Positions 1 to 64,000 are shown, counted from the first letter of the stretch. The stretch is 64,000 nucleotides of DNA from Patescibacteria group bacterium (GCA_041743715.1 JBGTMH010000045.1:18092-82091), one strand, 5' to 3'. The notes: generated from the sequence alone by a model not told the origin. Numbers and translations are program-made.

Positions 1-74
1 GACGCCCCAGCTGGAAAAATGGTTTATACGGTGGTTTCGATAAGTTAATTATTAGCCTCATATATAAGTCCCTG

Positions 75-103
75 TTGACCCCTCGAACCTGAAGTTTTAT
101 AAT
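75..103 (+). promoter_or_regulatory. sigma70-type promoter TTGACC-17 nt-TATAAT upstream of the phosphoketolase gene
   Basis: TTGACC at 75-80, exactly 17-nt spacer, TATAAT at 98-103. The -10 box overlaps the first ATG (102), so the in-frame ATG at 117 is the more likely start. Confidence 0.55.
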
Positions 104-2879
104 GCAAGATACTGCTATGGATAAAGCGATTGAGAACATACGAAAATATGTCAGGGCTGCGAATTATCTTTCTGTTACGCAGATTTATCTTCAAGATAAC
201 TTTCTCTTGCATCGTGCTCTGAAACCAACGGACATCAAACCCAAACTTTTCGGTCACTGGGGGACGTGTCCGGGGATTAATTTTGTCTATGGACACCTGA
301 ACTATTTAGTCAAAAAGCATCAGCAGTCTACAATTTTTGTGTTGGGTCCCGGGCACGGGATGCCGGGGTTACAGGCAAATTTATTCCTTGAGGGAACGCT
401 CCAGAAATATTATCCGCAAGCGACACGAGACGCAAAAGGTATTGGGTATATCTCGAAGATGTTTGCCTGGCCATATGGATTCTCAAGTCACGCGACTCCT
501 GAGGCTCCGGGGACGATACTTGAGGGAGGAGAGTTGGGGTATTCTTTGGCATCTGCTTATGGGGCGATTCTTGATAATCCTGATTTACTAGCTGTTACGT
601 TGATCGGTGATGGGGAAGCTGAAACAGGTGCCATCGCTGCAGCGTGGCATATTAATAAATTGATTGATCCGGCAACCAATGGCGCAGTTTTGCCGATTCT
701 CCATGTTAATGGATATAAAATTTCAGGACCGACAATTTTTGGCCGGATGAGTAATAAAGAATTAGAAGACTTATTCAGCGGGTATGGATACGAGCCGTTT
801 TTTGTGGAAGGCGAAAATATTGATGTACAGATGTTCACGACACTGGAAAAATGTTACCAAACCATAAAAGGAATCCAATCGACTGCACGTGAGAATCCAA
901 ATGCTTATAAACCCCGCTTCCCGATGATTGTTATGCGGACACCAAAGGGGATGACGACTGTGAAAGAATTGCGGGGGATAAAGATTGAAGGCACGATACT
1001 TGCGCATCAAGTCGTTATGCCAACAGTCCGTGGCGATGATCAGGAATTACATGCTCTCGAGGAGTGGCTTCGTTCCTATCATTTCGAAGAATTATTTGAT
1101 ACGGAAAAAGGGTTTGAAGACGCGATCTTGGATGTCATTCCACAGGACAGCCTTCTTATTGGAGATAATCGTGACGTCTTGGGTGGAACATATAAACCAC
1201 TTGTGCTTCCTGAGACAAAAAAATTGGCCAAACCTGTTGCTATGCCTGGAAAAGTTCAATCAAATGCCCTGCGTATGTCAGGTACCTATTTGAAAGAAAT
1301 CTTTCGTCTCAATAGTGAACAAAAGAATTTCCGACTTATGTCTCCTGATGAAACCTATTCAAATCGTCTGGACGAAGTTTTCCAAGTAACATCTCGAGGA
1401 TGGGTTTGGCCACATGATCCACAAGATCGTGATATCACCAGAGACGGAAGAGTCATGGAAATCCTTTCAGAGCACAATATGCATGGGCTGGCGCAGGGGT
1501 ATGTGTTGACCGGACGCCATGCTGTTTTTACCACCTATGAAGCATTCGCCCAAATCTTCTCAAGCATGGCACATATGTATCAGAAGTTTCTCAAATACGT
1601 ACGCAAGATGCCATGGCGGGAGGATATTGCATCGATGAATTATTTGTTAACTTCAACGGCTTGGCGGCAAGAGCACAATGGGTATTCTCATCAAAATCCG
1701 AGCTTTGTCTCAGGTATGCTGGAAAAACACAATGACTTCATAAAAGCATATTTCCCAGTAGATGATAACAGCATGCTTGCAGTGATGGAAGAGACGATGT
1801 CCTCCAAAAATCAAATGAATATTATCACTGCTGGTAAAACACCTGAGCCCCGATGGTTGACATATGAGCAAGCGAAAGAAACGTTAAAGACCGGTCTTCT
1901 GACGTGGGATTTTGCGAGTGATGAAAATCCTCATGTGGTATTGGTCGGAATCGGGGACTATGTTACCAAAGAAGCGCTTGCAGCGGTTGAATTAATTAAA
2001 AAAGACGCACCTGAAATTCGAGTACGCTTTGTGAATATCGCCCGTCTGCAAGCAGCCTGTTCCTGCGTTGGAGAGTTTCATCCACAACTTCCTGATGCTG
2101 AACGCCATTTTACTGTAGACAAACCGGTCATTATTAATTTCCACGGGTATCCCGAAGTGATGCAAGCGATGCTGACACACGTGAAGAATCCTGGACGTTT
2201 CTCAGTTCATGGGTATGTAGAAGAAGGTGGGACAACGACGCCGTTTGATATGCAGGTGAGAAATAAAACAGACCGTTATCATCTGGCAATTGAAGTATTG
2301 TATATAATGGAAAAAAATGGAATAGTAACGAGTGAAAAAGCACAAGAATTACAAGAGCAGTACAAAAAAGCATTGAACGATCATTATTCATATGTTACCG
2401 AAAACGGTGCTGATCCTATAGAGATTGAACAATGGCAATGGGATGGCGTTGTACCTGAAACAAATGTCGCGAGGGGTGTTGATCACGAAACAGTATTAAA
2501 AAATGCCCGCACGATTGCTTTTGTGGGACTATCAGATAAGCCAGAGCGGCACAGTCACAAAGTTGCAAAATATTTCCAGAAGAAAGGATACCGAGTTATC
2601 CCCGTTAACCCGAAGTTACAGGAAGTACTGGGCGAAAAATCTTATGCCAGCATAACGGAAATTCCAGGAGATATTCATATAGACATCGTCGATATCTTCC
2701 GCAAACCAACCGAAGTCATCCCCCACATGCAAGAAATTGTCGAGCGGGGCAACATAAGAACAGTCTGGCTCGCTGACGGAGTCAATACACACGAAGCCGA
2801 AGATTTCGCCGAAGACTATGGCCTTTCTCTCGTGACTAACTACTGTATCCTCGATGCGTATAAGGATATGCAGAAGTAG
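102..2879 (+). CDS. xfp: Xylulose-5-P/fructose-6-P phosphoketolase fused to a C-terminal CoA-binding (YccU/CoA_binding_2-like) domain
   Basis: 925-aa ORF. N-terminal ~790 aa is typical XFP (RAANYLSVTQIYLQDN, GHWGTCPG, EGGELGYS, GDGEAETG). The last ~135 aa (ARTIAFVGLSDKPERHSHKVAKYFQKKGYRVIPVNP...) match the small CoA-binding protein family. Likely true start is ATG 117. Confidence 0.9.
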   Translation: MQDTAMDKAIENIRKYVRAANYLSVTQIYLQDNFLLHRALKPTDIKPKLFGHWGTCPGINFVYGHLNYLVKKHQQSTIFVLGPGHGMPGLQANLFLEGTLQKYYPQATRDAKGIGYISKMFAWPYGFSSHATPEAPGTILEGGELGYSLASAYGAILDNPDLLAVTLIGDGEAETGAIAAAWHINKLIDPATNGAVLPILHVNGYKISGPTIFGRMSNKELEDLFSGYGYEPFFVEGENIDVQMFTTLEKCYQTIKGIQSTARENPNAYKPRFPMIVMRTPKGMTTVKELRGIKIEGTILAHQVVMPTVRGDDQELHALEEWLRSYHFEELFDTEKGFEDAILDVIPQDSLLIGDNRDVLGGTYKPLVLPETKKLAKPVAMPGKVQSNALRMSGTYLKEIFRLNSEQKNFRLMSPDETYSNRLDEVFQVTSRGWVWPHDPQDRDITRDGRVMEILSEHNMHGLAQGYVLTGRHAVFTTYEAFAQIFSSMAHMYQKFLKYVRKMPWREDIASMNYLLTSTAWRQEHNGYSHQNPSFVSGMLEKHNDFIKAYFPVDDNSMLAVMEETMSSKNQMNIITAGKTPEPRWLTYEQAKETLKTGLLTWDFASDENPHVVLVGIGDYVTKEALAAVELIKKDAPEIRVRFVNIARLQAACSCVGEFHPQLPDAERHFTVDKPVIINFHGYPEVMQAMLTHVKNPGRFSVHGYVEEGGTTTPFDMQVRNKTDRYHLAIEVLYIMEKNGIVTSEKAQELQEQYKKALNDHYSYVTENGADPIEIEQWQWDGVVPETNVARGVDHETVLKNARTIAFVGLSDKPERHSHKVAKYFQKKGYRVIPVNPKLQEVLGEKSYASITEIPGDIHIDIVDIFRKPTEVIPHMQEIVERGNIRTVWLADGVNTHEAEDFAEDYGLSLVTNYCILDAYKDMQK

Positions 2880-2915
2880 AGCCTCAATTTTTATATTCAT
2901 GAACTTTTTTCTGTC

Positions 2916-2951
2916 TTGACTCGGGTACTTTGTACATGTAATATATGTACA
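2916..2951 (+). promoter_or_regulatory. Promoter TTGACT-17-TAATAT with overlapping inverted repeat TGTACAT/ATGTACA (candidate BrnA operator)
   Basis: TTGACT 2916-2921, 17-nt spacer, TAATAT 2939-2944. The 7-bp inverted repeat 2931-2937 / 2945-2951 straddles the -10 box. Confidence 0.5.
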
Positions 2952-3245
2952 GTGATTGATCTGAGGAAGATAATAGGATTTGAATGGGATGAAGGGAATT
3001 TTGATAAAAACTACAAAAAACACGGAATAACAACGAAGGAGGCAGAAGAGGTTTTTTTAGATGAGAAACAGTTAGTTTTAGAAGATGATAGGCATTCTCA
3101 AAAAGAAGAGCGATTTACCATGATCGCTAGGAGTACAAATAATAAAGTGCTTTTTATAGTATTTACGATGAGGGGAAATAGTATTCGAATTATTTCAGCA
3201 CGAAAAGCAAATAAGAAAGAGGTGAGGTTATATGAAGAAATTTAA
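2952..3245 (+). CDS. brnT: BrnT-family (DUF497) type II toxin
   Basis: FEWDEGNFDKNYKKHGITTKEAEEVF...IRIISARKANKKE is the BrnT/DUF497 pattern. The ORF-track start (TTG 2916) is the -35 box, so the start is taken as in-frame GTG 2952 (uncertain). Overlaps brnA by 14 nt. Confidence 0.75.
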   Translation: MIDLRKIIGFEWDEGNFDKNYKKHGITTKEAEEVFLDEKQLVLEDDRHSQKEERFTMIARSTNNKVLFIVFTMRGNSIRIISARKANKKEVRLYEEI

Positions 3246-3495
3246 GAAAATTCCAAAGTTTAAATCAGAAGCAGAAGAAAGAGAATTTTGGCAGACTCAT
3301 GATTCAACTGAGTATGTCGATTGGTCAAAAGCCAAAAGAGGAATCCACTTTCCTAATCTCAAACTTACTACGCGTCCAATTACCTTACGGCTTCCCGAAG
3401 GCATGATTGATAGATTAAAAATCCAAGCGCATAAGATGGATATTCCTTATCAAGCACTGATTAAAAAATTCATCTTTGATGGTTTGGCAAAATAG
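3232..3495 (+). CDS. brnA: BrnA-family antitoxin (CopG/RHH-like C-terminus)
   Basis: 87 aa: FKSEAEEREFWQTHDSTEYVDWSKA...ITLRLPEGMIDRLKIQAHKMDIPYQALIK. Typical BrnA, translationally overlapped with brnT. Confidence 0.75.
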   Translation: MKKFKKIPKFKSEAEEREFWQTHDSTEYVDWSKAKRGIHFPNLKLTTRPITLRLPEGMIDRLKIQAHKMDIPYQALIKKFIFDGLAK

Positions 3496-3518
3496 GTGTT
3501 AACTTTGTAATGCGAGGG

Positions 3519-4091
3519 TTAATGAGTGTTCTTATACCAGTCCGTTATTGCTGCTCGATGTTTGTAGGCGATATTCTGAGGGAGATTATCTGATGTAAAG
3601 TAGCGCAAATCGGTAAATTCACTACCCCGCGTGATAGGTCCACTAACTGTTCCAAAAAATATAATATCCAGATGCATTCCGCGAGGATCATCATCAATCA
3701 GATATGTTCCGATTATTCCTTCAATGATAATGTTTGTCCCAATTTCTTCTTGTGCTTCTCTTCGGACTGCGACTTCTGCCGTTTCTTCATAGCTGATAAA
3801 TCCACCCGGAAGCACCCAGTAATCCTTAAAGGGTTCATGTGCCCGCTTAAGCATGAGCACTTTTCCGTCTTGATGTAAGAGTATACTCACAACGGGTTTG
3901 GATTTATTCCAGAAAATAAAGTCACAATTTGTACAGGCTTTTACTTTTTCCCGGTCAATTTTTTTGGCAATAAGTGGTTTACAGCAGTGAGGGCAGAATT
4001 TGTAGAGATTATATTGGTTCGGTGGTGACGGCATACATTGATTATAACAGTCTTTCTTGTATTTTGATTCAATCGGGATTACAATATACAT
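3519..4091 (-). CDS. NUDIX hydrolase with N-terminal CxxC...CxxC zinc ribbon
   Basis: Nudix box GGFISYEETAEVAVRREAQEEIG. CPHCC...CTNC lies upstream of it. Start moved to ATG 4091 (MYIVIP...) because the longer ORF overlaps the divergent gene at 4095. Confidence 0.8.
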   Translation of the reverse strand: MYIVIPIESKYKKDCYNQCMPSPPNQYNLYKFCPHCCKPLIAKKIDREKVKACTNCDFIFWNKSKPVVSILLHQDGKVLMLKRAHEPFKDYWVLPGGFISYEETAEVAVRREAQEEIGTNIIIEGIIGTYLIDDDPRGMHLDIIFFGTVSGPITRGSEFTDLRYFTSDNLPQNIAYKHRAAITDWYKNTH

Positions 4092-4094
4092 ATT

Positions 4095-4418
4095 ATGCAA
4101 CCACTCGTTATTGAAGCAAAACTTTTGGTGCAAGCGATAGTAAAGAATTACCATCCTGAGAAAGTTATTCTTTTTGGATCGGGAGCACGCGGGGATTCTC
4201 ATGGTAATTCCGATATTGATCTTCTTATTATCAAAAAAAGCGATAGAAAAAAAGCATATAGGATAAAAGAAGTCTTTGAATCGCTTCGCACGACACCTCG
4301 TACCTATCCTTTGGACCCAATTGTTTATACTCCAGATGAAATTAAGAAACGTCTTTCTCTGGGTGATTACTTCATAAAACGAATAATGGCAGAAGGAAAA
4401 ATATTGTATGGAAAGTAA
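4095..4418 (+). CDS. Nucleotidyltransferase-domain protein (MNT-type, HEPN/MNT antitoxin-like)
   Basis: LFGSGARGDSHGNSDIDLLII is the minimal nucleotidyltransferase GS-x9-DxD motif. 107 aa. Confidence 0.75.
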   Translation: MQPLVIEAKLLVQAIVKNYHPEKVILFGSGARGDSHGNSDIDLLIIKKSDRKKAYRIKEVFESLRTTPRTYPLDPIVYTPDEIKKRLSLGDYFIKRIMAEGKILYGK

Positions 4419-4476
4419 GAAGCAGAAGTTAGCGCAAGAATGGTTTGATGCAGCTTTAAGCGATTATGAATATTAA
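4408..4476 (+). pseudogene. 22-codon relic of the cognate HEPN gene
   Basis: ATG 4408 overlaps the MNT stop by 11 nt, as in HEPN/MNT pairs. It encodes MESKKQKLAQEWFDAALSDYEY then stops, which resembles only a HEPN N-terminus. The acs start codon (4466) lies inside it. Confidence 0.35.
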
Positions 4477-6220
4477 TGCAAGTATTATTAAAAAAGAAGT
4501 AAAGAAATTTTCTCTTGTACCCAATCTTTCTGATTACGAAAAAATCTACAAATCCTTCTCTTGGAAGAAGGCTGAGAAAGAGTTGGTGGATTTTTTTGCT
4601 GATGGGACGTTGAATATTGCATATAACTGTATTGACCGGCATGCGAAGTCAGAGAAAAAGGATAAAACTGCTTTGTTGTTCACTGATGCAAACGGGGGGA
4701 AAGAAGCGTATACATTTGGGGATTTAAAAAAGCAGACTGATAAGTTTGCGAATGTTCTCACTTCAAACAAAATAATAAAAGGTGACCGAGTCTTTCTTTT
4801 CTTGCCGCCAATTCCTGAAAGGTATGTCGCCTTTTTTGGAATCTTAAAAGTGGGTGCAGTGGCAGGAACACTTTTTTCTGCATTTCAGGAGATGGCGCTT
4901 TTGGATCGACTGAAAGATAGTGGGGCAAAAATGGTGATTACCAATGCAGTGTTGTATCCCCGGATTGAAAAGATTTGGAAAGACCTGCCTGATCTTGAAA
5001 AAGTTATTGTTGTTGAACGAGGATCTGAGGATCAACCCCAGGGGAAAAAGATTGTTTATTATGGGAAGGAAATGAAAAGTGCCTCAGAAGACTTTGAAAC
5101 TGCGCATCTTAAGAAAGATGATTACTCCTATATGCTTTATACATCAGGGACAACCGGCAAACCAAAAGGCGTTATGCATGCGCACTATGATGTACTCCAG
5201 GCGATGGTAACGACCAAATATGTGCTTGATCTTCAAGAAAAAGATATCTATTGGTGTACAGCGGATCTCGGTTGGGTGACCGGTGTTGTCTATGGTGCAC
5301 TCGGTCCGTGGGGGCTTGGGATAACGCAAGTTTTGTCTGAAGGACGGTTTAGTCCGCAAGGGTGGTATACCGTTTTGAAAGAAAATAAAGTAACTGTTTG
5401 GTATTCTGCACCGACTGCTATCCGTATGTTAATGGGAGCAGATGTTGATCCAAAGAAATTTGAGCTCACGGATCTCCGGTATCTGGCCAGTGTGGGTGAA
5501 CCATTAAATCCAGAAGCTATTTGGTGGGCGCTTGAGAAATTTGGGTTGCCGTTTCATGACACCTGGTGGCAAACAGAACAAGGTGGTATTACGATTACCA
5601 ATTACCCTGTGATGGATATCAAGCCCGGTTCTATGGGTAAGCCGCTTCCTGGAGTTGTCGCAGCAATTATTGATGATAACGGGAAAGAGTTACCTGTCGG
5701 ACAAGAAGGTAATTTGGCATTACTTGCAACAAGTGTTTCTTCTTTAATGAAAACAATTTGGAAGAATGAAGAAAAGTTTCGGTCGTATTTTAAGGACAAA
5801 TGGTACATCTCTGGTGACCGTGCTGTGAAAGATACGGATGGCTATTATTGGTTTATCGGTCGGGCAGATGATGTGATCAATACGTCGGGTGAACGTGTTG
5901 GACCATTTGAAGTAGAAAGCGCGCTCGTTGAGTATCCTGATGTCGTTGAAGCAGGTGTGATTGGCAAGCCGGATGCAGTACGCGGGGAAATTATTAAAGC
6001 ATTTGTGGTGGTAAAACCAGGCGTTGCACAAACGGACGAATTGATAGAAAAGCTCAAACAGCATGTTAAAAAACATTTGGCAGGTCATGCATATCCCAGA
6101 GAGATTGAGTTTATCGACAAGTTGCCAAAGACTCGCTCAGGCAAAATCATGAGAAGGATTTTGAAAGCCAAAGAATTAGGCCTCCCTATTGGTGATACTT
6201 CAACGCTTGAGGATTATTGA
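4466..6220 (+). CDS. acs: AMP-forming acetyl/acyl-CoA synthetase
   Basis: 584 aa with adenylate-forming motifs YTSGTTGKPKGV, WWQTEQGG, YISGDRA and LPKTRSGKIMRR. The N-terminus resembles Bacillus-type AcsA. Confidence 0.85.
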   Translation: MNINASIIKKEVKKFSLVPNLSDYEKIYKSFSWKKAEKELVDFFADGTLNIAYNCIDRHAKSEKKDKTALLFTDANGGKEAYTFGDLKKQTDKFANVLTSNKIIKGDRVFLFLPPIPERYVAFFGILKVGAVAGTLFSAFQEMALLDRLKDSGAKMVITNAVLYPRIEKIWKDLPDLEKVIVVERGSEDQPQGKKIVYYGKEMKSASEDFETAHLKKDDYSYMLYTSGTTGKPKGVMHAHYDVLQAMVTTKYVLDLQEKDIYWCTADLGWVTGVVYGALGPWGLGITQVLSEGRFSPQGWYTVLKENKVTVWYSAPTAIRMLMGADVDPKKFELTDLRYLASVGEPLNPEAIWWALEKFGLPFHDTWWQTEQGGITITNYPVMDIKPGSMGKPLPGVVAAIIDDNGKELPVGQEGNLALLATSVSSLMKTIWKNEEKFRSYFKDKWYISGDRAVKDTDGYYWFIGRADDVINTSGERVGPFEVESALVEYPDVVEAGVIGKPDAVRGEIIKAFVVVKPGVAQTDELIEKLKQHVKKHLAGHAYPREIEFIDKLPKTRSGKIMRRILKAKELGLPIGDTSTLEDY

Positions 6221-6230
6221 CAGAATTGAT

Positions 6231-7514
6231 TTAATAAGTATACTTATCAATAACCCTTGCCGCATCGGGATTTTGTCTTAACAGTTGAATCACTTCTGGA
6301 TGAACATACTCTGTGAGAGCCAGTGATGTTCTAATCACTTCTTTGAGTTGCGCTCTCCGGTGTCCTGTTAAACCGTCTAAACATTTTGGCAAATAATTAG
6401 GTGCTGTAGCAAGAATGGTAATTAAAGATGATGTCGCTTCATCGGGATTGCTAAAAGCATGTCCTCCAAAAATTTCATCTCTTGTGCCGAGTAATGTTTT
6501 CGTAGCTTTTCCATCCTTCAGACATGTAAACTCTTGGTCATTATTATAATATTGTTTGACTGCTACTGGAATGAGTGGTGTCGCCTCTTGATATATCGTG
6601 TAATTATCTAAAAGTTTTCCACGGACACCTTTAACATAATAAGGCACTTCAAATATACTTACTGCTTCGCAGCCTGGATTGGTGAAGGGGGCGTAGATTT
6701 CAGGTTGATCCTCGAGCATTGCTTGAGAAGTAAACTCCATGGCCTGTACATAATTAGTTACTCGGTCTATGCCGTATACTTGAATAACTTCTGGATCTTG
6801 CAACACAAGATTAAATCTTTTTGAGGTTTCTAGAAAAGCATCTGCAATTGCGTCTCTATTGTCTGATATGAAGTCGCGATAGAGTGAATCCCGTACAACT
6901 TTACAAGCATTTCTTACCCGATTTATTTTTTCAGTAAGTGTTTTATCTTCTGGTATGGTATTTGTTTCAAGGTATTGATTCCAATCCTGATTCAATCCGT
7001 GCGTTGCTTCGTGGATACCAGTAGTTTTAAATAGTCTTTTATTAAAATAAACACCTTGTTCAGTAGGCCCATAACCGTCACTAATAAAAAAGTTAACAGA
7101 TTTATCTCGTAGATTAAAGTTTCCGTTATCTTGAGCGCTTGGTAAAACCCTAATGCTTCTAATATTGCCTTTTTTTGCAGCAAGCTTGAAGAGTGGGTGA
7201 TTAATGGTTTCTAAAAATGCTTCTTTATAAGCTGTTGGTAGTATCTCTGCAAATTGCATATCGGCATACTCGCCATTTTCTACTGTGACTACTGCGGCAG
7301 GAGTAACGGGTTCATCGCCTTCGTACCACTTCCCTGTGATTGGGGGGAGTGCATTTTTTTCTTGAATGGGTGCTCTTTCAGCGTGGGTACCGGTTGATGG
7401 GAATTGCGGTGCTTGTGTTTCTGCTCTTGAGCATGCACTTGGAAGCAAAAATAAAGGTACTACAGCCGCTGCTGCAAGTCTCCTTCTTAGTCTTCGTGGA
7501 TTTTCTGGAGTCAT
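6231..7514 (-). CDS. Secreted protein / putative lipoprotein with HExxH metalloprotease-like motif
   Basis: Start taken at ATG 7514 (MTPENPRRLRRRLAAAAVVPLFLLPSAC...), giving a signal peptide with a lipobox-like SAC. It carries a single HEATH motif. No family recognised. Confidence 0.5.
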   Translation of the reverse strand: MTPENPRRLRRRLAAAAVVPLFLLPSACSRAETQAPQFPSTGTHAERAPIQEKNALPPITGKWYEGDEPVTPAAVVTVENGEYADMQFAEILPTAYKEAFLETINHPLFKLAAKKGNIRSIRVLPSAQDNGNFNLRDKSVNFFISDGYGPTEQGVYFNKRLFKTTGIHEATHGLNQDWNQYLETNTIPEDKTLTEKINRVRNACKVVRDSLYRDFISDNRDAIADAFLETSKRFNLVLQDPEVIQVYGIDRVTNYVQAMEFTSQAMLEDQPEIYAPFTNPGCEAVSIFEVPYYVKGVRGKLLDNYTIYQEATPLIPVAVKQYYNNDQEFTCLKDGKATKTLLGTRDEIFGGHAFSNPDEATSSLITILATAPNYLPKCLDGLTGHRRAQLKEVIRTSLALTEYVHPEVIQLLRQNPDAARVIDKYTY

Positions 7515-7575
7515 CGAGGAATTATAACTTATAGTATCGACTTGTGCAATCCAATGAGTTTGTATATATGACTCA

Positions 7576-8004
7576 CTATTTACGCATATAAAACTTCTTT
7601 TCCAAATAACATGCAACGCCTAATCTGCTTGCTTCATAATGCGGTTCGGTGAGTTTTCGAGGGTCACACCAGAACCATTCAGTAAGTTTCTCTGGTTCCA
7701 TCACTTTGGGTGTTCCAGAAAAAGTTTTTGCAAGAAGGATAATAGAAACTGAGTGTCTTCCTTCTTCATTGAACGTTTCTAAATTGTTGGTAATGCATAG
7801 GACTTTTGGACTCCTAATATCCAGATCAGTTTCTTCTTTTACTTCTCGTATTGCGGCTTCCTCAAAGGTTTCACCTAGTTCTAAAGAGCCCCCGACTATG
7901 GAGTATTTCGGTGCATGTGTACCAATTCGTTTGGCAATCAGGATATTTCCGTTCTTATTTTCAATAATGACACCGATGCCGACCAGGGGTCTTTTGCATA
8001 GCAT
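7576..8004 (-). CDS. NUDIX hydrolase (MutT-like)
   Basis: Nudix box GGSLELGETFEEAAIREVKEETDL. 142 aa. Confidence 0.8.
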   Translation of the reverse strand: MLCKRPLVGIGVIIENKNGNILIAKRIGTHAPKYSIVGGSLELGETFEEAAIREVKEETDLDIRSPKVLCITNNLETFNEEGRHSVSIILLAKTFSGTPKVMEPEKLTEWFWCDPRKLTEPHYEASRLGVACYLEKKFYMRK

Positions 8005-8024
8005 AGATCGATTATACCAAGAAA

Positions 8025-10166
8025 TTAATATTTGAAGATTTGGAAAAGGTTGCTGTAGTCATCTGTCCAGAGTTTTATGTCTGTTCTACTTGGCTTGTCC
8101 TTTTTTGCTTTGTTAAGTGCTGAGGTCGTAAGTAATGATTTATCAGCCGCGAGAAACGCCCATTTGGAACGTGACTGCATATCATTTGCAGGAGGCACAT
8201 CGATAAAAATAACATGCATCTTGTGATATTGCGCAGCTTTTTGGATGACAGGAATGAGATCAAGATAGGTATTTGAAATATGGACCGCGATAATACTCTC
8301 CTTTGCAAGATGTGCTTTATAGAGTGCAAATGCTTCTTTGGTCAGCAGATGTACGGGGATTGCGTCATCGTTAAATGCATCCACGATAAAGAGATGATAG
8401 TTCTGCTTGTTATTTTCTTTGAGTTCTTTTTCCATTGAAAGCCTTCCATCACCGACAACATTTGTCACTTTTGCAGGTGTGTTGGCAAGATAGGTAAAAT
8501 GTGTCTTTGCCAGTTCTACATCTAACGGATTTAATTCATAAAATTTGATAGTATCTCCCTCTTGTCCATATGCTGCGATTGTCCCAACACCCAGTCCGAT
8601 AACACCAATCTGTAGTGGAGTCGTTTTTTCGCGAACACTATCGACAGCAAGTCCGATACTCTTTTCTCCAAAATATGTTGTCGGTTTCATCTTTTGTGAC
8701 TCAGCCAAGGGTTGGCAACCATGGATAATTTTGCCATTGAGTAGGCATCGGGTATCGGTTTTTTCTTGCTGCATTATTCGGAGTGTACCGTAGGAATTTC
8801 TCCAAACGCCAACTGAATTATTTGTTTGTTCAAGAAATAAGGCTATGGAAATGATTCCAAAAAAGAAACTGACAACAGCGATAAGAAAGACGGTCATTTC
8901 TTTTTGGGACCGGAGACCAAAATCAAGTCGGCGGTACAGAAATGAATTTTTATACTTGATAAGCACAAGGACTGCAATAAGCGTTGTTAAAAATAACCCA
9001 AGCAAGAATTCCCAAAAGAGTCCAATAAAAAAAATCGGCGCGATAATCGCGACAATTAATGCTCCTACCACACTGCCGAAAGCCATTACTAAGTAAAAGG
9101 CATTTATGTCTTTTGTTGGGGGTCTCGTGGCAAAAAGTTCACCGTGACACACCATAAAACAGCTGAAAAGCATAATGGTATACAAAACAAGCTCGACAAA
9201 AATGCTCAGTGCAGGCGGCTGGGTCAGAAGGGCTAGGACTACAGGAATAGTCAGAAGAAAACAATACGCGTAGAGATTCCGTTTGTAAAAAGATCGCTCA
9301 CTAAAGCATAGGATAAAAGAAAGAAGATATAATCCGAGCGGCAGAAGCCAAAGAAACGGAATCGGGGCGATACCCTGTGTCAATTGATGTGTTCCAGCAA
9401 GAAGCATGAGTGATGAGACTGCGGGAAGAAAGAGCCAGAGTCTATACTGTGTCATCCCGACCGAGTCCGCAGACGAGTGGAGGGATCTTTTCAACTGTGC
9501 CGCTTGTGGTGAGAAGATTCCTCGACTCCTTTCAGTCGCTCGGAATGACAAATAAGTACAAAATACAAGTAATAAACATAAAATAATAAAAATAAGTGAC
9601 CAAATCTGTCCTTGGTTTTGTAATGAAAGAAAGGGTTCGATAAAAAAAGGATAACTAATAATTGCCAACAGGGAGCCCGCATTGGAAAGAGCATAGAGTG
9701 GATAAGGAGATTTTTTATGAGGAAGTACACTGAACCATTTTTGTAAAAGCGTGCTGGTTGTGGAGAGAAGAAAATATGGTAGCCCGACACTTATCAGTAA
9801 GATAGCAAGTACCTGGATTACCGGTGCGTATGTCTCAGGAAGTTTTAGTTCAACTCCTGGTGTAATAGGTGAGTTCCAATGTGAAAATAAAAGCACCGTA
9901 ATAATGACAATTGTCACAACTAATGTACTATGAAGCAAGAGCTGCTGTCTTAATGAGAATTTTGTGAGCAGATACGCGTACAAGTAACCCGCCAAAAGCA
10001 GGGTTTGAAAAAATAACAGTGAGGTTATCCAAACAAACGATGTTCCACCAAACCATGGAAGAATATATTTTCCGATGAGCGGTTGGACTTGGAAGAGCAG
10101 AAAAGCGCTGAGGAAGATGGTTACTGAAAAACTGATGAAGTAGAGAAGCGAATGGTTGTATTTCAT
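8025..10166 (-). CDS. Polytopic membrane domain fused to a spermidine-synthase-like (class I methyltransferase fold) domain
   Basis: 713 aa. About 450 aa of TM helices, then VIGLGVGTIAAYGQEGDTIKFYELNP...LFIVDAFNDDAIPVHLLTKEAF, a spermidine synthase family signature. Confidence 0.75.
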   Translation of the reverse strand: MKYNHSLLYFISFSVTIFLSAFLLFQVQPLIGKYILPWFGGTSFVWITSLLFFQTLLLAGYLYAYLLTKFSLRQQLLLHSTLVVTIVIITVLLFSHWNSPITPGVELKLPETYAPVIQVLAILLISVGLPYFLLSTTSTLLQKWFSVLPHKKSPYPLYALSNAGSLLAIISYPFFIEPFLSLQNQGQIWSLIFIILCLLLVFCTYLSFRATERSRGIFSPQAAQLKRSLHSSADSVGMTQYRLWLFLPAVSSLMLLAGTHQLTQGIAPIPFLWLLPLGLYLLSFILCFSERSFYKRNLYAYCFLLTIPVVLALLTQPPALSIFVELVLYTIMLFSCFMVCHGELFATRPPTKDINAFYLVMAFGSVVGALIVAIIAPIFFIGLFWEFLLGLFLTTLIAVLVLIKYKNSFLYRRLDFGLRSQKEMTVFLIAVVSFFFGIISIALFLEQTNNSVGVWRNSYGTLRIMQQEKTDTRCLLNGKIIHGCQPLAESQKMKPTTYFGEKSIGLAVDSVREKTTPLQIGVIGLGVGTIAAYGQEGDTIKFYELNPLDVELAKTHFTYLANTPAKVTNVVGDGRLSMEKELKENNKQNYHLFIVDAFNDDAIPVHLLTKEAFALYKAHLAKESIIAVHISNTYLDLIPVIQKAAQYHKMHVIFIDVPPANDMQSRSKWAFLAADKSLLTTSALNKAKKDKPSRTDIKLWTDDYSNLFQIFKY
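9451..9549. repeat. 99-bp nested palindromic element (GTCATCCCGACCGAG...GTCGCTCGGAATGAC) inside the coding sequence
   Basis: Outer arms 9451-9465 / 9535-9549 pair at 12 of 15 positions. Inner arms 9475-9492 / 9511-9528 pair at 15 of 18. 99 bp is 33 codons, read through as LSFRATERSRGIFSPQAAQLKRSLHSSADSVGMT between TM helices. Confidence 0.7.
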
Positions 10167-10175
10167 GTGGGTGCA

Positions 10176-10204
10176 TTGATTATAGCAGAGAAATTATCTA
10201 CAAT
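10176..10204 (+). promoter_or_regulatory. Promoter TTGATT-17-TACAAT for murB
   Basis: TTGATT 10176-10181, 17-nt spacer, TACAAT 10199-10204. The murB ATG lies 8 nt after the -10 box and there is no SD. Confidence 0.5.
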
Positions 10205-10212
10205 TAACTGCT

Positions 10213-11178
10213 ATGTTGATTCAACAAGACTTTTCGCTTTCAGAACGACTTTGGTATAAAATCGGCGGCAGGGCAAAATATTTTTTGACTGTTGAGAACA
10301 GGGACGACATCACAGAAGCGCTTGCCTTTGTCAAAAAACGTAAACCGAATCGTTTATTTATCTGTGGACTCGGATCTAACCTCATTTTTTCGGATGAGTA
10401 CTTTGATGGGGTTGTAATTCAAATTGTTTCAACAAAAAATCATTCTGTGCACGCTATAGAAGGGGGGAAAATTACTGTTTTTGCCGGGACTGTTCTTGAC
10501 GATGTCATTACGTTTTCTTTTAGTCATAACCTGACTGGACTTGAGTGGGCTGGTGGTTTGCCTGGTACAGTGGGTGCTGGGGTTCGTGGAAACGTGGGTG
10601 CTTATGGCGGAGAGATAAAAGATTCGCTCGTTACTGCTGAAGTGTTGGATTATTCGGGTGGCAACCTAGTTGTAAAAACGTTAACAAACGAGCAATTACA
10701 ATTTGTTTACAGGGGGAGTTTGATAAAGTCCCACAAAAAAATGGTGGTTATATCTGCAACGTTTGGACTCAAAAAAAGTTCGGAGGAGAAAATAGAAGAA
10801 GCACAAAAAGTTTACATGCACAACAAACAGTTACGAAAAGACAAACATCCTCTAGAGTATCCCAACTGTGGATCGGTATTTAAGAATTTAAGAAAGAAAG
10901 ATGAGATTGAAAAAGTTCTCTCAATCTATCCGGAGTTCAGAGAAAATGTTGAGAAGAAATGGTTTGGCAAAATTGCAGTGGCAAGTTTGATAGAACGGTT
11001 AGGATTAAAAGGATACCGGATAGGGGATGCACAAGTGTCAACTAAGCATGCACTTTTTATCGTCAATCTCGGTCACGCAAAAGCAAAAGATGTGTTGCAG
11101 ATCATTCAAGACATTCAGGAAAAATTTGAGAACGTCTTCGGATTTCAGTTGGAAGTTGAAGTTGAAATTGTAAAATAG
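10213..11178 (+). CDS. murB: UDP-N-acetylenolpyruvoylglucosamine reductase
   Basis: YKIGGRAKYF, GLGSNLIF, GLPGTVGAGVRGNVGAYG and NCGSVFKN are all MurB/FAD-binding PCMH signatures. Confidence 0.9.
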   Translation: MLIQQDFSLSERLWYKIGGRAKYFLTVENRDDITEALAFVKKRKPNRLFICGLGSNLIFSDEYFDGVVIQIVSTKNHSVHAIEGGKITVFAGTVLDDVITFSFSHNLTGLEWAGGLPGTVGAGVRGNVGAYGGEIKDSLVTAEVLDYSGGNLVVKTLTNEQLQFVYRGSLIKSHKKMVVISATFGLKKSSEEKIEEAQKVYMHNKQLRKDKHPLEYPNCGSVFKNLRKKDEIEKVLSIYPEFRENVEKKWFGKIAVASLIERLGLKGYRIGDAQVSTKHALFIVNLGHAKAKDVLQIIQDIQEKFENVFGFQLEVEVEIVK

Positions 11179-11190
11179 TTCTGTTACAAT
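11162..11190 (+). promoter_or_regulatory. Promoter TTGAAA-17-TACAAT overlapping the murB stop, driving the lysine-operon leader
   Basis: TTGAAA 11162-11167, 17-nt spacer, TACAAT 11185-11190. Confidence 0.5.
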
Positions 11191-11202
11191 GCATTTATAT
11201 CT

Positions 11203-11253
11203 ATGAAATCTGTTACCTTAATTTCAAAAAAGTCAAAGAAGCCTCTCGCCTGA
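11203..11253 (+). CDS. Candidate regulatory leader peptide MKSVTLISKKSKKPLA (5 Lys in 16 codons)
   Basis: ATG 11203 lies 12 nt after the -10 box. Lys codons sit at 11206-11208 and in a KKSKK cluster at 11227-11241. The stop TGA 11251-11253 overlaps the 5' arm of the antiterminator stem. Confidence 0.45.
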   Translation: MKSVTLISKKSKKPLA

Positions 11254-11288
11254 GGGACTCTCTTTGTGGAAAAGAAAGAGCGCCCCTC
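11252..11288 (+). promoter_or_regulatory. Antiterminator hairpin of the lysine-operon leader
   Basis: 11252-11265 (GAGGGACTCTCTTT) pairs with 11275-11288 (AAAGAGCGCCCCTC), giving 12 Watson-Crick pairs and 2 mismatches with a 9-nt loop. It consumes CCCCTC (11283-11288), which the terminator needs. Confidence 0.5.
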
Positions 11289-11304
11289 AAATGAGGGGTT
11301 TTTT
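11283..11304 (+). terminator. Intrinsic terminator CCCCTC-AAAT-GAGGGG-TTTTTT
   Basis: 6-bp GC-rich stem 11283-11288 / 11293-11298, a 4-nt loop, and a run of six T at 11299-11304. It lies 30 nt upstream of the lysA start, whose SD is AAAGGA. Confidence 0.65.
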
Positions 11305-11333
11305 AGTGGAAAAATTTAGAGAAAGGAAATATT

Positions 11334-12656
11334 ATGCAAAGAGTTGATAGAAGTGAGTCAAGAAATGGTGTTTCGCCAGATCGTGCAACATTAAAAAGTT
11401 TGACACTACCATTTCACAGAGAACGGCTTATTGCAATAACAACTGAATATCCAACACCAGTTTATCTCTACGATGAAGCAGGAATAAGAGCAAGCGCACG
11501 AAGATTAATCGATGCTTTTTCTTGGGTAAAAGATGGAAGAGGTGGGGGATTTAAGAATTTTTTTGCAGTGAAGGCTACCCCAAATCCTGCAATATTGGGA
11601 ATTCTGAGAGAGGAAGGTCTTGGTGCAGATTGTAGTTCACTTCCCGAGCTGATGCTTGCTGAGCGCTCAGGGATAGTCGGTGAAGATATCATGTTCACTT
11701 CAAATAATACTCCAGCGGAAGAATTTGTAGCAGCAAGAAGATTAGGTGGAATCATAAATCTTGATGATATTAGTCATATTTCATTTTTAGAAAGACATGC
11801 TGGGATACCACCAGTAATTAGTTTTCGTTATAATCCTGGTCCTCTGCGTGAAGGAAATGTAATTATCGGAAATCCAGAAGAAGCAAAATATGGTTTGACG
11901 AGAGAACAGATTTTTGATGCATATGAAATTATGAAGGGAAAAGGTGTACGAAGATTTGGTTTGCATACAATGGTTGCGTCTAATGAACTAGACCCCCAAT
12001 ATTTTGTAGAGACGGCAAAAATGCTTTTTGAATTAGTCGGGGACTTGAGTGAGCGTGGAATTAACATGGAGTTTGTCAATTTAGGCGGGGGTATTGGAAT
12101 TCCATACAAACCAGAACAAGAGCCAGTAGATGTTGAAGCAATTTCAGCTGGAGTGAAAGAGGCATATGATGAACTAATTGTGGCAAGAGACTTAGATCCA
12201 CTGGGAATCACGATGGAATGCGGAAGATATATTACCGGCCCTCATGGTTTTCTTGTCGCTAAAGCGATACATAAGAAAGATATTTATAGGAAATATGTCG
12301 GGGTTGATGCAAGTATGGCAAACCTTATGCGTCCAGGTATGTATGGTGCATATCATCATATCACTATTCCTGGAAAAGAACGTGCTCCACGAGATCGTAC
12401 TTATGATGTAACTGGAGGGCTGTGTGAGAATAACGATAAGTTTGGGGTTCAAAGAGATTTACCGGAAATACAGATTGGGGATTTTGTTGTCATTCATGAT
12501 GCAGGCGCGCATGGGCATTCAATGGGTTTTAACTATAACGGCAAACTGCGTTCCGCTGAGGTCTTACTTCGACCTGATGGGAGTACTCAGCTTATAAGAA
12601 GAGCTGAAACAATCGCTGATCATTTCACGACCTTAGTTTTTGATGGAGCACAGTAG
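11334..12656 (+). CDS. lysA: Diaminopimelate decarboxylase (PLP, Orn/DAP/Arg decarboxylase fold)
   Basis: PTPVYLYDE, FAVKATPNP (PLP-binding Lys), GGGIGIPY, GGLCENNDKF. The operon context with the dap genes supports lysA over other family members. Confidence 0.8.
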   Translation: MQRVDRSESRNGVSPDRATLKSLTLPFHRERLIAITTEYPTPVYLYDEAGIRASARRLIDAFSWVKDGRGGGFKNFFAVKATPNPAILGILREEGLGADCSSLPELMLAERSGIVGEDIMFTSNNTPAEEFVAARRLGGIINLDDISHISFLERHAGIPPVISFRYNPGPLREGNVIIGNPEEAKYGLTREQIFDAYEIMKGKGVRRFGLHTMVASNELDPQYFVETAKMLFELVGDLSERGINMEFVNLGGGIGIPYKPEQEPVDVEAISAGVKEAYDELIVARDLDPLGITMECGRYITGPHGFLVAKAIHKKDIYRKYVGVDASMANLMRPGMYGAYHHITIPGKERAPRDRTYDVTGGLCENNDKFGVQRDLPEIQIGDFVVIHDAGAHGHSMGFNYNGKLRSAEVLLRPDGSTQLIRRAETIADHFTTLVFDGAQ

Positions 12657-12678
12657 GTTATCTTTAGTGGCTAATACT

Positions 12679-13902
12679 ATGGCAAAAATTAATAAAAATT
12701 TTAAAAAATTACAAAAAAACTATCTATTTATAGATATTGCAAAGCGGACAAAAGCGTTTATAGAAGCAAATCCCGGTGTTACGGTTTTGCGTCTTGGTAT
12801 CGGTGATACAACCGAACCCATTCCGCCAGTTGTCATAGCCGGTATGCACGCAGGTGTTGAGAAATTATCAAAAAGAGAAACGTACACAGGGTATGACGAC
12901 AATCTCGGAAATCCGCGGCTTAAGCAGGCTTTTGTGGATTGGTATCAACAGCGCGGCGTTTCCCTTGATACATCGGAAATTTGTATTGGGGATGGAGGAA
13001 AACCTGATAGTGGAAATATTCAATCAATTTTTTCTCCCAAAAACATCATTGCCGTTTCTGATCCTGTTTATCCGGTATATGTTGACAGTAATGTTATAGC
13101 TGGAAGAACTGGAACCTATGCAAACGGAAAATATAAAGGAGTTGTCTATATGCCCCTCACAAGTAAAAATAATTTCATCCCCAAAGTACCTGATGTAAAA
13201 GTAGATTTGATTTATTTATGCAGTCCAAATAATCCGACCGGAGGAGTGATGAGTAAAAAAGATCTTGAGCGGTTTGTGAAATATGCCAGGAAAAACAAAT
13301 CAGTCATTATCTTCGACTCCGCCTACTCAATGTATATAAAAGATAGCGATTTGCCGAGAAGTATTTATGAAATTGAAGGAGCAAAATCTTGCGCGATAGA
13401 AATCAGCAGTTTTTCAAAATGGGCTGGATTCACAGGGGTGCGGCTGGGGTGGACGATTGTCCCAAAAGAATTGGTCTCAGAAGATTCGGAGAAAGGGGAA
13501 TTACATGCGATGTGGTTCCGTCGACAGACGACTATGTTTAATGGCGCATCAAATATTGCTCAAGAAGGCGGCATAGCTGTTTTGTCAAAACAAGGGCAGA
13601 AGCAGTGTCAGCAACTGGTTGATTATTATATGGGAAATGCACAGTTAATTAGAAATACATTTTTAAAATTAGGATTCACTGTCTATGGAGGAGAAAATGC
13701 GCCGTATATTTGGCTTAAAACACCGACTGGTTATAGCTCTTGGGAATTTTTTGATAAAGTACTCAGTGAGACTCATATCGTCGGAACACCTGGATCAGGA
13801 TTCGGCAGTTGTGGAGAGGGATATTTCAGACTCTCAGCATTTGGAAAGAGGGAGAATATTGAGAAAGCGGTTAAAAGTATACAGAAGAATTTAAAACTAT
13901 GA
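12679..13902 (+). CDS. dapL: LL-diaminopimelate aminotransferase
   Basis: N-terminus MAKINKNFKKLQKNYLFIDIAKR is DapL-typical. Also SFSKWAGFTGVRLGW (PLP-binding Lys) and CSPNNPTG. Start taken at ATG 12679 rather than the ORF-track start 12640. Confidence 0.85.
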   Translation: MAKINKNFKKLQKNYLFIDIAKRTKAFIEANPGVTVLRLGIGDTTEPIPPVVIAGMHAGVEKLSKRETYTGYDDNLGNPRLKQAFVDWYQQRGVSLDTSEICIGDGGKPDSGNIQSIFSPKNIIAVSDPVYPVYVDSNVIAGRTGTYANGKYKGVVYMPLTSKNNFIPKVPDVKVDLIYLCSPNNPTGGVMSKKDLERFVKYARKNKSVIIFDSAYSMYIKDSDLPRSIYEIEGAKSCAIEISSFSKWAGFTGVRLGWTIVPKELVSEDSEKGELHAMWFRRQTTMFNGASNIAQEGGIAVLSKQGQKQCQQLVDYYMGNAQLIRNTFLKLGFTVYGGENAPYIWLKTPTGYSSWEFFDKVLSETHIVGTPGSGFGSCGEGYFRLSAFGKRENIEKAVKSIQKNLKL

Positions 13903-15242
13903 TTATCGCTAAATTTGGTGGGACATCGGTGAGTACAAAAGAGCGGTTTGAGACAATTTGTCAGATAGTTCTGAAAGAAAAAGAGAGACAGCCAGTTGTT
14001 GTTGTGTCCGCGATTCGTGGTATTACAGATCTATTGTTAGCATCTGTTGATGCTTCGTCTCAAGAAAGGAAATCAATTTTTAATCAGATCGAGAAGATGC
14101 ATATGGATCTTGTCCGGGCTTTTTGGAAAAAGCAGGATGTGACAGATATCGAAATATATCTGAAAAAATGTTTGCAGCAATTGGAGCATTTGTTAACAAA
14201 AAAAGAAAGAAGCAAGGCACTTTCTGATGAAATTGTCTCTTTTGGTGAGATGCTTTCTTCTTATGTAATTAGTAAAGCCCTTGAGACAAAAGGTTTTCGT
14301 TCGCAGCAGGTCGTTGCGACTGAGTTGATTGTTACTAATGTTGAATTCGGTGCTGCTGAATTTTTGCCAAAAGAAACTGTGCAAAAATCGAAAAAAGTTA
14401 TCATGCCATTGATCGAGAAAGGGATTATTCCGGTTGTTACCGGGTTTATCGGTAGTACCAAAGATGGACGAATTACAACGCTAGGAAGAGGTGGTTCAGA
14501 TTATAGTGCTGCTGTTTTGGGGTTTGCATTGCAGGCTGAGGAAATTCAAATTTGGACTGATGTTGATGGTATATTTACGACTGATCCACGGTATTTTAAA
14601 GATGCTTTTGTTTTGTCACATGTGTCGTATAAGGAAGCATCAGAGCTTGCTTCCTTTGGAGGAAAAGTTCTTCATCCACGGACAATTCGTCCGGCGATAC
14701 ATGCTGGGATTCCGGTTCGTGTACTGAATACACTTAATCCGGCTTTTCAAGGAACGCTGATTACAGAAAAGCCACTACAGACTTCTCATATTGCAGCAAT
14801 TGCTTCAAAACGAAAAATAACGCTTGTGAATTTATACTCGACAGAGATGTTATTTAGCAAAGGATTTTTAGCTCGTGTCTTTACTGTTTTTGCAAAACAT
14901 AATATTTCAGTGGACCTTGTCAGTGTCTCTGAGGTAAGCGTTTCTGTAACACTTGATAACGATGAGAACTTAAAAGATGCTACTTGCGAATTAGAGAAAT
15001 TTACTGCGGTGACAACGGATGATAAATATGGTATGGTTTCACTTATCGGTGACGGAATAGTCAGCGTTAAAAATATTATGAGAAATATTTTTTCGATTCT
15101 TGAACAGTTCCATATAGAAGTCAAAATGATATCACTTGGAGCAACAGACATTAATATTAGCTTAGTTATTCCAACAGTACAGGTTGACGAAGCAGTTTCA
15201 GTTTTGCATAGAACAATGGTTGTCAGGAAAGGATACATATGA
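13899..15242 (+). CDS. lysC: Aspartate kinase
   Basis: IIAKFGGTSV, GRGGSDYSAA, IWTDVDGIFTTDPR, plus C-terminal ACT-like repeats. ATGA overlap with dapL. Confidence 0.9.
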   Translation: MIIAKFGGTSVSTKERFETICQIVLKEKERQPVVVVSAIRGITDLLLASVDASSQERKSIFNQIEKMHMDLVRAFWKKQDVTDIEIYLKKCLQQLEHLLTKKERSKALSDEIVSFGEMLSSYVISKALETKGFRSQQVVATELIVTNVEFGAAEFLPKETVQKSKKVIMPLIEKGIIPVVTGFIGSTKDGRITTLGRGGSDYSAAVLGFALQAEEIQIWTDVDGIFTTDPRYFKDAFVLSHVSYKEASELASFGGKVLHPRTIRPAIHAGIPVRVLNTLNPAFQGTLITEKPLQTSHIAAIASKRKITLVNLYSTEMLFSKGFLARVFTVFAKHNISVDLVSVSEVSVSVTLDNDENLKDATCELEKFTAVTTDDKYGMVSLIGDGIVSVKNIMRNIFSILEQFHIEVKMISLGATDINISLVIPTVQVDEAVSVLHRTMVVRKGYI

Positions 15243-15982
15243 AAATCGCACTGATTGGTTATGGAAAAGTTGGAAAAGAAATAGAGCGGATTGTTGCAGA
15301 AAGCAAAGAGCACTCGATTGTTTCAGTCAGTAATACAAAAAGCAAAGGATTGGATAAAGCGGGATTACGAAAAGCGGATGTGGCAATTGATTTTACAACT
15401 CCTGACGTTGTTCTCCAAAATATTAGTGAAGTCTTGTCAATGAAAATACCAATGGTTATTGGAACAACTGGATGGTACGATCAACTGCCAACAGTCGAAA
15501 AACTTGTCAAAGAAACGAAAACAGGATGTATCTACGGACCGAATTTTTCGATTGGTGTGAATATCTTTTTTAATATCGTTGAGCATGCAGCGAGTCTCGT
15601 TAAGCGATTTGATGGATATGATGTTTTTGGGATAGAGACGCATCATACAAGTAAAAAAGATAGCCCGAGCGGTACTGCACGGAAACTGTCAGATATTATA
15701 CTAGAGAATTATCCTCGTAAAAAAACACTGCAAACAGAAACGCTTAATCGACCGATTCGATCAGACGAATTACATCTAGTTTCAGTTCGGGGGGGGCGGA
15801 GTTTTGGTAAACATGAAATTACGTTTGACAGCCAATCAGATGAAATACAATTGGTTCATCAGTCTTGGGGAAGAAGAGGATTTGCCGAAGGGGCGCTGAT
15901 CGCTGCGAAGTTTATCGAAAATAAAAAAGGACTTTATAATTTTAGTGATATTTTTGCAAAGGAATGGGGTGAAAACATATGA
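15239..15982 (+). CDS. dapB: 4-hydroxy-tetrahydrodipicolinate reductase
   Basis: MKIALIGYGKVGKEI, GIETHHTSKKDSPSGTA (DapB E-x-HH-x-K-D-APSGTA motif). ATGA overlap with lysC. Confidence 0.9.
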   Translation: MKIALIGYGKVGKEIERIVAESKEHSIVSVSNTKSKGLDKAGLRKADVAIDFTTPDVVLQNISEVLSMKIPMVIGTTGWYDQLPTVEKLVKETKTGCIYGPNFSIGVNIFFNIVEHAASLVKRFDGYDVFGIETHHTSKKDSPSGTARKLSDIILENYPRKKTLQTETLNRPIRSDELHLVSVRGGRSFGKHEITFDSQSDEIQLVHQSWGRRGFAEGALIAAKFIENKKGLYNFSDIFAKEWGENI

Positions 15983-16863
15983 AAAAAATTACTGGAGCAT
16001 TAACAGCGGTTGTTACACCATTTGAAACAGATGGAAATGTTGATGTGAAAGCCTTAAAAAAACTTGTACAGTTTCAAATAAAAAACGGCATTGCAGGTAT
16101 TGTCCCTTGTGGATCGACAGGTGAAGCGGCAACACTGACTCTTGAGGAGTATCGATTGGTTGTCGAAACTGTTGTCAAAGAAGTAGCAGGTCAAGTATAC
16201 GTTATCGCAGGTGCGACACATAATGATACAAGTCGTGCAATCGAACTTTCTATAATCGCCAAAAAAGCCGGCGCTGATGGTCTTTTGCATGCAACGCCTT
16301 ATTACAATAAACCAACCCTCACAGGACTGATTGCTCACTATAAAGCAATTGCAGCAAACGCAAATTTGCCTATTATTCTTTACAATGTCCCCGGAAGAAC
16401 AGGACTTAATTTGACTTCCGATATGACATTAACACTTGCAAAAGAAATATCGCATGTTGTGGGAATAAAAGAAGCATCAGCAAATATTGTGCAAATAATG
16501 GATGTTATCAAACGTGCACCAACCGACTTTTCTATTCTTTCAGGTGACGACGCGTTTACGTTTTCCATTATGGCACTTGGAGGACACGGTATTATTTCTG
16601 TTGCTGCAAACGAGATTCCAAAAGAAATTGCAGCCCTAACAACGGCAGCTTTAGAAGGCGATTGGAAAAAAGCGAGAAAAATCCATTATGAATGGCTTGA
16701 TTTAATGCATATTAATTTCATTGAATCAAACCCACAGCCTGTAAAAACTGCGCTCTTTTTGATGGGGAAAATAAAGGAAGTTTTTCGTTTACCACTTGTT
16801 CCTATGCAAGATAAAAGCAAAGAAACGCTGAAAAAAGTTTTGAAAGGACATAATCTCACATGA
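15979..16863 (+). CDS. dapA: 4-hydroxy-tetrahydrodipicolinate synthase
   Basis: GSTGEAATLT, YNKPT, YNVPGRTG, GIKEASAN (Schiff-base Lys). ATGA overlap on both sides. Confidence 0.9.
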   Translation: MKKITGALTAVVTPFETDGNVDVKALKKLVQFQIKNGIAGIVPCGSTGEAATLTLEEYRLVVETVVKEVAGQVYVIAGATHNDTSRAIELSIIAKKAGADGLLHATPYYNKPTLTGLIAHYKAIAANANLPIILYNVPGRTGLNLTSDMTLTLAKEISHVVGIKEASANIVQIMDVIKRAPTDFSILSGDDAFTFSIMALGGHGIISVAANEIPKEIAALTTAALEGDWKKARKIHYEWLDLMHINFIESNPQPVKTALFLMGKIKEVFRLPLVPMQDKSKETLKKVLKGHNLT

Positions 16864-17936
16864 AAAAAATACCAGTCGGCATTTTAGGAGCAACTGGTAT
16901 GGTGGGGCAGAGGTTTGTACAACTTCTGTCCGATCATCCGTGGTTTGCTGTAAAAGTAGTAGCAGCATCACCCAGATCAGCAGGCATACCGTATAAAGAT
17001 GCGGTTTCAAATAAATGGATTTCAGAACTCCCTATCCCAAAGGAAGTCGCTGAGATGAAAATACTGGCTGTGGAAGATGATATTGATTCCATATGTCAAA
17101 GCGTCCGTCTTGTATTTTCTGCACTTGATTTGGATAAAGAAAAAATTAAGAAGATTGAAGAAGATTATGCTGCTCGTGGGGTATTTGTTGTCACGAATAA
17201 TTCAGCTCATCGGTGGACTGAGGACGTGCCGTTGATACTGCCGGAAATAAACCCGCATCTTTTAAAAATTATAGCAAGTCAGCGAAAGAAGCGGGGATGG
17301 AAGGATGGGGGAATAATTGCGAAATCAAATTGTTCTATACAATCGTACGTATCCGTTCTTGAAGCATTTAAAACATTTGAACCGATAGAAATTATTGTTA
17401 CGAAAATACAAGCGATTTCAGGAGCAGGAAAAACGTTTGCGACTTGGCCCGAAATGGTTGACAATGTTATTCCTTATATCGCTGGTGAAGAAGAAAAAAG
17501 TGAAAGAGAACCACTGAAAGTTTGGGGGACTATTAAAAATGGGAAAATTCAATCTGCAAAACTACCATTTATTTCAGCAACTTGTCTTCGAATCGCTGTA
17601 TCAGATGGCCATATGGCATCAGTAAGTGTAAAATTTAGAAAAAAGCCAACACAGAAAGATTTGATTGCAGCCATCAAACACTATAAAAATCCAATAGCAA
17701 AATTCAACTTACCATCGGCTCCCAAAGAGTTCTTAAAATATTTTGAAGAAGAGGATAGACCCCAGACAAAGTTAGATCGTGAATCTGGGAATGGGATGAC
17801 TGTAAGTGTGGGCAGGATACGCGAAGATCATGTTTTAGATTATAAATTTGTAGCGCTTTCTCATAACACAATCCGAGGAGCAGCTGGAGGCGCTGTCTTG
17901 GCAGCAGAACTTCTCAAAGTAGAGGGCTATTTATAA
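16860..17936 (+). CDS. asd: Aspartate-semialdehyde dehydrogenase
   Basis: GILGATGMVGQRF, KSNCSIQ (active-site Cys), SHNTIRGAAGGAV. Confidence 0.9.
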   Translation: MKKIPVGILGATGMVGQRFVQLLSDHPWFAVKVVAASPRSAGIPYKDAVSNKWISELPIPKEVAEMKILAVEDDIDSICQSVRLVFSALDLDKEKIKKIEEDYAARGVFVVTNNSAHRWTEDVPLILPEINPHLLKIIASQRKKRGWKDGGIIAKSNCSIQSYVSVLEAFKTFEPIEIIVTKIQAISGAGKTFATWPEMVDNVIPYIAGEEEKSEREPLKVWGTIKNGKIQSAKLPFISATCLRIAVSDGHMASVSVKFRKKPTQKDLIAAIKHYKNPIAKFNLPSAPKEFLKYFEEEDRPQTKLDRESGNGMTVSVGRIREDHVLDYKFVALSHNTIRGAAGGAVLAAELLKVEGYL

Positions 17937-17976
17937 ATGTATAGTACTTGTCATAAGAAAAGGATACAATAAGAAT

Positions 17977-20214
17977 ATGTTTTGGGCGGATGAACTACTA
18001 AAAAAGAGAAAAGGAAAAGAGTGGGTGAATGATGCATGGACACCGTCAGGCATTGTTCATATGGGTGGTTTAAAGGGACCTGTAATTCATGATGTTCTTT
18101 ATAAAATCCTCAAGGAGCAGCAAAAAGATGTGACGTATACTTTTGGTTTTGATGATTTTGATCCGATAGACGGATTACCTCCAAGTCTTCAAGAATCTCA
18201 CAAAGCATATATGGGTATCCCAACATTTTTGGCGCCGTCGCCTGACGGTAATGGAACATTTGCAGATTTTTATGGCAATAAAATGCGAGCCATGTTTAAG
18301 GCAGTCGGAATCGAGACGACTATCTATCTGGCATCAGTTAATTATAAAAAAGGTGTCTACAACGATGGCATTAAAATAATGCTTGATGGTGTCAAAAAGG
18401 TCCGTCAGGTTTATGAAGAGATGTATAAAAAATCTGTGAAGAATGATTGGTACCCACTACAAGTAATATGTCCGAAGTGCGGAAAACTGGGAACAACCAA
18501 AGTAACTGATTGGGATGGAAAGGTCGTGACTTTTACTTGTATGTCTGATCTTGTCACGTGGGCTAAGGGGTGTGAATATACCGGAAAGATTTCTCCATTT
18601 GACGGGAATGCAAAGATGCCTTGGAAACCTGAGTGGTCGGTTAAATGGTATACATTCAAAGTAACAATTGAAGGTGCTGGAAAAGATCATATGTCTGCAG
18701 GGGGGTCGTTTGAAATTGCTGCAAATATCCTCAAAGCTGTCTTTAATCAAGAACCACCTATGGAATTACCATATGAATTTTTTCTTTGGAACGGAAAAAA
18801 AATGTCTTCCTCAAAAGGGCTCGGGTTAACAGCGGAAGAGCTGTTAGAAGTTTTGCCCCCGCAGTTGGTTAGGTTTTTAATGATCAAAACTGAACCAAAT
18901 CGAGCAGTAGAATTTAATCCTAAAGGCACAGATATCATCCCAAAACTATTTGATGAATACCAAAAAGCAGCAGATGCATATTTCAAGAACGGAGATAAAG
19001 ATTTAGCGAGAGTATTTGAATTGTCACAAATTGAAAAAATAAAAAAGCCACCAGTTGTCCGCTTTTCTGTTCTCGCCCAGTGGGTGCAGATGCCAAATAT
19101 GCAGCAGAAAATTACAGAGGAAGGGCTTGAAGAATGGGCAAAGTATGCGAGAGCTTGGTTAGAAAACTATGCCCCGGATTCAGAGAAGTTTTTCGTTCAG
19201 AAAGACTTACCAGAAGCTGCCAAGGATCTAACGAATCAACAAAAAGTGCTTTTACAAAAGATAGCAGCGGAGCTAAACAAGGACTGGGATGCAGAAGCAT
19301 TCCAAACGAGACTATATGATATTGGAAAAGAAGTAGGTCTCAATGGCAAAGAAACATTTACTGCGATTTACAAGGTTTTGATTGGGAAAGATCACGGACC
19401 CAAAGCTGCATGGTTAATTTTGTCGTTGGACAAAGAGTTTGTTAAAGAACGATTTGAAGAGGCTGCAAAAGAGAATCAAGAATCAGGAAGCAAGAATCAA
19501 GATGTATTTTTAGTTACTCGTTTGAATAAACCGGAAATTTTTTCTCTGAACTCGAAGGTTAAAGAGAAATATCCTTCAATATCAATCGGTATTGCAGTTA
19601 TTAAAGGAGTTACTGTCGAAAAAACACATCCATCGCTCGAGGAGGAAAAAGAAAAATTGCTTACATCATTGGAAGGTTTCACCACTGAGCAACTCGGTCA
19701 GAATCCTGAAATTATTAGTTATCGAAAGCTCTACAAAGAGATGGGAGTTGATTGGCATTCTCGCAGACCAAGCCCCGAAGCGCTACTTCGACGGGTTGCA
19801 CTCCACAAAGGATTGTACACCATTAATACATGCGTTGATGCATACAATCTTGTTGTTATGAAACGCAGAGTTTCAGTCGGTGCATTTGATTTCGATACAA
19901 TCGAATTTCCCACTGAACTTCGTTTTGCAAAATCAGGCGCAGAAATTTTACTTCTCGGCGATACAACACCTACGAAATACAAACCAACAGAGCTCGCGTA
20001 TTCTGACCAAAAAGGCGGATATAATATCGACTTTAATTTCCGCGACACGAAACGTACTGCTGTAAATCTTGAAACAAAAAATGTCTATATCAATGTCGAT
20101 GGTGTGTACGACATTACATCTGAAGAAGTAGAAAAAGTTTTGCGAGAAGCATGTGATGCAATATTAAAATATTGTGGCGGAAGTCTTGAAACATTTGGAG
20201 TAGAAGAAGTATAG
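17977..20214 (+). CDS. lysK: Class I lysine--tRNA ligase with a C-terminal B3/4-like (PheRS-beta editing-domain-like) extension
   Basis: The first ~505 aa are class I LysRS (PSGIVHMGGLKG, zinc knuckle CPKCGK, KMSSSKG). The region from aa ~509 to 745 (YRKLYKEMGVDWHSRRPSPEALLRRVALHKGLYTINTCVDAYNLVVMKRRVSVGAFDFD) matches stand-alone B3/4 domain proteins. Confidence 0.85.
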   Translation: MFWADELLKKRKGKEWVNDAWTPSGIVHMGGLKGPVIHDVLYKILKEQQKDVTYTFGFDDFDPIDGLPPSLQESHKAYMGIPTFLAPSPDGNGTFADFYGNKMRAMFKAVGIETTIYLASVNYKKGVYNDGIKIMLDGVKKVRQVYEEMYKKSVKNDWYPLQVICPKCGKLGTTKVTDWDGKVVTFTCMSDLVTWAKGCEYTGKISPFDGNAKMPWKPEWSVKWYTFKVTIEGAGKDHMSAGGSFEIAANILKAVFNQEPPMELPYEFFLWNGKKMSSSKGLGLTAEELLEVLPPQLVRFLMIKTEPNRAVEFNPKGTDIIPKLFDEYQKAADAYFKNGDKDLARVFELSQIEKIKKPPVVRFSVLAQWVQMPNMQQKITEEGLEEWAKYARAWLENYAPDSEKFFVQKDLPEAAKDLTNQQKVLLQKIAAELNKDWDAEAFQTRLYDIGKEVGLNGKETFTAIYKVLIGKDHGPKAAWLILSLDKEFVKERFEEAAKENQESGSKNQDVFLVTRLNKPEIFSLNSKVKEKYPSISIGIAVIKGVTVEKTHPSLEEEKEKLLTSLEGFTTEQLGQNPEIISYRKLYKEMGVDWHSRRPSPEALLRRVALHKGLYTINTCVDAYNLVVMKRRVSVGAFDFDTIEFPTELRFAKSGAEILLLGDTTPTKYKPTELAYSDQKGGYNIDFNFRDTKRTAVNLETKNVYINVDGVYDITSEEVEKVLREACDAILKYCGGSLETFGVEEV

Positions 20215-20257
20215 TATGCGTCTTTACTCTTTATGCAAATAATGTTACCATTTCTGC

Positions 20258-21028
20258 ATGACTGATCTGTCGGAATATAAAAAGGTCGCAATTGATGCAG
20301 TAAGGAGAGCTGAAGAAAGAATTCTCTACTATTTCCACCATCTTCCGAAAATTGAAAAAAAAGTTAACATGACTCCCGTAACGTTGGCTGATAAAGAAGC
20401 GGAGGAAATAATTGTCGATACGATAAAGAAAAAATTTCCCACGCATGGATTTCTTGGTGAAGAATTTGGTTCTGATAATGGAACAGCAGAATTTGTATGG
20501 ATTATTGATCCAATAGATGGCACGAAGAATTTTATTCACGGAATAGATTTTTTTGGTACTGTTTTAGGTCTAAAATATCAGGGAAAAATAATCATGGGAC
20601 TTTCCAACATGCCCTCACTCAATGAATTGCTATTTGCTTCTGTACAAGAGCACACAACTTTAAATGGAAAAGAAGTTTCTGTTTCACATATAGAATCATT
20701 ACAAGACGCATTTGTAAATATAGGTGGCTTTTCTCAATTAAAGGAAAAAACTTTTCTTGATGCAGTAATTGCAATAAATGATAAAACTATTAATATGAGA
20801 GGATATGGCGACGTGCTAGGTTATCATTTAGTTGCAACAGGAAGAGCTGATGTTATGTTTGAGCCACGCACTAACCCATGGGATATCTCTGCTTACCAAA
20901 TTATTATTAAACAAGCTGGAGGAACATATTCCGATTTCAACGGCAACGAGTTAGCATTGGGACCCACTTCCCTTGCTACCAATGGACTTCTTCATAAAGA
21001 AATGCTCGAAATATTAAATGTTCAGTGA
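20258..21028 (+). CDS. Inositol monophosphatase family phosphatase (IMPase/HisN/FBPase-like)
   Basis: LGEEFG, WIIDPIDGTKNF and the WD motif near the C-terminus (NPWDISA). Confidence 0.8.
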   Translation: MTDLSEYKKVAIDAVRRAEERILYYFHHLPKIEKKVNMTPVTLADKEAEEIIVDTIKKKFPTHGFLGEEFGSDNGTAEFVWIIDPIDGTKNFIHGIDFFGTVLGLKYQGKIIMGLSNMPSLNELLFASVQEHTTLNGKEVSVSHIESLQDAFVNIGGFSQLKEKTFLDAVIAINDKTINMRGYGDVLGYHLVATGRADVMFEPRTNPWDISAYQIIIKQAGGTYSDFNGNELALGPTSLATNGLLHKEMLEILNVQ

Positions 21029-21068
21029 ATAGATTAACACAAAAGCTTACCAATGTAATCTTTAAAAT

Positions 21069-21686
21069 GTGAAAGTAAAAAAACTTCTTATTGCCACGAC
21101 AAATAAAGGAAAACTGCATGAGTTGTCCGCATTTTTGTCTGATTTGCCGGTGCAACTCGTTACACTGGCTGATTGTGGGGTTACTGATGATGTTGTAGAA
21201 GATGGGAAAACGTATCAAGAAAATTCTCAGAAAAAAGCGGTGTATTATAGTCAGAAAAGCGGGCTTGCGGCAATTGCTGATGATGGGGGTTTGGAAATTA
21301 CTGCGTTGCATGGAGAGCCGGGAATTCGATCCAGACGGTGGTTGGGTTTTGAGGCGAGTGATGAAGCATTGATTGAACACATGAAAAACATCGCAAATGA
21401 ATTACCTGATAATAATCGTCAAGCGTTTTTTAAAACAGTTGTTTCTCTTGCTTTGCCAAATGGCAAGGTATGGAGCTTCTTCGGTGAGATTGAAGGAATT
21501 ATTCCAAAAGAACCATTATTACAAGTAACAACAGGGTATCCGTATCGGTCGTTTTTCTTTCTGCCACATCTAAACAAATATTATTTTGAAAGTGAATTAA
21601 CTTCTGAGGAGATGAAGAAATATAATCACCGTTTCGAAGCAGTGCAAAAGTTAAAAAAGATTCTTATTGATGAGATTTCTCAGTAG
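21069..21686 (+). CDS. rdgB: Non-canonical purine NTP pyrophosphatase (RdgB/HAM1)
   Basis: GTG start. LIATTNKGKLHE, ADDGGLEI, GEPGIRSRRW, FFFLP...F(E)SEL. Confidence 0.85.
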   Translation: MKVKKLLIATTNKGKLHELSAFLSDLPVQLVTLADCGVTDDVVEDGKTYQENSQKKAVYYSQKSGLAAIADDGGLEITALHGEPGIRSRRWLGFEASDEALIEHMKNIANELPDNNRQAFFKTVVSLALPNGKVWSFFGEIEGIIPKEPLLQVTTGYPYRSFFFLPHLNKYYFESELTSEEMKKYNHRFEAVQKLKKILIDEISQ

Positions 21687-22035
21687 GCTTCTGACGGTTT
21701 TTCCCTTTAGCAAAAACTAAATACAATTCATAGAATGCCTTGATAAATGGTAATGTCCGCATAGCTAAAAAAAAGTCATCGTCCTGGCCAGTATCATTTT
21801 GTCTTCGGTTATTAAGCACGTGCTGGTAAATAGCATAGATAACAACTAAGAGTGCTAATGGCACTAAGGTTATACTTGGATTTCCCCTTGTCGTTTCAGA
21901 CCCAAAAATGGCCAATACGAGAAAACCAACCAGAAAAGCAAGAATGATGAATGAAAAGGCACCAATGAGAGAGCCGAGTATATATTGACTCCGGTTAGTT
22001 TTGCCTTTATATATTTTCTTAAACCAATGAAGCAT
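21664..22035 (-). CDS. Small membrane protein, DUF805-like
   Basis: 123 aa with 3 TM segments. KGKTNRSQY and NNRRQNDTGQ resemble the DUF805 G-R-x-R-x-x-Y / RRLHDxG motifs. Weak call. Confidence 0.4.
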   Translation of the reverse strand: MLHWFKKIYKGKTNRSQYILGSLIGAFSFIILAFLVGFLVLAIFGSETTRGNPSITLVPLALLVVIYAIYQHVLNNRRQNDTGQDDDFFLAMRTLPFIKAFYELYLVFAKGKNRQKPTEKSHQ

Positions 22036-22077
22036 ATAATAAAAGTATAGAAAAATGTGTTGGGCAAGTCAAATTCG

Positions 22078-22106
22078 TTGTCTTACCAAACCTCCTATGA
22101 TAAGAT
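22078..22106 (+). promoter_or_regulatory. Promoter TTGTCT-17-TAAGAT
   Basis: 17-nt spacing. The first ATG (22110) is only 3 nt after the -10 box, which favours ATG 22128 as the real start. Confidence 0.4.
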
Positions 22107-22127
22107 GAAATGTACCCATTGTACTCC

Positions 22128-22982
22128 ATGAAGAAAATTGTTTTTGTTTTTATTGCGTCATTTGTTTTGGCTTTAGGACTCTTTTTGGCAATTCAATATT
22201 ATTTAAATATAAATGCCCGGAAAGGAGCTCTTCAAGTTACATCGAATCCTGAAAGTAAAGTATATCTCAATAATAAATATTTGGGCCAAACACCGCTTTG
22301 TAAATGTGAAGCAACAGATATGCTGTCAGCTGGAGAATACACGATCCGATTGGTGCCGTTAGATAGCGAATTACGGGAGTTCCAGGAAAAAATTACTATT
22401 TCCCAGGCTGTACTTACCGTGGTTGATCGAAAGTTTGGTAAGAATGCCCTGTCAGAAGGCAGTATTATATCTCTCTCTCCGCTGATCGATCGGAAAAAAA
22501 CTGAGCTTCTTGTTGTTTCTTTCCCACAAGGTGCCGAAGTGCTCCTTGATGATGCCTTACTAGGTAATACACCGCTTCTTTCGAAAGATCCCACAGAATC
22601 CGACCATGTGTTAAAAGTCAGAAAGGAAGGATATTCTGAAAAAGAAGTACGTATCCGTACGCCTTTAGGATATAAGTTAACAGTTGCTGCATATCTCAGT
22701 ACGAATAACGCTGCACCTGCTCCGGCTGTAGATTCCACAACGCCAACGCCTTCAGAAAATACATTGTCGCCAACACCAAAAGAAGAGCGTGTTGTTATTC
22801 TCAATACTCCGACCGGCTTTCTTCGTGTCCGGTCTGCAGCTGCAACCACTGGATTTGAAGTAGGCAGAGTAAAACCGGGGGAGACATTTCCTCTGAATAT
22901 TGAACAAGATGGGTGGTTTGAGATAACGCTTACTGATGGTACCCGCGGTTGGGTCAGTTCTGATTATGCTGAAAAACAATAG
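22128..22982 (+). CDS. Membrane-anchored PEGA-domain protein with C-terminal SH3b domain
   Basis: MKKIVFVFIASFVLALGLFLAI signal anchor. Two PEGA-like units (SNPESKVYLNNKYLGQTPL, FPQGAEVLLDDALLGNTPL). C-terminal GFLRVRS...GWFEITLTDGTRGWVSSDY is SH3_3-like. Confidence 0.75.
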   Translation: MKKIVFVFIASFVLALGLFLAIQYYLNINARKGALQVTSNPESKVYLNNKYLGQTPLCKCEATDMLSAGEYTIRLVPLDSELREFQEKITISQAVLTVVDRKFGKNALSEGSIISLSPLIDRKKTELLVVSFPQGAEVLLDDALLGNTPLLSKDPTESDHVLKVRKEGYSEKEVRIRTPLGYKLTVAAYLSTNNAAPAPAVDSTTPTPSENTLSPTPKEERVVILNTPTGFLRVRSAAATTGFEVGRVKPGETFPLNIEQDGWFEITLTDGTRGWVSSDYAEKQ

Positions 22983-22984
22983 TT

Positions 22985-23929
22985 TTAATACGATTTAATG
23001 AAATAAGTCAGAATGATGACAGAGAGCACCCAGACGATAACTGAAATTAACAAAGGTTTATCTTCAAATACAAGCCGCTCTGGACTTTCTCCTTCATGTT
23101 TTTCATAAATTCTTTGCAAGTAACGCATGATGCCATAAGCAACAGGGATGATTGTTACCATAAGCCATTTTCTTTGTAAATATGTTCCTAAGATATCGGC
23201 CGGGATGAGTTCAAAATTAAATTGTATTCCTGCAGGATTTTCCAAAAAAGTAAAAAGCGCGTAAGACATAAATGTGGATGTTGCGAAAATAGAAAGATAG
23301 ACATCAAGGAGTTTATCAGTGTAATGAGAAAGCGTTTTCCGGGTTGTTAATTGTGCGCCTGGTTGATTGGATAACAATGTTATTTCAGATCGTCGTTTAC
23401 CGATTGCGAGAAAAATAGAAATTGAGATAACAGTCAAGAAAAGCCAGGCTGATATATGCGTATCACTGACAACTTCACCTGCAAAAACGCGGAGTATGTA
23501 TCCTGCAGCAAGCGTCAAAATATCAACAATTTCAATATGTTTGAGATACGCAGAGTAAGCCAAGTGCAGAACAAAATAAACAATCGTAATAACAAAGAAT
23601 GCTGGATTGAGAAAATAGCTTGCTGTTATCGCGCTGGCAGCAAGTATAGTGGCAATAATAATACCAGTACGGACGGATACATTACCATGCGCAATGGGCC
23701 GGAATTTTTTAAAAGGATGAAGTTTATCTTTTTCTACATCCAAGATATCATTGATGACATAAATTGCACTAGAAATTGCACAGAAAATAAGGAATCCAAT
23801 ACTTACTTTTTCAAGTAATATCAGATCGAAAAGTTGGCCACTAAAAAGAAGAGCGGCAAAAATAAGAAAGTTTTTAATCCACTGGCGTGGACGGAGCAGA
23901 CGGAAGATGTCACGAGCTGATTTCTTCAT
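22985..23929 (-). CDS. UbiA-family prenyltransferase, decaprenyl-phosphate phosphoribosyltransferase (DPPR synthase)-like
   Basis: LLRPRQWIKNFLIF and NDILDVEKDKLHPFKKFRPIAHG match the DPPR-synthase subfamily signature (ND..D.E.D..HP.K..RPIA). Start taken at ATG 23929. Confidence 0.75.
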   Translation of the reverse strand: MKKSARDIFRLLRPRQWIKNFLIFAALLFSGQLFDLILLEKVSIGFLIFCAISSAIYVINDILDVEKDKLHPFKKFRPIAHGNVSVRTGIIIATILAASAITASYFLNPAFFVITIVYFVLHLAYSAYLKHIEIVDILTLAAGYILRVFAGEVVSDTHISAWLFLTVISISIFLAIGKRRSEITLLSNQPGAQLTTRKTLSHYTDKLLDVYLSIFATSTFMSYALFTFLENPAGIQFNFELIPADILGTYLQRKWLMVTIIPVAYGIMRYLQRIYEKHEGESPERLVFEDKPLLISVIVWVLSVIILTYFIKSY

Positions 23930-25013
23930 TTTTTGTTTTTGTGATCCTATGTAAAAAGAGCAATGCTCCTCCTGTGATTGCAACTACCATAATAATTGCA
24001 AAAACTTTGCTTTTACTTTCAAGTGTTAATGAAAGCATACCTAATATAGCAGAGAAACACCAATAAAATAATGCAACTTGTCTTTGATTATACCCTAATT
24101 TAAGGAGAATGTGGTGAAGATGTTTTTTGTCCCCCTTAAAGGGAGATTGTTTGTTAAGAATTCTTCGTATAATAATAAAAATAAAATCAACCATAGGAAC
24201 GCCCATCACAAGAATCGCTGTTGCCAATTTCGCGCTCGTCAGAATTGAAGCGACCGCGAGCAAGAGATACAGAGACGTTGCACCAAATCCTGGGAAGATT
24301 TTGGCAGGGTGAAAATTGAAAAATAAGAAGCCAACTGCTGCACCAGCGATGATGAACGAGAGTTCTGCATCTATTGATCCTCCTTGCCCAGCAGGGTTAA
24401 GCCGAAGGCTGAGAATACCTATAACAATTGCTGAGATCGCAACAATGCCTGGCATCTGTCCATCGACTCCTTTGCTCCAGTTAATCATGTTCATTACCCA
24501 GATAAGCCAGATAACGGTAATAAGATCCGACAACAATAGCGAAAATGGTAAAAATGGCAATGAAAATTTTATGGCATCCAGATGCAAAACGCCACCACCG
24601 AATGGATTGGTAATAAAGTGAATGCTTAAGCCGCTCCCGACAACAATAACAGCTGTTAAAATATTGACCAAAAAACGAAGATAGGGAGAAACATCTTTTG
24701 ATTGTGCGTTGAGTTTATCATCAATAAGTCCGATGGAGAGTGCTAAGAACGCTGCAAAAAAAACCGAAATGGTAATGTTATTAAAAGGAAGAAAAAAAAG
24801 CGAGGTAAAGAGTGTTCCAAAAAATAACGGGATACCTCCTCCGCGTGGAATTGGTTTGGTATGAAGTATGGCTGGGTGTTTATGGATTTTGGGATCATCC
24901 CAGAGACCAAGTTTTTTGACCAAAGTGATAGAAAAAAATGTTAGCACAGAAGTAAGTAGCAACGCAGTTACGAAAGGTAAAAGTGCAACCATAGTAATAT
25001 CTCCGTTTGTCAT
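23910..25013 (-). CDS. Glycosyltransferase family 4 polyprenyl-phosphate sugar-1-phosphate transferase (MraY/WecA family)
   Basis: 367 aa, ~10 TM. IGLIDDK, NMINWSKGVDGQ and HLHH are motifs of the MraY/WecA superfamily. Confidence 0.8.
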   Translation of the reverse strand: MTNGDITMVALLPFVTALLLTSVLTFFSITLVKKLGLWDDPKIHKHPAILHTKPIPRGGGIPLFFGTLFTSLFFLPFNNITISVFFAAFLALSIGLIDDKLNAQSKDVSPYLRFLVNILTAVIVVGSGLSIHFITNPFGGGVLHLDAIKFSLPFLPFSLLLSDLITVIWLIWVMNMINWSKGVDGQMPGIVAISAIVIGILSLRLNPAGQGGSIDAELSFIIAGAAVGFLFFNFHPAKIFPGFGATSLYLLLAVASILTSAKLATAILVMGVPMVDFIFIIIRRILNKQSPFKGDKKHLHHILLKLGYNQRQVALFYWCFSAILGMLSLTLESKSKVFAIIMVVAITGGALLFLHRITKTKNEEISS

Positions 25014-25384
25014 TAAATAATTAACTGTAGCGTGCGAACAATAAGAATAAATGAAAGTAACGCTGCGAGAAGTGTGGTAATACTGAGAATTCGCGAGACG
25101 AGGGGCATGGTAGCATAGAGTTTGGCTAGGAGAAAATAATTAAAGGAAAAAAATATAACAGTTATCACAAGTGGCAGTACGATCTCAAGACGAGTTCCTA
25201 GCCTTGCTTCTCCCCAAGGCATTTGATTATAGAGTGGAATAACCGGGGGAAGTGAAAAATAAAATATGCCAAGAGATAAGGTATGAAGCAAAAGAAGCAT
25301 AAATGCCATGGTCATTGCCCAACGAATAATCTTATCTGCTTTAATATGACTAAAGACTCCGTTCATAAATTGTAGCTCCCTCAA
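25013..25384 (-). CDS. Small hypothetical membrane protein
   Basis: 123-aa ORF with 4 hydrophobic segments, tightly packed between two envelope genes. The start is uncertain (overlaps the upstream gene by 35 nt). Confidence 0.5.
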   Translation of the reverse strand: MRELQFMNGVFSHIKADKIIRWAMTMAFMLLLLHTLSLGIFYFSLPPVIPLYNQMPWGEARLGTRLEIVLPLVITVIFFSFNYFLLAKLYATMPLVSRILSITTLLAALLSFILIVRTLQLII

Positions 25385-26921
25385 GGGTAAAGCGCATTAT
25401 ATAAAGTGTCGCACGAAACGGCAAGGGCTCTATTTCATTCAGGGTAATAATATACTTTGGTTTTGCGCGATCGATAGCTTCTTGTGTTTCATTTATTGCG
25501 GCTTTGTTCTGGCTTATGTGATAGGCGACAGTATATTTGTTCGGTGGCAGTTTATTAGAGAGGGCATAAATTTGCGCATTATTACCCCAAATAAAAACAT
25601 TATCTTCTGGCGTTGTATGCGTATTGATAAAAGACGCGACTGCATAATCACGAGGAGTTTTGCGATCGAAAAACGCTTGATAAGATGTGACGTCTTTTTC
25701 CCCTGTGACGAATAGGAGAGTGTTTTGGTAATACGCAATTGTTTTCGTAACACCAAAACGGAACTGAGACATAGTGAGAAACATAACAATTATTATGCAC
25801 AACAGAATGCTAACTCGTTGCGGTTTGGTCCGGCTCGCGAAGAATAATCCTATGAGTAAACAAAAACTTGGAAGCAGGACCAACACATAATGTGTATAAG
25901 GACGTCCCGAAAAAAATGTATTAAAAAGAGAAAACACAACCCAGAGCGCGATAAAGAGTGCTGTATGGGAGAATAATTTTCTTTTAAGGAAAACGATAAG
26001 TAAAACGATGACGAGGAGTAATAGCTTGAGAAGAAGAAACCCTTGAGGTATTCCTAAAAAATTGTTCTGCCAGCCAACATATCCAACATTACCGAAAAAT
26101 GCCGCTTGTATAAAGTCTTTAAGAGCACCGTGAGATGCAAAATAGAGGATGGTGATAAGGAGTGGCAGGAAGAATCCAAAAGTCATTGGCAACACATATT
26201 GAAGTACTTGTTTGAAATGTTTTCGGTTTATTTTTTGTAAGTTCATAGAAAGGACAAATAAGAAGAATGCAGCAAAGTCAAAGAGAGCGACTATTTTAAA
26301 GAGAAAAGCAATACCGAGTAAAAGACCGGCAATGAAAAGTTTCATTTTGTTGTCATTGCGAGCGACTGATAAGGAGCGCGGCAATCCCCAGCTTTTTGGC
26401 AAATCCACAGGGGATTGCTTCGTCGTTCCTTCTCGCAATGACGAAGTATAGACAATCAATCCAGCCATAATGATTGGTAGCAACATGAAATTCTCGGCAT
26501 TGGCAATATTTCCTTCAACGAGTGGCGTTGCAAAGAGCAGTATATAAAGAGAGGTTGTCGCGATGCTTATGCGAAGTGAAGAGAAAAGTTTTTTGGAAAG
26601 CAAAAAGAAAAAAACAACTGAAAGCAAGCCCACAACAAGCGACATGACTCGAACTGTAGTTTGATCACCGTTTGCAACTGCATATACGAGATACAAGAGG
26701 GGAGGTTTGTTGTCCCAAATGTCACGATACAAAAGCCAACCTTTATCAATTGCTTGGCCCATAACTTCATAAATTCCTTCATCTCCGTACCAATACGGTT
26801 CAATCACTGAAGGAAGTCGAAGCAGAAAAAAAATAATACAAAGTACAAGAAGTGACCAAAAAAACTTACTTTTTTCTAAATAGGTGAGGAACTTCATAAT
26901 CTTAAATTTTCCATTGTCCAT
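25350..26921 (-). CDS. GT-C fold glycosyltransferase (ArnT/PMT_2-like, family 39/83-like)
   Basis: 523 aa, polytopic. The first loop YWYGDEGIY / DNKPPL is typical of ArnT/PMT_2 enzymes. It contains the palindromic element at 26352-26442. Confidence 0.7.
   Translation of the reverse strand: MDNGKFKIMKFLTYLEKSKFFWSLLVLCIIFFLLRLPSVIEPYWYGDEGIYEVMGQAIDKGWLLYRDIWDNKPPLLYLVYAVANGDQTTVRVMSLVVGLLSVVFFFLLSKKLFSSLRISIATTSLYILLFATPLVEGNIANAENFMLLPIIMAGLIVYTSSLREGTTKQSPVDLPKSWGLPRSLSVARNDNKMKLFIAGLLLGIAFLFKIVALFDFAAFFLFVLSMNLQKINRKHFKQVLQYVLPMTFGFFLPLLITILYFASHGALKDFIQAAFFGNVGYVGWQNNFLGIPQGFLLLKLLLLVIVLLIVFLKRKLFSHTALFIALWVVFSLFNTFFSGRPYTHYVLVLLPSFCLLIGLFFASRTKPQRVSILLCIIIVMFLTMSQFRFGVTKTIAYYQNTLLFVTGEKDVTSYQAFFDRKTPRDYAVASFINTHTTPEDNVFIWGNNAQIYALSNKLPPNKYTVAYHISQNKAAINETQEAIDRAKPKYIITLNEIEPLPFRATLYIMRFTLEGATIYERSL
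26352..26442. repeat. 91-bp nested palindromic element (GTCATTGCGAG...CTCGCAATGAC) inside the coding sequence
   Basis: Perfect 11-bp outer arms 26352-26362 / 26432-26442. Perfect 9-bp inner arms GCAATCCCC 26381-26389 / GGGGATTGC 26410-26418. The ORF reads through it as SLREGTTKQSPVDLPKSWGLPRSLSVARNDNK. Confidence 0.75.
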
Positions 26922-27015
26922 ATACCATTCTCCATGTTATTTATTAATTGTTCAATAGCATTATTTTCCTAAATAGAAAATCAATGGAAAATGGAACCTG
27001 GAAAATGGAAAATTC

Positions 27016-28509
27016 TTATGCCTTATCTGTCACTTTATATTCTAATCGTTTTCCAAACATTAATTGTGTATGTGAAATAAGTGCCGGAAGCGCGGAAAGA
27101 AAGAAGCCAACAAGCGGCATGAGTAAAAATTCGAATGGAAAAAGAATTTTGCGATAAAGGGGTAAGTGTTTATTTGAAGGACGGTTTTTATAGTCAATAA
27201 ACAGCATTGCCAGGAGGGCGATGAGGGCGATGTTAAGAATGGCTCCCGCTAGTTGCGGCAAAGAAAATCCGAGTGGCTGCCGGGAGAACATAGGATTGAT
27301 AATTGCCATGACATTTGCAGCAATTGTTATTATGAACCAACTACTTGGCCAAAGGATATGGTCTACGAGAACATTTAACATGAGAGCGGTTTTGCGGTAA
27401 AACGGGACACCTGGGACATTGAGCCACCATTTAATAAAAAGAGGATTATCTGATACACCCCATGACCAACGCCGTTCTTGATGATATTTGTTTTTCAGAC
27501 TGTTGATATAGCCTTTTGAAAATGCCGCATCCATAGAAGTTTTGAGGAATATGGGTTCAACCCAAATTTCTCCTTTCTTTTGATAAAAAGCTTTGAAAAA
27601 AATGCGATAATCTTCAGGTATAACATCAACATCCCAAAAATCAATCTCTTTGAGCAGCTTAAATGAAAGCGAGTACGTTGCATGGGTCAGTAAACGGTCT
27701 CCTTGGACGAGTAATGCAATTCGATATAACGTGCCGAAGAATGATGTAACACGGGTAGGTGCTGGCACTTCCCAAATATTATTATGAAAGACAACTGCTG
27801 ACTGCCAGAACTTGTTGTACCGTTTTGGATCAGATAAAAACTTATAGGCAAGATATGCAAAATATTCTTTATGAAAAATAGAGTCGGCATCAACTGATGA
27901 AACGGTTGCATAGTTAATATCTAATGGACCATCCTTAAAGAGTTTTTTATATGCCGCGCGTCCTGCATATGCTTCATTGGATGATTTTCCTTTTACCTCA
28001 CCAGGTACATCGGGATGGTAAGTCGCAAAGATATTGCCAAAGTTGTGTTTATATTCTTTTATTAATATTTCTCCACGTTCTTTTGCTTCTTGTTCCCGCT
28101 CTTCCATAGCCAGGACAATATGGAGTTGCTTTGCAGGGAAGCTCTGTTTGGCAAGAACATCCAAGGTGAGACGGAGTTTTTCAACGGATTCTTTATAATT
28201 GAGGATAATAAGGACATGATGTGTATCATTGATGTGGGGAAGTTCCCGGGCTTTTGCATACCAGTCAGTTTTTTCAGCCGCTCTGATTTTTTTTGATGAG
28301 ATGGAGGCTGTTATCACTAAAAAGAATGATTTATAGAGCCAATAGACATCAAAAAAGAGGATAAAGTAAGCAAGTGCTGTAGGAATAAGAAAGGAGCCCC
28401 AAACTGGAGAAAGAATAATTGTCCAGGCCATAAATCCCGGAAGGAGCTCGAGGAATCGGCGTGTTTTAACAGGATAGCGGGTAAAAAGTTTGTTGAAAAA
28501 GTCGTTCAT
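27016..28509 (-). CDS. Processive-type family 2 glycosyltransferase with flanking TM domains
   Basis: SVDADS (DxD) and YHQERRWSWG (QxxRW) motifs, with 2 N-terminal and ~4 C-terminal TM helices. Start taken at ATG 28509 (MNDFFNK...). Confidence 0.8.
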   Translation of the reverse strand: MNDFFNKLFTRYPVKTRRFLELLPGFMAWTIILSPVWGSFLIPTALAYFILFFDVYWLYKSFFLVITASISSKKIRAAEKTDWYAKARELPHINDTHHVLIILNYKESVEKLRLTLDVLAKQSFPAKQLHIVLAMEEREQEAKERGEILIKEYKHNFGNIFATYHPDVPGEVKGKSSNEAYAGRAAYKKLFKDGPLDINYATVSSVDADSIFHKEYFAYLAYKFLSDPKRYNKFWQSAVVFHNNIWEVPAPTRVTSFFGTLYRIALLVQGDRLLTHATYSLSFKLLKEIDFWDVDVIPEDYRIFFKAFYQKKGEIWVEPIFLKTSMDAAFSKGYINSLKNKYHQERRWSWGVSDNPLFIKWWLNVPGVPFYRKTALMLNVLVDHILWPSSWFIITIAANVMAIINPMFSRQPLGFSLPQLAGAILNIALIALLAMLFIDYKNRPSNKHLPLYRKILFPFEFLLMPLVGFFLSALPALISHTQLMFGKRLEYKVTDKA

Positions 28510-28516
28510 GGAAATT

Positions 28517-28614
28517 AAAGTCAAAATGCAAAAGTCAAAATTGTAAGTTAAAATTCAAAAGTTGTGTTACTTTTTACTTTTGAGTTGCACTTTTGACTTT
28601 TGCATTTTGACTTT
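28517..28614. repeat. Perfect 24-bp inverted repeat separated by 50 bp
   Basis: AAAGTCAAAATGCAAAAGTCAAAA at 28517-28540 is the exact reverse complement of 28591-28614. The spacer holds a further CAAAAGT/ACTTTTG pair. It lies between the tatD stop and the GT2 start, and its right arm supplies the last tatD codons. Confidence 0.8.
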
Positions 28615-29485
28615 TTAATTTACTAAATATAGTATATACATTTCTATCTGTTTGTTCTACAAGTTTTTCATATGATATCCCTTTGAGATCTGCTATGAAT
28701 TTTGCTGTCAGTATAGCATGTTGGGGTATGTTTCTCTGACCTCTGTAAGGGACAGGCGTGAGATATGGCGCGTCAGTCTCAATCACAATTCGGTCAAGAG
28801 GGGTCATCAGTGCCAGTTCTCTCAGTTCTACTGTCTCTCTTGGTGCTAAGCCTTTGTAAGTGATATTCCCATCAAACCCGATACAAAATCCCAATTCTAA
28901 AGTATTTTTCAGAAATTCCCGGTCTCCTGCGAAGCAATGAAACATACCTGGAGGATCTAAAAGTAACTTTTTATGGTGACGGAGAATTTCGATTACATTC
29001 CGCCCTGCGTGACGGTTATGAATTTGCAGTGGGAGGCGACTATGATGTGCGAGCTCAATTTGTGCTTCGAAAATCTCTTTTTGCAATTTTGGATCAACAA
29101 TGCCATTTGATTTATAAGAAAAGTAATCCATGCCGATCTCTCCTATTCCGATCACTTTTGGATGTAAAGTGAGTTTCTTGAGTTCTTTAAGCCAATAATC
29201 TTTGTCTCGTGGAGATGCATCGATTGTTTGATTTGATGGAGTATCCTCAGTTCTCTCAACAACATCTGGATGTTTTTGAATTTTATCAGCATGATGGGGA
29301 TGGATACCGATGATAGCAAAAAGATTGTCGTACTTCTCTGCAAATTCAACAGCCTTTTGACTTGAAGAGAGCTGTGTGCCGGTATTGACGATAGCCGTTA
29401 TACCTTCAGCGAAGGCATTTTTTATCACAGCATCATAATCGTTTTCAAATGCTTTAAATTGGAGATGACAATGGACATCAATCAT
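28574..29485 (-). CDS. tatD: TatD-family metal-dependent hydrolase
   Basis: MIDVHCHL, GIHPHHA, IGEIGMDY, LQIHNRHA, HCFAG, ETDAPYLTP. The C-terminal SQNAKVKSATQK tail is read from the palindrome. Confidence 0.85.
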   Translation of the reverse strand: MIDVHCHLQFKAFENDYDAVIKNAFAEGITAIVNTGTQLSSSQKAVEFAEKYDNLFAIIGIHPHHADKIQKHPDVVERTEDTPSNQTIDASPRDKDYWLKELKKLTLHPKVIGIGEIGMDYFSYKSNGIVDPKLQKEIFEAQIELAHHSRLPLQIHNRHAGRNVIEILRHHKKLLLDPPGMFHCFAGDREFLKNTLELGFCIGFDGNITYKGLAPRETVELRELALMTPLDRIVIETDAPYLTPVPYRGQRNIPQHAILTAKFIADLKGISYEKLVEQTDRNVYTIFSKLKSQNAKVKSATQK

Positions 29486-29489
29486 AAGT

Positions 29490-29560
29490 AGGAATCAGGA
29501 AGTATGAATCATGAATTAGGGTTTCTTTTCCCTGATTCCTAATTCCTTATTCATGATTCA
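29490..29560. repeat. Interleaved inverted repeats (A-B-A'-B') between metG and tatD
   Basis: A AGGAATCAGG 29490-29499 pairs with A' CCTGATTCCT 29531-29540 (10 of 10). B TGAATCATGAAT 29504-29515 pairs with B' ATTCATGATTCA 29549-29560 (12 of 12). Confidence 0.7.
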
Positions 29561-29561
29561 A

Positions 29562-30998
29562 CTATATTCTAGGAAATAAAGGCTTTTCACTTTTTATTTT
29601 CGGTCCCTTGAACTGTTCTGCGATATGTTTTGCAGTTTCTGGTAGAAAGGGTTGCAAGAGATATGCTGTTTCTTGAATTTGGTCCACACAATGTGCGAGG
29701 ACACTTGATGCGCGGTCGGTGTTGGTTTTAACCAGTGTCCATGGTTTTTCTTCATTAATGAAGCGATCAAGAGCGGAGATCTTTTCCCATATATAACTGA
29801 GTGCTTCATTAAATTTATATTCTTCAAGCGCTTTCATGTACGATTCATCACTGAGCACATGTTCGCTCAAATGATCGTTTGAGCCCATATGAGTATAATC
29901 CATTGTTTCGCAAAGCTTTGCTACCCGTGCAACCACATTGCCAAGTCCATTTGCTAAGTCGGAGTTGTAGGCTTTTTTAAACTTATCCCATGAAAAATCA
30001 CTATCTTCCCAAGGATGAAGTTTGGCAAGCAGATAGTAACGTAACGTATCTGTCCCATATTTCTCAGTTACCTCAATAGGGTCAATGGTATTACCGAGGC
30101 TTTTACTAATTTTCTGTCCGTCTACTGTCAAAAATCCATGGATAAATATTTGTCTGGAACTGGGTAAGTTCGCTGACATAAGCATTGCTTGCCACATAGC
30201 TGCTTGTTGACGTACCTGATCTTTTCCAGCAAATTGTACTCCTGGCCAATATGTTTTGAAGTTCTTTTGATTCTTAGGCCATCCGATGGTCGAAATATAG
30301 TTAATGAGTGCGTCAAACCAGACATACATAACATGATCCGGATCACCAGGGACATCGATTCCCCAGGGCATTTTTGCTTTCACCCGAGAAATGCTAAAGT
30401 CCTGTAAGCCTTTTTTAACAAAATTTGTAATTTCATTGAGCTTGCTCTCAGGTAACACAAAATCGGGGTTTTTCTTATAAAGCTCAAGGAGTTTCTTCTC
30501 GTAACGAGAAAATCGGAAAAAGTAGTTTTCTTCTTCATAATTTTGCATTTCTTGTTTGGGATGCAAAGGGCATCTGCCATCTACCAGTTCAGAATCTGTT
30601 TTTTCCAATTCACAACCAACACAATATTTGATTTTATAAAGTTTTTTGTAAATATCGCCATTTGCCAAACATATTTTCCAGAACTCTTTTGCTGCTTCAA
30701 TATGGTATTTATCGGTTGTACGAATAAAATTCGTATAACTTAAGTTAAGCGCATCCTTTAAGGCATCAAACGTTGCTGCATACTTATCACAGTAATCCTG
30801 AGGCGACATGTCTGATTCCAATGCTTTCTCATAAATCTTGAGACCGTGTTCATCTGTGCCAAAATTAAAAATAACATCATCTCCTTTAATCCGATGGTAA
30901 CGGGCGATAACATCTGCTTGAATGATTTCTAGCGCGAATCCAATATGCGGTTCAGCATTGACATAAGGAAGAGTCGTGGTGAGATAAAATTTTGTCAT
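29562..30998 (-). CDS. metG: Methionine--tRNA ligase
   Basis: TTTLPYVNAEPHIGF (HIGH-type), CxxC...C zinc knuckle, KISKSLGN (KMSKS). Start moved to ATG 30998 because the ORF-track extension MLKQVQHDKKP is read from the palindromic element. Confidence 0.9.
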   Translation of the reverse strand: MTKFYLTTTLPYVNAEPHIGFALEIIQADVIARYHRIKGDDVIFNFGTDEHGLKIYEKALESDMSPQDYCDKYAATFDALKDALNLSYTNFIRTTDKYHIEAAKEFWKICLANGDIYKKLYKIKYCVGCELEKTDSELVDGRCPLHPKQEMQNYEEENYFFRFSRYEKKLLELYKKNPDFVLPESKLNEITNFVKKGLQDFSISRVKAKMPWGIDVPGDPDHVMYVWFDALINYISTIGWPKNQKNFKTYWPGVQFAGKDQVRQQAAMWQAMLMSANLPSSRQIFIHGFLTVDGQKISKSLGNTIDPIEVTEKYGTDTLRYYLLAKLHPWEDSDFSWDKFKKAYNSDLANGLGNVVARVAKLCETMDYTHMGSNDHLSEHVLSDESYMKALEEYKFNEALSYIWEKISALDRFINEEKPWTLVKTNTDRASSVLAHCVDQIQETAYLLQPFLPETAKHIAEQFKGPKIKSEKPLFPRI

Positions 30999-31007
30999 AG
31001 GTTTTTT

Positions 31008-31074
31008 GTCATGCTGAACCTGTTTCAACATCTTATCAGTTATAATGAGGATCCGGAAACAAGTTCAGGATGAC
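31008..31074. repeat. 67-bp palindromic element (GTCATGCTGAACCTGTTTC...GAAACAAGTTCAGGATGAC) in the metG 5' region
   Basis: 19-bp arms 31008-31026 / 31056-31074 pair at 17 of 19 positions, with a 29-nt loop. It shares GTCAT/ATGAC termini with the elements at 9451 and 26352. Confidence 0.75.
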
Positions 31075-31121
31075 AATTTATTGTACCATAAACAAAGGCA
31101 TATTGCGAGGCTAATGTGGAT

Positions 31122-31481
31122 TTATTTCCGGTATGAAACAAGTAATTCTAGAGTGAGAAATAATGCAAAAAGTAAAATAAAGAAAAAAGGGTGGGTGAGG
31201 TTATTCAAACGAAAAACAAGATAAATAATAACGAAAGCTGCAATGAGTATCCCGTGCTTCTTGCTTTTAAAAATATACGTTCCGAATGAAAACAGAAAAA
31301 CTGCAAGTAAAATAAAAAAGAGCGGGAAAGGAGAAAGTTGGTTCCATTTAGTCCACGATGTTAAGGGTGGGAAGTCAAGTGTTGCTATCTGTCCATTAGG
31401 TGGGAAGTAATAAATAAGTGATGCAAGTAAGAGAAGACTTGCCATACTCAAGAGTAATAATAGCAGCGGTCGTTTTCTCAT
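31122..31481 (-). CDS. Small hypothetical membrane protein
   Basis: 119 aa with 4 hydrophobic segments. It begins 2 nt downstream of the Cys-rich pilin-fusion gene on the same strand. Confidence 0.5.
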   Translation of the reverse strand: MRKRPLLLLLLSMASLLLLASLIYYFPPNGQIATLDFPPLTSWTKWNQLSPFPLFFILLAVFLFSFGTYIFKSKKHGILIAAFVIIYLVFRLNNLTHPFFFILLFALFLTLELLVSYRK

Positions 31482-31483
31482 GC

Positions 31484-32776
31484 TTATGGGCCAAATTCAG
31501 GTATCCGGAGGATATCAAAGCCTATGACTTGGAGCAAGACAAACGAGAAAATGAGAAAAATAAGTCCCACAATGGCGGCGATTAATTGATCCCGGCCATT
31601 TTGCATTTTTTCAGGATTGCCTTGTGATGTCATCAGCTGGTACCCGGATTTGATAATTAAAAGAAGCGCAATGCCGCCCGACATACTGAGTAGAATAGCA
31701 AAAAGCCGGTTGATAAATCCTCCCGGTTCGGTTTTGAGATTTCCAACTGCTGTTCCGACCTCGGTACATTTTCCATTGTCCCAGGTAACACAAGGAGGTG
31801 ACGGGGGAGGAGGAATCTCTGGTATTCCGCATCGTATTCCTTTGACAGGAGCCCCGCCAAAGATTTTATCTTTAATTTCATAGATTGTCGAGTTTGGGTC
31901 ACTTATACAAGCCAGGCTTTGGGTTTTACAAAAACTTTTTTCCTCTTTACCAAACTGCTCACAAGTAAATCCATTTTTCCCATCGCCAGTTTGGTTAGGG
32001 GTGTCACACCGACACGTAGCTACTGGTCTTTTGCATGATATGCCACTGATATTATACCCTTGATTCCCAGTCAGCTTAGCAATAGCATCGCCAATAATAC
32101 CAGGACCTAATTTATCAAGAAAGCCAGTATAGTTTCCAACGGTATTCACATCAGTTGCTAAATTAGGAGTATTTTGACATTGATCAGTTGCACTTTTACA
32201 AGTTCCCCCTCCAGTCATAGCAGCAGCATCTTCTCCTTCTTTATAGCACTCAAAGAAGTTTTGTTTGTCAGTTCCCTGGGGACCTTTACATTTACAAATT
32301 GCTTTACCTTCCTTTTTCCCAGAGCACATCACTCCCCTAAGCTTGCGAGTGGCGTCAATCTGACCCCCATCTTTTATAGACCCACTGTCTATCTCTGCAT
32401 CAGACGGATTACACGCCATATCTTCGGTTTTGCAGAAATAAGGTTTCCCATCGCACGTAAAGCCGTTATTTCCAACGCCTGTTTGACCTGGTTTTGTGCA
32501 GGTACATTGCTCAAATACTTGCTTGACACACTTGCCTTTCAGAAGTATAGTTGGTTGATCACACCTGAATCCAGGATCACACCTTTGATTAAGCTCAGCT
32601 GAATCACAAGGTTGACCTTCTCCCACTGCTTCAACTGAAGGAATATTTTGGAATAGAGATCCTGCTATAAAAAGGAAAGATAATGTAAAAAGAAAATACT
32701 TCCTCACATATCCAGCATGGCAAAAAAATTGGAGAATTGCAAGAGCGTTACAGTAGTCCTTGACAAGGGTTGGCAC
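31484..32776 (-). CDS. Cysteine-rich secreted domain fused to a C-terminal TrbC/VirB2-like pilin module
   Basis: The C-terminal ~90 aa (GGIALLLIIKSGYQLMTSQGNPEKMQNGRDQLIAAIVGLIFLIFSFVLLQVIGFDILRIPEF) are paralogous to the 100-aa pilin at 38127. The ectodomain has 24 Cys (my count) and three CxC...NGFTC...FCKT...AC modules. The real start may be the internal GTG (VRKYFLF...). Confidence 0.7.
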   Translation of the reverse strand: MPTLVKDYCNALAILQFFCHAGYVRKYFLFTLSFLFIAGSLFQNIPSVEAVGEGQPCDSAELNQRCDPGFRCDQPTILLKGKCVKQVFEQCTCTKPGQTGVGNNGFTCDGKPYFCKTEDMACNPSDAEIDSGSIKDGGQIDATRKLRGVMCSGKKEGKAICKCKGPQGTDKQNFFECYKEGEDAAAMTGGGTCKSATDQCQNTPNLATDVNTVGNYTGFLDKLGPGIIGDAIAKLTGNQGYNISGISCKRPVATCRCDTPNQTGDGKNGFTCEQFGKEEKSFCKTQSLACISDPNSTIYEIKDKIFGGAPVKGIRCGIPEIPPPPSPPCVTWDNGKCTEVGTAVGNLKTEPGGFINRLFAILLSMSGGIALLLIIKSGYQLMTSQGNPEKMQNGRDQLIAAIVGLIFLIFSFVLLQVIGFDILRIPEFGP

Positions 32777-32796
32777 TCGTGTTATATTATTGCTAA
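32760..32796 (+). promoter_or_regulatory. hrcA promoter TTGACA-17-TATATT overlapped by a degenerate CIRCE-like inverted repeat
   Basis: TTGACA 32760-32765 and TATATT 32783-32788. TTGGCACTC-N9-TATTGCTAA at 32770-32796 compares with the CIRCE consensus TTAGCACTC-N9-GAGTGCTAA (1 + 2 mismatches). Confidence 0.55.
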
Positions 32797-32814
32797 TTCT
32801 GCCAATAGGAAGAT

Positions 32815-33546
32815 ATGCATAATTTAACCCAGCGACAGATTGAAATTCTGCGCAGTATTATCGAGGAATATATCGAGACAGCTGATCCTGTTGGTTCTGA
32901 AACAATTGAAAAAAAACATAATTTGAGCGCCAGTCCAGCGACCATCCGGAACGAAATGGTTAAGCTCTCTGAGTATGGATATCTCAAAAAACCACACTCA
33001 TCAGCAGGACGTATCCCCACTGCAGCGGGACTTAAATTTTACGTCCGCGAGCTGATGAAAGAGAAAGAGCTTTCGACGGTCGAGGAAGTGGCCTTAAAAG
33101 AAAAAGTGTGGGATTATCGGGAGCGGATGCAACGGTTTCTCAAAGAATCAACACGGTCACTGGCTGAGAAGACAAATACATTGGCGATAGCGACAACCAA
33201 TGAAGGAGAAATCTTTTGTTCAGGGTACGCAAATATTCTTGAGATGCCTGAATTCTATGATATCGATGTAACGAAAAATTTACTTGAAGCGCTTGATGAG
33301 TATGCGAGTATTGAGAATATTTTTTCCAATGCGCATGAAGAAGATGGTATCCATATCTTAATTGAAGATGAGCTTGGCTCACGCCTACAAGGGCCATATG
33401 GATTTATCTATACAGAATATACAACACCGTTAAATGTGCAGGGGAGAATAGGGGTTCTCGGACCAGCGCGATTACGGTATACTTCAATTATCCCGACAGT
33501 TCGTTATTTTGGGGAATTGATCAATACAAGTGCTAAGGGATGGTAA
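32815..33546 (+). CDS. hrcA: Heat-inducible transcription repressor HrcA (short form)
   Basis: LTQRQIEILRSIIEEYIETADPVGSETI, SPATIRNEM, PHSSAGRIPT, GRIGVLGPARLRY. 243 aa against ~340 for typical HrcA. Preceded by SD AGGAAG. Confidence 0.85.
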   Translation: MHNLTQRQIEILRSIIEEYIETADPVGSETIEKKHNLSASPATIRNEMVKLSEYGYLKKPHSSAGRIPTAAGLKFYVRELMKEKELSTVEEVALKEKVWDYRERMQRFLKESTRSLAEKTNTLAIATTNEGEIFCSGYANILEMPEFYDIDVTKNLLEALDEYASIENIFSNAHEEDGIHILIEDELGSRLQGPYGFIYTEYTTPLNVQGRIGVLGPARLRYTSIIPTVRYFGELINTSAKGW

Positions 33547-33588
33547 CTCGAAGTGAGAAGTGCGAAATGAGAAGTGAGAAATAAAAAG

Positions 33589-34089
33589 ATGACGAAGAAA
33601 GAACCTAAAAAACAAAACATAGAAAATTTAGACGAATCTGCTTTTGAAGATGAATTGGTGAAATTACGGGAAGAGTTTGAGATAACGCAGCAAAGAATTT
33701 CTGAGTCGGAAGAAAAGTATAAAAGAGCGCTAGCGGACTATCAGAATTTGCAAAAAAGGTCATATGAGGATCGTCAAGAATGGATACGATCGGCAAATAA
33801 AGAATTACTCTTGAGAATTTTAACTATTTTGGATACAATGATATTGGCATACCAGCATAGTCAAGATAAAAATTTACAGATAAGTATCAATCACTTTTTG
33901 GATATTTTAAAATCAGAAGGAGTGACAAGAATCGAAACTGCGGGACAAGAGTTCAGCCCAGTCTCTATGGAAGCGATTGCAACTGCAGAAGGTGAAGAAG
34001 GGAAAGTTATTGCTGAAACGAGAGCTGGGTTTATGTTACATGATAAATTATTGCGAGCAGCGCAGGTTACAGTTGGTAAAAATGGTTAA
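33589..34089 (+). CDS. grpE: Nucleotide exchange factor GrpE
   Basis: KYKRALADYQNLQKR, LLRILTILDTM, FSPVSMEAIA, LLRAAQVTVGK. Start taken at ATG 33589 (ORF-track GTG 33574 is also possible). Confidence 0.85.
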   Translation: MTKKEPKKQNIENLDESAFEDELVKLREEFEITQQRISESEEKYKRALADYQNLQKRSYEDRQEWIRSANKELLLRILTILDTMILAYQHSQDKNLQISINHFLDILKSEGVTRIETAGQEFSPVSMEAIATAEGEEGKVIAETRAGFMLHDKLLRAAQVTVGKNG

Positions 34090-34144
34090 ATTGCTATATT
34101 GTTAAATTGTTGAGATCAATTTAGCCATATAACAATTTAGCAAT
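34090..34144. repeat. Imperfect AT-rich hairpin between grpE and dnaK
   Basis: ATTGCTA(T)ATTGTTA at 34090-34104 pairs with TAACAAT(T)TAGCAAT at 34130-34144 (14 pairs, 1 mismatch). A further AATTG/CAATT pair lies across an 8-nt bulge. Confidence 0.55.
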
Positions 34145-34161
34145 GAAACAGGAGAACAATT

Positions 34162-36081
34162 ATGGGAAAAATAATAGGTATTGATTTAGGGACAACAAAT
34201 TCATGTGTGGCTGTGATGGAGGGGGGCTCACCGAAGGTGATTCATTCTGCAGAAGGGCGTAACACAATTCCTTCAGTGGTTGATCCAAAAACACATGTGG
34301 TGGGTGATGTTGCAAAAAGACAACTGGTTTTGAAGTCAAAGCAAACGATTTTTTCAATCAAACGGTTGATGGGGAAGAAATTCAGTGATCCAACGGTCCA
34401 GGAAGATATCAAGTGGCTTCCCTACACTATCAAATCCGGCCGTGATGACATGGCAGTTGTGGAAGTGGATGGTAAGACCTATACACCGCAAGAAATTAGC
34501 GCAATGATTTTACAGAAGATCAAAGCGGATGCTGAATCGTACTTGGGTGATAAAATCACACAAGCAGTGATTACCGTTCCTGCATATTTTGACGACAGTG
34601 AACGGCAAGCGACCAAACAAGCTGGAGAAATCGCAGGCCTTGAAGTCCTCAGAATCATTAACGAGCCAACTGCGGCAGCGCTCGCATATGGACTCGACAA
34701 GAAAAATGCCCACACTATAGCGGTCTACGATCTGGGTGGAGGAACATTTGATATTTCAATTCTTGAGCTTGGTGAAGGTGTGTATGAAGTGAAATCCACC
34801 AATGGTGACACCCATCTGGGTGGAGATGATTTTGATAAAAAGATTATTGATTATATTGCCTCAGAGTTTCAGAAAGAAAACAATGTTGATCTGATGCGCG
34901 ATCCACAGGCGCTTCAGCGGCTCAAGGAATCGGCTGAAAAAGCAAAGATTGAACTCTCCACGTCACAAGAAGCACAAATTAATCAGCCATTTATTACTCA
35001 AGGCAAAGACGGCCCGTTGCATCTGACAATGACCCTGACCCGTGCCAAGCTTGAGCAGATTGTTGATGATTTGGTACAAAAAACACTTGGCCCGGTTGAA
35101 AAAGCACTCAAAGACGCAGGCAAGAAAGTTGCAGACATTGATGAAGTCATAATGGTGGGTGGTATGACCCGCATGCCAAAAATTGTTGATGCTGTCACCA
35201 AATTCTTCGGCAAAGAAGCTAACCGTTCAGTCAACCCAGATGAAGTCGTCGCCATAGGAGCAGCTGTACAGGCTGGCGTATTAGGTGGAGAAGTAAAAGA
35301 TGTGTTGCTTTTGGATGTCACACCATTGACCCTGGGTATTGAGACATTGGGGAGTGTTTCAACACCGCTTATCAATAGAAATACGACTATTCCAACTTCC
35401 AAATCGCAGGTGTTCTCAACGGCAGCTGACAATCAAACCCAAGTTGAAATTAATGTCCTCCAAGGCGAGCGGCCCATGGCAGTGGATAACAAAACACTTG
35501 GAAGATTTATCCTCGATGGCATCCCTCCAGCACCACGGGGTGTCCCACAAGTTGAAGTGACTTTTGATATTGATACCAACGGTATTCTCAACGTTACCGC
35601 AAAAGACAAAGCATCCGGCAAAGAACAAAGTATCAAAATCACAGGCAGTACAGGTCTCTCAAAAGAAGAAGTTGAAAAGATGACCAAAGAAGCAGAACTC
35701 CACGCGAAAGAAGATGAAGAGAAGAAAGGCAAGATTGAAGCCAGAAATCATGCAGACGCGCTTATCTTCACAGCTGAAAAATCACTCAAAGACGGTGGAG
35801 ACAAAGTCGATCCCGCAGTCAAAACAGAAGTTGAAGAAAAGATGAAAGCCCTGAAAGACATTTTAGACAGCGGCAGCAAAGAAGAACTAGAAACAAAAAC
35901 AAAAGAACTCTCAGAGTCACTACAAAAAATAGGAGAAGCAGCCTATCAACAAGGCCAACAAGCGCAAGAACAACCAGAGATTGAAAAAGAAGAAAAAGAA
36001 GGCACCCCAGCAGATGAGGCTTCTGATAATAAAGACAAAAAGAGTAAAGAGAAGCCGGTTGAAGGTGAAGTTGTGGAGTAA
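34162..36081 (+). CDS. dnaK: Molecular chaperone DnaK (Hsp70)
   Basis: [29 protein letters not shown]. 639 aa. SD AGGAGA upstream. Confidence 0.95.
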
Positions 36082-36104
36082 CGATTTGTTACAAACGTCG
36101 CTGT

Positions 36105-36131
36105 AAACACCCCAGAGTTAAGGGGTTTTTT
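36105..36131 (+). terminator. Weak intrinsic terminator after dnaK
   Basis: CCCC 36110-36113 / GGGG 36122-36125 with an 8-nt loop, flanking A/T pairs, and a run of six T at 36126-36131. Confidence 0.45.
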
Positions 36132-36145
36132 ATTGGTCACAAAGA

Positions 36146-37099
36146 ATGATTACTCTTGAGGAAATAGATAGAAGAGGGTATGAATTTGTCTTTGGCGACC
36201 GCAGTTTTGTAGAGAACGCCCCAAATCAAACGATAAAACTTTTTGCGGCCCACGTGCATACTTCATACAGCGATGGCATTCATGCTCCAGAACAAGTTAT
36301 ATACGCTGCTGCATCGTTGGGCATTGACGCGATTACGTTAACTGATCATGATACCAATGAAGGGAATCTTGAGTTTGCTGAATTAATCAAAAGTTATGGT
36401 CTCGATAACTATCAAGGGGTAGAATATACGTCCTTTGTTGAACTGCCAAGTGGATTGTTACAACCAGCACATTTAATTGCTCAAAAAAACGAGAAAGGCA
36501 TAGAAACACCTTTGATTGTGCCCAAAAAAGTATTGCCTCCTGAAGAAGTTATTGTAGAAATGCACAATCAAAATGCTTCTGTAACAGGACCACATCCGAA
36601 TCATCACCACGACTCTCTAACAACACCAGTAATCATAAAAATACAATCAAATTCTGAACAAAGGAATAGATTGGATTTTCTTGAAGTTGACAATGGAGCT
36701 ATCCGTCAGTTAGAACATGTAGCCGATGTGTTGGGGCCTCTCGGGTGGATTATGCGGAAAATGGATAAAATACCTGCAGTCGGAGGCAACGAAGAAGCTA
36801 GAATAATCTATGAACATCTCAAAGATCGTAGGAATACGCTTCATCCTGTGAACGCAATAGCCGGGTCTGATTCACATAGAGCAGGTGATGTTGGAAAAAC
36901 AGTGGTGGGGTATTTAGGTGATAATCCGATTAAGGCAGCAAAATCAGGAGATATTATAATCCTTGCTCAAAAGCCAACCATGTATTCGTTCAGGGAATAT
37001 TTGCAGTTTCATCGGCGAGCTAAACGAGTGGATAATAATTGGCATAATCGAATGACTCGGCAAACAGCTCAAGGACGGGCTATGCTATCAGCGGCTTGA
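36146..37099 (+). CDS. PHP-domain (polymerase/histidinol phosphatase-like) metal-dependent phosphoesterase
   Basis: HVHTSYSDG...GIDAITLTDHDT and a late GSDSH motif. Inserted between dnaK and dnaJ. Confidence 0.7.
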   Translation: MITLEEIDRRGYEFVFGDRSFVENAPNQTIKLFAAHVHTSYSDGIHAPEQVIYAAASLGIDAITLTDHDTNEGNLEFAELIKSYGLDNYQGVEYTSFVELPSGLLQPAHLIAQKNEKGIETPLIVPKKVLPPEEVIVEMHNQNASVTGPHPNHHHDSLTTPVIIKIQSNSEQRNRLDFLEVDNGAIRQLEHVADVLGPLGWIMRKMDKIPAVGGNEEARIIYEHLKDRRNTLHPVNAIAGSDSHRAGDVGKTVVGYLGDNPIKAAKSGDIIILAQKPTMYSFREYLQFHRRAKRVDNNWHNRMTRQTAQGRAMLSAA

Positions 37100-37121
37100 G
37101 GAAGATGTTTTTGCTTAGAGG

Positions 37122-37130
37122 TGGTATAAT
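37122..37130 (+). promoter_or_regulatory. Extended -10 element TGGTATAAT upstream of dnaJ
   Basis: TGg + TATAAT at 37122-37130 with no convincing -35 box. The dnaJ ATG follows 12 nt later without an SD. Confidence 0.35.
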
Positions 37131-37142
37131 AAAGTAATCATT

Positions 37143-38024
37143 ATGGCGGACAATAAAGATTACTATGACATTTTAGGGGTTTCGAAATCTGCAACGGCGG
37201 AGGAGATAAAGAAGGCTTATCGGAAGTTGGCTTTGCAGTATCATCCTGACCGGAATAAGTCCAAAGATGGAGAGGGGAAATTTAAAGAAGTTACAAAGGC
37301 ATATGAAGTCTTGTCCAATGTGGAAAAACGGAAGTCGTACGACCAGTTCGGACATGCGGCTTTTGAGCAGGGAGCAGGTCAAGGTGGTCCGGGTGGGCAG
37401 CAGGGGGGAGGACAGTATGGGCCGTTTACGTATACTTATTCCAATAATAATCAGGGTTTTGACATGGGTGGATTTTCCGATCCATTTGAAATTTTTGAGC
37501 AATTCTTTGGCGGTGGATCGCCGTTTGGTCAACAAGCAAGACGGCCCGTTTATTCACTTTCATTGACTTTTTCCGAAGCTGTTCACGGGACAGAGAAAGC
37601 AGTAACCATAAATGGCAAAAAACAACAAATCAAAGTACCCGCCGGTGTTGACAGGGGTTCGCGTATACGATTTGATGACTATGATGTCATTCTTGATGTG
37701 ACACCAGACAGTAGATTTGGACGAGAAGGGTACGATATTATTACCGAAGAAGAAGTGTCATACGCGCATGCCGCATTAGGAACAGAACTTTCGGTTGAAA
37801 CCATCGATGGTGCAATAAAATTTAGGGTACCCGCCGGAACACAACCCGGGACTCTCATCCGCTTAACCGGTCGAGGCGTCCCTCGTCTGAGAGGTGGGGG
37901 TAAGGGAGATCATTATGTAAAAATAAAAATAGTCATTCCTAAGAAACTGAGCCACAAACAAAAAGAGCTCCTCGAAGAGTTGGAGAGAGAAGAACATAAA
38001 GGAAAAGGCTGGTTTAGTTCTTAA
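37143..38024 (+). CDS. dnaJ: J-domain co-chaperone (DnaJ/CbpA type, lacks the Cys-rich zinc-finger domain)
   Basis: DYYDILGV...YHPDRNK J-domain, G/F-rich linker and C-terminal substrate-binding domains. No CxxCxGxG repeats are present. Confidence 0.85.
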
Positions 38025-38126
38025 ATGAGTTGAACACCCTCAAATACTTTTTCACTCTGATGGCATGCGATTTCTCGTACTCTTTGCTATTTGCTTTTTA
38101 ATAATCCCCTATGCTAGTGTTAAATT

Positions 38127-38429
38127 ATGGCCAATTTTAACTGTTCGTTGAGCGAAATATCAACTGATCTGGGATGTTTCCCAAATGATCCGATTGGATT
38201 TGTACAGAAATTTTATGCTTATGGGTTGGGTTTTGTTGCCGGTATCGCGCTTCTCTCTCTTATTTGGGGAGGTTATTCCATTCTTATGTCAAAAGGCGAG
38301 CCATACAAGGTGAATATCGGAAAAAGCTATATTTTTTATGCAATTTGTGGATTACTCCTCGCCATTTTCGGTTATGTCTTTATCCAAGTAGTGGTAGTTG
38401 ACATATTGAAGGTTCCTGGGTTTAAATAG
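38127..38429 (+). CDS. TrbC/VirB2-like type IV secretion-type pilin (CPR 'pilin' family)
   Basis: 100 aa with two TM helices flanking SKGEPYKVNIGKS and a C-terminal VDILKVPGF. Paralogous to the C-terminus of the 31484-32776 product. No signal peptide in this frame (see findings). Confidence 0.7.
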   Translation: MANFNCSLSEISTDLGCFPNDPIGFVQKFYAYGLGFVAGIALLSLIWGGYSILMSKGEPYKVNIGKSYIFYAICGLLLAIFGYVFIQVVVVDILKVPGFK

Positions 38430-38435
38430 AGATAG

Positions 38436-41330
38436 ATGAAAAAATTACTGCCCTTATTGTTCGTTGGTGTTTTTGCGCTTGTCGTACTTTTATTGCCATC
38501 TTTAGTTTCTGCGCAGGGGATAGGTCCAGGCCGTCCTAATCCTATTCAACAACTACAGCCAAATCAAAATGCTTCCAGCAGTGCTCAACCTCAACCAGAG
38601 AATAGTTCAATCTGGGTCATTGATCCCGAGGTTACCTTCATAGGTAAGAATGCTGCCCGTGCAGGAGTGTTTTTGGACTGGACACTGAAAAATTACAATT
38701 GGGTTTGTGTCAATAAAGTCAATGAACGCCAATGTGATGACAGTAATAATCCAATTGCCAAATATTGGTCTTTGATCGTTCTCTATATCGTTGTTCCACT
38801 GCTTTTTGTGGTCATTTTATTCACCTCAGCTATTATTATCATTACCCGGGGCAAAAGCTTGACCATTATGCGTTTTATTCCTCGTTTTGTGGCTGTTGTT
38901 CTCTTGATTGTCTTCTCGTATTCGTTACTACAATTCTTTTACCAGTTTACAGATTTGATACAAGGCTTTTTCCTCAGGTCTGATATCAATAAGCCATGTC
39001 CGCCTGATTGTATCCAGCAAACAGACTTATTATATGTGGGTTGGAAATACAAAACCTTTATTGGTCTGCGTTTATTGGGAGATCAGAATGCTGAATCAGC
39101 CTTTATATCGCTTCTCTTAACCAAATTAACAGCACTCACCTATTTTGTAATGGTATTTTTGCTTCTGGTGAGAAAGATTATTTTATGGTTTTTCATTATT
39201 GTTTCACCTATTTTCCCAATACTTCTTCTTTTCTACCCTGTCCGAAACACAGGTAAAATTTGGATTGGTGAATTCTTTAGGTGGCTATTATATGCTCCAC
39301 TTTTTGCGATTTTCCTTAATGGTCTTGTCTATCTGTGGAAGAATCAAATCCCGCTCGTTTTTGTGAATCCGAACATCGGGAATGCAAGCCAAATCGTTTT
39401 CCCAACCGCTGTTAACATATTGTTGGGTGGTCCGAGACAGTTCGTGACGCCAACCAATAGTGTCAATTTAGTTGAAACATTTGCGCTCTATGTGGTATCA
39501 CTTATCATGCTTTGGATTGTCATTTTGCTACCATGGATTCTGTTGCAGATTTTTCTCGACTACGCCTCCAATTTTGCACCTGGGGATACTGCTGTGATGA
39601 AGACGCTTGTAAATATGGCATCAAATCGCCCATCCCAACCTGGTGGAGGCGGTGGTAGTCAGCCACCTTCTCAAGGAGGAGGAGCAACGCTCAACTTGCC
39701 GTTCTCTAAAAAGTTTTCTATTCCTAAGGATCTGCAAAACAAACCCGCAGGTGAGGCAAAGGAGATTAAGATTGATAATGCAACCCTTAGCAATGCAACC
39801 TTTAATAAACCAGCATTCATTCCTAATGCGACGGTAAATACTGTTAATGTCGCGACAAATGTACCAACAAGTACAAATGTTCCAATAAATACAGCCGCAA
39901 ATATACCGGCGAATGCAGAGGTACTGACTCTTGCGAAGGTGAAGCTTCCTACGATGCGAGATATTGCGAAATATGATACCGCGCTTACCTCTCGTAGCCA
40001 GACCAAGCTCCAAGATGTTGCTGTTACGACACAGGCTCTTATAAGTATTGCCAATCCAGCTGTTTCGACTGTTGATAAAGAGCAGTACACAGAAATTCGT
40101 GAAAAAATCGTTGAGAAAAGTCAGCAAGGAAATATCATGGCTAGCTCTATACTCAATGCCGCAAAAGTTGCTTCTCAAAAAAATACCCAAGTGTCCAATC
40201 AGCAAGTGAAAGAATCGCTGAAGCAAATGGCAAATCCTGCGTCAGCCCCGAATACCAATAGAGACAAGATGAGTCGATTGAACAATATGCTTCAAAAAGA
40301 AAGCAGTACGAATAATAATCAAATTGCATCAAAAATTTTGAAAGTGTCTGATAAGACATCAGATAAAGAAATAGAATCACTGAAAAATAATCTCTCAGCA
40401 ACAGCGTCGAGCCATGTAAGTAAATCAGTTAATTCAGCCATCTCTCATGATGCACAAGCAACAACAAAGATAAAGGATGTGCTGAAGCAAGTAGCAGCAC
40501 CTGTTTCTGGAGCTACGGCACCAGGAGCTAAATCTGCTGCACCGCAACAGGTGACAAAGCTTCGTGGCACTTTAGAAAAAGCAAGCAAAGAAGGAAATCA
40601 GCTTGCAACATCTATACTCAAAGTTAATGATAAAACATCAGCTGATGAGATAGTAGCTCTTCAGAAGAAAATTCAAGAAGCAAAAGCAAAAGGTGAACCA
40701 GTTGCGACCGAGGTTGCAGCATTGGCTGAGCAGACTGCTGCACTGCCTACAGTAAACAGAGTACAGACAGTGAGCAAAGAAGACTACCAGGCGGTACGGG
40801 ATATGTGGAAACAAAATTACCAGAATCTAGAGGTACCTCAAGGTATGGCTGGTACACGTGCAGAGTGGATTAAGGACGATATAGCAAGTATCGATGAGAC
40901 AATTGGTTTACTTTCCTCTTCAGATCAAGACAAAGTCGAAGAAGGTATGGAGCAAGTATCCAATCTTATGCCCTTCCTGATGATGGGTGGTTTCTCTCAG
41001 ACAGAAATTGTTGATTACTTAAAAGCCAAACAAGATGCTGCCAAAGATATATCTCAGGTACTTACGAAAGAAGAAGAAGAACAAGTGACTGTCGGAACCA
41101 AACACGTTGCAGCAGAAGGTCACTTGGAAGCAACATTGGAAGATGATGAAAAGTCACCTGAGCAAAAAGCGAAGGAGGAAAACAATGCCGAAATCAAACC
41201 AGAAGGCCAGGAGAAGGAAAAACAAGCAGAAGACGCGAGTAAAACACCTACTGTAGATAAAGAGCCAGAAGACCCAATGGATAAAGTTGAGGCTGTAGAA
41301 AATGATAAGAACAAACCTGAAAATAAATAA
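38436..41330 (+). CDS. Large polytopic membrane protein with a long C-terminal repeat-containing tail
   Basis: 964 aa: signal peptide (LVSAQG), ~7 TM helices up to aa ~390, G/P/S linker (PSQPGGGGGSQPPSQGGG), three copies of a helical module (nt 40008-40735), then an acidic tail. Position next to the pilin is reminiscent of TrbL/VirB6, but I cannot verify homology. Confidence 0.7.
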   Translation: MKKLLPLLFVGVFALVVLLLPSLVSAQGIGPGRPNPIQQLQPNQNASSSAQPQPENSSIWVIDPEVTFIGKNAARAGVFLDWTLKNYNWVCVNKVNERQCDDSNNPIAKYWSLIVLYIVVPLLFVVILFTSAIIIITRGKSLTIMRFIPRFVAVVLLIVFSYSLLQFFYQFTDLIQGFFLRSDINKPCPPDCIQQTDLLYVGWKYKTFIGLRLLGDQNAESAFISLLLTKLTALTYFVMVFLLLVRKIILWFFIIVSPIFPILLLFYPVRNTGKIWIGEFFRWLLYAPLFAIFLNGLVYLWKNQIPLVFVNPNIGNASQIVFPTAVNILLGGPRQFVTPTNSVNLVETFALYVVSLIMLWIVILLPWILLQIFLDYASNFAPGDTAVMKTLVNMASNRPSQPGGGGGSQPPSQGGGATLNLPFSKKFSIPKDLQNKPAGEAKEIKIDNATLSNATFNKPAFIPNATVNTVNVATNVPTSTNVPINTAANIPANAEVLTLAKVKLPTMRDIAKYDTALTSRSQTKLQDVAVTTQALISIANPAVSTVDKEQYTEIREKIVEKSQQGNIMASSILNAAKVASQKNTQVSNQQVKESLKQMANPASAPNTNRDKMSRLNNMLQKESSTNNNQIASKILKVSDKTSDKEIESLKNNLSATASSHVSKSVNSAISHDAQATTKIKDVLKQVAAPVSGATAPGAKSAAPQQVTKLRGTLEKASKEGNQLATSILKVNDKTSADEIVALQKKIQEAKAKGEPVATEVAALAEQTAALPTVNRVQTVSKEDYQAVRDMWKQNYQNLEVPQGMAGTRAEWIKDDIASIDETIGLLSSSDQDKVEEGMEQVSNLMPFLMMGGFSQTEIVDYLKAKQDAAKDISQVLTKEEEEQVTVGTKHVAAEGHLEATLEDDEKSPEQKAKEENNAEIKPEGQEKEKQAEDASKTPTVDKEPEDPMDKVEAVENDKNKPENK

Positions 41331-41376
41331 CACTTGCTGTTTATCCTGTTTTAGTATTTAATAAAGAATAACCTCT

Positions 41377-44300
41377 ATGTTTGGAAGTATTTTTAATCAA
41401 AAGAAAAATCAAGATCAGGCTGCGCCACCGCAGCCAAATCAGGCACCTGCTGATGGTTCTCAGCCTGCTCAGACAGCTTCTGCTGATCCAAATGCAGAAC
41501 AACTCCAACCACAAACGCCTCAAACGCAGCCTCCTACTGGGGGTGCTCAAGATCCCAATGCGCCACAGACAGCTGGGGGTACTCCCCAAGATCCAAACGC
41601 TCCTCAGGATCCTAATGCTCCGCAAGATCCAAATGCACCGAAAGATCCAAACGCTCCCCAGGATCCTAATGCTCCGAAGGATCCAAACGCTCCACAAGAT
41701 CCAAATGCAGCAGGAAAACCGGGGCAGCCGGGACAACCAGGTGCAAAACCTGATCCAAATAACCCTGTAGCAGCGGCCAATGCATCGGCGCTCAGTCATC
41801 TTGATCCGCGTGCTACTCAGGTGCTCACACATGCACAGGAAGAGACCAAGCGAATAAAACAGCAGATGGTCGAACCTGACCAAATTCTGATTGGACTCCT
41901 CTATGATGAGAAAATTTTTGCCTCCCTTAAGGAATTACAAGCAGATGGCGGTGTCATCTCCAAAGAAATTCAAGCTGCTGAAAAAATGGGTGTGTATAAA
42001 GGTCAGCCCACGCTGAGTAAACCGTCTCAAGAAATATTTGAGCAGGCATATCGCGACTCAAAAATGCGCGGTGCGAATTTCATTACACCTGAGGATATTT
42101 TTGTTGTTATGTTCGATCCTAAGTATTCAACGTCCAAATTTTTGGAGAAACATAATCTTAAAAAAGATATGGTCGTTGAAAAATTGGCAAAGGACCCCAA
42201 ACTTAACTTTGCCAAGAGAACAGTTCTTGAAAAATATGGTATTGATTTAACAGAAGAAGCTCGTGCAGGAAAGCTGGACCCTGTTGCCGGTCGAGACAAA
42301 GAAATGGACCGAATGGTACATATTCTCCTGCGAAGAACCAAAAACAATCCTATAATCATTGGAGAAACCGGTGTTGGAAAAACCGCTATTGTCGAGGGAT
42401 TGGCGCAAAAGATTGTCGCGGGTACAGTCCCCAAGGATTTGTTAGAAAAACGAATTTTTCAGTTGGATGTCGCGTCCCTTATTGCCGGGGCGAGTCACCG
42501 TGGAGAATTTGAAGAGCGATTAAAGGAAGTTATTAATGAAGTACTTGGTTCCAACAACCGCATTATTTTGTTTATCGATGAAATCCACTCACTTATGGGA
42601 AATGGTGATGGTGAAGGTATGAATGCCGCCAATATCATAAAACCCCACTTGGCTCGCGGTCACTTTCAACTGATTGGTGCAACGACGACGATTGAGTATC
42701 GAAAGAATTTTGAAAAAGATAAAGCGTTTGAACGTCGTTTCCAGCCTGTCACAGCTGAGGAACCGAGTGAAGAAAACGCGTTTGAGATGATGAAGGTGCT
42801 TCGTCCGAAATATGAGAAGTTTCATAAAATCCAATTCCCTGATGAGGCGCTGAAAGAATGTGTCAAATTATCCAAAAAATACATTGGTGAGCGCTACCTT
42901 CCTGATAAAGCAATTGATTTACTTGATGAAGCATCAGCTGAAGTAAAATTACAGATTGATGCAGGTAATCGCGGTGGCGGCGACAGTGTGGTTAAAAAAA
43001 CTGACATTGAAAAAGTGGTCAGTGCATGGACAGGAATTCCAATTACGAAGTTGACAGAGGATGAAAGTGAGAAATTACTCAAGCTTGAAGATCGTATCCA
43101 CAAACGATTGATTGATCAAGAACAGGCAGTGGGTGCGGTTTCGGAAGCCGTCAGACGTGGAAGAATTGGACTGGCAGCTGCCAATAGACCGATTGCCTCA
43201 TTTGTTTTCCTCGGACCAACCGGTGTTGGAAAAACAGAACTTGCCAAAACGCTTGCAGAGTTGCTTTTTGGAAAAGATGATGCTATGGCTCGACTGGATA
43301 TGTCAGAGTACATGGAAAAGCATGAGGTCGCCAAGCTCATCGGTGCGCCTCCAGGATATGTCGGTTATGAGGAAGGTGGACAGCTGACTGAAGCGGTTCG
43401 TAAAAAGCCTTATTCAATTGTGCTTCTAGACGAAATTGAGAAAGCACATCCTGATGTGTTTAATATCTTGCTGCAGCTTTTGGAGGACGGACGACTGACT
43501 GATAATAAAGGTAATACAATTTCCTTTAAAAATACGATTGTTATTTGTACCAGTAACATTGGAAGTCAGACGATTCAGAAATATTTGAGTCAGATTGATC
43601 CGAAAGCGAAAAAGAATACAGAACAATCCGAAAAAGTCTTTAAAGAACTCTCCGATAAGGTCAAAGACGAGTTAATCAAATTCTTCAGACCTGAGCTTCT
43701 CAATCGTTTTGATGAGGTTGTTATCTTTAAGCCATTGTTGATGGAGCACATGGCAGGTATCGCGCGTCTAGGTATTTCCAAAACTGCAAAGCTTCTCAAG
43801 GAGCAAGGATACGGTTTGCAAATTACTGAAAAGGCAATAGCACAGTTGGCAAAGGACGGATACGATCCTGTTTATGGAGCACGACCTTTGAGGAGACTTA
43901 TCCAAACTGCTATTGAAAATCCTATTGCTTTGGCTATTATTTCCAAAAAGTTTGTACCCGGAGATACGATTGTTATTGATTTTAGCGAGAACACCAATGA
44001 ATTCACCTTTAGTAAAGATGGTGGCAAAGAAGATTTGGCACCGTTGACTGATGAGCAATTCCGAACTGTCTTGTCACAACTTGCCAATCCTGACACAGTC
44101 ACCAATGCTCTTGACCGGCAGCATTTCGCGGAAGTACATGACAAGTTGATACTCGCACGGTCTGAAAATAATAAGACCGCGACTGCTATCTTGGAAGTGA
44201 CTGTTACAACTGACGTTGCAAAAATTAAAGCCATACGAAAAGAACTTGATGATGCAAAAGCCAAAGGTGATGCGTTGGCGCAAGAAATTTTAGAGTTGGC

Positions 44301-45675
44301 AGCAAGCATGGCCCATCAAATCCAAGCTTCTCTCAAGCTGAAAAAGATTCTACTTCAGATCATCCATCCGGAAGCGATTACAGATCTTGCGAAGAAAGAG
44401 AAATTTACACAACTGCATGACAAGGTAGTAGAGGCAAGTCAGCGAGATAATGCTCTGGCGCTTAAGATTCTGGCAGTCAATGAGACAACACCGGAAGCTG
44501 CGATTGACGAGCTTATGGATGAACTCAAGGCAGCCCGTGAGCAGGGGGATGATTTGGCGGAGACTATTCTATCAGTGGTCAATAGCGAAATTACATCGGA
44601 AGCAGACGCAGCTCGTGAACAAGAGCCTGAGACGAAATTTAAAAATGTACTCAAACAAATTATTAATCCGCTCTATGCGGCAACGCCTGAAAATAAAGCT
44701 AAATTCACCTTAATTTATGAGAAGATCTCCAAAGCCAATGAAGAAAATAATCCCTTGGCTGCAAAAATACTTGCAATTACTGATTTGACTTCAAATGGTG
44801 ATATCAAGCTGCTGAAAGAGGATCTTGAAAAAGCGAAAGCAGAGGGTGATCCGTTAGCCAAAGAAATACTGGAAACAATTGAGGAGGAGATAAAGATGGA
44901 ACCTTTGAGGAAGTTTAAGAAGGGTATTCTTCTTATCGCGACACCGGCTACTGCAGAAACTCCGAAAGAGCGGGAACACTATGCGGGAATTCAGACAAAA
45001 GTTACCGAAGCCGGTCAAAAAGGCAATCAACTCGCGACTGCTGTCCTGGCAGTAAAAGACACAATTACTCCTGATGAGCTACAAAAATTATTGGAACAAT
45101 TTACCAAGGCTGCAGCAGAAAAAGATGAGGTGGCACTATTGATACTAGAAGCTGTTGGAATGGGAGGAGTAGGATCTGCTCAAGCAGAGGGCGATGGGAA
45201 TGAAAAATCACCTGAGGAAATGGCTGCCGAACAAAAAGAACAAGCCGAAAAACAAGCACAAGATGGTTCTGCACCTCCGGCAGATGGCACAAATCCTGAT
45301 CAAGCAGGAGAACCTATGACGGCTGCCTCTCTTGACGCAGGTTCACCAGCTCCAACAGATACACCACCAGCTCCAGCAGGTGCGGAGATGCCTGTTCCTG
45401 ATGCAGCTTCAGCTCAACCAGCAGTACAAGATGCAACTTCAGCAACAACTCCTCCTACTGACTATGCAGGACCTGCAATTCAACCGCCACCTGCACCATC
45501 AGCTCCTCCACCTGCAGCAAGTGGCGCAGCAGTAGGTACTATGGCAAATGGAGCAACAAGTACAACCGGAGCTCCTGTTAATCCACAATCTGTTTACAAT
45601 TTCTCCGGCATACCAGCGTCATCGCGACCAATAAACTACATCGCCCCTCAGACGACACAAGAAGAGGTAGAATAA
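41377..45675 (+). CDS. Clp/Hsp100 double-AAA+ ATPase lacking an M-domain, with N-terminal PQDPNA repeats and a ~540-aa C-terminal repeat extension
   Basis: Clp_N-like region from aa ~141. D1 is [15 protein letters not shown] / FIDEIHSL. D2 is [15 protein letters not shown] / [27 protein letters not shown] / GARPLRR. Only ~20 aa lie between the D1 small domain and VVSAWTGIP (no coiled-coil), and no IG[FL] loop was seen. aa 890-1263 are four repeat modules, followed by a P/A-rich tail. Confidence 0.85.
41584..41709 (+). repeat. Seven tandem 18-bp units encoding P(Q/K)DPNA
   Basis: A contiguous run of 7 x 18 bp (ccNcaRgatccWaaYgcN) at 41584-41709, with one further diverged copy at 41548-41565. 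Confidence 0.85.
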
Positions 45676-45692
45676 CTGATTATAATAATTTT

Positions 45693-46064
45693 ATGGGAAG
45701 TATTGTTGAGCTAAATGACACACTACAGATAACAAAAGAGCAAGGGTTTCCTCAAGATCTTGATCTTGAAAAGCATTTAAAAAATCCATTAAAAGCAGAA
45801 GATTTTGCTGGTATTGAGTTTGAATTTCACAGCAAACCTAAGATTAGAAATTATCAGGCATCACCTATACGTAACTTCTTAGTCGAAAATAGAGGTGGAA
45901 AATGGATTTATTGGGGATTAGTTCATATTACGGAGGTACAGTTAGATTATAAAAACAATACAACTTCAGGAAAATTTAAAATAGAGTACCTTTATAATCC
46001 TAATGAAATGAAGAAGGCACATGAACTTATCGATAGAAATCCAGACACTAATTACTTCAACTAA
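45693..46064 (+). CDS. Hypothetical protein
   Basis: 123-aa ORF starting 17 nt after the Clp-like stop. No family recognised. Confidence 0.55.
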   Translation: MGSIVELNDTLQITKEQGFPQDLDLEKHLKNPLKAEDFAGIEFEFHSKPKIRNYQASPIRNFLVENRGGKWIYWGLVHITEVQLDYKNNTTSGKFKIEYLYNPNEMKKAHELIDRNPDTNYFN

Positions 46065-46282
46065 AAGGTTGCACTGGTTAGCCACCTGTTTGTATTCATT
46101 CTCTATAGTATGTTGCTTAATTTTTCAAGTTCCTTGCATAGTCAGTTTGGTCAAATACAAATTATTAATAAATCATCTACGGACCAGAAGAGGGAAAAGT
46201 ATAAAATATTTTGCGTCAAGCAGGATTAACAACCGCAGAATTGCTAGTGCTACGAAAAAAATGAGTGACGTTCACCGCGCAT

Positions 46283-46311
46283 TTGACAACAATCTCAAAA
46301 CTATATAAAAT
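46283..46311 (+). promoter_or_regulatory. Promoter TTGACA-17-TAAAAT
   Basis: TTGACA 46283-46288, 17-nt spacer, TAAAAT 46306-46311. ATG 46320 follows after 8 nt with no SD. Confidence 0.5.
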
Positions 46312-46319
46312 GGCACTAT

Positions 46320-46550
46320 ATGAAGAAAATGAATGTTTCAACAAATCAGATGGAGAAATTTGCAGGCATGTGGGTGGCGATTGATCATCAAAACGACAAG
46401 ATTATTGCCGCTGGAGATACCTTTGAAGAAATTGCTCCCTTAGTAAGTGGAAAAATAAAAGATAAAAATAAAATTAAGGCTTCTGCGTTTAAGGTACCAA
46501 CAAAAGACGAAGGTTATCTCATCTTGACCACGTTACATGAGAGCATTTAA
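46320..46550 (+). CDS. Small DUF5678-like protein
   Basis: 76 aa. FAGMWVAIDHQNDKIIAAGDTFEEI resembles the DUF5678 core as I remember it. Overlaps the downstream protease gene by 14 nt. Confidence 0.5.
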   Translation: MKKMNVSTNQMEKFAGMWVAIDHQNDKIIAAGDTFEEIAPLVSGKIKDKNKIKASAFKVPTKDEGYLILTTLHESI

Positions 46551-46926
46551 ATATCAAAGGTTTACCGGAGGAATTTATTTCCCAATTATTACAGTCAACA
46601 TAATTCATAAAAATAAGTTTTTTCGTGTTGATACACTGTTAGATTCAGGAGCAAGCACATCTCTTTTTACACCAGATACTGCAAGACAATTAGGCATTGA
46701 TACCAAATCCGGAAAGAGAATTGTTTTGGGAGGAGTAGGAGGAAAAATTGATGGTTATATTAACAATCTGGAACTGGAAATTGCAGGCAAAAAATTACAC
46801 GCGCCAGTCGTATTTTCCGAAAATTATCAGGTAAGTTTTAATCTCTTAGGACGTGAGGGAATCTTTGAAAATTTCAAAATTACTTTCGACGAAAAAAACC
46901 TCGTGGTAAATTTTGAATCAAAATAA
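46537..46926 (+). CDS. Retropepsin-like (clan AA) aspartic protease
   Basis: VDTLLDSGASTSLF (D-S-G-A catalytic motif) and a C-terminal LLGREGIF...ITFD, typical of single-domain bacterial retropepsin-like proteins. Confidence 0.7.
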   Translation: MRAFKYQRFTGGIYFPIITVNIIHKNKFFRVDTLLDSGASTSLFTPDTARQLGIDTKSGKRIVLGGVGGKIDGYINNLELEIAGKKLHAPVVFSENYQVSFNLLGREGIFENFKITFDEKNLVVNFESK

Positions 46927-46961
46927 GCGAGTAAGTCTCAGCCACCACAATTTAACATTGT

Positions 46962-47948
46962 ATGACTAATTTAATAATACCTTATAAAGATGAATTGGAG
47001 GTATTAACTACCACAAAATCTCTTGTTCAAAATGCCCAATACGTATCAATTAATGAAGGAGCGATTGAAAAAATTATACATCTTATAGAAAATCGTTTGC
47101 AACGAGGTTTGCAGACTGAAAACGCGTTTACTCCCCAAATGCATTATGTCGAAGATGTCCAAGTACTCTTTTTTCAAAATGCTGTTAATTTCTGCTTTTG
47201 GGCAGAAAAAGATACTCCGAAGTGGCAAGTGGAATGGCCTAAAGGAACTATTATTACCGGGGGAGAATTTGGTATGATGGCTTGTTTTAAACGCGCTTTG
47301 GCAGAAGGAGTGCCAGTGACAGATGCACTGTACTGGCAAAATATTACAAAAAAGCAAATAGCGTATTTTTTTAGAAGTAGTAATCAAACAGAAATACCTC
47401 TGTTGGAAAAAAGACGAGAGAATCTCGCTGAGGCCGGCAGAGTTTTAGATGAGAAGTACAACGGACAATTTATACATGTTCTTGAAGCAGCAAAATATGA
47501 CGTAGTGAATTTAGTAAAGTTGACTGCGCAGGAATTTTTATCATTTACGGATAGAGTAACAATAAATAATAGTAAAGTATACTTTCTAAAAAGAGCCCAA
47601 TTTAATGCAAGTGCGATATCAAAACTTACGTATCCAGGAGCTAAAAAAATAAATCGAACCCATCTCCTCACAGCATTTGCTGATTATAAAATTCCACAGA
47701 TGTTGAGAAAGTATGGTGTCATACTATATAAATCAGATTTATCAGAAAGAATTGATAGTTATATCTTACTGCCTGCAGGAAGTACCGAAGAAAGAGAAAT
47801 ACGAGCAAGTTCCATCTGGGCTCTAGAGCTTATAAGACAAAAAATACAAAAATATACTGCTGCACAAATAGCTGATGCATTGTGGCTTATAAGTCAAAAT
47901 CAAACAGATGTTAAACCATATCACCGGACTCGGAGTAGTTATTACTGA
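46962..47948 (+). CDS. Queuosine-salvage family protein (DUF2419/Qng1-like)
   Basis: 328 aa. FWAEKDTPKW and AFADYKIPQMLRKYGVILY resemble the DUF2419 family from memory, not verified. Confidence 0.5.
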   Translation: MTNLIIPYKDELEVLTTTKSLVQNAQYVSINEGAIEKIIHLIENRLQRGLQTENAFTPQMHYVEDVQVLFFQNAVNFCFWAEKDTPKWQVEWPKGTIITGGEFGMMACFKRALAEGVPVTDALYWQNITKKQIAYFFRSSNQTEIPLLEKRRENLAEAGRVLDEKYNGQFIHVLEAAKYDVVNLVKLTAQEFLSFTDRVTINNSKVYFLKRAQFNASAISKLTYPGAKKINRTHLLTAFADYKIPQMLRKYGVILYKSDLSERIDSYILLPAGSTEEREIRASSIWALELIRQKIQKYTAAQIADALWLISQNQTDVKPYHRTRSSYY

Positions 47949-48026
47949 TGAATAATTGCATGTAACTACACGCTATTTTTTCCTTCCTGCATTGTAATTT
48001 ACCACCAGACTCCATATACTTAATAT

Positions 48027-48668
48027 ATGTCCCGAACTCGTTTCGGGCTATTAGTAATGGAAACAAAAGATACGAAACAAGATCCAAAATTAGGCGCAAA
48101 ACCTGAAACAAAAATGCAAATACCAAATAAGTTTTTGGCATTTTTCTCGAACTTTAAAAAGGGGCCTAATGTGGATCCCAAAGCAGGCGCGAAGCCTGAG
48201 AAAAAATTTCAAATTCAAAATATCTCTTCAGCGCTTCCCTTGATTCTCTCGAAATTGAAGAAAGAAACCAAACAGGATCCGAAAGTGGGCGCAAATCAAC
48301 AGCCAAAAACAGACGCGAAGCCTGGAGTACCGTTTCGGATACCCAAATACTTAGTACTTCCCCTAATGTTCTTGAAATTTTGGTTTTATGAAAGTCCTGT
48401 GGGGATATATAAGTTTTTTGCATCGCTTAACAATGCATTTTTCCAGCTTTTTTCGTTGCCACTTCTTGTCAAGACATACTTTAAGCCGCTTAAAAATGAA
48501 TATCGACAAGGACTGGTCGGATTTTCTATTGGAATGGGTATGTTCGTCAAAACCTTTTTTATCATTGCGGATGTTATTATGTTGGTATTATTACTCCTTT
48601 TTGAAGTTACCGTGCTTGTCTCATTTGTTTTTTTGCCAATTGCGACATTTTGGTTGCTTTTTTTGTAA
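48027..48668 (+). CDS. Membrane protein with three N-terminal DPKxGAKP repeats
   Basis: Repeats TKQDPKLGAKPETKMQIPN / NVDPKAGAKPEKKFQIQN / TKQDPKVGANQQPKTDAKPGVPFRIPK, then ~3 TM helices. The real start may be ATG 48057 (METKD...), because 48032-48048 forms a CCCGAA/TTCGGG hairpin. Confidence 0.55.
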   Translation: MSRTRFGLLVMETKDTKQDPKLGAKPETKMQIPNKFLAFFSNFKKGPNVDPKAGAKPEKKFQIQNISSALPLILSKLKKETKQDPKVGANQQPKTDAKPGVPFRIPKYLVLPLMFLKFWFYESPVGIYKFFASLNNAFFQLFSLPLLVKTYFKPLKNEYRQGLVGFSIGMGMFVKTFFIIADVIMLVLLLLFEVTVLVSFVFLPIATFWLLFL

Positions 48669-48674
48669 ACAATT

Positions 48675-51086
48675 ATGGAATTATCAGCACATATATATCA
48701 TATTTATAGAACCGCGCTTTTCCGGAGTATTCGGCTTTTAACATTTACCGTGTTATTTTCTTTCATTGTCTATCAATTTTTGATTCTTCATACGTCTCCC
48801 AATTTTACCGTCTTTTTCTTTAATCTCTTGGTCATGTTTGAGGTTTTTTTCCATTATAAAATAAGCCGAGCAACACCTCCTGTTCTAGCTGCAGAGAATA
48901 AAGTTGAGACGATGTATGAATCATTTACGTTGCAAGCACTCTACGGTTTTGTTACCCAACCGACGACTGAAGGAGTGATTAAAAAACTCATTACTTATCC
49001 ACAGATAAAACTTGTCATGCAAAAAGCTAATTTGAATAAGAAAGAATTAAAATATTCAGATTTGCCGAAAGATCTGTTGGCGGAAAGTGCTTTTCAGACA
49101 GCACAGACTTTCAAAGGGAAATATGTCACCACACTCGATATTTTTGTCGCGTATCTTTTTATGATTGAGGCAGACAGTAAGTTGCTTTTTGCCAAACAAC
49201 TCAAGATAACAGATCTCTCAAACATTCTCTATTGGGTCAGGCTTGAAATGCCAGAAGAGGAGAGTCCTCCAAAAGCACGGGTACATTTCTCAGGCGTTGG
49301 GATTGGTGAACAATTAACCTCGGGATGGACACCTGAAACAAAGAAGTATACTGCTCAATTTACGACATATGCTCTCAAAACTGAGCCATTGATTGGTGGG
49401 CATGAAAATGAATTCAAAATCCTTCTTGAAGGACTGATGAAAATGGAGAACAGTAATGTCTTATTGGTAGGAGACATAGGAGCAGGGAAGGAAAATTTGG
49501 TGCGCGCCCTTGCCTATCATAGTTATGATGGGAACTTGGGAGGATATCTTAATTATAAACGCGTTTTTCAACTGCTCGTCGGTGCATTGACCGCAGGAGC
49601 TGGAGATAGGGGTAATTTAGAAACACGGCTGCAACAAATTATTGCTGAAATTTCTCATGCGAATGACGTCTTTCTCTATATCCCGGATTTTCAAAATATC
49701 TTAGGCGGTACCTCATATAAGCTTGATTTATCAGGGGCACTCCTTCCCTATCTAAAAGATGGCAATATACCCATAGTTGCGACGATGACAACTGGAAATT
49801 ATAAAGCATACATGGAAAAAAATCCTCTCAAAGAAGTGTTTACCGTTGTGCAACTCAAGCCGCCTGACCAAGATACAGCGGTACAGATGGCACTGGGAGA
49901 AGCGACAAAGATTGAAAAAAAGTACAAAGTTATCGTGAGTTATCGGGCACTTATCAGTGCGGTTGAATTAGCAGATCGGTTTTATCAAGATCAAGTGCTG
50001 CCGGGAAGCGCTATTGCTCTTTTGGAAACTGTTGCCAATGCTGTTGCATTAGAGAAAGATCGTCCTACCTATGAAAAGACACAGAGAAAAATGGTACTTG
50101 AAGCAGATGTGGTAAAAAAAGTAGAACAAACAAGCCATGTCGCAATTGCATTGCCTACAGGGAAAGAGATAAACTTACTGCTTCATTTGGAGGACAAATT
50201 GCATGAGCGGGTGATAGCGCAAGATGAGGCGGTGAGTGCCATTAGCGAGGCCATGAGGCGGATTAGATCTGGCATGACGACCAGCGAACGGCCGATTTCT
50301 TTTCTTTTCTTAGGCCCGACTGGTGTAGGAAAAACAGAAACAGCAAAGGCCCTTGCTGATTTTTATTACGGCGGACAGAAAAATATGATCAGGCTTGATA
50401 TGAGTGAGTACACCGATGCAAATGGTCTCAAGCGGTTGTTAGGCGCGCTTCCTGGAGAAGGAGAGGAGCGGGGACTGTTAACTGATAAAATTCATGATAA
50501 TCCTGCATCACTTGTCTTGCTTGATGAATTTGAGAAAGCATACCCTGCAATTCACAATATATTTCTTCAAGTTCTGGATGATGGACGACTGACCGATAAC
50601 AAAGGCGTCACAGTATCTTTCCGCAATGCCATTATTATCGCCACCTCAAATGCAGGATCTGAGTTCATTCGGGAAGCAGTGGAGAAGGGAGTGCCAATTG
50701 ACAAAAGTTTTGAACAACAACTTTTGGAACAATTGCAATCCCAAGGTATTTTCAAACCAGAATTACTCAACCGTTTTGACGATGTCATAACATTTAAACC
50801 CCTCGGGACTGAGCAAGTAACTGCAGTAACGAAGCTTGTATTGCAGCAACTGACGAAGACAATGGAAAAGCAAGATATTACATTGACCTTTGATGATGCG
50901 GTTATTGAAAAAATTATCAGAGAGGGCTACGACAAAGATTTCGGCGCCAGACCCCTCCGCCGCTACATACAGGATACGGTAGAAGACATGATCGCACAGA
51001 AACGCTTAACCAAAGAAATAGACCGAGGCAAAAAAGTTGCTTTTTCTATTGATGGTACAGGGGCACTTCAGGCAACGATAACGTAA
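48675..51086 (+). CDS. Membrane-anchored Clp/Hsp100-like ATPase with degenerate first AAA+ module
   Basis: Two N-terminal TM helices, then a Clp_N-like double repeat. D1 Walker A is GDIGAGKE (no T/S) and the Walker B position is IPDFQN (no DE). D2 is intact: [32 protein letters not shown]. Confidence 0.8.
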   Translation: MELSAHIYHIYRTALFRSIRLLTFTVLFSFIVYQFLILHTSPNFTVFFFNLLVMFEVFFHYKISRATPPVLAAENKVETMYESFTLQALYGFVTQPTTEGVIKKLITYPQIKLVMQKANLNKKELKYSDLPKDLLAESAFQTAQTFKGKYVTTLDIFVAYLFMIEADSKLLFAKQLKITDLSNILYWVRLEMPEEESPPKARVHFSGVGIGEQLTSGWTPETKKYTAQFTTYALKTEPLIGGHENEFKILLEGLMKMENSNVLLVGDIGAGKENLVRALAYHSYDGNLGGYLNYKRVFQLLVGALTAGAGDRGNLETRLQQIIAEISHANDVFLYIPDFQNILGGTSYKLDLSGALLPYLKDGNIPIVATMTTGNYKAYMEKNPLKEVFTVVQLKPPDQDTAVQMALGEATKIEKKYKVIVSYRALISAVELADRFYQDQVLPGSAIALLETVANAVALEKDRPTYEKTQRKMVLEADVVKKVEQTSHVAIALPTGKEINLLLHLEDKLHERVIAQDEAVSAISEAMRRIRSGMTTSERPISFLFLGPTGVGKTETAKALADFYYGGQKNMIRLDMSEYTDANGLKRLLGALPGEGEERGLLTDKIHDNPASLVLLDEFEKAYPAIHNIFLQVLDDGRLTDNKGVTVSFRNAIIIATSNAGSEFIREAVEKGVPIDKSFEQQLLEQLQSQGIFKPELLNRFDDVITFKPLGTEQVTAVTKLVLQQLTKTMEKQDITLTFDDAVIEKIIREGYDKDFGARPLRRYIQDTVEDMIAQKRLTKEIDRGKKVAFSIDGTGALQATIT

Positions 51087-51204
51087 TAATTTATTCTCAA
51101 GTGTATTTCTATTATTGAAACATAGGCTTTTAACCAGAGTAGAAAGCCTGTATTGGGACAATACATCTTACATTCAGCTATTCTTTAAATAATTACGTAA
51201 TTTC

Positions 51205-51639
51205 ATGAATCTCAACTTTCATATCACGTTTAATTTTTTGAATGTAAAGATTAATATTCTTAGTATAATTGTATTATCAGTTTTGCTTAGTATATTTTTT
51301 ACCCAAACTGGTAGTGCTGCAAGTTTTCAGCTTTCAGGAGTGGTATCAGATAATTCGAATATTCCAATCGCAAAGGCAAGCATAGAGGTTATTAATACAG
51401 ATACAAATACTGTTGTTGCTCGTACAGAAAGCAGTGCCGATGGATACTATAATATTGTATTGGAAGGCGGATCATATACAATAAAAGTTACGTCGATTGA
51501 CAGTAGTGATTTGAAACCAGATATTTCACTATATCAAACAATTGCTAAGGACACTGTTTTTAATATTATTATTGTATCTGATTCTTCTGATCCGAAGAGG
51601 CATCTCTATAATATAATTACAAACCCGTTTTACAAATAA
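51205..51639 (+). CDS. Secreted carboxypeptidase-regulatory-like (CarboxypepD_reg) domain protein
   Basis: Signal anchor, then LSGVVSDNSNIPIAKASIEVINTDTNTVVARTESSADGYYNIVLEGGSYTIKV. Confidence 0.6.
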   Translation: MNLNFHITFNFLNVKINILSIIVLSVLLSIFFTQTGSAASFQLSGVVSDNSNIPIAKASIEVINTDTNTVVARTESSADGYYNIVLEGGSYTIKVTSIDSSDLKPDISLYQTIAKDTVFNIIIVSDSSDPKRHLYNIITNPFYK

Positions 51640-51648
51640 GATTGTGCT

Positions 51649-53421
51649 ATGAAAGATAACGAACAGGACTGGTCATTAAAACAATACTTCGTTCCCCTGA
51701 CTACATTAAAAGCAATTCATATTATTACCATCGTCGGCTTTGTCGTTTTCGGCAATGCACTTTTTAATGGTTTTGTATGGGACGATTTGATATATATTGT
51801 TAATAATCAACAGGTCCATACTTTTAATATTTTTACAAGCTTTGGAGAAAATCGGTTTAATATAGCTGGACAATATCGTCCTATTCCCTCTCTCTATTTT
51901 TCCTCAATGTATTCTTTGTTTAGAGATTTTCCATTTTTTTACCATTTTTTCAGTATTTGCATTCATATAATAAGTAGCTTATTAGTATTCGTTTTATTTA
52001 GCAGATTTTTTAAAAACCATCTGTCTTTATTTCTCTCTTTAGTTTTTCTTGTTCACCCCATGCAGGTTGAGTCCGCTTCATTTGTTTCTACATCTGGAAA
52101 TAATTTATTTTTCGTATTTGGATTACTTGCACTAATTCTGAGTATGAAAGAGCAATTGATTGCAAAGAGATTATTACTTATAGGATTATTATTATTATTA
52201 TCTCTTTTATCAAAGGAAACTGGAATTTTATTTCTTCTTATGATTTTTGTTTTACGAATTTTTTATCAGAAAAAAAATCTTACAGCATATTTATTTATTG
52301 GCATAGGAATAATCTTCGTTTATCTAGCTTTTAGATTTGGAATTGGCAAAATTTATCTAACTCAACAGTTAGGATTTATTCCTATTGAAAGACTATCTTT
52401 GGAACAACGACTTATTAATATCCCCGCAATAATTTATTATTACCTATCAACTTTTTTTCTGCCGCTCAAATTAACAATAATGCAGTATTGGGTTGTCGTA
52501 AAAGTAGATTATACTAGTTTTTATCTCCCCCTTTTTTTGGATTTTGTATTTTTTGCTTGCTTAGGTGTTGTTGTGAGATTTTTAAAAAAAAGAACACTTA
52601 AAGTCTTTATATTCTTTTTCTTATGGTTTTTTCTTGGAATGTTGCTTCATCTACAAATTTTCCCACTAAATATGACAGTAGCAGACCGATGGTTTTATTT
52701 TGCGATGGTGGGTCTACTTGGTGTTATAGGTATAATCTTACAAAAGATAGTCACCACATACAAAAATTTACAGTATCTGCTATTGATGATGGGAGTTATT
52801 ATTTTGGTACTTTTATCCTTAAGAACTGTAGAAAGGAACACTAACTGGCAAAGCAATCTTGCTTTGTATAGTCATGATGCTAAAGTCAATGAAAATTTTA
52901 TTCTTGAAAATAATTTAGGTGTCGAGTATCGTCGCCAACAAAATCTTCAAGAGGCAAAAAAACATTTCGAGAGGTCGGTTCAATTACATCCATATCAGGG
53001 AAATCTTTTCAACTTAGCTATTGTAAGTCAAGCGTTAAACGATAAGCAACAGGCAATAGAATATTTTTTCAGAATTCTTACGGTAACTGATTTTCAAGGG
53101 GAAGAGTATAGGGGGGAGGAATATAATCGAAGATTGACAATGTCGTCTTGGGTGCTTATCCAACTAGATTCTCCAACAAATGCGAAAGCCTTTATCCAGA
53201 AGGCTTTAATAAAAGACCCAAATAATGGATACTTATGGGCGAATCTGGCTATTAGTGAGTATAAATTGAATAACCGAGAAGAGGCGCTCAAAGCTGTAAA
53301 AAGAGCAAAAATTTTCTCTGCAACTCCAGCGGTTAACAATTTATATACAATTATTGTTAATAAAAAAAGTATTCCAGAAAATATAACTATATCTTTTTTC
53401 AATGAAATTTCTAACGAATAA
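51649..53421 (+). CDS. GT-C glycosyltransferase of the PMT/TMTC type with C-terminal TPR repeats
   Basis: 590 aa, ~11 TM. The first loop is NGFVWDDLIYIVNN (the FVWDD acidic motif of TMTC/DUF1736-type enzymes). The C-terminal ~190 aa are TPR-like. Confidence 0.7.
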   Translation: MKDNEQDWSLKQYFVPLTTLKAIHIITIVGFVVFGNALFNGFVWDDLIYIVNNQQVHTFNIFTSFGENRFNIAGQYRPIPSLYFSSMYSLFRDFPFFYHFFSICIHIISSLLVFVLFSRFFKNHLSLFLSLVFLVHPMQVESASFVSTSGNNLFFVFGLLALILSMKEQLIAKRLLLIGLLLLLSLLSKETGILFLLMIFVLRIFYQKKNLTAYLFIGIGIIFVYLAFRFGIGKIYLTQQLGFIPIERLSLEQRLINIPAIIYYYLSTFFLPLKLTIMQYWVVVKVDYTSFYLPLFLDFVFFACLGVVVRFLKKRTLKVFIFFFLWFFLGMLLHLQIFPLNMTVADRWFYFAMVGLLGVIGIILQKIVTTYKNLQYLLLMMGVIILVLLSLRTVERNTNWQSNLALYSHDAKVNENFILENNLGVEYRRQQNLQEAKKHFERSVQLHPYQGNLFNLAIVSQALNDKQQAIEYFFRILTVTDFQGEEYRGEEYNRRLTMSSWVLIQLDSPTNAKAFIQKALIKDPNNGYLWANLAISEYKLNNREEALKAVKRAKIFSATPAVNNLYTIIVNKKSIPENITISFFNEISNE

Positions 53422-53476
53422 CATATTAAAATAAAATGAGCATTAGAAGTTCTGAGGAAATCATGTATAATTTTAT

Positions 53477-53538
53477 ATTCTAAATAGCTATTCTAAATAG
53501 GCGTGATCCTTGACAAATATGCAATACTTGTCTTAAAT
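53477..53538 (+). promoter_or_regulatory. Promoter TTGACA-17-TTAAAT preceded by an 11-bp direct repeat
   Basis: ATTCTAAATAG at 53477-53487 and 53490-53500, bridged by the 10-bp palindrome AATAGCTATT. TTGACA 53510-53515 and TTAAAT 53533-53538. Confidence 0.45.
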
Positions 53539-53568
53539 AAGACTGGGATATTATTAAATTGCTTATAA

Positions 53569-55695
53569 ATGAAAATAAAGATTAAACTTGCAAGTCTCTT
53601 CCTATTTGCTTTGATTCTCGGAGGGTTATTTTCTACAAATACTGCCTTTGCCGCTACAGTTACTCTTTCAGGTAGCATTAAAGACTCATCAGGGAATGGC
53701 ATTGCTAACGCCTCTATTAGCGTCACGGATTCTGATAGTGGAGCAAATGTGGGGAGTACGGCGACGGACGATGACGGTTCTGGAAACTATAGCATGATTG
53801 TTATGGAAGGGACCTATGATGTGCAAGTGAATCCTCCTGTTGAGAGTGGTTTTTCTTCTGCTATTGCTTTCAGCCAAAATATCTTAGGAGATACTACTTT
53901 GAACTTTATTCTTACCCCTGTAGGAACAGTTACGCTCAGCGGTCATATATATGACCCACTTGGGAATCCACTTCAAAATCAAAAAGTTTTTTTACTGGAT
54001 ACGGAAATTGGATCGGTGGTCGCTTCAGCAACTACCAATGCAACAGGGGATTATTCGTTTCAAGTAAGTCCTGACACATATAGGATTAAAGTTGAGGCAG
54101 AGTATAATGACGGAGTTAATGCCCCGCAATACTATGGTTTTAGTGTTCGTACCTATGAGCTTACTCAAAGTACTATCTTAGATTTTACTCTCCCTTTGAA
54201 AAGAGTTACTGTGCATGTGCAGGATGCAGTAAATAATCCTGTAAGTGGGGTTAGGCTTAAAACGCAGCCAGTGGGTAGTGTAAACGACAACCTTTTGTTC
54301 GGAAATGGTCTTAGTGCTATTCTAGCTTTTTCTGCATATGATGTGCCGGGGAAAACAGATCCAGGTCCTCTGACAGACGCTTCAGGAAATGTGACTTTAT
54401 GGCTTTTCCCAACAGAGTCAGGTCGCACGTATCAGTTTATTGCAACTCCTCCGAGTGGAAGTCCATACTCTCAGTTTACTTTTCAAAGTATTCATGTAAC
54501 GGGTGATCAAACTGAGTTTATTTCTCTGCAATTTAACCACGCTTCTCCCGTGACGACTGCAACTTTGGAGACGCAAAAAGGAGATGGAACATATAGTGAT
54601 CCAACCACCGTAACGCTGATAGCCGTTGCTGATACTGGCTATACGATCGCCAACATATATTATGCCATCAATGGTGGAGCACAGCAGACATATACAGCAC
54701 CCTTTACTGTCATAGGCAATGGAGCGCATGCAATTGAATACTGGTCTGTCGATAATAGTGGAGCCCAGGAAACACATAAGACTAAAACATTTACCATTCT
54801 TGCCAGATATAATCTGGTAGGGGCGGTCTATATCGATAGTAATCAAAATGGTGTGCAGGATATAGGAGAATTAGGATATGGTGACGCAACACTGAGCTTG
54901 AATACCGGACAGACAGTGACAACTAATTCAAGTGGTGAGTACTCTTTCTCCAATTTACCAACTGATGTCTATACAGAAACCTTGACAGTTCCCAATGGGT
55001 ATGCCGCAACAACAACCAATCCAGCATCTGTTCCCCTCTCTGCTGATACAACACAAAATTTCGGTATTGCTCCCATTCCTACCAATACTCCTACACCAAC
55101 AGAAACACCTATCCCAACACCGACCAATACACCTACACCCACCCCAACAGAAACACCAACACCTACGCCAACAAATACACCGACGCCTACACCAAATCCA
55201 ACCCAACTCACATCTCTGAGTCCGGCAAAGATGTGGGTAGGATTATCTAACTTCTTTGGTTTTGGTACAAAGTTTGATGTGAAAGCAGAAGCATATAAAG
55301 ATACAACACTGATCAGCTCAGGACAACTCAATAGTATAGATCCAGGGTTTGGTTTTGGTGGATTTGCTAGTGCAAAACTGAATACCATTCCCTTCAACGC
55401 ATTCCAACCAGTTGATTTTCCACAGGGATCAAAGTTGAGTATCAAAGTATCTGCCAGGACAGCTTGCACTGGCTCAGTAAACCCTCTCGGTACGGCACGG
55501 CTCTGGTATAATGATAGTCAAGCGAACAGTAATTTTGGTGCAACGATTGGAGCAAATGCAGGCTTCTATTATCTGAGAACTAACTCTGCCCTCGCAGCAG
55601 CAGTAGGAAGTGGACCTAAGCAAACTGTTGATGTGCAAGGTGGAGCTGCTTGTAGTGCTTTCAAATCTTTTGGTACATGGATGATTACTCCATAA
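53569..55695 (+). CDS. Large secreted multi-domain surface protein (CarboxypepD_reg-like repeats, chitobiase/hexosaminidase-C-like domain, SdrD-B-like domain, Pro/Thr linker, unknown C-terminal domain)
   Basis: Signal peptide (NTAFA). Repeated GxIxDxxGNxxxNAxIxV...GxYxxxVxxGTY units. YYAINGG...YTAPFTV...IEYWSVDNSG. VYIDSNQNGVQDIGE...SGEYSFSNLP. PT linker at nt 55078-55203. Confidence 0.7.
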   Translation: MKIKIKLASLFLFALILGGLFSTNTAFAATVTLSGSIKDSSGNGIANASISVTDSDSGANVGSTATDDDGSGNYSMIVMEGTYDVQVNPPVESGFSSAIAFSQNILGDTTLNFILTPVGTVTLSGHIYDPLGNPLQNQKVFLLDTEIGSVVASATTNATGDYSFQVSPDTYRIKVEAEYNDGVNAPQYYGFSVRTYELTQSTILDFTLPLKRVTVHVQDAVNNPVSGVRLKTQPVGSVNDNLLFGNGLSAILAFSAYDVPGKTDPGPLTDASGNVTLWLFPTESGRTYQFIATPPSGSPYSQFTFQSIHVTGDQTEFISLQFNHASPVTTATLETQKGDGTYSDPTTVTLIAVADTGYTIANIYYAINGGAQQTYTAPFTVIGNGAHAIEYWSVDNSGAQETHKTKTFTILARYNLVGAVYIDSNQNGVQDIGELGYGDATLSLNTGQTVTTNSSGEYSFSNLPTDVYTETLTVPNGYAATTTNPASVPLSADTTQNFGIAPIPTNTPTPTETPIPTPTNTPTPTPTETPTPTPTNTPTPTPNPTQLTSLSPAKMWVGLSNFFGFGTKFDVKAEAYKDTTLISSGQLNSIDPGFGFGGFASAKLNTIPFNAFQPVDFPQGSKLSIKVSARTACTGSVNPLGTARLWYNDSQANSNFGATIGANAGFYYLRTNSALAAAVGSGPKQTVDVQGGAACSAFKSFGTWMITP
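55078..55203 (+). repeat. Pro/Thr-rich linker coding repeat
   Basis: Encodes PTNTPTPTETPIPTPTNTPTPTPTETPTPTPTNTPTPTPNPT. Imperfect ACNCCN periodicity. Confidence 0.8.
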
Positions 55696-55732
55696 CCCCT
55701 TGATATCTAAATAATATTTTACTTCTTTGAGG

Positions 55733-55761
55733 TTGAAGGTTACCCTTGTATCTGGTATACT
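55733..55761 (+). promoter_or_regulatory. Promoter TTGAAG-17-TATACT for nusA
   Basis: TTGAAG 55733-55738, 17-nt spacer, TATACT 55756-55761. ATG 55769 lies 7 nt after the -10 box. Confidence 0.5.
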
Positions 55762-55768
55762 AAGCCTT

Positions 55769-56887
55769 ATGCCAGCTATACAACGGAGTGAATTTGCATT
55801 AGCTTTAAATCAAGTCGCCTCAGAGCGTGGGGTTGATGTGGACGTGGTGCTCGATACCGTACAAAATGCGATTTTGGCAGCGTATCGGAAAGATCATCCA
55901 GGTGTTGAGGTGGAAGATTATCGTGCAGTACTTGATCCCAACACAGGGGAAGCCAAGATTTATCAAGAAGATAAAGATGTGACTCCTCCTGGATTTGGAC
56001 GGATTGCCGCACAAACTGCTAAGCAAGTCATACTTCAGAAAATTCGTGAGAAAGAAAAAGAAGCGATTTTTACTGATTATCGGATAAAAATCGGTACCAT
56101 AGTGAATGGTATGGTGCTCCGTTTTGCCGGTCCAAATATTATTATCGATATAGGAAAAGCAGAAGCAATTATGCCGGTCTCCGAACAAATCCCCAATGAA
56201 AAATATCATCTGAATCAGCGGCTCGTTTTTTATCTTTCAGAAATCCGCCAAGGAATGAAAGGCGAAGAAATTGTCGTGTCACGTGCTGACATAGGACTTC
56301 TTGAGGGGTTATTTAAGAGGGAAGTTCCGGAAGTTGCTCAGGGAAGTGTTGAGATCAAAGCAATTGTTCGGGAGCCAGGTAATAGAGCAAAAATAGCTGT
56401 GTTCTCAACGCAGCCGGGAATTGATCCTGTAGGTTCTTGTGTCGGACAAAAAGGGGTTCGTGTTCAAGCAATCATTCAAGAGTTGGGTGGTCTTGAAAAA
56501 ATTGATATTATTCAGTGGTCTGATGACACAAAGACTTACATAGCCCAAGCGCTCTCTCCCGCAAAGAATGTCCAGGTAGAAATTGATGAAGAAGCAAAAG
56601 AAGCTCGTGTGTTTGTCCCACAAGAGGAACTATCGTTAGCCATTGGAAAAGAAGGACAGAACGTTCGCCTTGCCTACAAATTGACACAATACAGAATCGA
56701 AATTGAAGGAAAAGCCCCACTTGGTGGATTAGATAGTGAAGACACAGATGAAGTAGTAGAGGATACAGCCACGAAAGAAGGAGAAGAAAAAAAAGAAGAT
56801 AAGGTAGAAAAAAAGACTAAGGCGAAAGAATCAAGCAAAAAAGAAGTTAAAGAGAAAAAAGAAAAAGAAAACAAAGATGAAAAATAA
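55769..56887 (+). CDS. nusA: Transcription termination/antitermination factor NusA
   Basis: EFALALNQVASERGVDVDVVLDTVQNAILAAY N-terminal domain, S1 and two KH regions (GSCVGQKGVRVQ, AIGKEGQNVRLA), and a K/E-rich tail. The ORF-track TTG 55727 lies upstream of the promoter -10, so ATG 55769 is used. Confidence 0.9.
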   Translation: MPAIQRSEFALALNQVASERGVDVDVVLDTVQNAILAAYRKDHPGVEVEDYRAVLDPNTGEAKIYQEDKDVTPPGFGRIAAQTAKQVILQKIREKEKEAIFTDYRIKIGTIVNGMVLRFAGPNIIIDIGKAEAIMPVSEQIPNEKYHLNQRLVFYLSEIRQGMKGEEIVVSRADIGLLEGLFKREVPEVAQGSVEIKAIVREPGNRAKIAVFSTQPGIDPVGSCVGQKGVRVQAIIQELGGLEKIDIIQWSDDTKTYIAQALSPAKNVQVEIDEEAKEARVFVPQEELSLAIGKEGQNVRLAYKLTQYRIEIEGKAPLGGLDSEDTDEVVEDTATKEGEEKKEDKVEKKTKAKESSKKEVKEKKEKENKDEK

Positions 56888-56888
56888 A

Positions 56889-57018
56889 ATTCGAAGCACG
56901 AATACCGAAATTCGAAACAAATTCAAATTACCATAATCAAAATGACTAAAAACGTTTTATATTTTAAACTTTTGAATTTTGATATTGTTTCGGATTTCAG
57001 ATTTCGAAATTCGGATTT
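56889..57018. repeat. Composite ~130-bp inverted-repeat region between nusA and infB
   Basis: CCGAAATTCGAAA 56905-56917 pairs perfectly with TTTCGAAATTCGG 57002-57014. CAAATTCAAA 56918-56927 pairs with TTTGAATTTT 56971-56980 (9 of 10). Central palindrome AAAACGTTTT 56949-56958. TTCGGATTT is duplicated at 56989 and 57010. Confidence 0.65.
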
Positions 57019-57027
57019 AAGCGATAT

Positions 57028-58512
57028 ATGGTCAAAAATAACTTGCAATCAAAGACAAACATTCAAACTCAGCACTTCCCTCCAGTAGTAGCCGTTCTCG
57101 GTCATGTTGATCATGGCAAAACCACACTGCTTGATGCTATCCGTAAAAGTTCTATCGCACAGGGAGAAAAAGGTGGGATCACGCAGAAAATTGGAGCTTC
57201 TGCAATTGAGATACAGCACGAGGGCCGCGAGCGGTGGATAACATTTATTGACACACCTGGACATGAAGCTTTCACCAAAATGCGTGGGCGGGGTGTACAA
57301 GCTGCGGATTTGAGTTTATTAGTCATTTCAGCAGTTGATGGCGTCAAACCCCAAACAAAAGAAAGTATTAAGGCGCTTCAGGAGGCAAAAACGCCTTTTA
57401 TTGTTGTCCTCACCAAATCAGATCTTCCGACCAAAAATACTGAAAAAGTGAAACAGGAGCTTTTGAAAGAACAAATCCAACTGGAAGATTATGGTGGCGA
57501 CATACCTGTAACCGAGGTTTCGGCCAAAACAAATCACAATATTAAGGAACTTCTCGATCTCATTCTTCTGATGTTTGATATGCGCCAAGCGCCTCAACAC
57601 GCTCAAGAAATTTCAAGTGAAGCGCCTCTTTCAGCCGTTGTCATTGAGTCAAAGCTTGACAACCGTGCCGGTCCCAAAGCAACAGTTATTATAAAAAACG
57701 GAAGTATGACCGTGCGGGAAGAAGTGCAAGTCGATGGGCAAATATTTAAAATTCGGATGCTTCTGAATACACTTGGTAAGCCTGTGTCTTCAGCGACTGT
57801 GGGTGATGCTGTTGAGATTTTAGGATTTACCATAGTGCCACAAGTCGGTAGCCTGATTTCTGATAAAGCTAATGCGCAATCTGCAACACCGGAAGTTGCA
57901 GAAAAGGCGCTTAAAAAAGAGTTAGTCTATCAACAAGTAGTAGCACATAAAGGAATTTCTGTTGTGCTCGTCGCTGATTCAGAAGGGTCTCTTGAGGCGA
58001 TAGTGAATGCGCTACCAGAAGGAATAAAGCTGGTTTTGCAAAAAACTGGTGAAGTCAATGATGCTGACGTCCTACTCGCGAAATCAACGGGGAGTATCCT
58101 TTTGAGTTTTAATACAAAACTCAAGCCTGATATTGTGAATCTTGCCTATGTAGAAAAAGTACTTCTGCGCAACTACGATATCATTTACGAACTGCTTGAC
58201 GAAATAAAAGATGCACTTGAGGGAAAGCTGCAGTCGCAAATGGAACATGTTTTCGGAACAGCTAAAATTTTAGCGAAATTTCCATTTGAAAAAACCTTTG
58301 CATTTGGGGTCTCCGTTCTTGATGGAAGAATCGCGCGTGGCGACCGCCTACGGATTATGCGCGGTGAAGATGTCATAGGCGAAACGACCATGAATTCACT
58401 CCGAGTCGGTAAAAATCCAACCTCAAAAGTCGAGAAAGGCCACGAAGCAGGACTAGTTCTTGCGCCGGGTCTTGACATACAGGTAGGAGATGTGATAATA
58501 TCCCATAGTTAA
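57028..58512 (+). CDS. infB: Translation initiation factor IF-2 (short form lacking the N-terminal region)
   Basis: PPVVAVLGHVDHGKTTLLD, DTPGHEAF, TKSD. 494 aa. Confidence 0.9.
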   Translation: MVKNNLQSKTNIQTQHFPPVVAVLGHVDHGKTTLLDAIRKSSIAQGEKGGITQKIGASAIEIQHEGRERWITFIDTPGHEAFTKMRGRGVQAADLSLLVISAVDGVKPQTKESIKALQEAKTPFIVVLTKSDLPTKNTEKVKQELLKEQIQLEDYGGDIPVTEVSAKTNHNIKELLDLILLMFDMRQAPQHAQEISSEAPLSAVVIESKLDNRAGPKATVIIKNGSMTVREEVQVDGQIFKIRMLLNTLGKPVSSATVGDAVEILGFTIVPQVGSLISDKANAQSATPEVAEKALKKELVYQQVVAHKGISVVLVADSEGSLEAIVNALPEGIKLVLQKTGEVNDADVLLAKSTGSILLSFNTKLKPDIVNLAYVEKVLLRNYDIIYELLDEIKDALEGKLQSQMEHVFGTAKILAKFPFEKTFAFGVSVLDGRIARGDRLRIMRGEDVIGETTMNSLRVGKNPTSKVEKGHEAGLVLAPGLDIQVGDVIISHS

Positions 58513-58603
58513 TTAAATTGAGTAGCATTTATAGTACTTTAGCGTAGTTGTTTCGTCACTGAATAATGCTGAACACAGCTGAATTACAAAGGTAGGTAAT
58601 ACT

Positions 58604-59656
58604 ATGGATAAAACAACATTACAGAAATTAAAAGATGCGATCGCTAAAAGCAATAACATCGGTATTGCAGTAGGGCGAGAGCCAACTATTGATGAAATGG
58701 GAGCGGGTCTTGCTCTCTATCTTCTGCTTAAAAATGCTAATAAAAAGGTGAGCATTGCGAGTCCCACTGATCCTATTGTTGAAATTTCCTCACTAGTCGG
58801 TATTGATCGGGTTCAGCGGCAATTTGGCGGAGACGCAGGAGATTTGGTTGTTTCATTTCCTTATGAAGAAGGAGAAATTGAAAAAGTGTCATATACTCTT
58901 GAAAATAATTTTCTCAATATTATCGTTAAAGCTTCAGAACAAGGACTTTCTTTTAATGAAAAAGATGTTAAGTACACACGTGGAAGTGGCACTATCGACC
59001 TGCTGATTGCCGTAGGTGCAGCCAATCTTTCTGACTTAGGTGAGGTTTTTGATGAACAAAAACTTTCAAACGTGACTGTCATTAATATTGATATTAAGCA
59101 AAACAACCAAGGGTTTGGTGACATTGTATTAATTTCGCCCCAAGCATCATCAGTCTGTGAACATGTCGGAGATATTGCGTTAACACTTGGTTTCTCGCTT
59201 GAACAGGATGCATCGCAAAATCTTTTAAGTGGCATTATGTCAGCTACCAAGAACTTCCAAGATCCAAAAACGAGCTCACTCGCTTTTGAAATTGCTTCCT
59301 TTCTTATGAAGCACGGCGCACGCCGAGTAAGTACACAATCTCAACCCGGGCCACGAATGCAACAAGGTAATCAGCAACAGCAACCAAAGCCACGATATTC
59401 TGATGAACCACAGCAAAAAAGAGAAGAAAGACGTCCTGAAGATCGTCAACCAAGACCTGATGATAACAATCAGGTGAACCAGCCCAGAATACCACAACCC
59501 CGACCTATGAATACTGCACCACGACAGCAGGAATCTGTACCAGCTCCCAGACAGTCACAACCACAACCGCAACCAAAAAATGAGGATCAAGCAGATGACG
59601 CACCTCCACTCGATTGGTTAACACCAAAAGTCTACAAAGGATCCTCTGAGGTATAA
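58604..59656 (+). CDS. DHH/DHHA1-fold (NrnA-like) protein with degenerate catalytic motifs and a Q/P-rich tail
   Basis: The overall pattern matches NrnA. However, motif I is GREPTIDEMGAG where H..PDGDA.GS is expected, and the DHH position reads IDIKQN. The C-terminal ~110 aa are Q/P/R-rich. Confidence 0.6.
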   Translation: MDKTTLQKLKDAIAKSNNIGIAVGREPTIDEMGAGLALYLLLKNANKKVSIASPTDPIVEISSLVGIDRVQRQFGGDAGDLVVSFPYEEGEIEKVSYTLENNFLNIIVKASEQGLSFNEKDVKYTRGSGTIDLLIAVGAANLSDLGEVFDEQKLSNVTVINIDIKQNNQGFGDIVLISPQASSVCEHVGDIALTLGFSLEQDASQNLLSGIMSATKNFQDPKTSSLAFEIASFLMKHGARRVSTQSQPGPRMQQGNQQQQPKPRYSDEPQQKREERRPEDRQPRPDDNNQVNQPRIPQPRPMNTAPRQQESVPAPRQSQPQPQPKNEDQADDAPPLDWLTPKVYKGSSEV

Positions 59657-59670
59657 AATTTCAAAAAGCT

Positions 59671-60456
59671 ATGGCTGAAAGAAGAAGAACTGATCAAAGG
59701 ATTTCGCATCAACTGGAAAGACATCTAAGGGAAATAAGCTGGGGCGGATTACAAACATGTACTCCTCAAGAATTATTAGAAGTAACCACACATAAAGGAA
59801 GAAGGAGAGAACCGTTAGTGGTAGAGGACAGAAACCAATTAGTTGCTGCAGTAACAGGAGAACTTCGTCCGGGCGTCTATATAGAAATGGGTACAGGTAA
59901 TAATTCTTATGCTTTTACTACAAGGCGTACATTTACTCCACAAAGTCCTTATATAGGGATGGGAGTTACCTATGATAGTAAAAGCCATCATCCATCATGG
60001 AATGTTAATGTAGATTTACAGGGAAGGAGCGAAAATATTATAACCGGAGAAGCGCAAGAGGTTTTTATGGGTAACGTATCGTTTTCCTCAAAAGATTTAG
60101 GACCTCTTTTGCATTTGGAATTGCTTCAGGAAGCAAAAAGATTTCTTGATCCTGACACAGGCATACTGGTTCTCGCTATAAATGATACTTTCTCTCCACC
60201 TCAGCGCTTCGGAACGCTAGGGTTTCTATTGGAACACGCGGGCTTTGGGAGACGCATGTATCTTGATAATAGCGATCCCTCTTTCGATCAAGTTCAAGAA
60301 ACTTTTGGTTGGTATGGCGATGAAAATACTATGGAGGGAACTGGTATACTTGATCCAAACTGCCAATACATCATCGCTCAACAGGGATCTTTATCTGGAG
60401 AAAGAAGTAGTCGTTTTCCTAGAGGACTAATTAGCAGCTGGACGAGCCGAGGCTAG
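59671..60456 (+). CDS. Hypothetical protein (possibly a degenerate Rossmann/methyltransferase-like fold)
   Basis: 261-aa ORF. VYIEMGTGNN and GILVLAIND loosely resemble SAM-MTase motifs I and IV. No confident family. Confidence 0.4.
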   Translation: MAERRRTDQRISHQLERHLREISWGGLQTCTPQELLEVTTHKGRRREPLVVEDRNQLVAAVTGELRPGVYIEMGTGNNSYAFTTRRTFTPQSPYIGMGVTYDSKSHHPSWNVNVDLQGRSENIITGEAQEVFMGNVSFSSKDLGPLLHLELLQEAKRFLDPDTGILVLAINDTFSPPQRFGTLGFLLEHAGFGRRMYLDNSDPSFDQVQETFGWYGDENTMEGTGILDPNCQYIIAQQGSLSGERSSRFPRGLISSWTSRG

Positions 60457-60524
60457 TGCATACTAATTTTATATATAAGGGAAGTTATTTTTAAACATTA
60501 CATAATCGCTAAAAAATTACTAAC

Positions 60525-60553
60525 TTGTTCTGAATCTAGGGAAATGGTATAAT
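60525..60553 (+). promoter_or_regulatory. Promoter TTGTTC-17-TATAAT with TGn extended -10, for rpsO
   Basis: TTGTTC 60525-60530, TGG 60545-60547, TATAAT 60548-60553. ATG 60564 follows after 10 nt with no SD. Confidence 0.55.
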
Positions 60554-60563
60554 ACAATCTGTT

Positions 60564-60833
60564 ATGCCGTTATCAACGACTCAGAAACAAGAAATTATTA
60601 ATGAATTCCAGACAGCAAAAGGGGATACTGGGAGCCCAGAGGTGCAGATTGCGCTTCTTTCAAATAGAATCCAACGTCTTGCTGAGCATTTGAAAGCTCA
60701 CGCACATGATGTCCACAGTAGACGCGGACTTCTCTCGATGATTGCAAAACGTCGAAGACTCATCAACTTCCTCAAAAAGGTTGACGATAAAAGAGTCTCT
60801 GGTATACTTAAGAAGATCGGATTAAAAGACTAA
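60564..60833 (+). CDS. rpsO: 30S ribosomal protein S15
   Basis: GDTGSPEVQIALLSNRIQRLAEHLKAHAHDVHSRRGLLSMIAKRRRL. 89 aa. Confidence 0.95.
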   Translation: MPLSTTQKQEIINEFQTAKGDTGSPEVQIALLSNRIQRLAEHLKAHAHDVHSRRGLLSMIAKRRRLINFLKKVDDKRVSGILKKIGLKD

Positions 60834-60920
60834 GCTACGATTGTACCCACATACTCTCTCAAAGAGGATGAATGAACATCAGTAAGTAGTTGTATAACGA
60901 AAGGATATATAAAAAACAAA

Positions 60921-63287
60921 ATGAATAAAACCTCAGTACCTGTAGAATTTGCAGGGAAAACATTGACACTTGAAACAGGACAGTTAGCAGTACAAGCTAC
61001 AGCAGCAGTCTATGCCCGTCTTGGGGATACTGTTGTTCTCGCGACTGTTGTTGAAGGTGGCAAAAGAGCAGATCTGGATTATTTTCCTCTTTCAGTTGAG
61101 TACGTTGAAAGATTGTATGCTGGTGGAAAAATAAAAGGCAGCCGTTGGGTAAAGCGCGAAGGCCGTCCTTCGGACGAAGCAATTCTTGCTGGACGATTGA
61201 TTGACCGTTCGATTCGTCCGCTCTTCCCGAAAGAATTTAAAAATGAGGTGCAAATCATGGTTACTGTATTGTCTGTAGATAGCGAAAACGAACCAGACAT
61301 TTTGGCATTAAATGCTGTTTCAGCAGCTTTAGCAATTTCTAGAATTCCTTGGAATGGGCCTATTGCTGCAGTCCGTATGGGGTACATAGAAGAAAGTGAA
61401 GGCAATCAAGCTGCATACCTTCCAAATCCTACCTCAAGTGAATTACTTATTTCCACACTTGATATCGTCGCTTCCCAAAGTCATGATAAAACCGTTATGG
61501 TTGAGGCAGGCGCGATGGAAGTTCCGGAAGATGTTGTCGCGGGAGCAATTGAAAAAGCGCATACGGAGACGAGAAAAATGCTTGCTGGTATTGAAGAGTT
61601 TGTTAAAAAAGTAGGGCAGAAAAAACTTACTGTCGCGAAAGACGCATCTCTTGCTGAATCAGTACATCTCTTTGAAAAAACCTACAAAAGTGATATTGCT
61701 GCGCTGATTGAAACCAGAGTGAAAAAAGAAGGTGGAGGAAATGAAACAGAAGATTTGATTGATCGGGTCTATGACGAATTGAAAATGAAAGACCCTCAAG
61801 CGGAGGTTGATAAAAAATCACTTTCAAAAGCGCTTGAGCAGGTTATGTTTAAGATGATCCGGGCAGATGTCGTCAATAAAAAGAAACGCGCTGATGGTCG
61901 GGCGGTTGATGAAGTACGTGAAATCTCAGCGCAAGTCAGCATGTTACCAAGAACTCACGGATCAGCGTTCTTTCAACGAGGGATAACACAAGCATTAAGT
62001 ATTGTGACACTTGGTTCACCTCGTCTTGAACAACTGATTGAGTCCGCAGAAGGCGAAGAAACCAAACGCTACATTCATCATTACTCAGGTCCTCCATACT
62101 CTTTCGGACAAGCTGGAAGAGCTGGATTTGTTTCCCGTCGAGAAATCGGTCATGGCGCCCTCGCGGAACGGGCACTCAAAGCTGTTATTCCATCGCAAGC
62201 AGATTTCCCTTACACAATTCGGGTTGTTTCTGAAGTCTTGTCTCAGAATGGTTCAAGCTCTATGGCTTCTACATGTGGCTCAACGCTGGCTCTCATGGAT
62301 GCTGGTGTGCCGATCACTGCTCCCGTTGCTGGTATCTCAATCGGTATGATGTCAGAAGGCGATAAATATGTTTTGTTGACTGATATCATCGGTCTTGAGG
62401 ATTTCTCAGGGGATATGGATTTCAAAGTGGCAGGTACCGAAAAAGGTATTACCGCGATTCAACTTGATGTGAAAATCCCTGGATTAACCGATGCGCAAGT
62501 TGTTGAAATTTTGGCCCGTGCCCGCACAGCCCGCATGACGATTCTAGAAAAGATGCTTGCCGCGATCCCGGAGTCACGTTCAGAAGTCTCAGAATACGCG
62601 CCAAAGATTGAACAAATTCATATTCCAGTTGATAAAATTGGTGAAGTTATCGGACCTGGTGGCAAAAATATTAAAGCTATTATTGCGACAACTGGAGCTG
62701 ATGTTGATATCGACGACGATGGCATGGTCAGTGTTTCAGGTATTTCTGCTGACGCAGTTCAAAAAGCAGTGGACTGGATCAGCGGTATGACCCGAGACGT
62801 AACCCCTGGTGAGGAATTTGATGGTGAAGTAAAACGCATTTTGCCATTTGGAGCCTTCGTCGAATATCTTCCAGGACGGGAAGGTATGGTCCATGTTAGT
62901 AAAATGAAAAGAGGCTTTGTCAAAGATCCGTCCGAAGTCGTTGCTGTTGGAGATAAAGTAAGAGTCAAAGTCGAAGAGCGCGACCAGCAGGGAAGAATCA
63001 ATCTTTCTATGTTACTCGGTGATGATAATGATCAGCCACAGCAATCACAACCACAATCACAACCACAATCACAACCGCAACCAAATTTTGATCGCCCACA
63101 ACCGCAAGGTGGAGATGATCGAGGTGGACGTCCATTTGAAAGAAGAACTGACAACAGAAATGACCGACCTGGCTTTGATCGCCCTGATCGCTCAGATCAT
63201 CCTCTCTCACGCCAATTACGCCGCCAAAACGATGAAAAAAGAACCGGCGGCCGCAAATTTCCTCCAAAGAAACGGTTTAGTAGGTAA
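60921..63287 (+). CDS. pnp: Polyribonucleotide nucleotidyltransferase (PNPase) with a low-complexity C-terminal tail
   Basis: Two RNase PH domains (RADGR, GSSSMASTCG), KH (IGPGGKNIK), S1 (GAFVEYLPGREGMVHVS), then a ~95-aa QPQSQ / RGG-DR-rich extension. Confidence 0.95.
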   Translation: MNKTSVPVEFAGKTLTLETGQLAVQATAAVYARLGDTVVLATVVEGGKRADLDYFPLSVEYVERLYAGGKIKGSRWVKREGRPSDEAILAGRLIDRSIRPLFPKEFKNEVQIMVTVLSVDSENEPDILALNAVSAALAISRIPWNGPIAAVRMGYIEESEGNQAAYLPNPTSSELLISTLDIVASQSHDKTVMVEAGAMEVPEDVVAGAIEKAHTETRKMLAGIEEFVKKVGQKKLTVAKDASLAESVHLFEKTYKSDIAALIETRVKKEGGGNETEDLIDRVYDELKMKDPQAEVDKKSLSKALEQVMFKMIRADVVNKKKRADGRAVDEVREISAQVSMLPRTHGSAFFQRGITQALSIVTLGSPRLEQLIESAEGEETKRYIHHYSGPPYSFGQAGRAGFVSRREIGHGALAERALKAVIPSQADFPYTIRVVSEVLSQNGSSSMASTCGSTLALMDAGVPITAPVAGISIGMMSEGDKYVLLTDIIGLEDFSGDMDFKVAGTEKGITAIQLDVKIPGLTDAQVVEILARARTARMTILEKMLAAIPESRSEVSEYAPKIEQIHIPVDKIGEVIGPGGKNIKAIIATTGADVDIDDDGMVSVSGISADAVQKAVDWISGMTRDVTPGEEFDGEVKRILPFGAFVEYLPGREGMVHVSKMKRGFVKDPSEVVAVGDKVRVKVEERDQQGRINLSMLLGDDNDQPQQSQPQSQPQSQPQPNFDRPQPQGGDDRGGRPFERRTDNRNDRPGFDRPDRSDHPLSRQLRRQNDEKRTGGRKFPPKKRFSR

Positions 63288-63295
63288 AACACATG

Positions 63296-64000
63296 TCACG
63301 AGGTAGTACTGCTTCTCTGACTCTGTACTGTAGTTAAAACCCGCATTGCATCGTCAATATTGTCGTCATCATGATCTTTTAGTTGGAAAACTTTTTGTGC
63401 ATTTTCTTCTCCGAGTATTGCTATAATTTGTTGACTTGCGTCCCCTGTTCTAAGATATCGATCTTTATCCAGAATATCACGACCGGTATTAACTGCTGTT
63501 TCTGTATCTATCTCAGGATCAAACGTACCAGACGTATTGCGTCCGACTAGTTCACAGAGTTTACGAATAAAGAGATATTCTTTTAATTGGTCAATACTTA
63601 GTGAAGGTGGTATTACTTTGCGAAGTAAAGAAATGCCGTCAAAATTGACAAACGGGAGAACATGTTGCGAGTTAAAAGAACCGTAAAGAGATGAATCGAC
63701 TGCAGCATCATAGTCTCTTTCTAAAAATGTAGCATCTATCCACTTTCTCCTTCCTGATTTGTCTGTCGTAGTCCACCTTTTTCGTCTATTGTAATCTTTA
63801 GGGAACAGAGTCCTCATATTAGTATGAAAAAAATCAACTTGATCAAAATAAACCATCCCTTCTTCAATTCCGGATGCCATTGTTTTACCAGCTTCTATAA
63901 ACTCCATTCCTATAGCAGTCGTCTTTGTAAAATTTTCCGCTTTGTCTCCCCGAAAATTGAATAGTATTTCTTTACTTACTGAAGCATGACTTGTTTCATG
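63296..64000 (-). CDS. Hypothetical protein, 5'-truncated by the window edge, with an HExxH motif at the edge
   Basis: The reading frame stays open upstream of the ORF-track ATG (63907) to nt 64000. The extra residues read HETSHASVSKEILFNFRGDKAENFTKTTAIG, so the gene probably starts outside the window. Confidence 0.5.
   Translation of the reverse strand, partial: HETSHASVSKEILFNFRGDKAENFTKTTAIGMEFIEAGKTMASGIEEGMVYFDQVDFFHTNMRTLFPKDYNRRKRWTTTDKSGRRKWIDATFLERDYDAAVDSSLYGSFNSQHVLPFVNFDGISLLRKVIPPSLSIDQLKEYLFIRKLCELVGRNTSGTFDPEIDTETAVNTGRDILDKDRYLRTGDASQQIIAILGEENAQKVFQLKDHDDDNIDDAMRVLTTVQSQRSSTTS

Follow-up and report, generated by a model that had tools for sequence, protein, structure and literature searches.

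A membrane-anchored Clp/Hsp100-type ATPase with a degenerate D1 ring, paired with a small membrane protein in Levybacteria

Two neighboring genes in a 64,000-nucleotide stretch of patescibacterial DNA (hereafter the window, meaning the whole stretch analyzed) encode a pair of proteins that appears to be a membrane machine of a type not described before: a two-ring Clp/Hsp100 ATPase with its own N-terminal membrane hairpin, and a small helical membrane protein encoded just upstream (Table 1). Our best explanation, to which we give about an even chance, is that the two genes form one operon for an obligate two-subunit membrane complex, a protease-independent, D2-driven AAA+ machine at the inner membrane face. 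Clp/Hsp100 proteins are textbook soluble threading machines that depend on pore-loop tyrosines, and a literature search found no description of a membrane-anchored Clp with such a partner. The ATPase and the partner appear to be limited to the same small lineage, which is Levybacteria only, as far as named records show.

Table 1. Coordinates of the two-gene unit, its features and the linked Clp paralogue, counted from the first nucleotide of the window; aa numbering is that of the respective protein.
Feature	Position	Strand	Description
Partner gene	48027..48668	+	213 aa here, family core ~109 aa; orphan helical membrane protein
Partner N-terminal basic extension, aa 1-104	48027..48338	+	Specific to present genome
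Partner conserved core, aa 105-213	48339..48665	+	From alignments of homologues
Partner signature loop TYFKPLKNEYRQGLVGFS, aa 150-167	48474..48527	+	Kept in all 48 aligned sequences
Spacer between partner stop codon (TAA) and ATPase ATG	48669..48674	+	6 nt
Membrane-anchored two-ring Clp/Hsp100 ATPase	48675..51086	+	803 aa
N-terminal membrane hairpin	48714..48863	+	TM1 aa 14-37, 5-6-aa loop, TM2 aa 43-63
Eight-helix N-domain, aa 77-191	48903..49247	+	AF2 helices, pLDDT 85-92
Linker signature GWTPETKKYT between N-domain and D1, aa 217-226	49323..49352	+	From family alignments
Degenerate D1 module, aa 236-470	49380..50084	+	Aligned to ClpC residues 179-407
D1 Walker A GDIGAGKE, aa 266-273	49470..49493	+	Lys kept, Thr/Ser replaced by Glu
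D1 Walker B position FLYIPDFQN, aa 333-341	49671..49697	+	Asp replaced by Pro337; catalytic Glu position is D/E338
D2 large domain, aa 541-703	50295..50783	+	Pfam AAA_2, E=1e-46
Non-canonical D2 pore loop 1 LPGEGEERG, aa 592-600	50448..50474	+	2 residues shorter, no aromatic residue
D2 small domain, aa 710-789	50802..51041	+	Pfam ClpB_D2-small, E=1e-21; sensor-2 GARPLRR
Linked long Clp paralogue, 1432 aa	41377..45675	+	Context, not part of the unit

The two reading frames lie on the same strand and nearly abut, as the original prediction had described, and the proposal that went with it, a two-component membrane complex, now has strong support from the conservation of the arrangement and from natural fusions. 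The partner core lies immediately upstream of the ATPase gene, on the same strand, in 49/49 testable species-representative genomes, which span 38 to 79% identity in the ATPase. In these relatives the gap between the two genes mostly ranges from -4 (an ATGA overlap) to +26 nt, with a maximum of 46 nt, which implies co-transcription and coupled translation. Moreover, the two proteins are joined in a genuine in-frame fusion in L049, and fusions are also seen in P0223 and P0236.

The ATPase has the class-I Clp/Hsp100 two-ring fold, with Pfam matches to AAA_lid_9, AAA_2 and ClpB_D2-small. A phmmer search of PDB sequences recovered ClpC, ClpB, ClpA and Hsp104, the best two (ClpC and ClpB) at about 1e-100 or better and ClpC first of all (E=3e-106). 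The AF2 model (pLDDT 77) superimposes on ClpB and ClpC in Foldseek with a target-normalized TM-score (TMt) of up to 0.88 over ~590 residues. Among NCBIfam models the top match was the ClpB equivalog (TIGR03346), at 438 bits versus a cut-off of 1232, and ClpV/TssH, ClpK and ClpG gave 368, 375 and 361 bits versus cut-offs of 885, 1900 and 1900. The description of this protein as an atypical Clp is borne out, in that it falls below every NCBIfam equivalog cut-off for ClpA, ClpB, ClpV, ClpK and ClpG. Public records label the family "ClpA/ClpC, ATP-binding subunit of Clp protease", a name without support in its sequence features. The family comprises 87 clusters at 50% identity, and all of its informatively named records are from Levybacteria (Patescibacteria/CPR). 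Essentially all relatives share the features that define it: the TM hairpin, a GWTPETK(K/N)YT linker, a tyrosine-free D2 loop and an upstream ~109-aa FKPLKNEYR protein.

The two TM helices that had been read at the start of the ATPase are recovered by AF2 (pLDDT about 80 to 87), and hydropathy agrees, with Kyte-Doolittle means of 2.08 for the first helix and 1.76 for the second across 45 relatives. Mean identity is 47% in TM2 and 31% in TM1, and TM2 contains three near-invariant residues, N50, E56 and F59. Searching with the N-terminal region recovered 87 clusters, aligned from residues 2 to 7 onward, and the hairpin is conserved among them. Over the first 64 codons, substitutions at codon positions 1/2/3 number 726/402/1223, a pattern that points to evolution as coding sequence, with a hairpin that is both conserved and translated. 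The N-tail has a net charge of +3.1 and the segment after TM2 one of +2; the topology is probably N-in/C-in, which would hold the ATPase at the cytoplasmic face of the membrane with its N-domain/D1 face toward the bilayer.

The eight-helix N-domain that follows had been described as a Clp_N-like double repeat, and only the second repeat held up. Alignment with hhalign to the Clp_N of the neighboring long Clp gave 83% probability and E=9e-6, in repeat 2 only, and the BLASTP colinearity of the ATPase with the long Clp likewise begins within repeat 2. However, Pfam Clp_N (PF02861) matched 0 of 43 N-domains, and a profile search of PDB sequences found nothing. The double repeat is thus half supported, and the domain may be a strongly diverged Clp_N derivative. 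Six residues of the linker signature (G217, W218, T219, E221, T222 and Y225) are invariant, and the long Clp has no sequence matching GWTPETKKYT at the aligned positions.

D1 had been called inactive on the strength of its two Walker motifs. Alignment to ClpC confirms both, with GDIGAGKE opposite GEPGVGKT and IPDFQN opposite IDELHT, and shows two additional losses: the Arg fingers (LKE[AV]F where ERRF is expected) and the pore-loop Tyr (AGAxNR in place of KYR). The closest relatives (60 to 79% identity) carry the same two motifs, so a local sequence error does not account for them. P337 and N341 are invariant in alignments A1 and A2, and mean pairwise identity in the D1 large subdomain is 57%. 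Eight members have GR[EKS] in the D1 Walker A, and deep-branching members keep GK[ST] there, yet lack the Walker B motif and the Arg fingers. The degeneracy of D1 thus appears to be a family trait under purifying selection. Judged by these motifs, D1 is not a catalytically competent class-I Clp D1 and is predicted to be unable to hydrolyze ATP; some Mg-ATP chemistry might survive by way of the Walker A Glu and D/E338 combined.

D2 had been taken as fully canonical, which is true of its catalysis and not of its pore. Walker A GPTGVGKT (547-554), Walker B VLLDE (614-618), sensor-1 TSN and Arg finger R700 are intact and invariant in 45 sequences, sensor 2 is intact as well, and the large domain is the most conserved region of the protein (71% identity), but the canonical GYVGY of pore loop 1 is replaced by the tyrosine-free PGE--G[DEN]ERG in all 45 members examined. 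In a deep subclade the loop is shorter still, almost deleted (LES----GSGS), and throughout the family pore loop 1 is free of aromatic residues in both rings. The second D2 pore loop, DGRLTDNKG, is canonical and retained. Two further Clp features are missing. The (I/L/V)G(F/L) tripeptide of the ClpP-docking loop is absent from the region in every member (the NKYVGFNV of ClpC aligns to EKGVPIDK), and the M-domain, ClpC residues 407-471, has no counterpart in the ATPase, which is colinear with the M-less long Clp. The absence of both argues against the ATPase being a protease partner and against its coupling to DnaK in the manner of ClpB. These losses of the tyrosine, the ClpP loop and the M-domain, which the original prediction had missed, make the ATPase odder, not more ordinary.

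Set beside its nearest relatives, the ATPase shares with ClpA and ClpC the layout of N-domain, D1, lid, D2 and D2-small, the best matches being to ClpC (TMt 0.8-0.88), and identical D2 catalytic motifs; like ClpA, it is without a long M-domain. It differs from them in its TM hairpin and its seemingly obligate small membrane partner, in the missing ClpP loop and KYR and GYVG tyrosines, in a D1 without the Walker A Thr, the Walker B Asp and the Arg fingers, and in an N-domain that escapes Pfam Clp_N. With ClpB and Hsp104 it has in common the lack of a ClpP loop, freedom from a protease and a gene near dnaK-dnaJ-grpE, whereas its membrane anchor, the lack of the M-domain coiled coil for DnaK coupling and the lack of pore-loop tyrosines set it apart.

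The partner is an orphan, with no Pfam or NCBIfam match and no match of its fold in the PDB (best E 0.87); its homologues fall into 46 clusters, all unnamed or "hypothetical". Gene callers often miss it, and public annotation sometimes omits it and calls a minus-strand ORF instead. The core begins with a helix (FLKFWF…), continues through a conserved, basic loop (FKPLKNEYRxGLVGFS) and ends in a hydrophobic stretch of ~45 aa that contains K175, D182 and E193. In alignment A3 the invariant loop residues are T150, F152, P154, K156, N157, E158, Y159, R160, G162, L163, V164, F166 and S167. AF2 models the partner portion of the natural fusion P0223 with a pLDDT of 92-98. The partner's last helix would be oriented in opposite ways in the two kinds of natural fusion, and AF2 of the fusion gives a single unbroken helix over residues 53-131, so the membrane topology of the partner is only tentative.

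Ahead of the core, the partner of the present genome has an extension of three units, each made of a tail and a short hydrophobic helix. Three DPKxGAKP repeats had been reported here; the repeat is exact in two of them (aa 19 and 50) and degenerate in the third (aa 84, DPKVGANQ…DAKPG). The extension has 22 K/R versus 9 D/E, a stop-free run of 104 codons has a chance probability of P=0.0014, and between units 1 and 2 there are 5 synonymous and 4 non-synonymous codon differences. Translation may in fact begin at Met11 (48057). In the closest relatives the extension is reduced to a tail of ~35 aa, "MKDEKQ…KPK…", and most relatives lack even that; the repeats are a lineage-specific triplication of the basic N-terminal tail, an embellishment rather than a conserved feature of the partner.

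In the two-subunit machine that we favor, the first subunit would be the ~109-aa helical membrane protein with its conserved basic loop, and the second an ATPase derived from a ClpA/ClpC-type class-I Hsp100, which would form hexamers. Only D2 would hydrolyze ATP. D1, well conserved and still with its P-loop Lys/Arg but without the Walker B Asp, Arg fingers and pore-loop Tyr, would most likely serve as a nucleotide-binding or purely structural assembly ring. A ring that is conserved yet catalytically silent, probably for assembly, beside one that works is also found in NSF/p97-type proteins, although these are soluble proteins of another AAA+ clade whose active ring has aromatic pore loops. With no aromatic pore loop in either ring and a short, charged D2 loop (E-G-x-E-R), ClpA/ClpB/ClpC-style threading is probably absent, and arbitrary polypeptides would probably not be threaded. 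D2 ATP hydrolysis would instead most likely serve to remodel either the partner or a restricted set of clients, basic juxtamembrane segments for example. The absence of tyrosine is no proof against threading, and the charged D2 loop could grip and translocate a specialized substrate.

Such a grip is assumed by a different reading, which we consider unlikely: an FtsH/Msp1-like dislocase or unfoldase that extracts membrane or secretory proteins through the axial pore, with the acidic/basic D2 loop as the grip and the partner as an adaptor or gate. With an N-terminal anchor, the N-domain/D1 side, the usual entry face of an Hsp100, would lie against the membrane, D2 is complete as a motor and retains its second pore loop, the operon lies in a proteostasis neighborhood, and an acidic loop might complement the K/R-rich cytoplasmic loops of membrane proteins. 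What speaks against extraction is pore loop 1 itself, non-aromatic in both rings of every member and nearly deleted in the deep subclade, along with the lack of a protease domain or ClpP-docking loop to dispose of the extracted chain. Characterized extractases carry extra pore-loop aromatics; Msp1/ATAD1, Cdc48 and Yme1 grip hydrophobic clients with reinforced, doubly aromatic pore loops, and membrane extractases strengthen these loops rather than lose them (PMC7018516).

Neither namesake of that reading is a match for the protein as a whole. Like FtsH, the ATPase would sit at the cytoplasmic membrane face by two N-terminal TM helices, its entry face toward the membrane, presumably as a hexamer. 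FtsH combines a single AAA module with an M41 metalloprotease, and it has a sizeable domain outside the cytoplasm between its TM helices and an aromatic pore loop, whereas the ATPase has two Hsp100-type modules, a 5-6-aa inter-TM loop, no aromatic pore loop and no Peptidase_M41 match; despite the TM helices, it is not FtsH. Msp1/ATAD1 (and Cdc48 and Yme1) likewise have an AAA+ ring anchored at the membrane by the N-terminus. In the Msp1/ATAD1 type, one N-terminal TM helix precedes a single AAA ring whose pore loop 1 is doubly aromatic (PMC7018516), and an ATPase with two TM helices, two rings, no aromatic pore loop and a dedicated membrane partner is not an extractase of that type.

We also entertain, with low confidence, the idea that a Clp-derived D2 ring that has abandoned threading spends its ATP on conformational work in small membrane subunits arranged as a ring. 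These subunits would carry the conserved intramembrane K175, D182 and E193 beside E56 of the ATPase, and the work might gate or power transport, insertion or lipid/envelope remodeling. The model for this is Torsin, a Clp-D2-like AAA+ protein at a membrane site that is without aromatic pore-loop residues, needs a membrane-protein partner (LAP1/LULL1) and is thought to remodel, not thread. The likeness lies in the non-aromatic pore loop and the membrane partner and is a functional analogy, with no homology claimed. Torsin is single-ringed, lumenal and eukaryotic, and is missing its own Arg finger, which the partner supplies, whereas D2 of the ATPase provides the invariant R700 itself and is paired with a small helical protein that has no AAA-like fold. 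If true, the idea would amount to a bacterial counterpart of Torsin logic on a double-ring Hsp100 scaffold.

The pair is located in an hrcA-grpE-dnaK-dnaJ-clp … nusA-infB region. Upstream of it are a CIRCE-like site, hrcA, grpE, dnaK, dnaJ and the long Clp gene, and downstream is nusA-infB; in 30 loci nusA comes after the pair. A CIRCE-like site was found only ahead of hrcA, not ahead of the pair. This conserved position is only suggestive of a housekeeping role for the pair in membrane-proximal protein quality control or assembly.

The second Clp gene, which had been pointed out as a nearby paralogue, is indeed 3 kb upstream of the ATPase gene, with three unrelated genes between it and the pair within the window. 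Both rings of the long Clp are catalytically canonical, with GYVGY intact. Pairing of a degenerate with an active paralogue is common among AAA+ proteins, and the ATPase could be a membrane tether or regulatory paralogue of the long Clp, entering mixed rings with it or recruiting it, a relationship that we find quite improbable. The genes are linked, with the long Clp no more than 4 kb upstream of the pair in about 27/47 loci, and the proteins are colinear at 35% identity, both without M-domain and ClpP loop. However, D2 has retained every catalytic motif, its own Arg finger included, so the ATPase needs no partner ring, and the protein with which it is strictly paired and translationally coupled is the small membrane protein rather than the long Clp. 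In many loci unrelated genes separate the two Clp genes. Moreover, the long Clp appears to have a membrane link of its own, a repeat module shared with a 964-aa protein of 6-7 TM helices whose gene is directly upstream.

That 964-aa polytopic protein and two pilin-like genes, at 38127-38429 (T4SS-pilin-like, 100 aa) and 31484-32776, would be parts of a nearby envelope or secretion apparatus whose assembly or export the ATPase might power, in place of quality control. L001 has its genes in the order pilin-like, large membrane protein, long Clp, pair, and L003, L031 and L042 share part of this order. We rate this as very unlikely, in that the pilin Pfam/NCBIfam matches are weak and below cut-off, no VirB4-, VirD4- or PilB-type components are seen within the window, and the pair is not tightly adjacent to the pilin-like and 964-aa genes. 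Finally, an artifact (an ordinary soluble ClpA/B/C with a mis-called start or a sequencing error, or a pseudogene in decay), for which one might cite some database entries called at internal Met residues (737-750 aa) and the annotations that replace the partner with a minus-strand ORF, is refuted and has next to no chance in our estimate, given the coding pattern and conservation of the N-terminus, the degenerate motifs common to all close relatives, the strong constraint on D1 and D2, and ATPase start codons that abut or overlap the partner stop codon.

The ATPase family departs from what is expected of Hsp100 proteins in four ways: a predicted membrane-integral form, a silenced ring, removal of the aromatic grip from both rings and a seemingly obligate small membrane subunit. 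That the D2 ATPase is kept intact despite the loss of its pore loop raises the question of what an Hsp100 motor does without threading. The pair offers a compact bacterial system for studying the coupling of AAA+ proteins to membrane partners, and it may be a lineage-defining envelope or proteostasis component of Levybacteria, an uncultured CPR group about whose cell biology very little is known.

Two open reading frames (ORFs) on one strand, separated by a 6-nt spacer, make up the pair under study: a 213-aa membrane protein, the partner, and an 803-aa ATPase, TM-Clp. In Pfam, TM-Clp matches AAA_lid_9, AAA_2 and ClpB_D2-small, with no AAA family across the first AAA+ ring (D1) and no Clp_N. 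Its top phmmer match in the PDB is Bacillus subtilis ClpC (E=3e-106), followed by ClpB, ClpC1, ClpA and Hsp104, and its AF2 model (mean pLDDT 77; 20 sequences in the alignment) fits the D1-D2 portion of ClpB and ClpC with target-normalised TM-scores up to 0.88. These matches identify TM-Clp as a two-ring Clp/Hsp100, and by homology it is a class-I Hsp100, nearest to ClpA/ClpC. It is also colinear over 659 aa (35% identity) with the long Clp, a paralogue of 1432 aa encoded upstream that lacks an M-domain. ClpA and ClpC are defined by a ClpP loop and ClpB by an M-domain, whereas TM-Clp has neither: the (I/L/V)G(F/L) ClpP-docking tripeptide is missing, with NKYVGFNV of ClpC aligned to EKGVPIDK, and nothing in TM-Clp matches ClpC residues 407-471. 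Scores against the NCBIfam equivalogs ClpB, ClpA, ClpV, ClpK and ClpG all fall far under the cut-offs.

Features of the window, in order, and of relatives' loci named in the text
Sequence	Position	Strand	Feature
Window	102-2879		phosphoketolase, 925 aa
Window	17977-20214		class-I lysyl-tRNA synthetase
Window	31484-32776	-	430-aa protein
Window	32770-32796		CIRCE-like site
Window	from 32815		hrcA
Window			grpE, dnaK, 317-aa ORF, dnaJ
Window	38127-38429		T4SS-pilin-like protein, 100 aa
Window	38436-41330		964-aa membrane protein
Window	41377-45675	+	long Clp, 1432 aa
Window	45693-47948		inserted: 123-aa ORF, aspartyl-protease-like gene, queuosine-salvage gene
Window	48027-48668	+	partner, 213 aa
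Window	48675-51086	+	TM-Clp, 803 aa
TM-Clp	aa 399-470		AAA_lid_9 (Pfam)
TM-Clp	aa 541-703		AAA_2 (Pfam)
TM-Clp	aa 710-789		ClpB_D2-small (Pfam)
Window			CarboxypepD_reg, TPR/PMT and SdrD-like envelope genes
Window			nusA, infB; further on, pnp
L001	9572-9781	-	public ORF call over the partner gene
L003	9754-9939	-	public ORF call over the partner gene
L049	3719-6337		in-frame fusion of partner and ATPase, 872 aa

The two N-terminal transmembrane (TM) helices of the original prediction form a real hairpin, as judged by structure prediction, hydropathy, charge and codon pattern. AF2 places helices at aa 14-37 and 43-63 (pLDDT about 80-87), and across 45 relatives the TM1 and TM2 segments have mean Kyte-Doolittle values of 2.08 and 1.76, respectively. 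Net charge is +3.1 in the 20-residue N-tail, roughly neutral in the loop of about six residues and about +2 after TM2, which by the positive-inside rule argues for an N-in/C-in hairpin with a cytoplasmic ATPase. Among nine close relatives, substitutions in the first 64 codons fall at positions 1/2/3 in the proportion 726/402/1223, a coding-like pattern. With residues 1-235 as the query, HMMER run exhaustively over 1.84 billion representative proteins recovered only 87 clusters, with alignments beginning at residues 2-7; full-length members are all 778-832 aa, and the database entries of 737-750 aa have starts called at an internal Met. TM2 (FLFNLFVMxEVFFHYKI) is 47% conserved versus 31% for TM1, and its N50 and E56 are near-invariant, E56 being His in one deep subclade.

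Behind the hairpin, aa 77-191 are modeled as eight helices (pLDDT 85-92). Here the proposed Clp_N-like double repeat could be sustained only in part. When the domain's profile was compared with that of Clp_N from the long Clp, repeat 2 was matched (83% probability, E=9e-6), and BLASTP colinearity with the long Clp also starts there, but repeat 1 could not be demonstrated. Pfam Clp_N matched none of 43 family N-domains, and PDB sequences searched with a profile gave chance matches only. The domain is thus a strongly diverged Clp_N derivative in which half of the double repeat is demonstrable. Between it and D1 lies an invariant GWTPETK(K/N)YT, a signature of the family.

Alignment to ClpC and to relatives confirmed the predicted D1 substitutions as family traits. 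Walker A reads GDIGAGKE where ClpC has GEPGVGKT, and IPDFQN stands at the Walker B position in place of IDELHT; P337 and N341 are invariant in both alignments of TM-Clp relatives (A1 and A2), with Asp or Glu at position 338. The trans Arg fingers are gone (ERRF to LKE[AV]F), as are the KYR pore loop (to AGAxNR) and the LPDKAIDL motif (to LPGSA[IV]xL), and in eight family members the P-loop Lys is Arg. In deep-branching members Walker A is still GK[ST], but the Walker B Asp and Arg fingers have already gone, so the Thr-to-Glu change came later than inactivation of the ring. Among the regions of the protein, the D1 large subdomain ranks second in conservation (57% mean pairwise identity) and is thus retained for some purpose; to judge from other double-ring AAA+ proteins, the most plausible one is ring assembly, whether nucleotide-dependent or purely structural.

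That the 213-aa protein and the ATPase act as a two-component membrane complex is strongly supported by conserved synteny and by gene fusions. Neither Pfam nor NCBIfam has a match for the ORF, and its homologues form 46 clusters, mostly of 117-155 aa, the named ones all "hypothetical." A scan seeded with a motif, covering 185,579 species with one genome each, gave 50 TM-Clp loci, and by tblastn the C-terminal ~109 aa of the partner lie directly upstream of the ATPase, on the same strand, in 49 of them; at the fiftieth, L023, the sequence extends only about 100 nt upstream. Gaps are typically -4 (an ATGA overlap) to +26 nt, and the pairing spans the full divergence of the ATPase (38-79% identity). 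Within the core, the invariant loop TFFKPLKNEYRxGLVGFS precedes a hydrophobic stretch of about 45 residues that includes the conserved K175, D182 and E193. At locus L049 the two genes are a single ORF, with the last helix of the partner standing where TM1 would be; P0223, a fusion on a short metagenome contig, is of the same type, and in P0236, on another such contig, that helix is joined straight to the cytoplasmic segment past TM2. The strictness of the synteny, the coupled translation and the fusions are together strong evidence that the two proteins form a physical complex. At L046 an apparent fusion runs across a stretch of N and was rejected as an artefact. Programmed read-through of the partner's TAA, considered because both genes share one frame in the window, was likewise rejected, as spacer length and frame differ among relatives. 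Promoter and terminator sites around the pair were no more numerous than in shuffled sequence.

The basic tail and basic loop of the partner argue for a cytoplasmic side, and the fusions imply opposite orientations for its last helix, with the C-terminus outside in L049 and P0223 and inside in P0236. AF2 models the partner portion of P0223 at pLDDT 92-98, drawing residues 53-131 as one unbroken helix, and a Foldseek search of the natural-fusion model against the PDB gave nothing meaningful (best E=0.87). Gene calling often overlooks the partner in favor of an opposite-strand ORF of 61-69 aa, as in the public records of L001 and L003; the family is consequently under-annotated.

Three DPKxGAKP repeats had been described in the window's partner. 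Three units do exist, at aa 19, 50 and 84, but the third is degenerate and they are not a conserved feature of the family. Most partners begin MNxYLxLP, and those of the closest relatives carry a K/P-rich tail of about 35 aa (MKDEKQ…KPK…PKFRMP). The 104 extra residues of the window's protein are made of three copies of DPKxGAKPxxKFxIP, each joined to a short hydrophobic helix; in this lineage specifically, the basic N-terminal tail has been triplicated together with the first helix. This extension is probably translated, given that 104 codons without a stop have a chance probability of P=0.0014, that units 1 and 2 differ at nine codons, five of them synonymously, and that its net charge is +13. 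The true start may be Met11 (48057, METKDTKQ), which resembles the start in relatives.

All informatively named records are from Levybacteria/Levyibacteriota (Microgenomates, Patescibacteria). Many other records of the locus bear titles such as "uncultured Gammaproteobacteria," "Saccharimonadales," "Acidiferrales" or "Limnocylindrales" (L001, L005, L009, L010, L023 and others); directly downstream they encode a NusA 76-92% identical to the window's, which places them in the same lineage and makes the labels unreliable. Such labels of metagenome-assembled genomes look like placeholders or errors. In about 27 of 47 loci the 4 kb ahead of the pair include the long Clp, and in 30 nusA comes after the pair. 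In L001 the run is uninterrupted: dnaK, dnaJ, a pilin-like gene, a 1149-aa protein, the long Clp, partner and TM-Clp. From this conserved context, the pair is a stable housekeeping feature of a proteostasis and translation neighborhood rather than a mobile or defence element. The three genes that separate the pair from the long Clp in the window are missing there in most relatives, with a Q_salvage match only in L007, and look like a local insertion in an ancestrally contiguous cluster. The window holds a single CIRCE-like repeat, TTGGCACTC-N9-TATTGCTAA, with three mismatches to the consensus, about 20 nt upstream of hrcA (0.01 expected by chance); the search found none upstream of the pair.

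The long Clp is itself atypical, with a low-complexity N-terminus of ~135 aa (PQDPNAP repeats), a C-terminal extension of ~550 aa, no ClpP-docking loop, SHR in place of KYR in the D1 pore loop and scores under the NCBIfam ClpB and ClpA cut-offs. Beside it is encoded a 964-aa protein with a signal peptide, about six TM segments and a long tail. This tail and the extension of the long Clp (aa ~890-1270) have in common a repeated module of ~50-100 aa, e.g., EGNQLATSILKVNDKTSADEIVALQKKIQEAKAKGEPVA (BLASTP: 30% identity over 226 aa, E=6e-18), and the adjacency is kept in L001, L003, L031 and L042, which suggests a second membrane-protein/Clp pairing in the region. Most tblastn matches to the 964-aa protein at the loci were discarded, the repeat inside the long Clp having been matched instead of a separate gene. 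The small pilin-like protein next door has two TM segments and a weak NCBIfam match to the Mbov_0395 pilin-like conjugal transfer family, and the 430-aa protein carries a C-terminal PF18895 (T4SS-pilin-like) domain. Elsewhere in the window, the phosphoketolase (XFP_N, XFP, XFP_C) has CoA_binding_2 fused at its C-terminus, and the lysyl-tRNA synthetase (tRNA-synt_1f) ends in a B3/4 domain (aa 582-734), the usual place of which is the PheRS beta subunit.

The second ring, D2, had been called fully canonical. This holds for the catalytic motifs, which are essentially invariant, with Walker A GPTGVGKT, Walker B VLLDE, sensor-1 TSN, Arg finger R700 and sensor-2 GARPLRR, and the D2 large subdomain is the most conserved region of TM-Clp (71% identity), but it does not hold for pore loop 1. 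In every member examined this loop is PGE--G[DEN]ERG, two residues shorter than the canonical form and devoid of aromatic residues; the canonical loop (GYVGY) is intact in the adjacent long Clp. The DGRLTDNKG loop is kept. A deep subclade (L039, L040, L044, L045, L046, L047 and L054) has a canonical D1 Walker A (GK[ST]/GKD), the His at TM2 position 56 and a D2 loop cut to LES----GSGSFL; the most divergent member, L053 (38% identity), has GKT and IVFIEN. With KYR lost from D1 and the D2 loop replaced, neither ring has the aromatic-hydrophobic pore-loop motif. This motif is the substrate grip of AAA+ translocases and is reinforced, not lost, in the extractases Msp1, Cdc48, Yme1 and AFG3L2 (PMC7018516). 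We therefore consider it unlikely that TM-Clp, for all its membrane anchoring, is a true extractase with an unusual pore.

The reading we favor, at about an even chance, is a D2-driven membrane AAA+ machine that works with its partner and not by classical threading. A ring, presumably a hexamer, would present its N-domain/D1 face to the bilayer, held by 12 TM helices and the partner subunits, and all mechanical work would come from D2. Classical processive threading would be unlikely, since the elements that grip substrate are lacking and one subclade has gone further in this reduction. Instead, TM-Clp might drive ATP-dependent remodelling of the partner or the membrane assembly itself, or might act on a narrow client class, such as basic juxtamembrane segments complementing the E-G-x-E-R loop. 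That TM-Clp tethers or regulates the long Clp, its frequent neighbor, seems to us improbable, and that it energises a nearby envelope apparatus we would rate slightly lower again. An artefact is scarcely credible for a hairpin with coding-like codon evolution and D1 changes found throughout the family.

TM-Clp resembles several known systems without being a member of any: FtsH and Msp1 in membrane anchoring, Torsin with LAP1 in combining the lack of an aromatic pore loop with a membrane partner, and NSF and p97 in having one silent ring. Class-I Hsp100 proteins as a whole have an active D1 and a pore-loop Tyr, whereas TM-Clp has neither, and among the papers searched on membrane-anchored Hsp100, CPR Clp proteins and Levybacteria we found no description of the family. 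Read from its own sequence and those of its relatives, TM-Clp is a membrane-anchored ATPase with a silent, conserved D1 and an intact D2, free of protease coupling and of a DnaK-coupling domain, and with an obligate membrane subunit.
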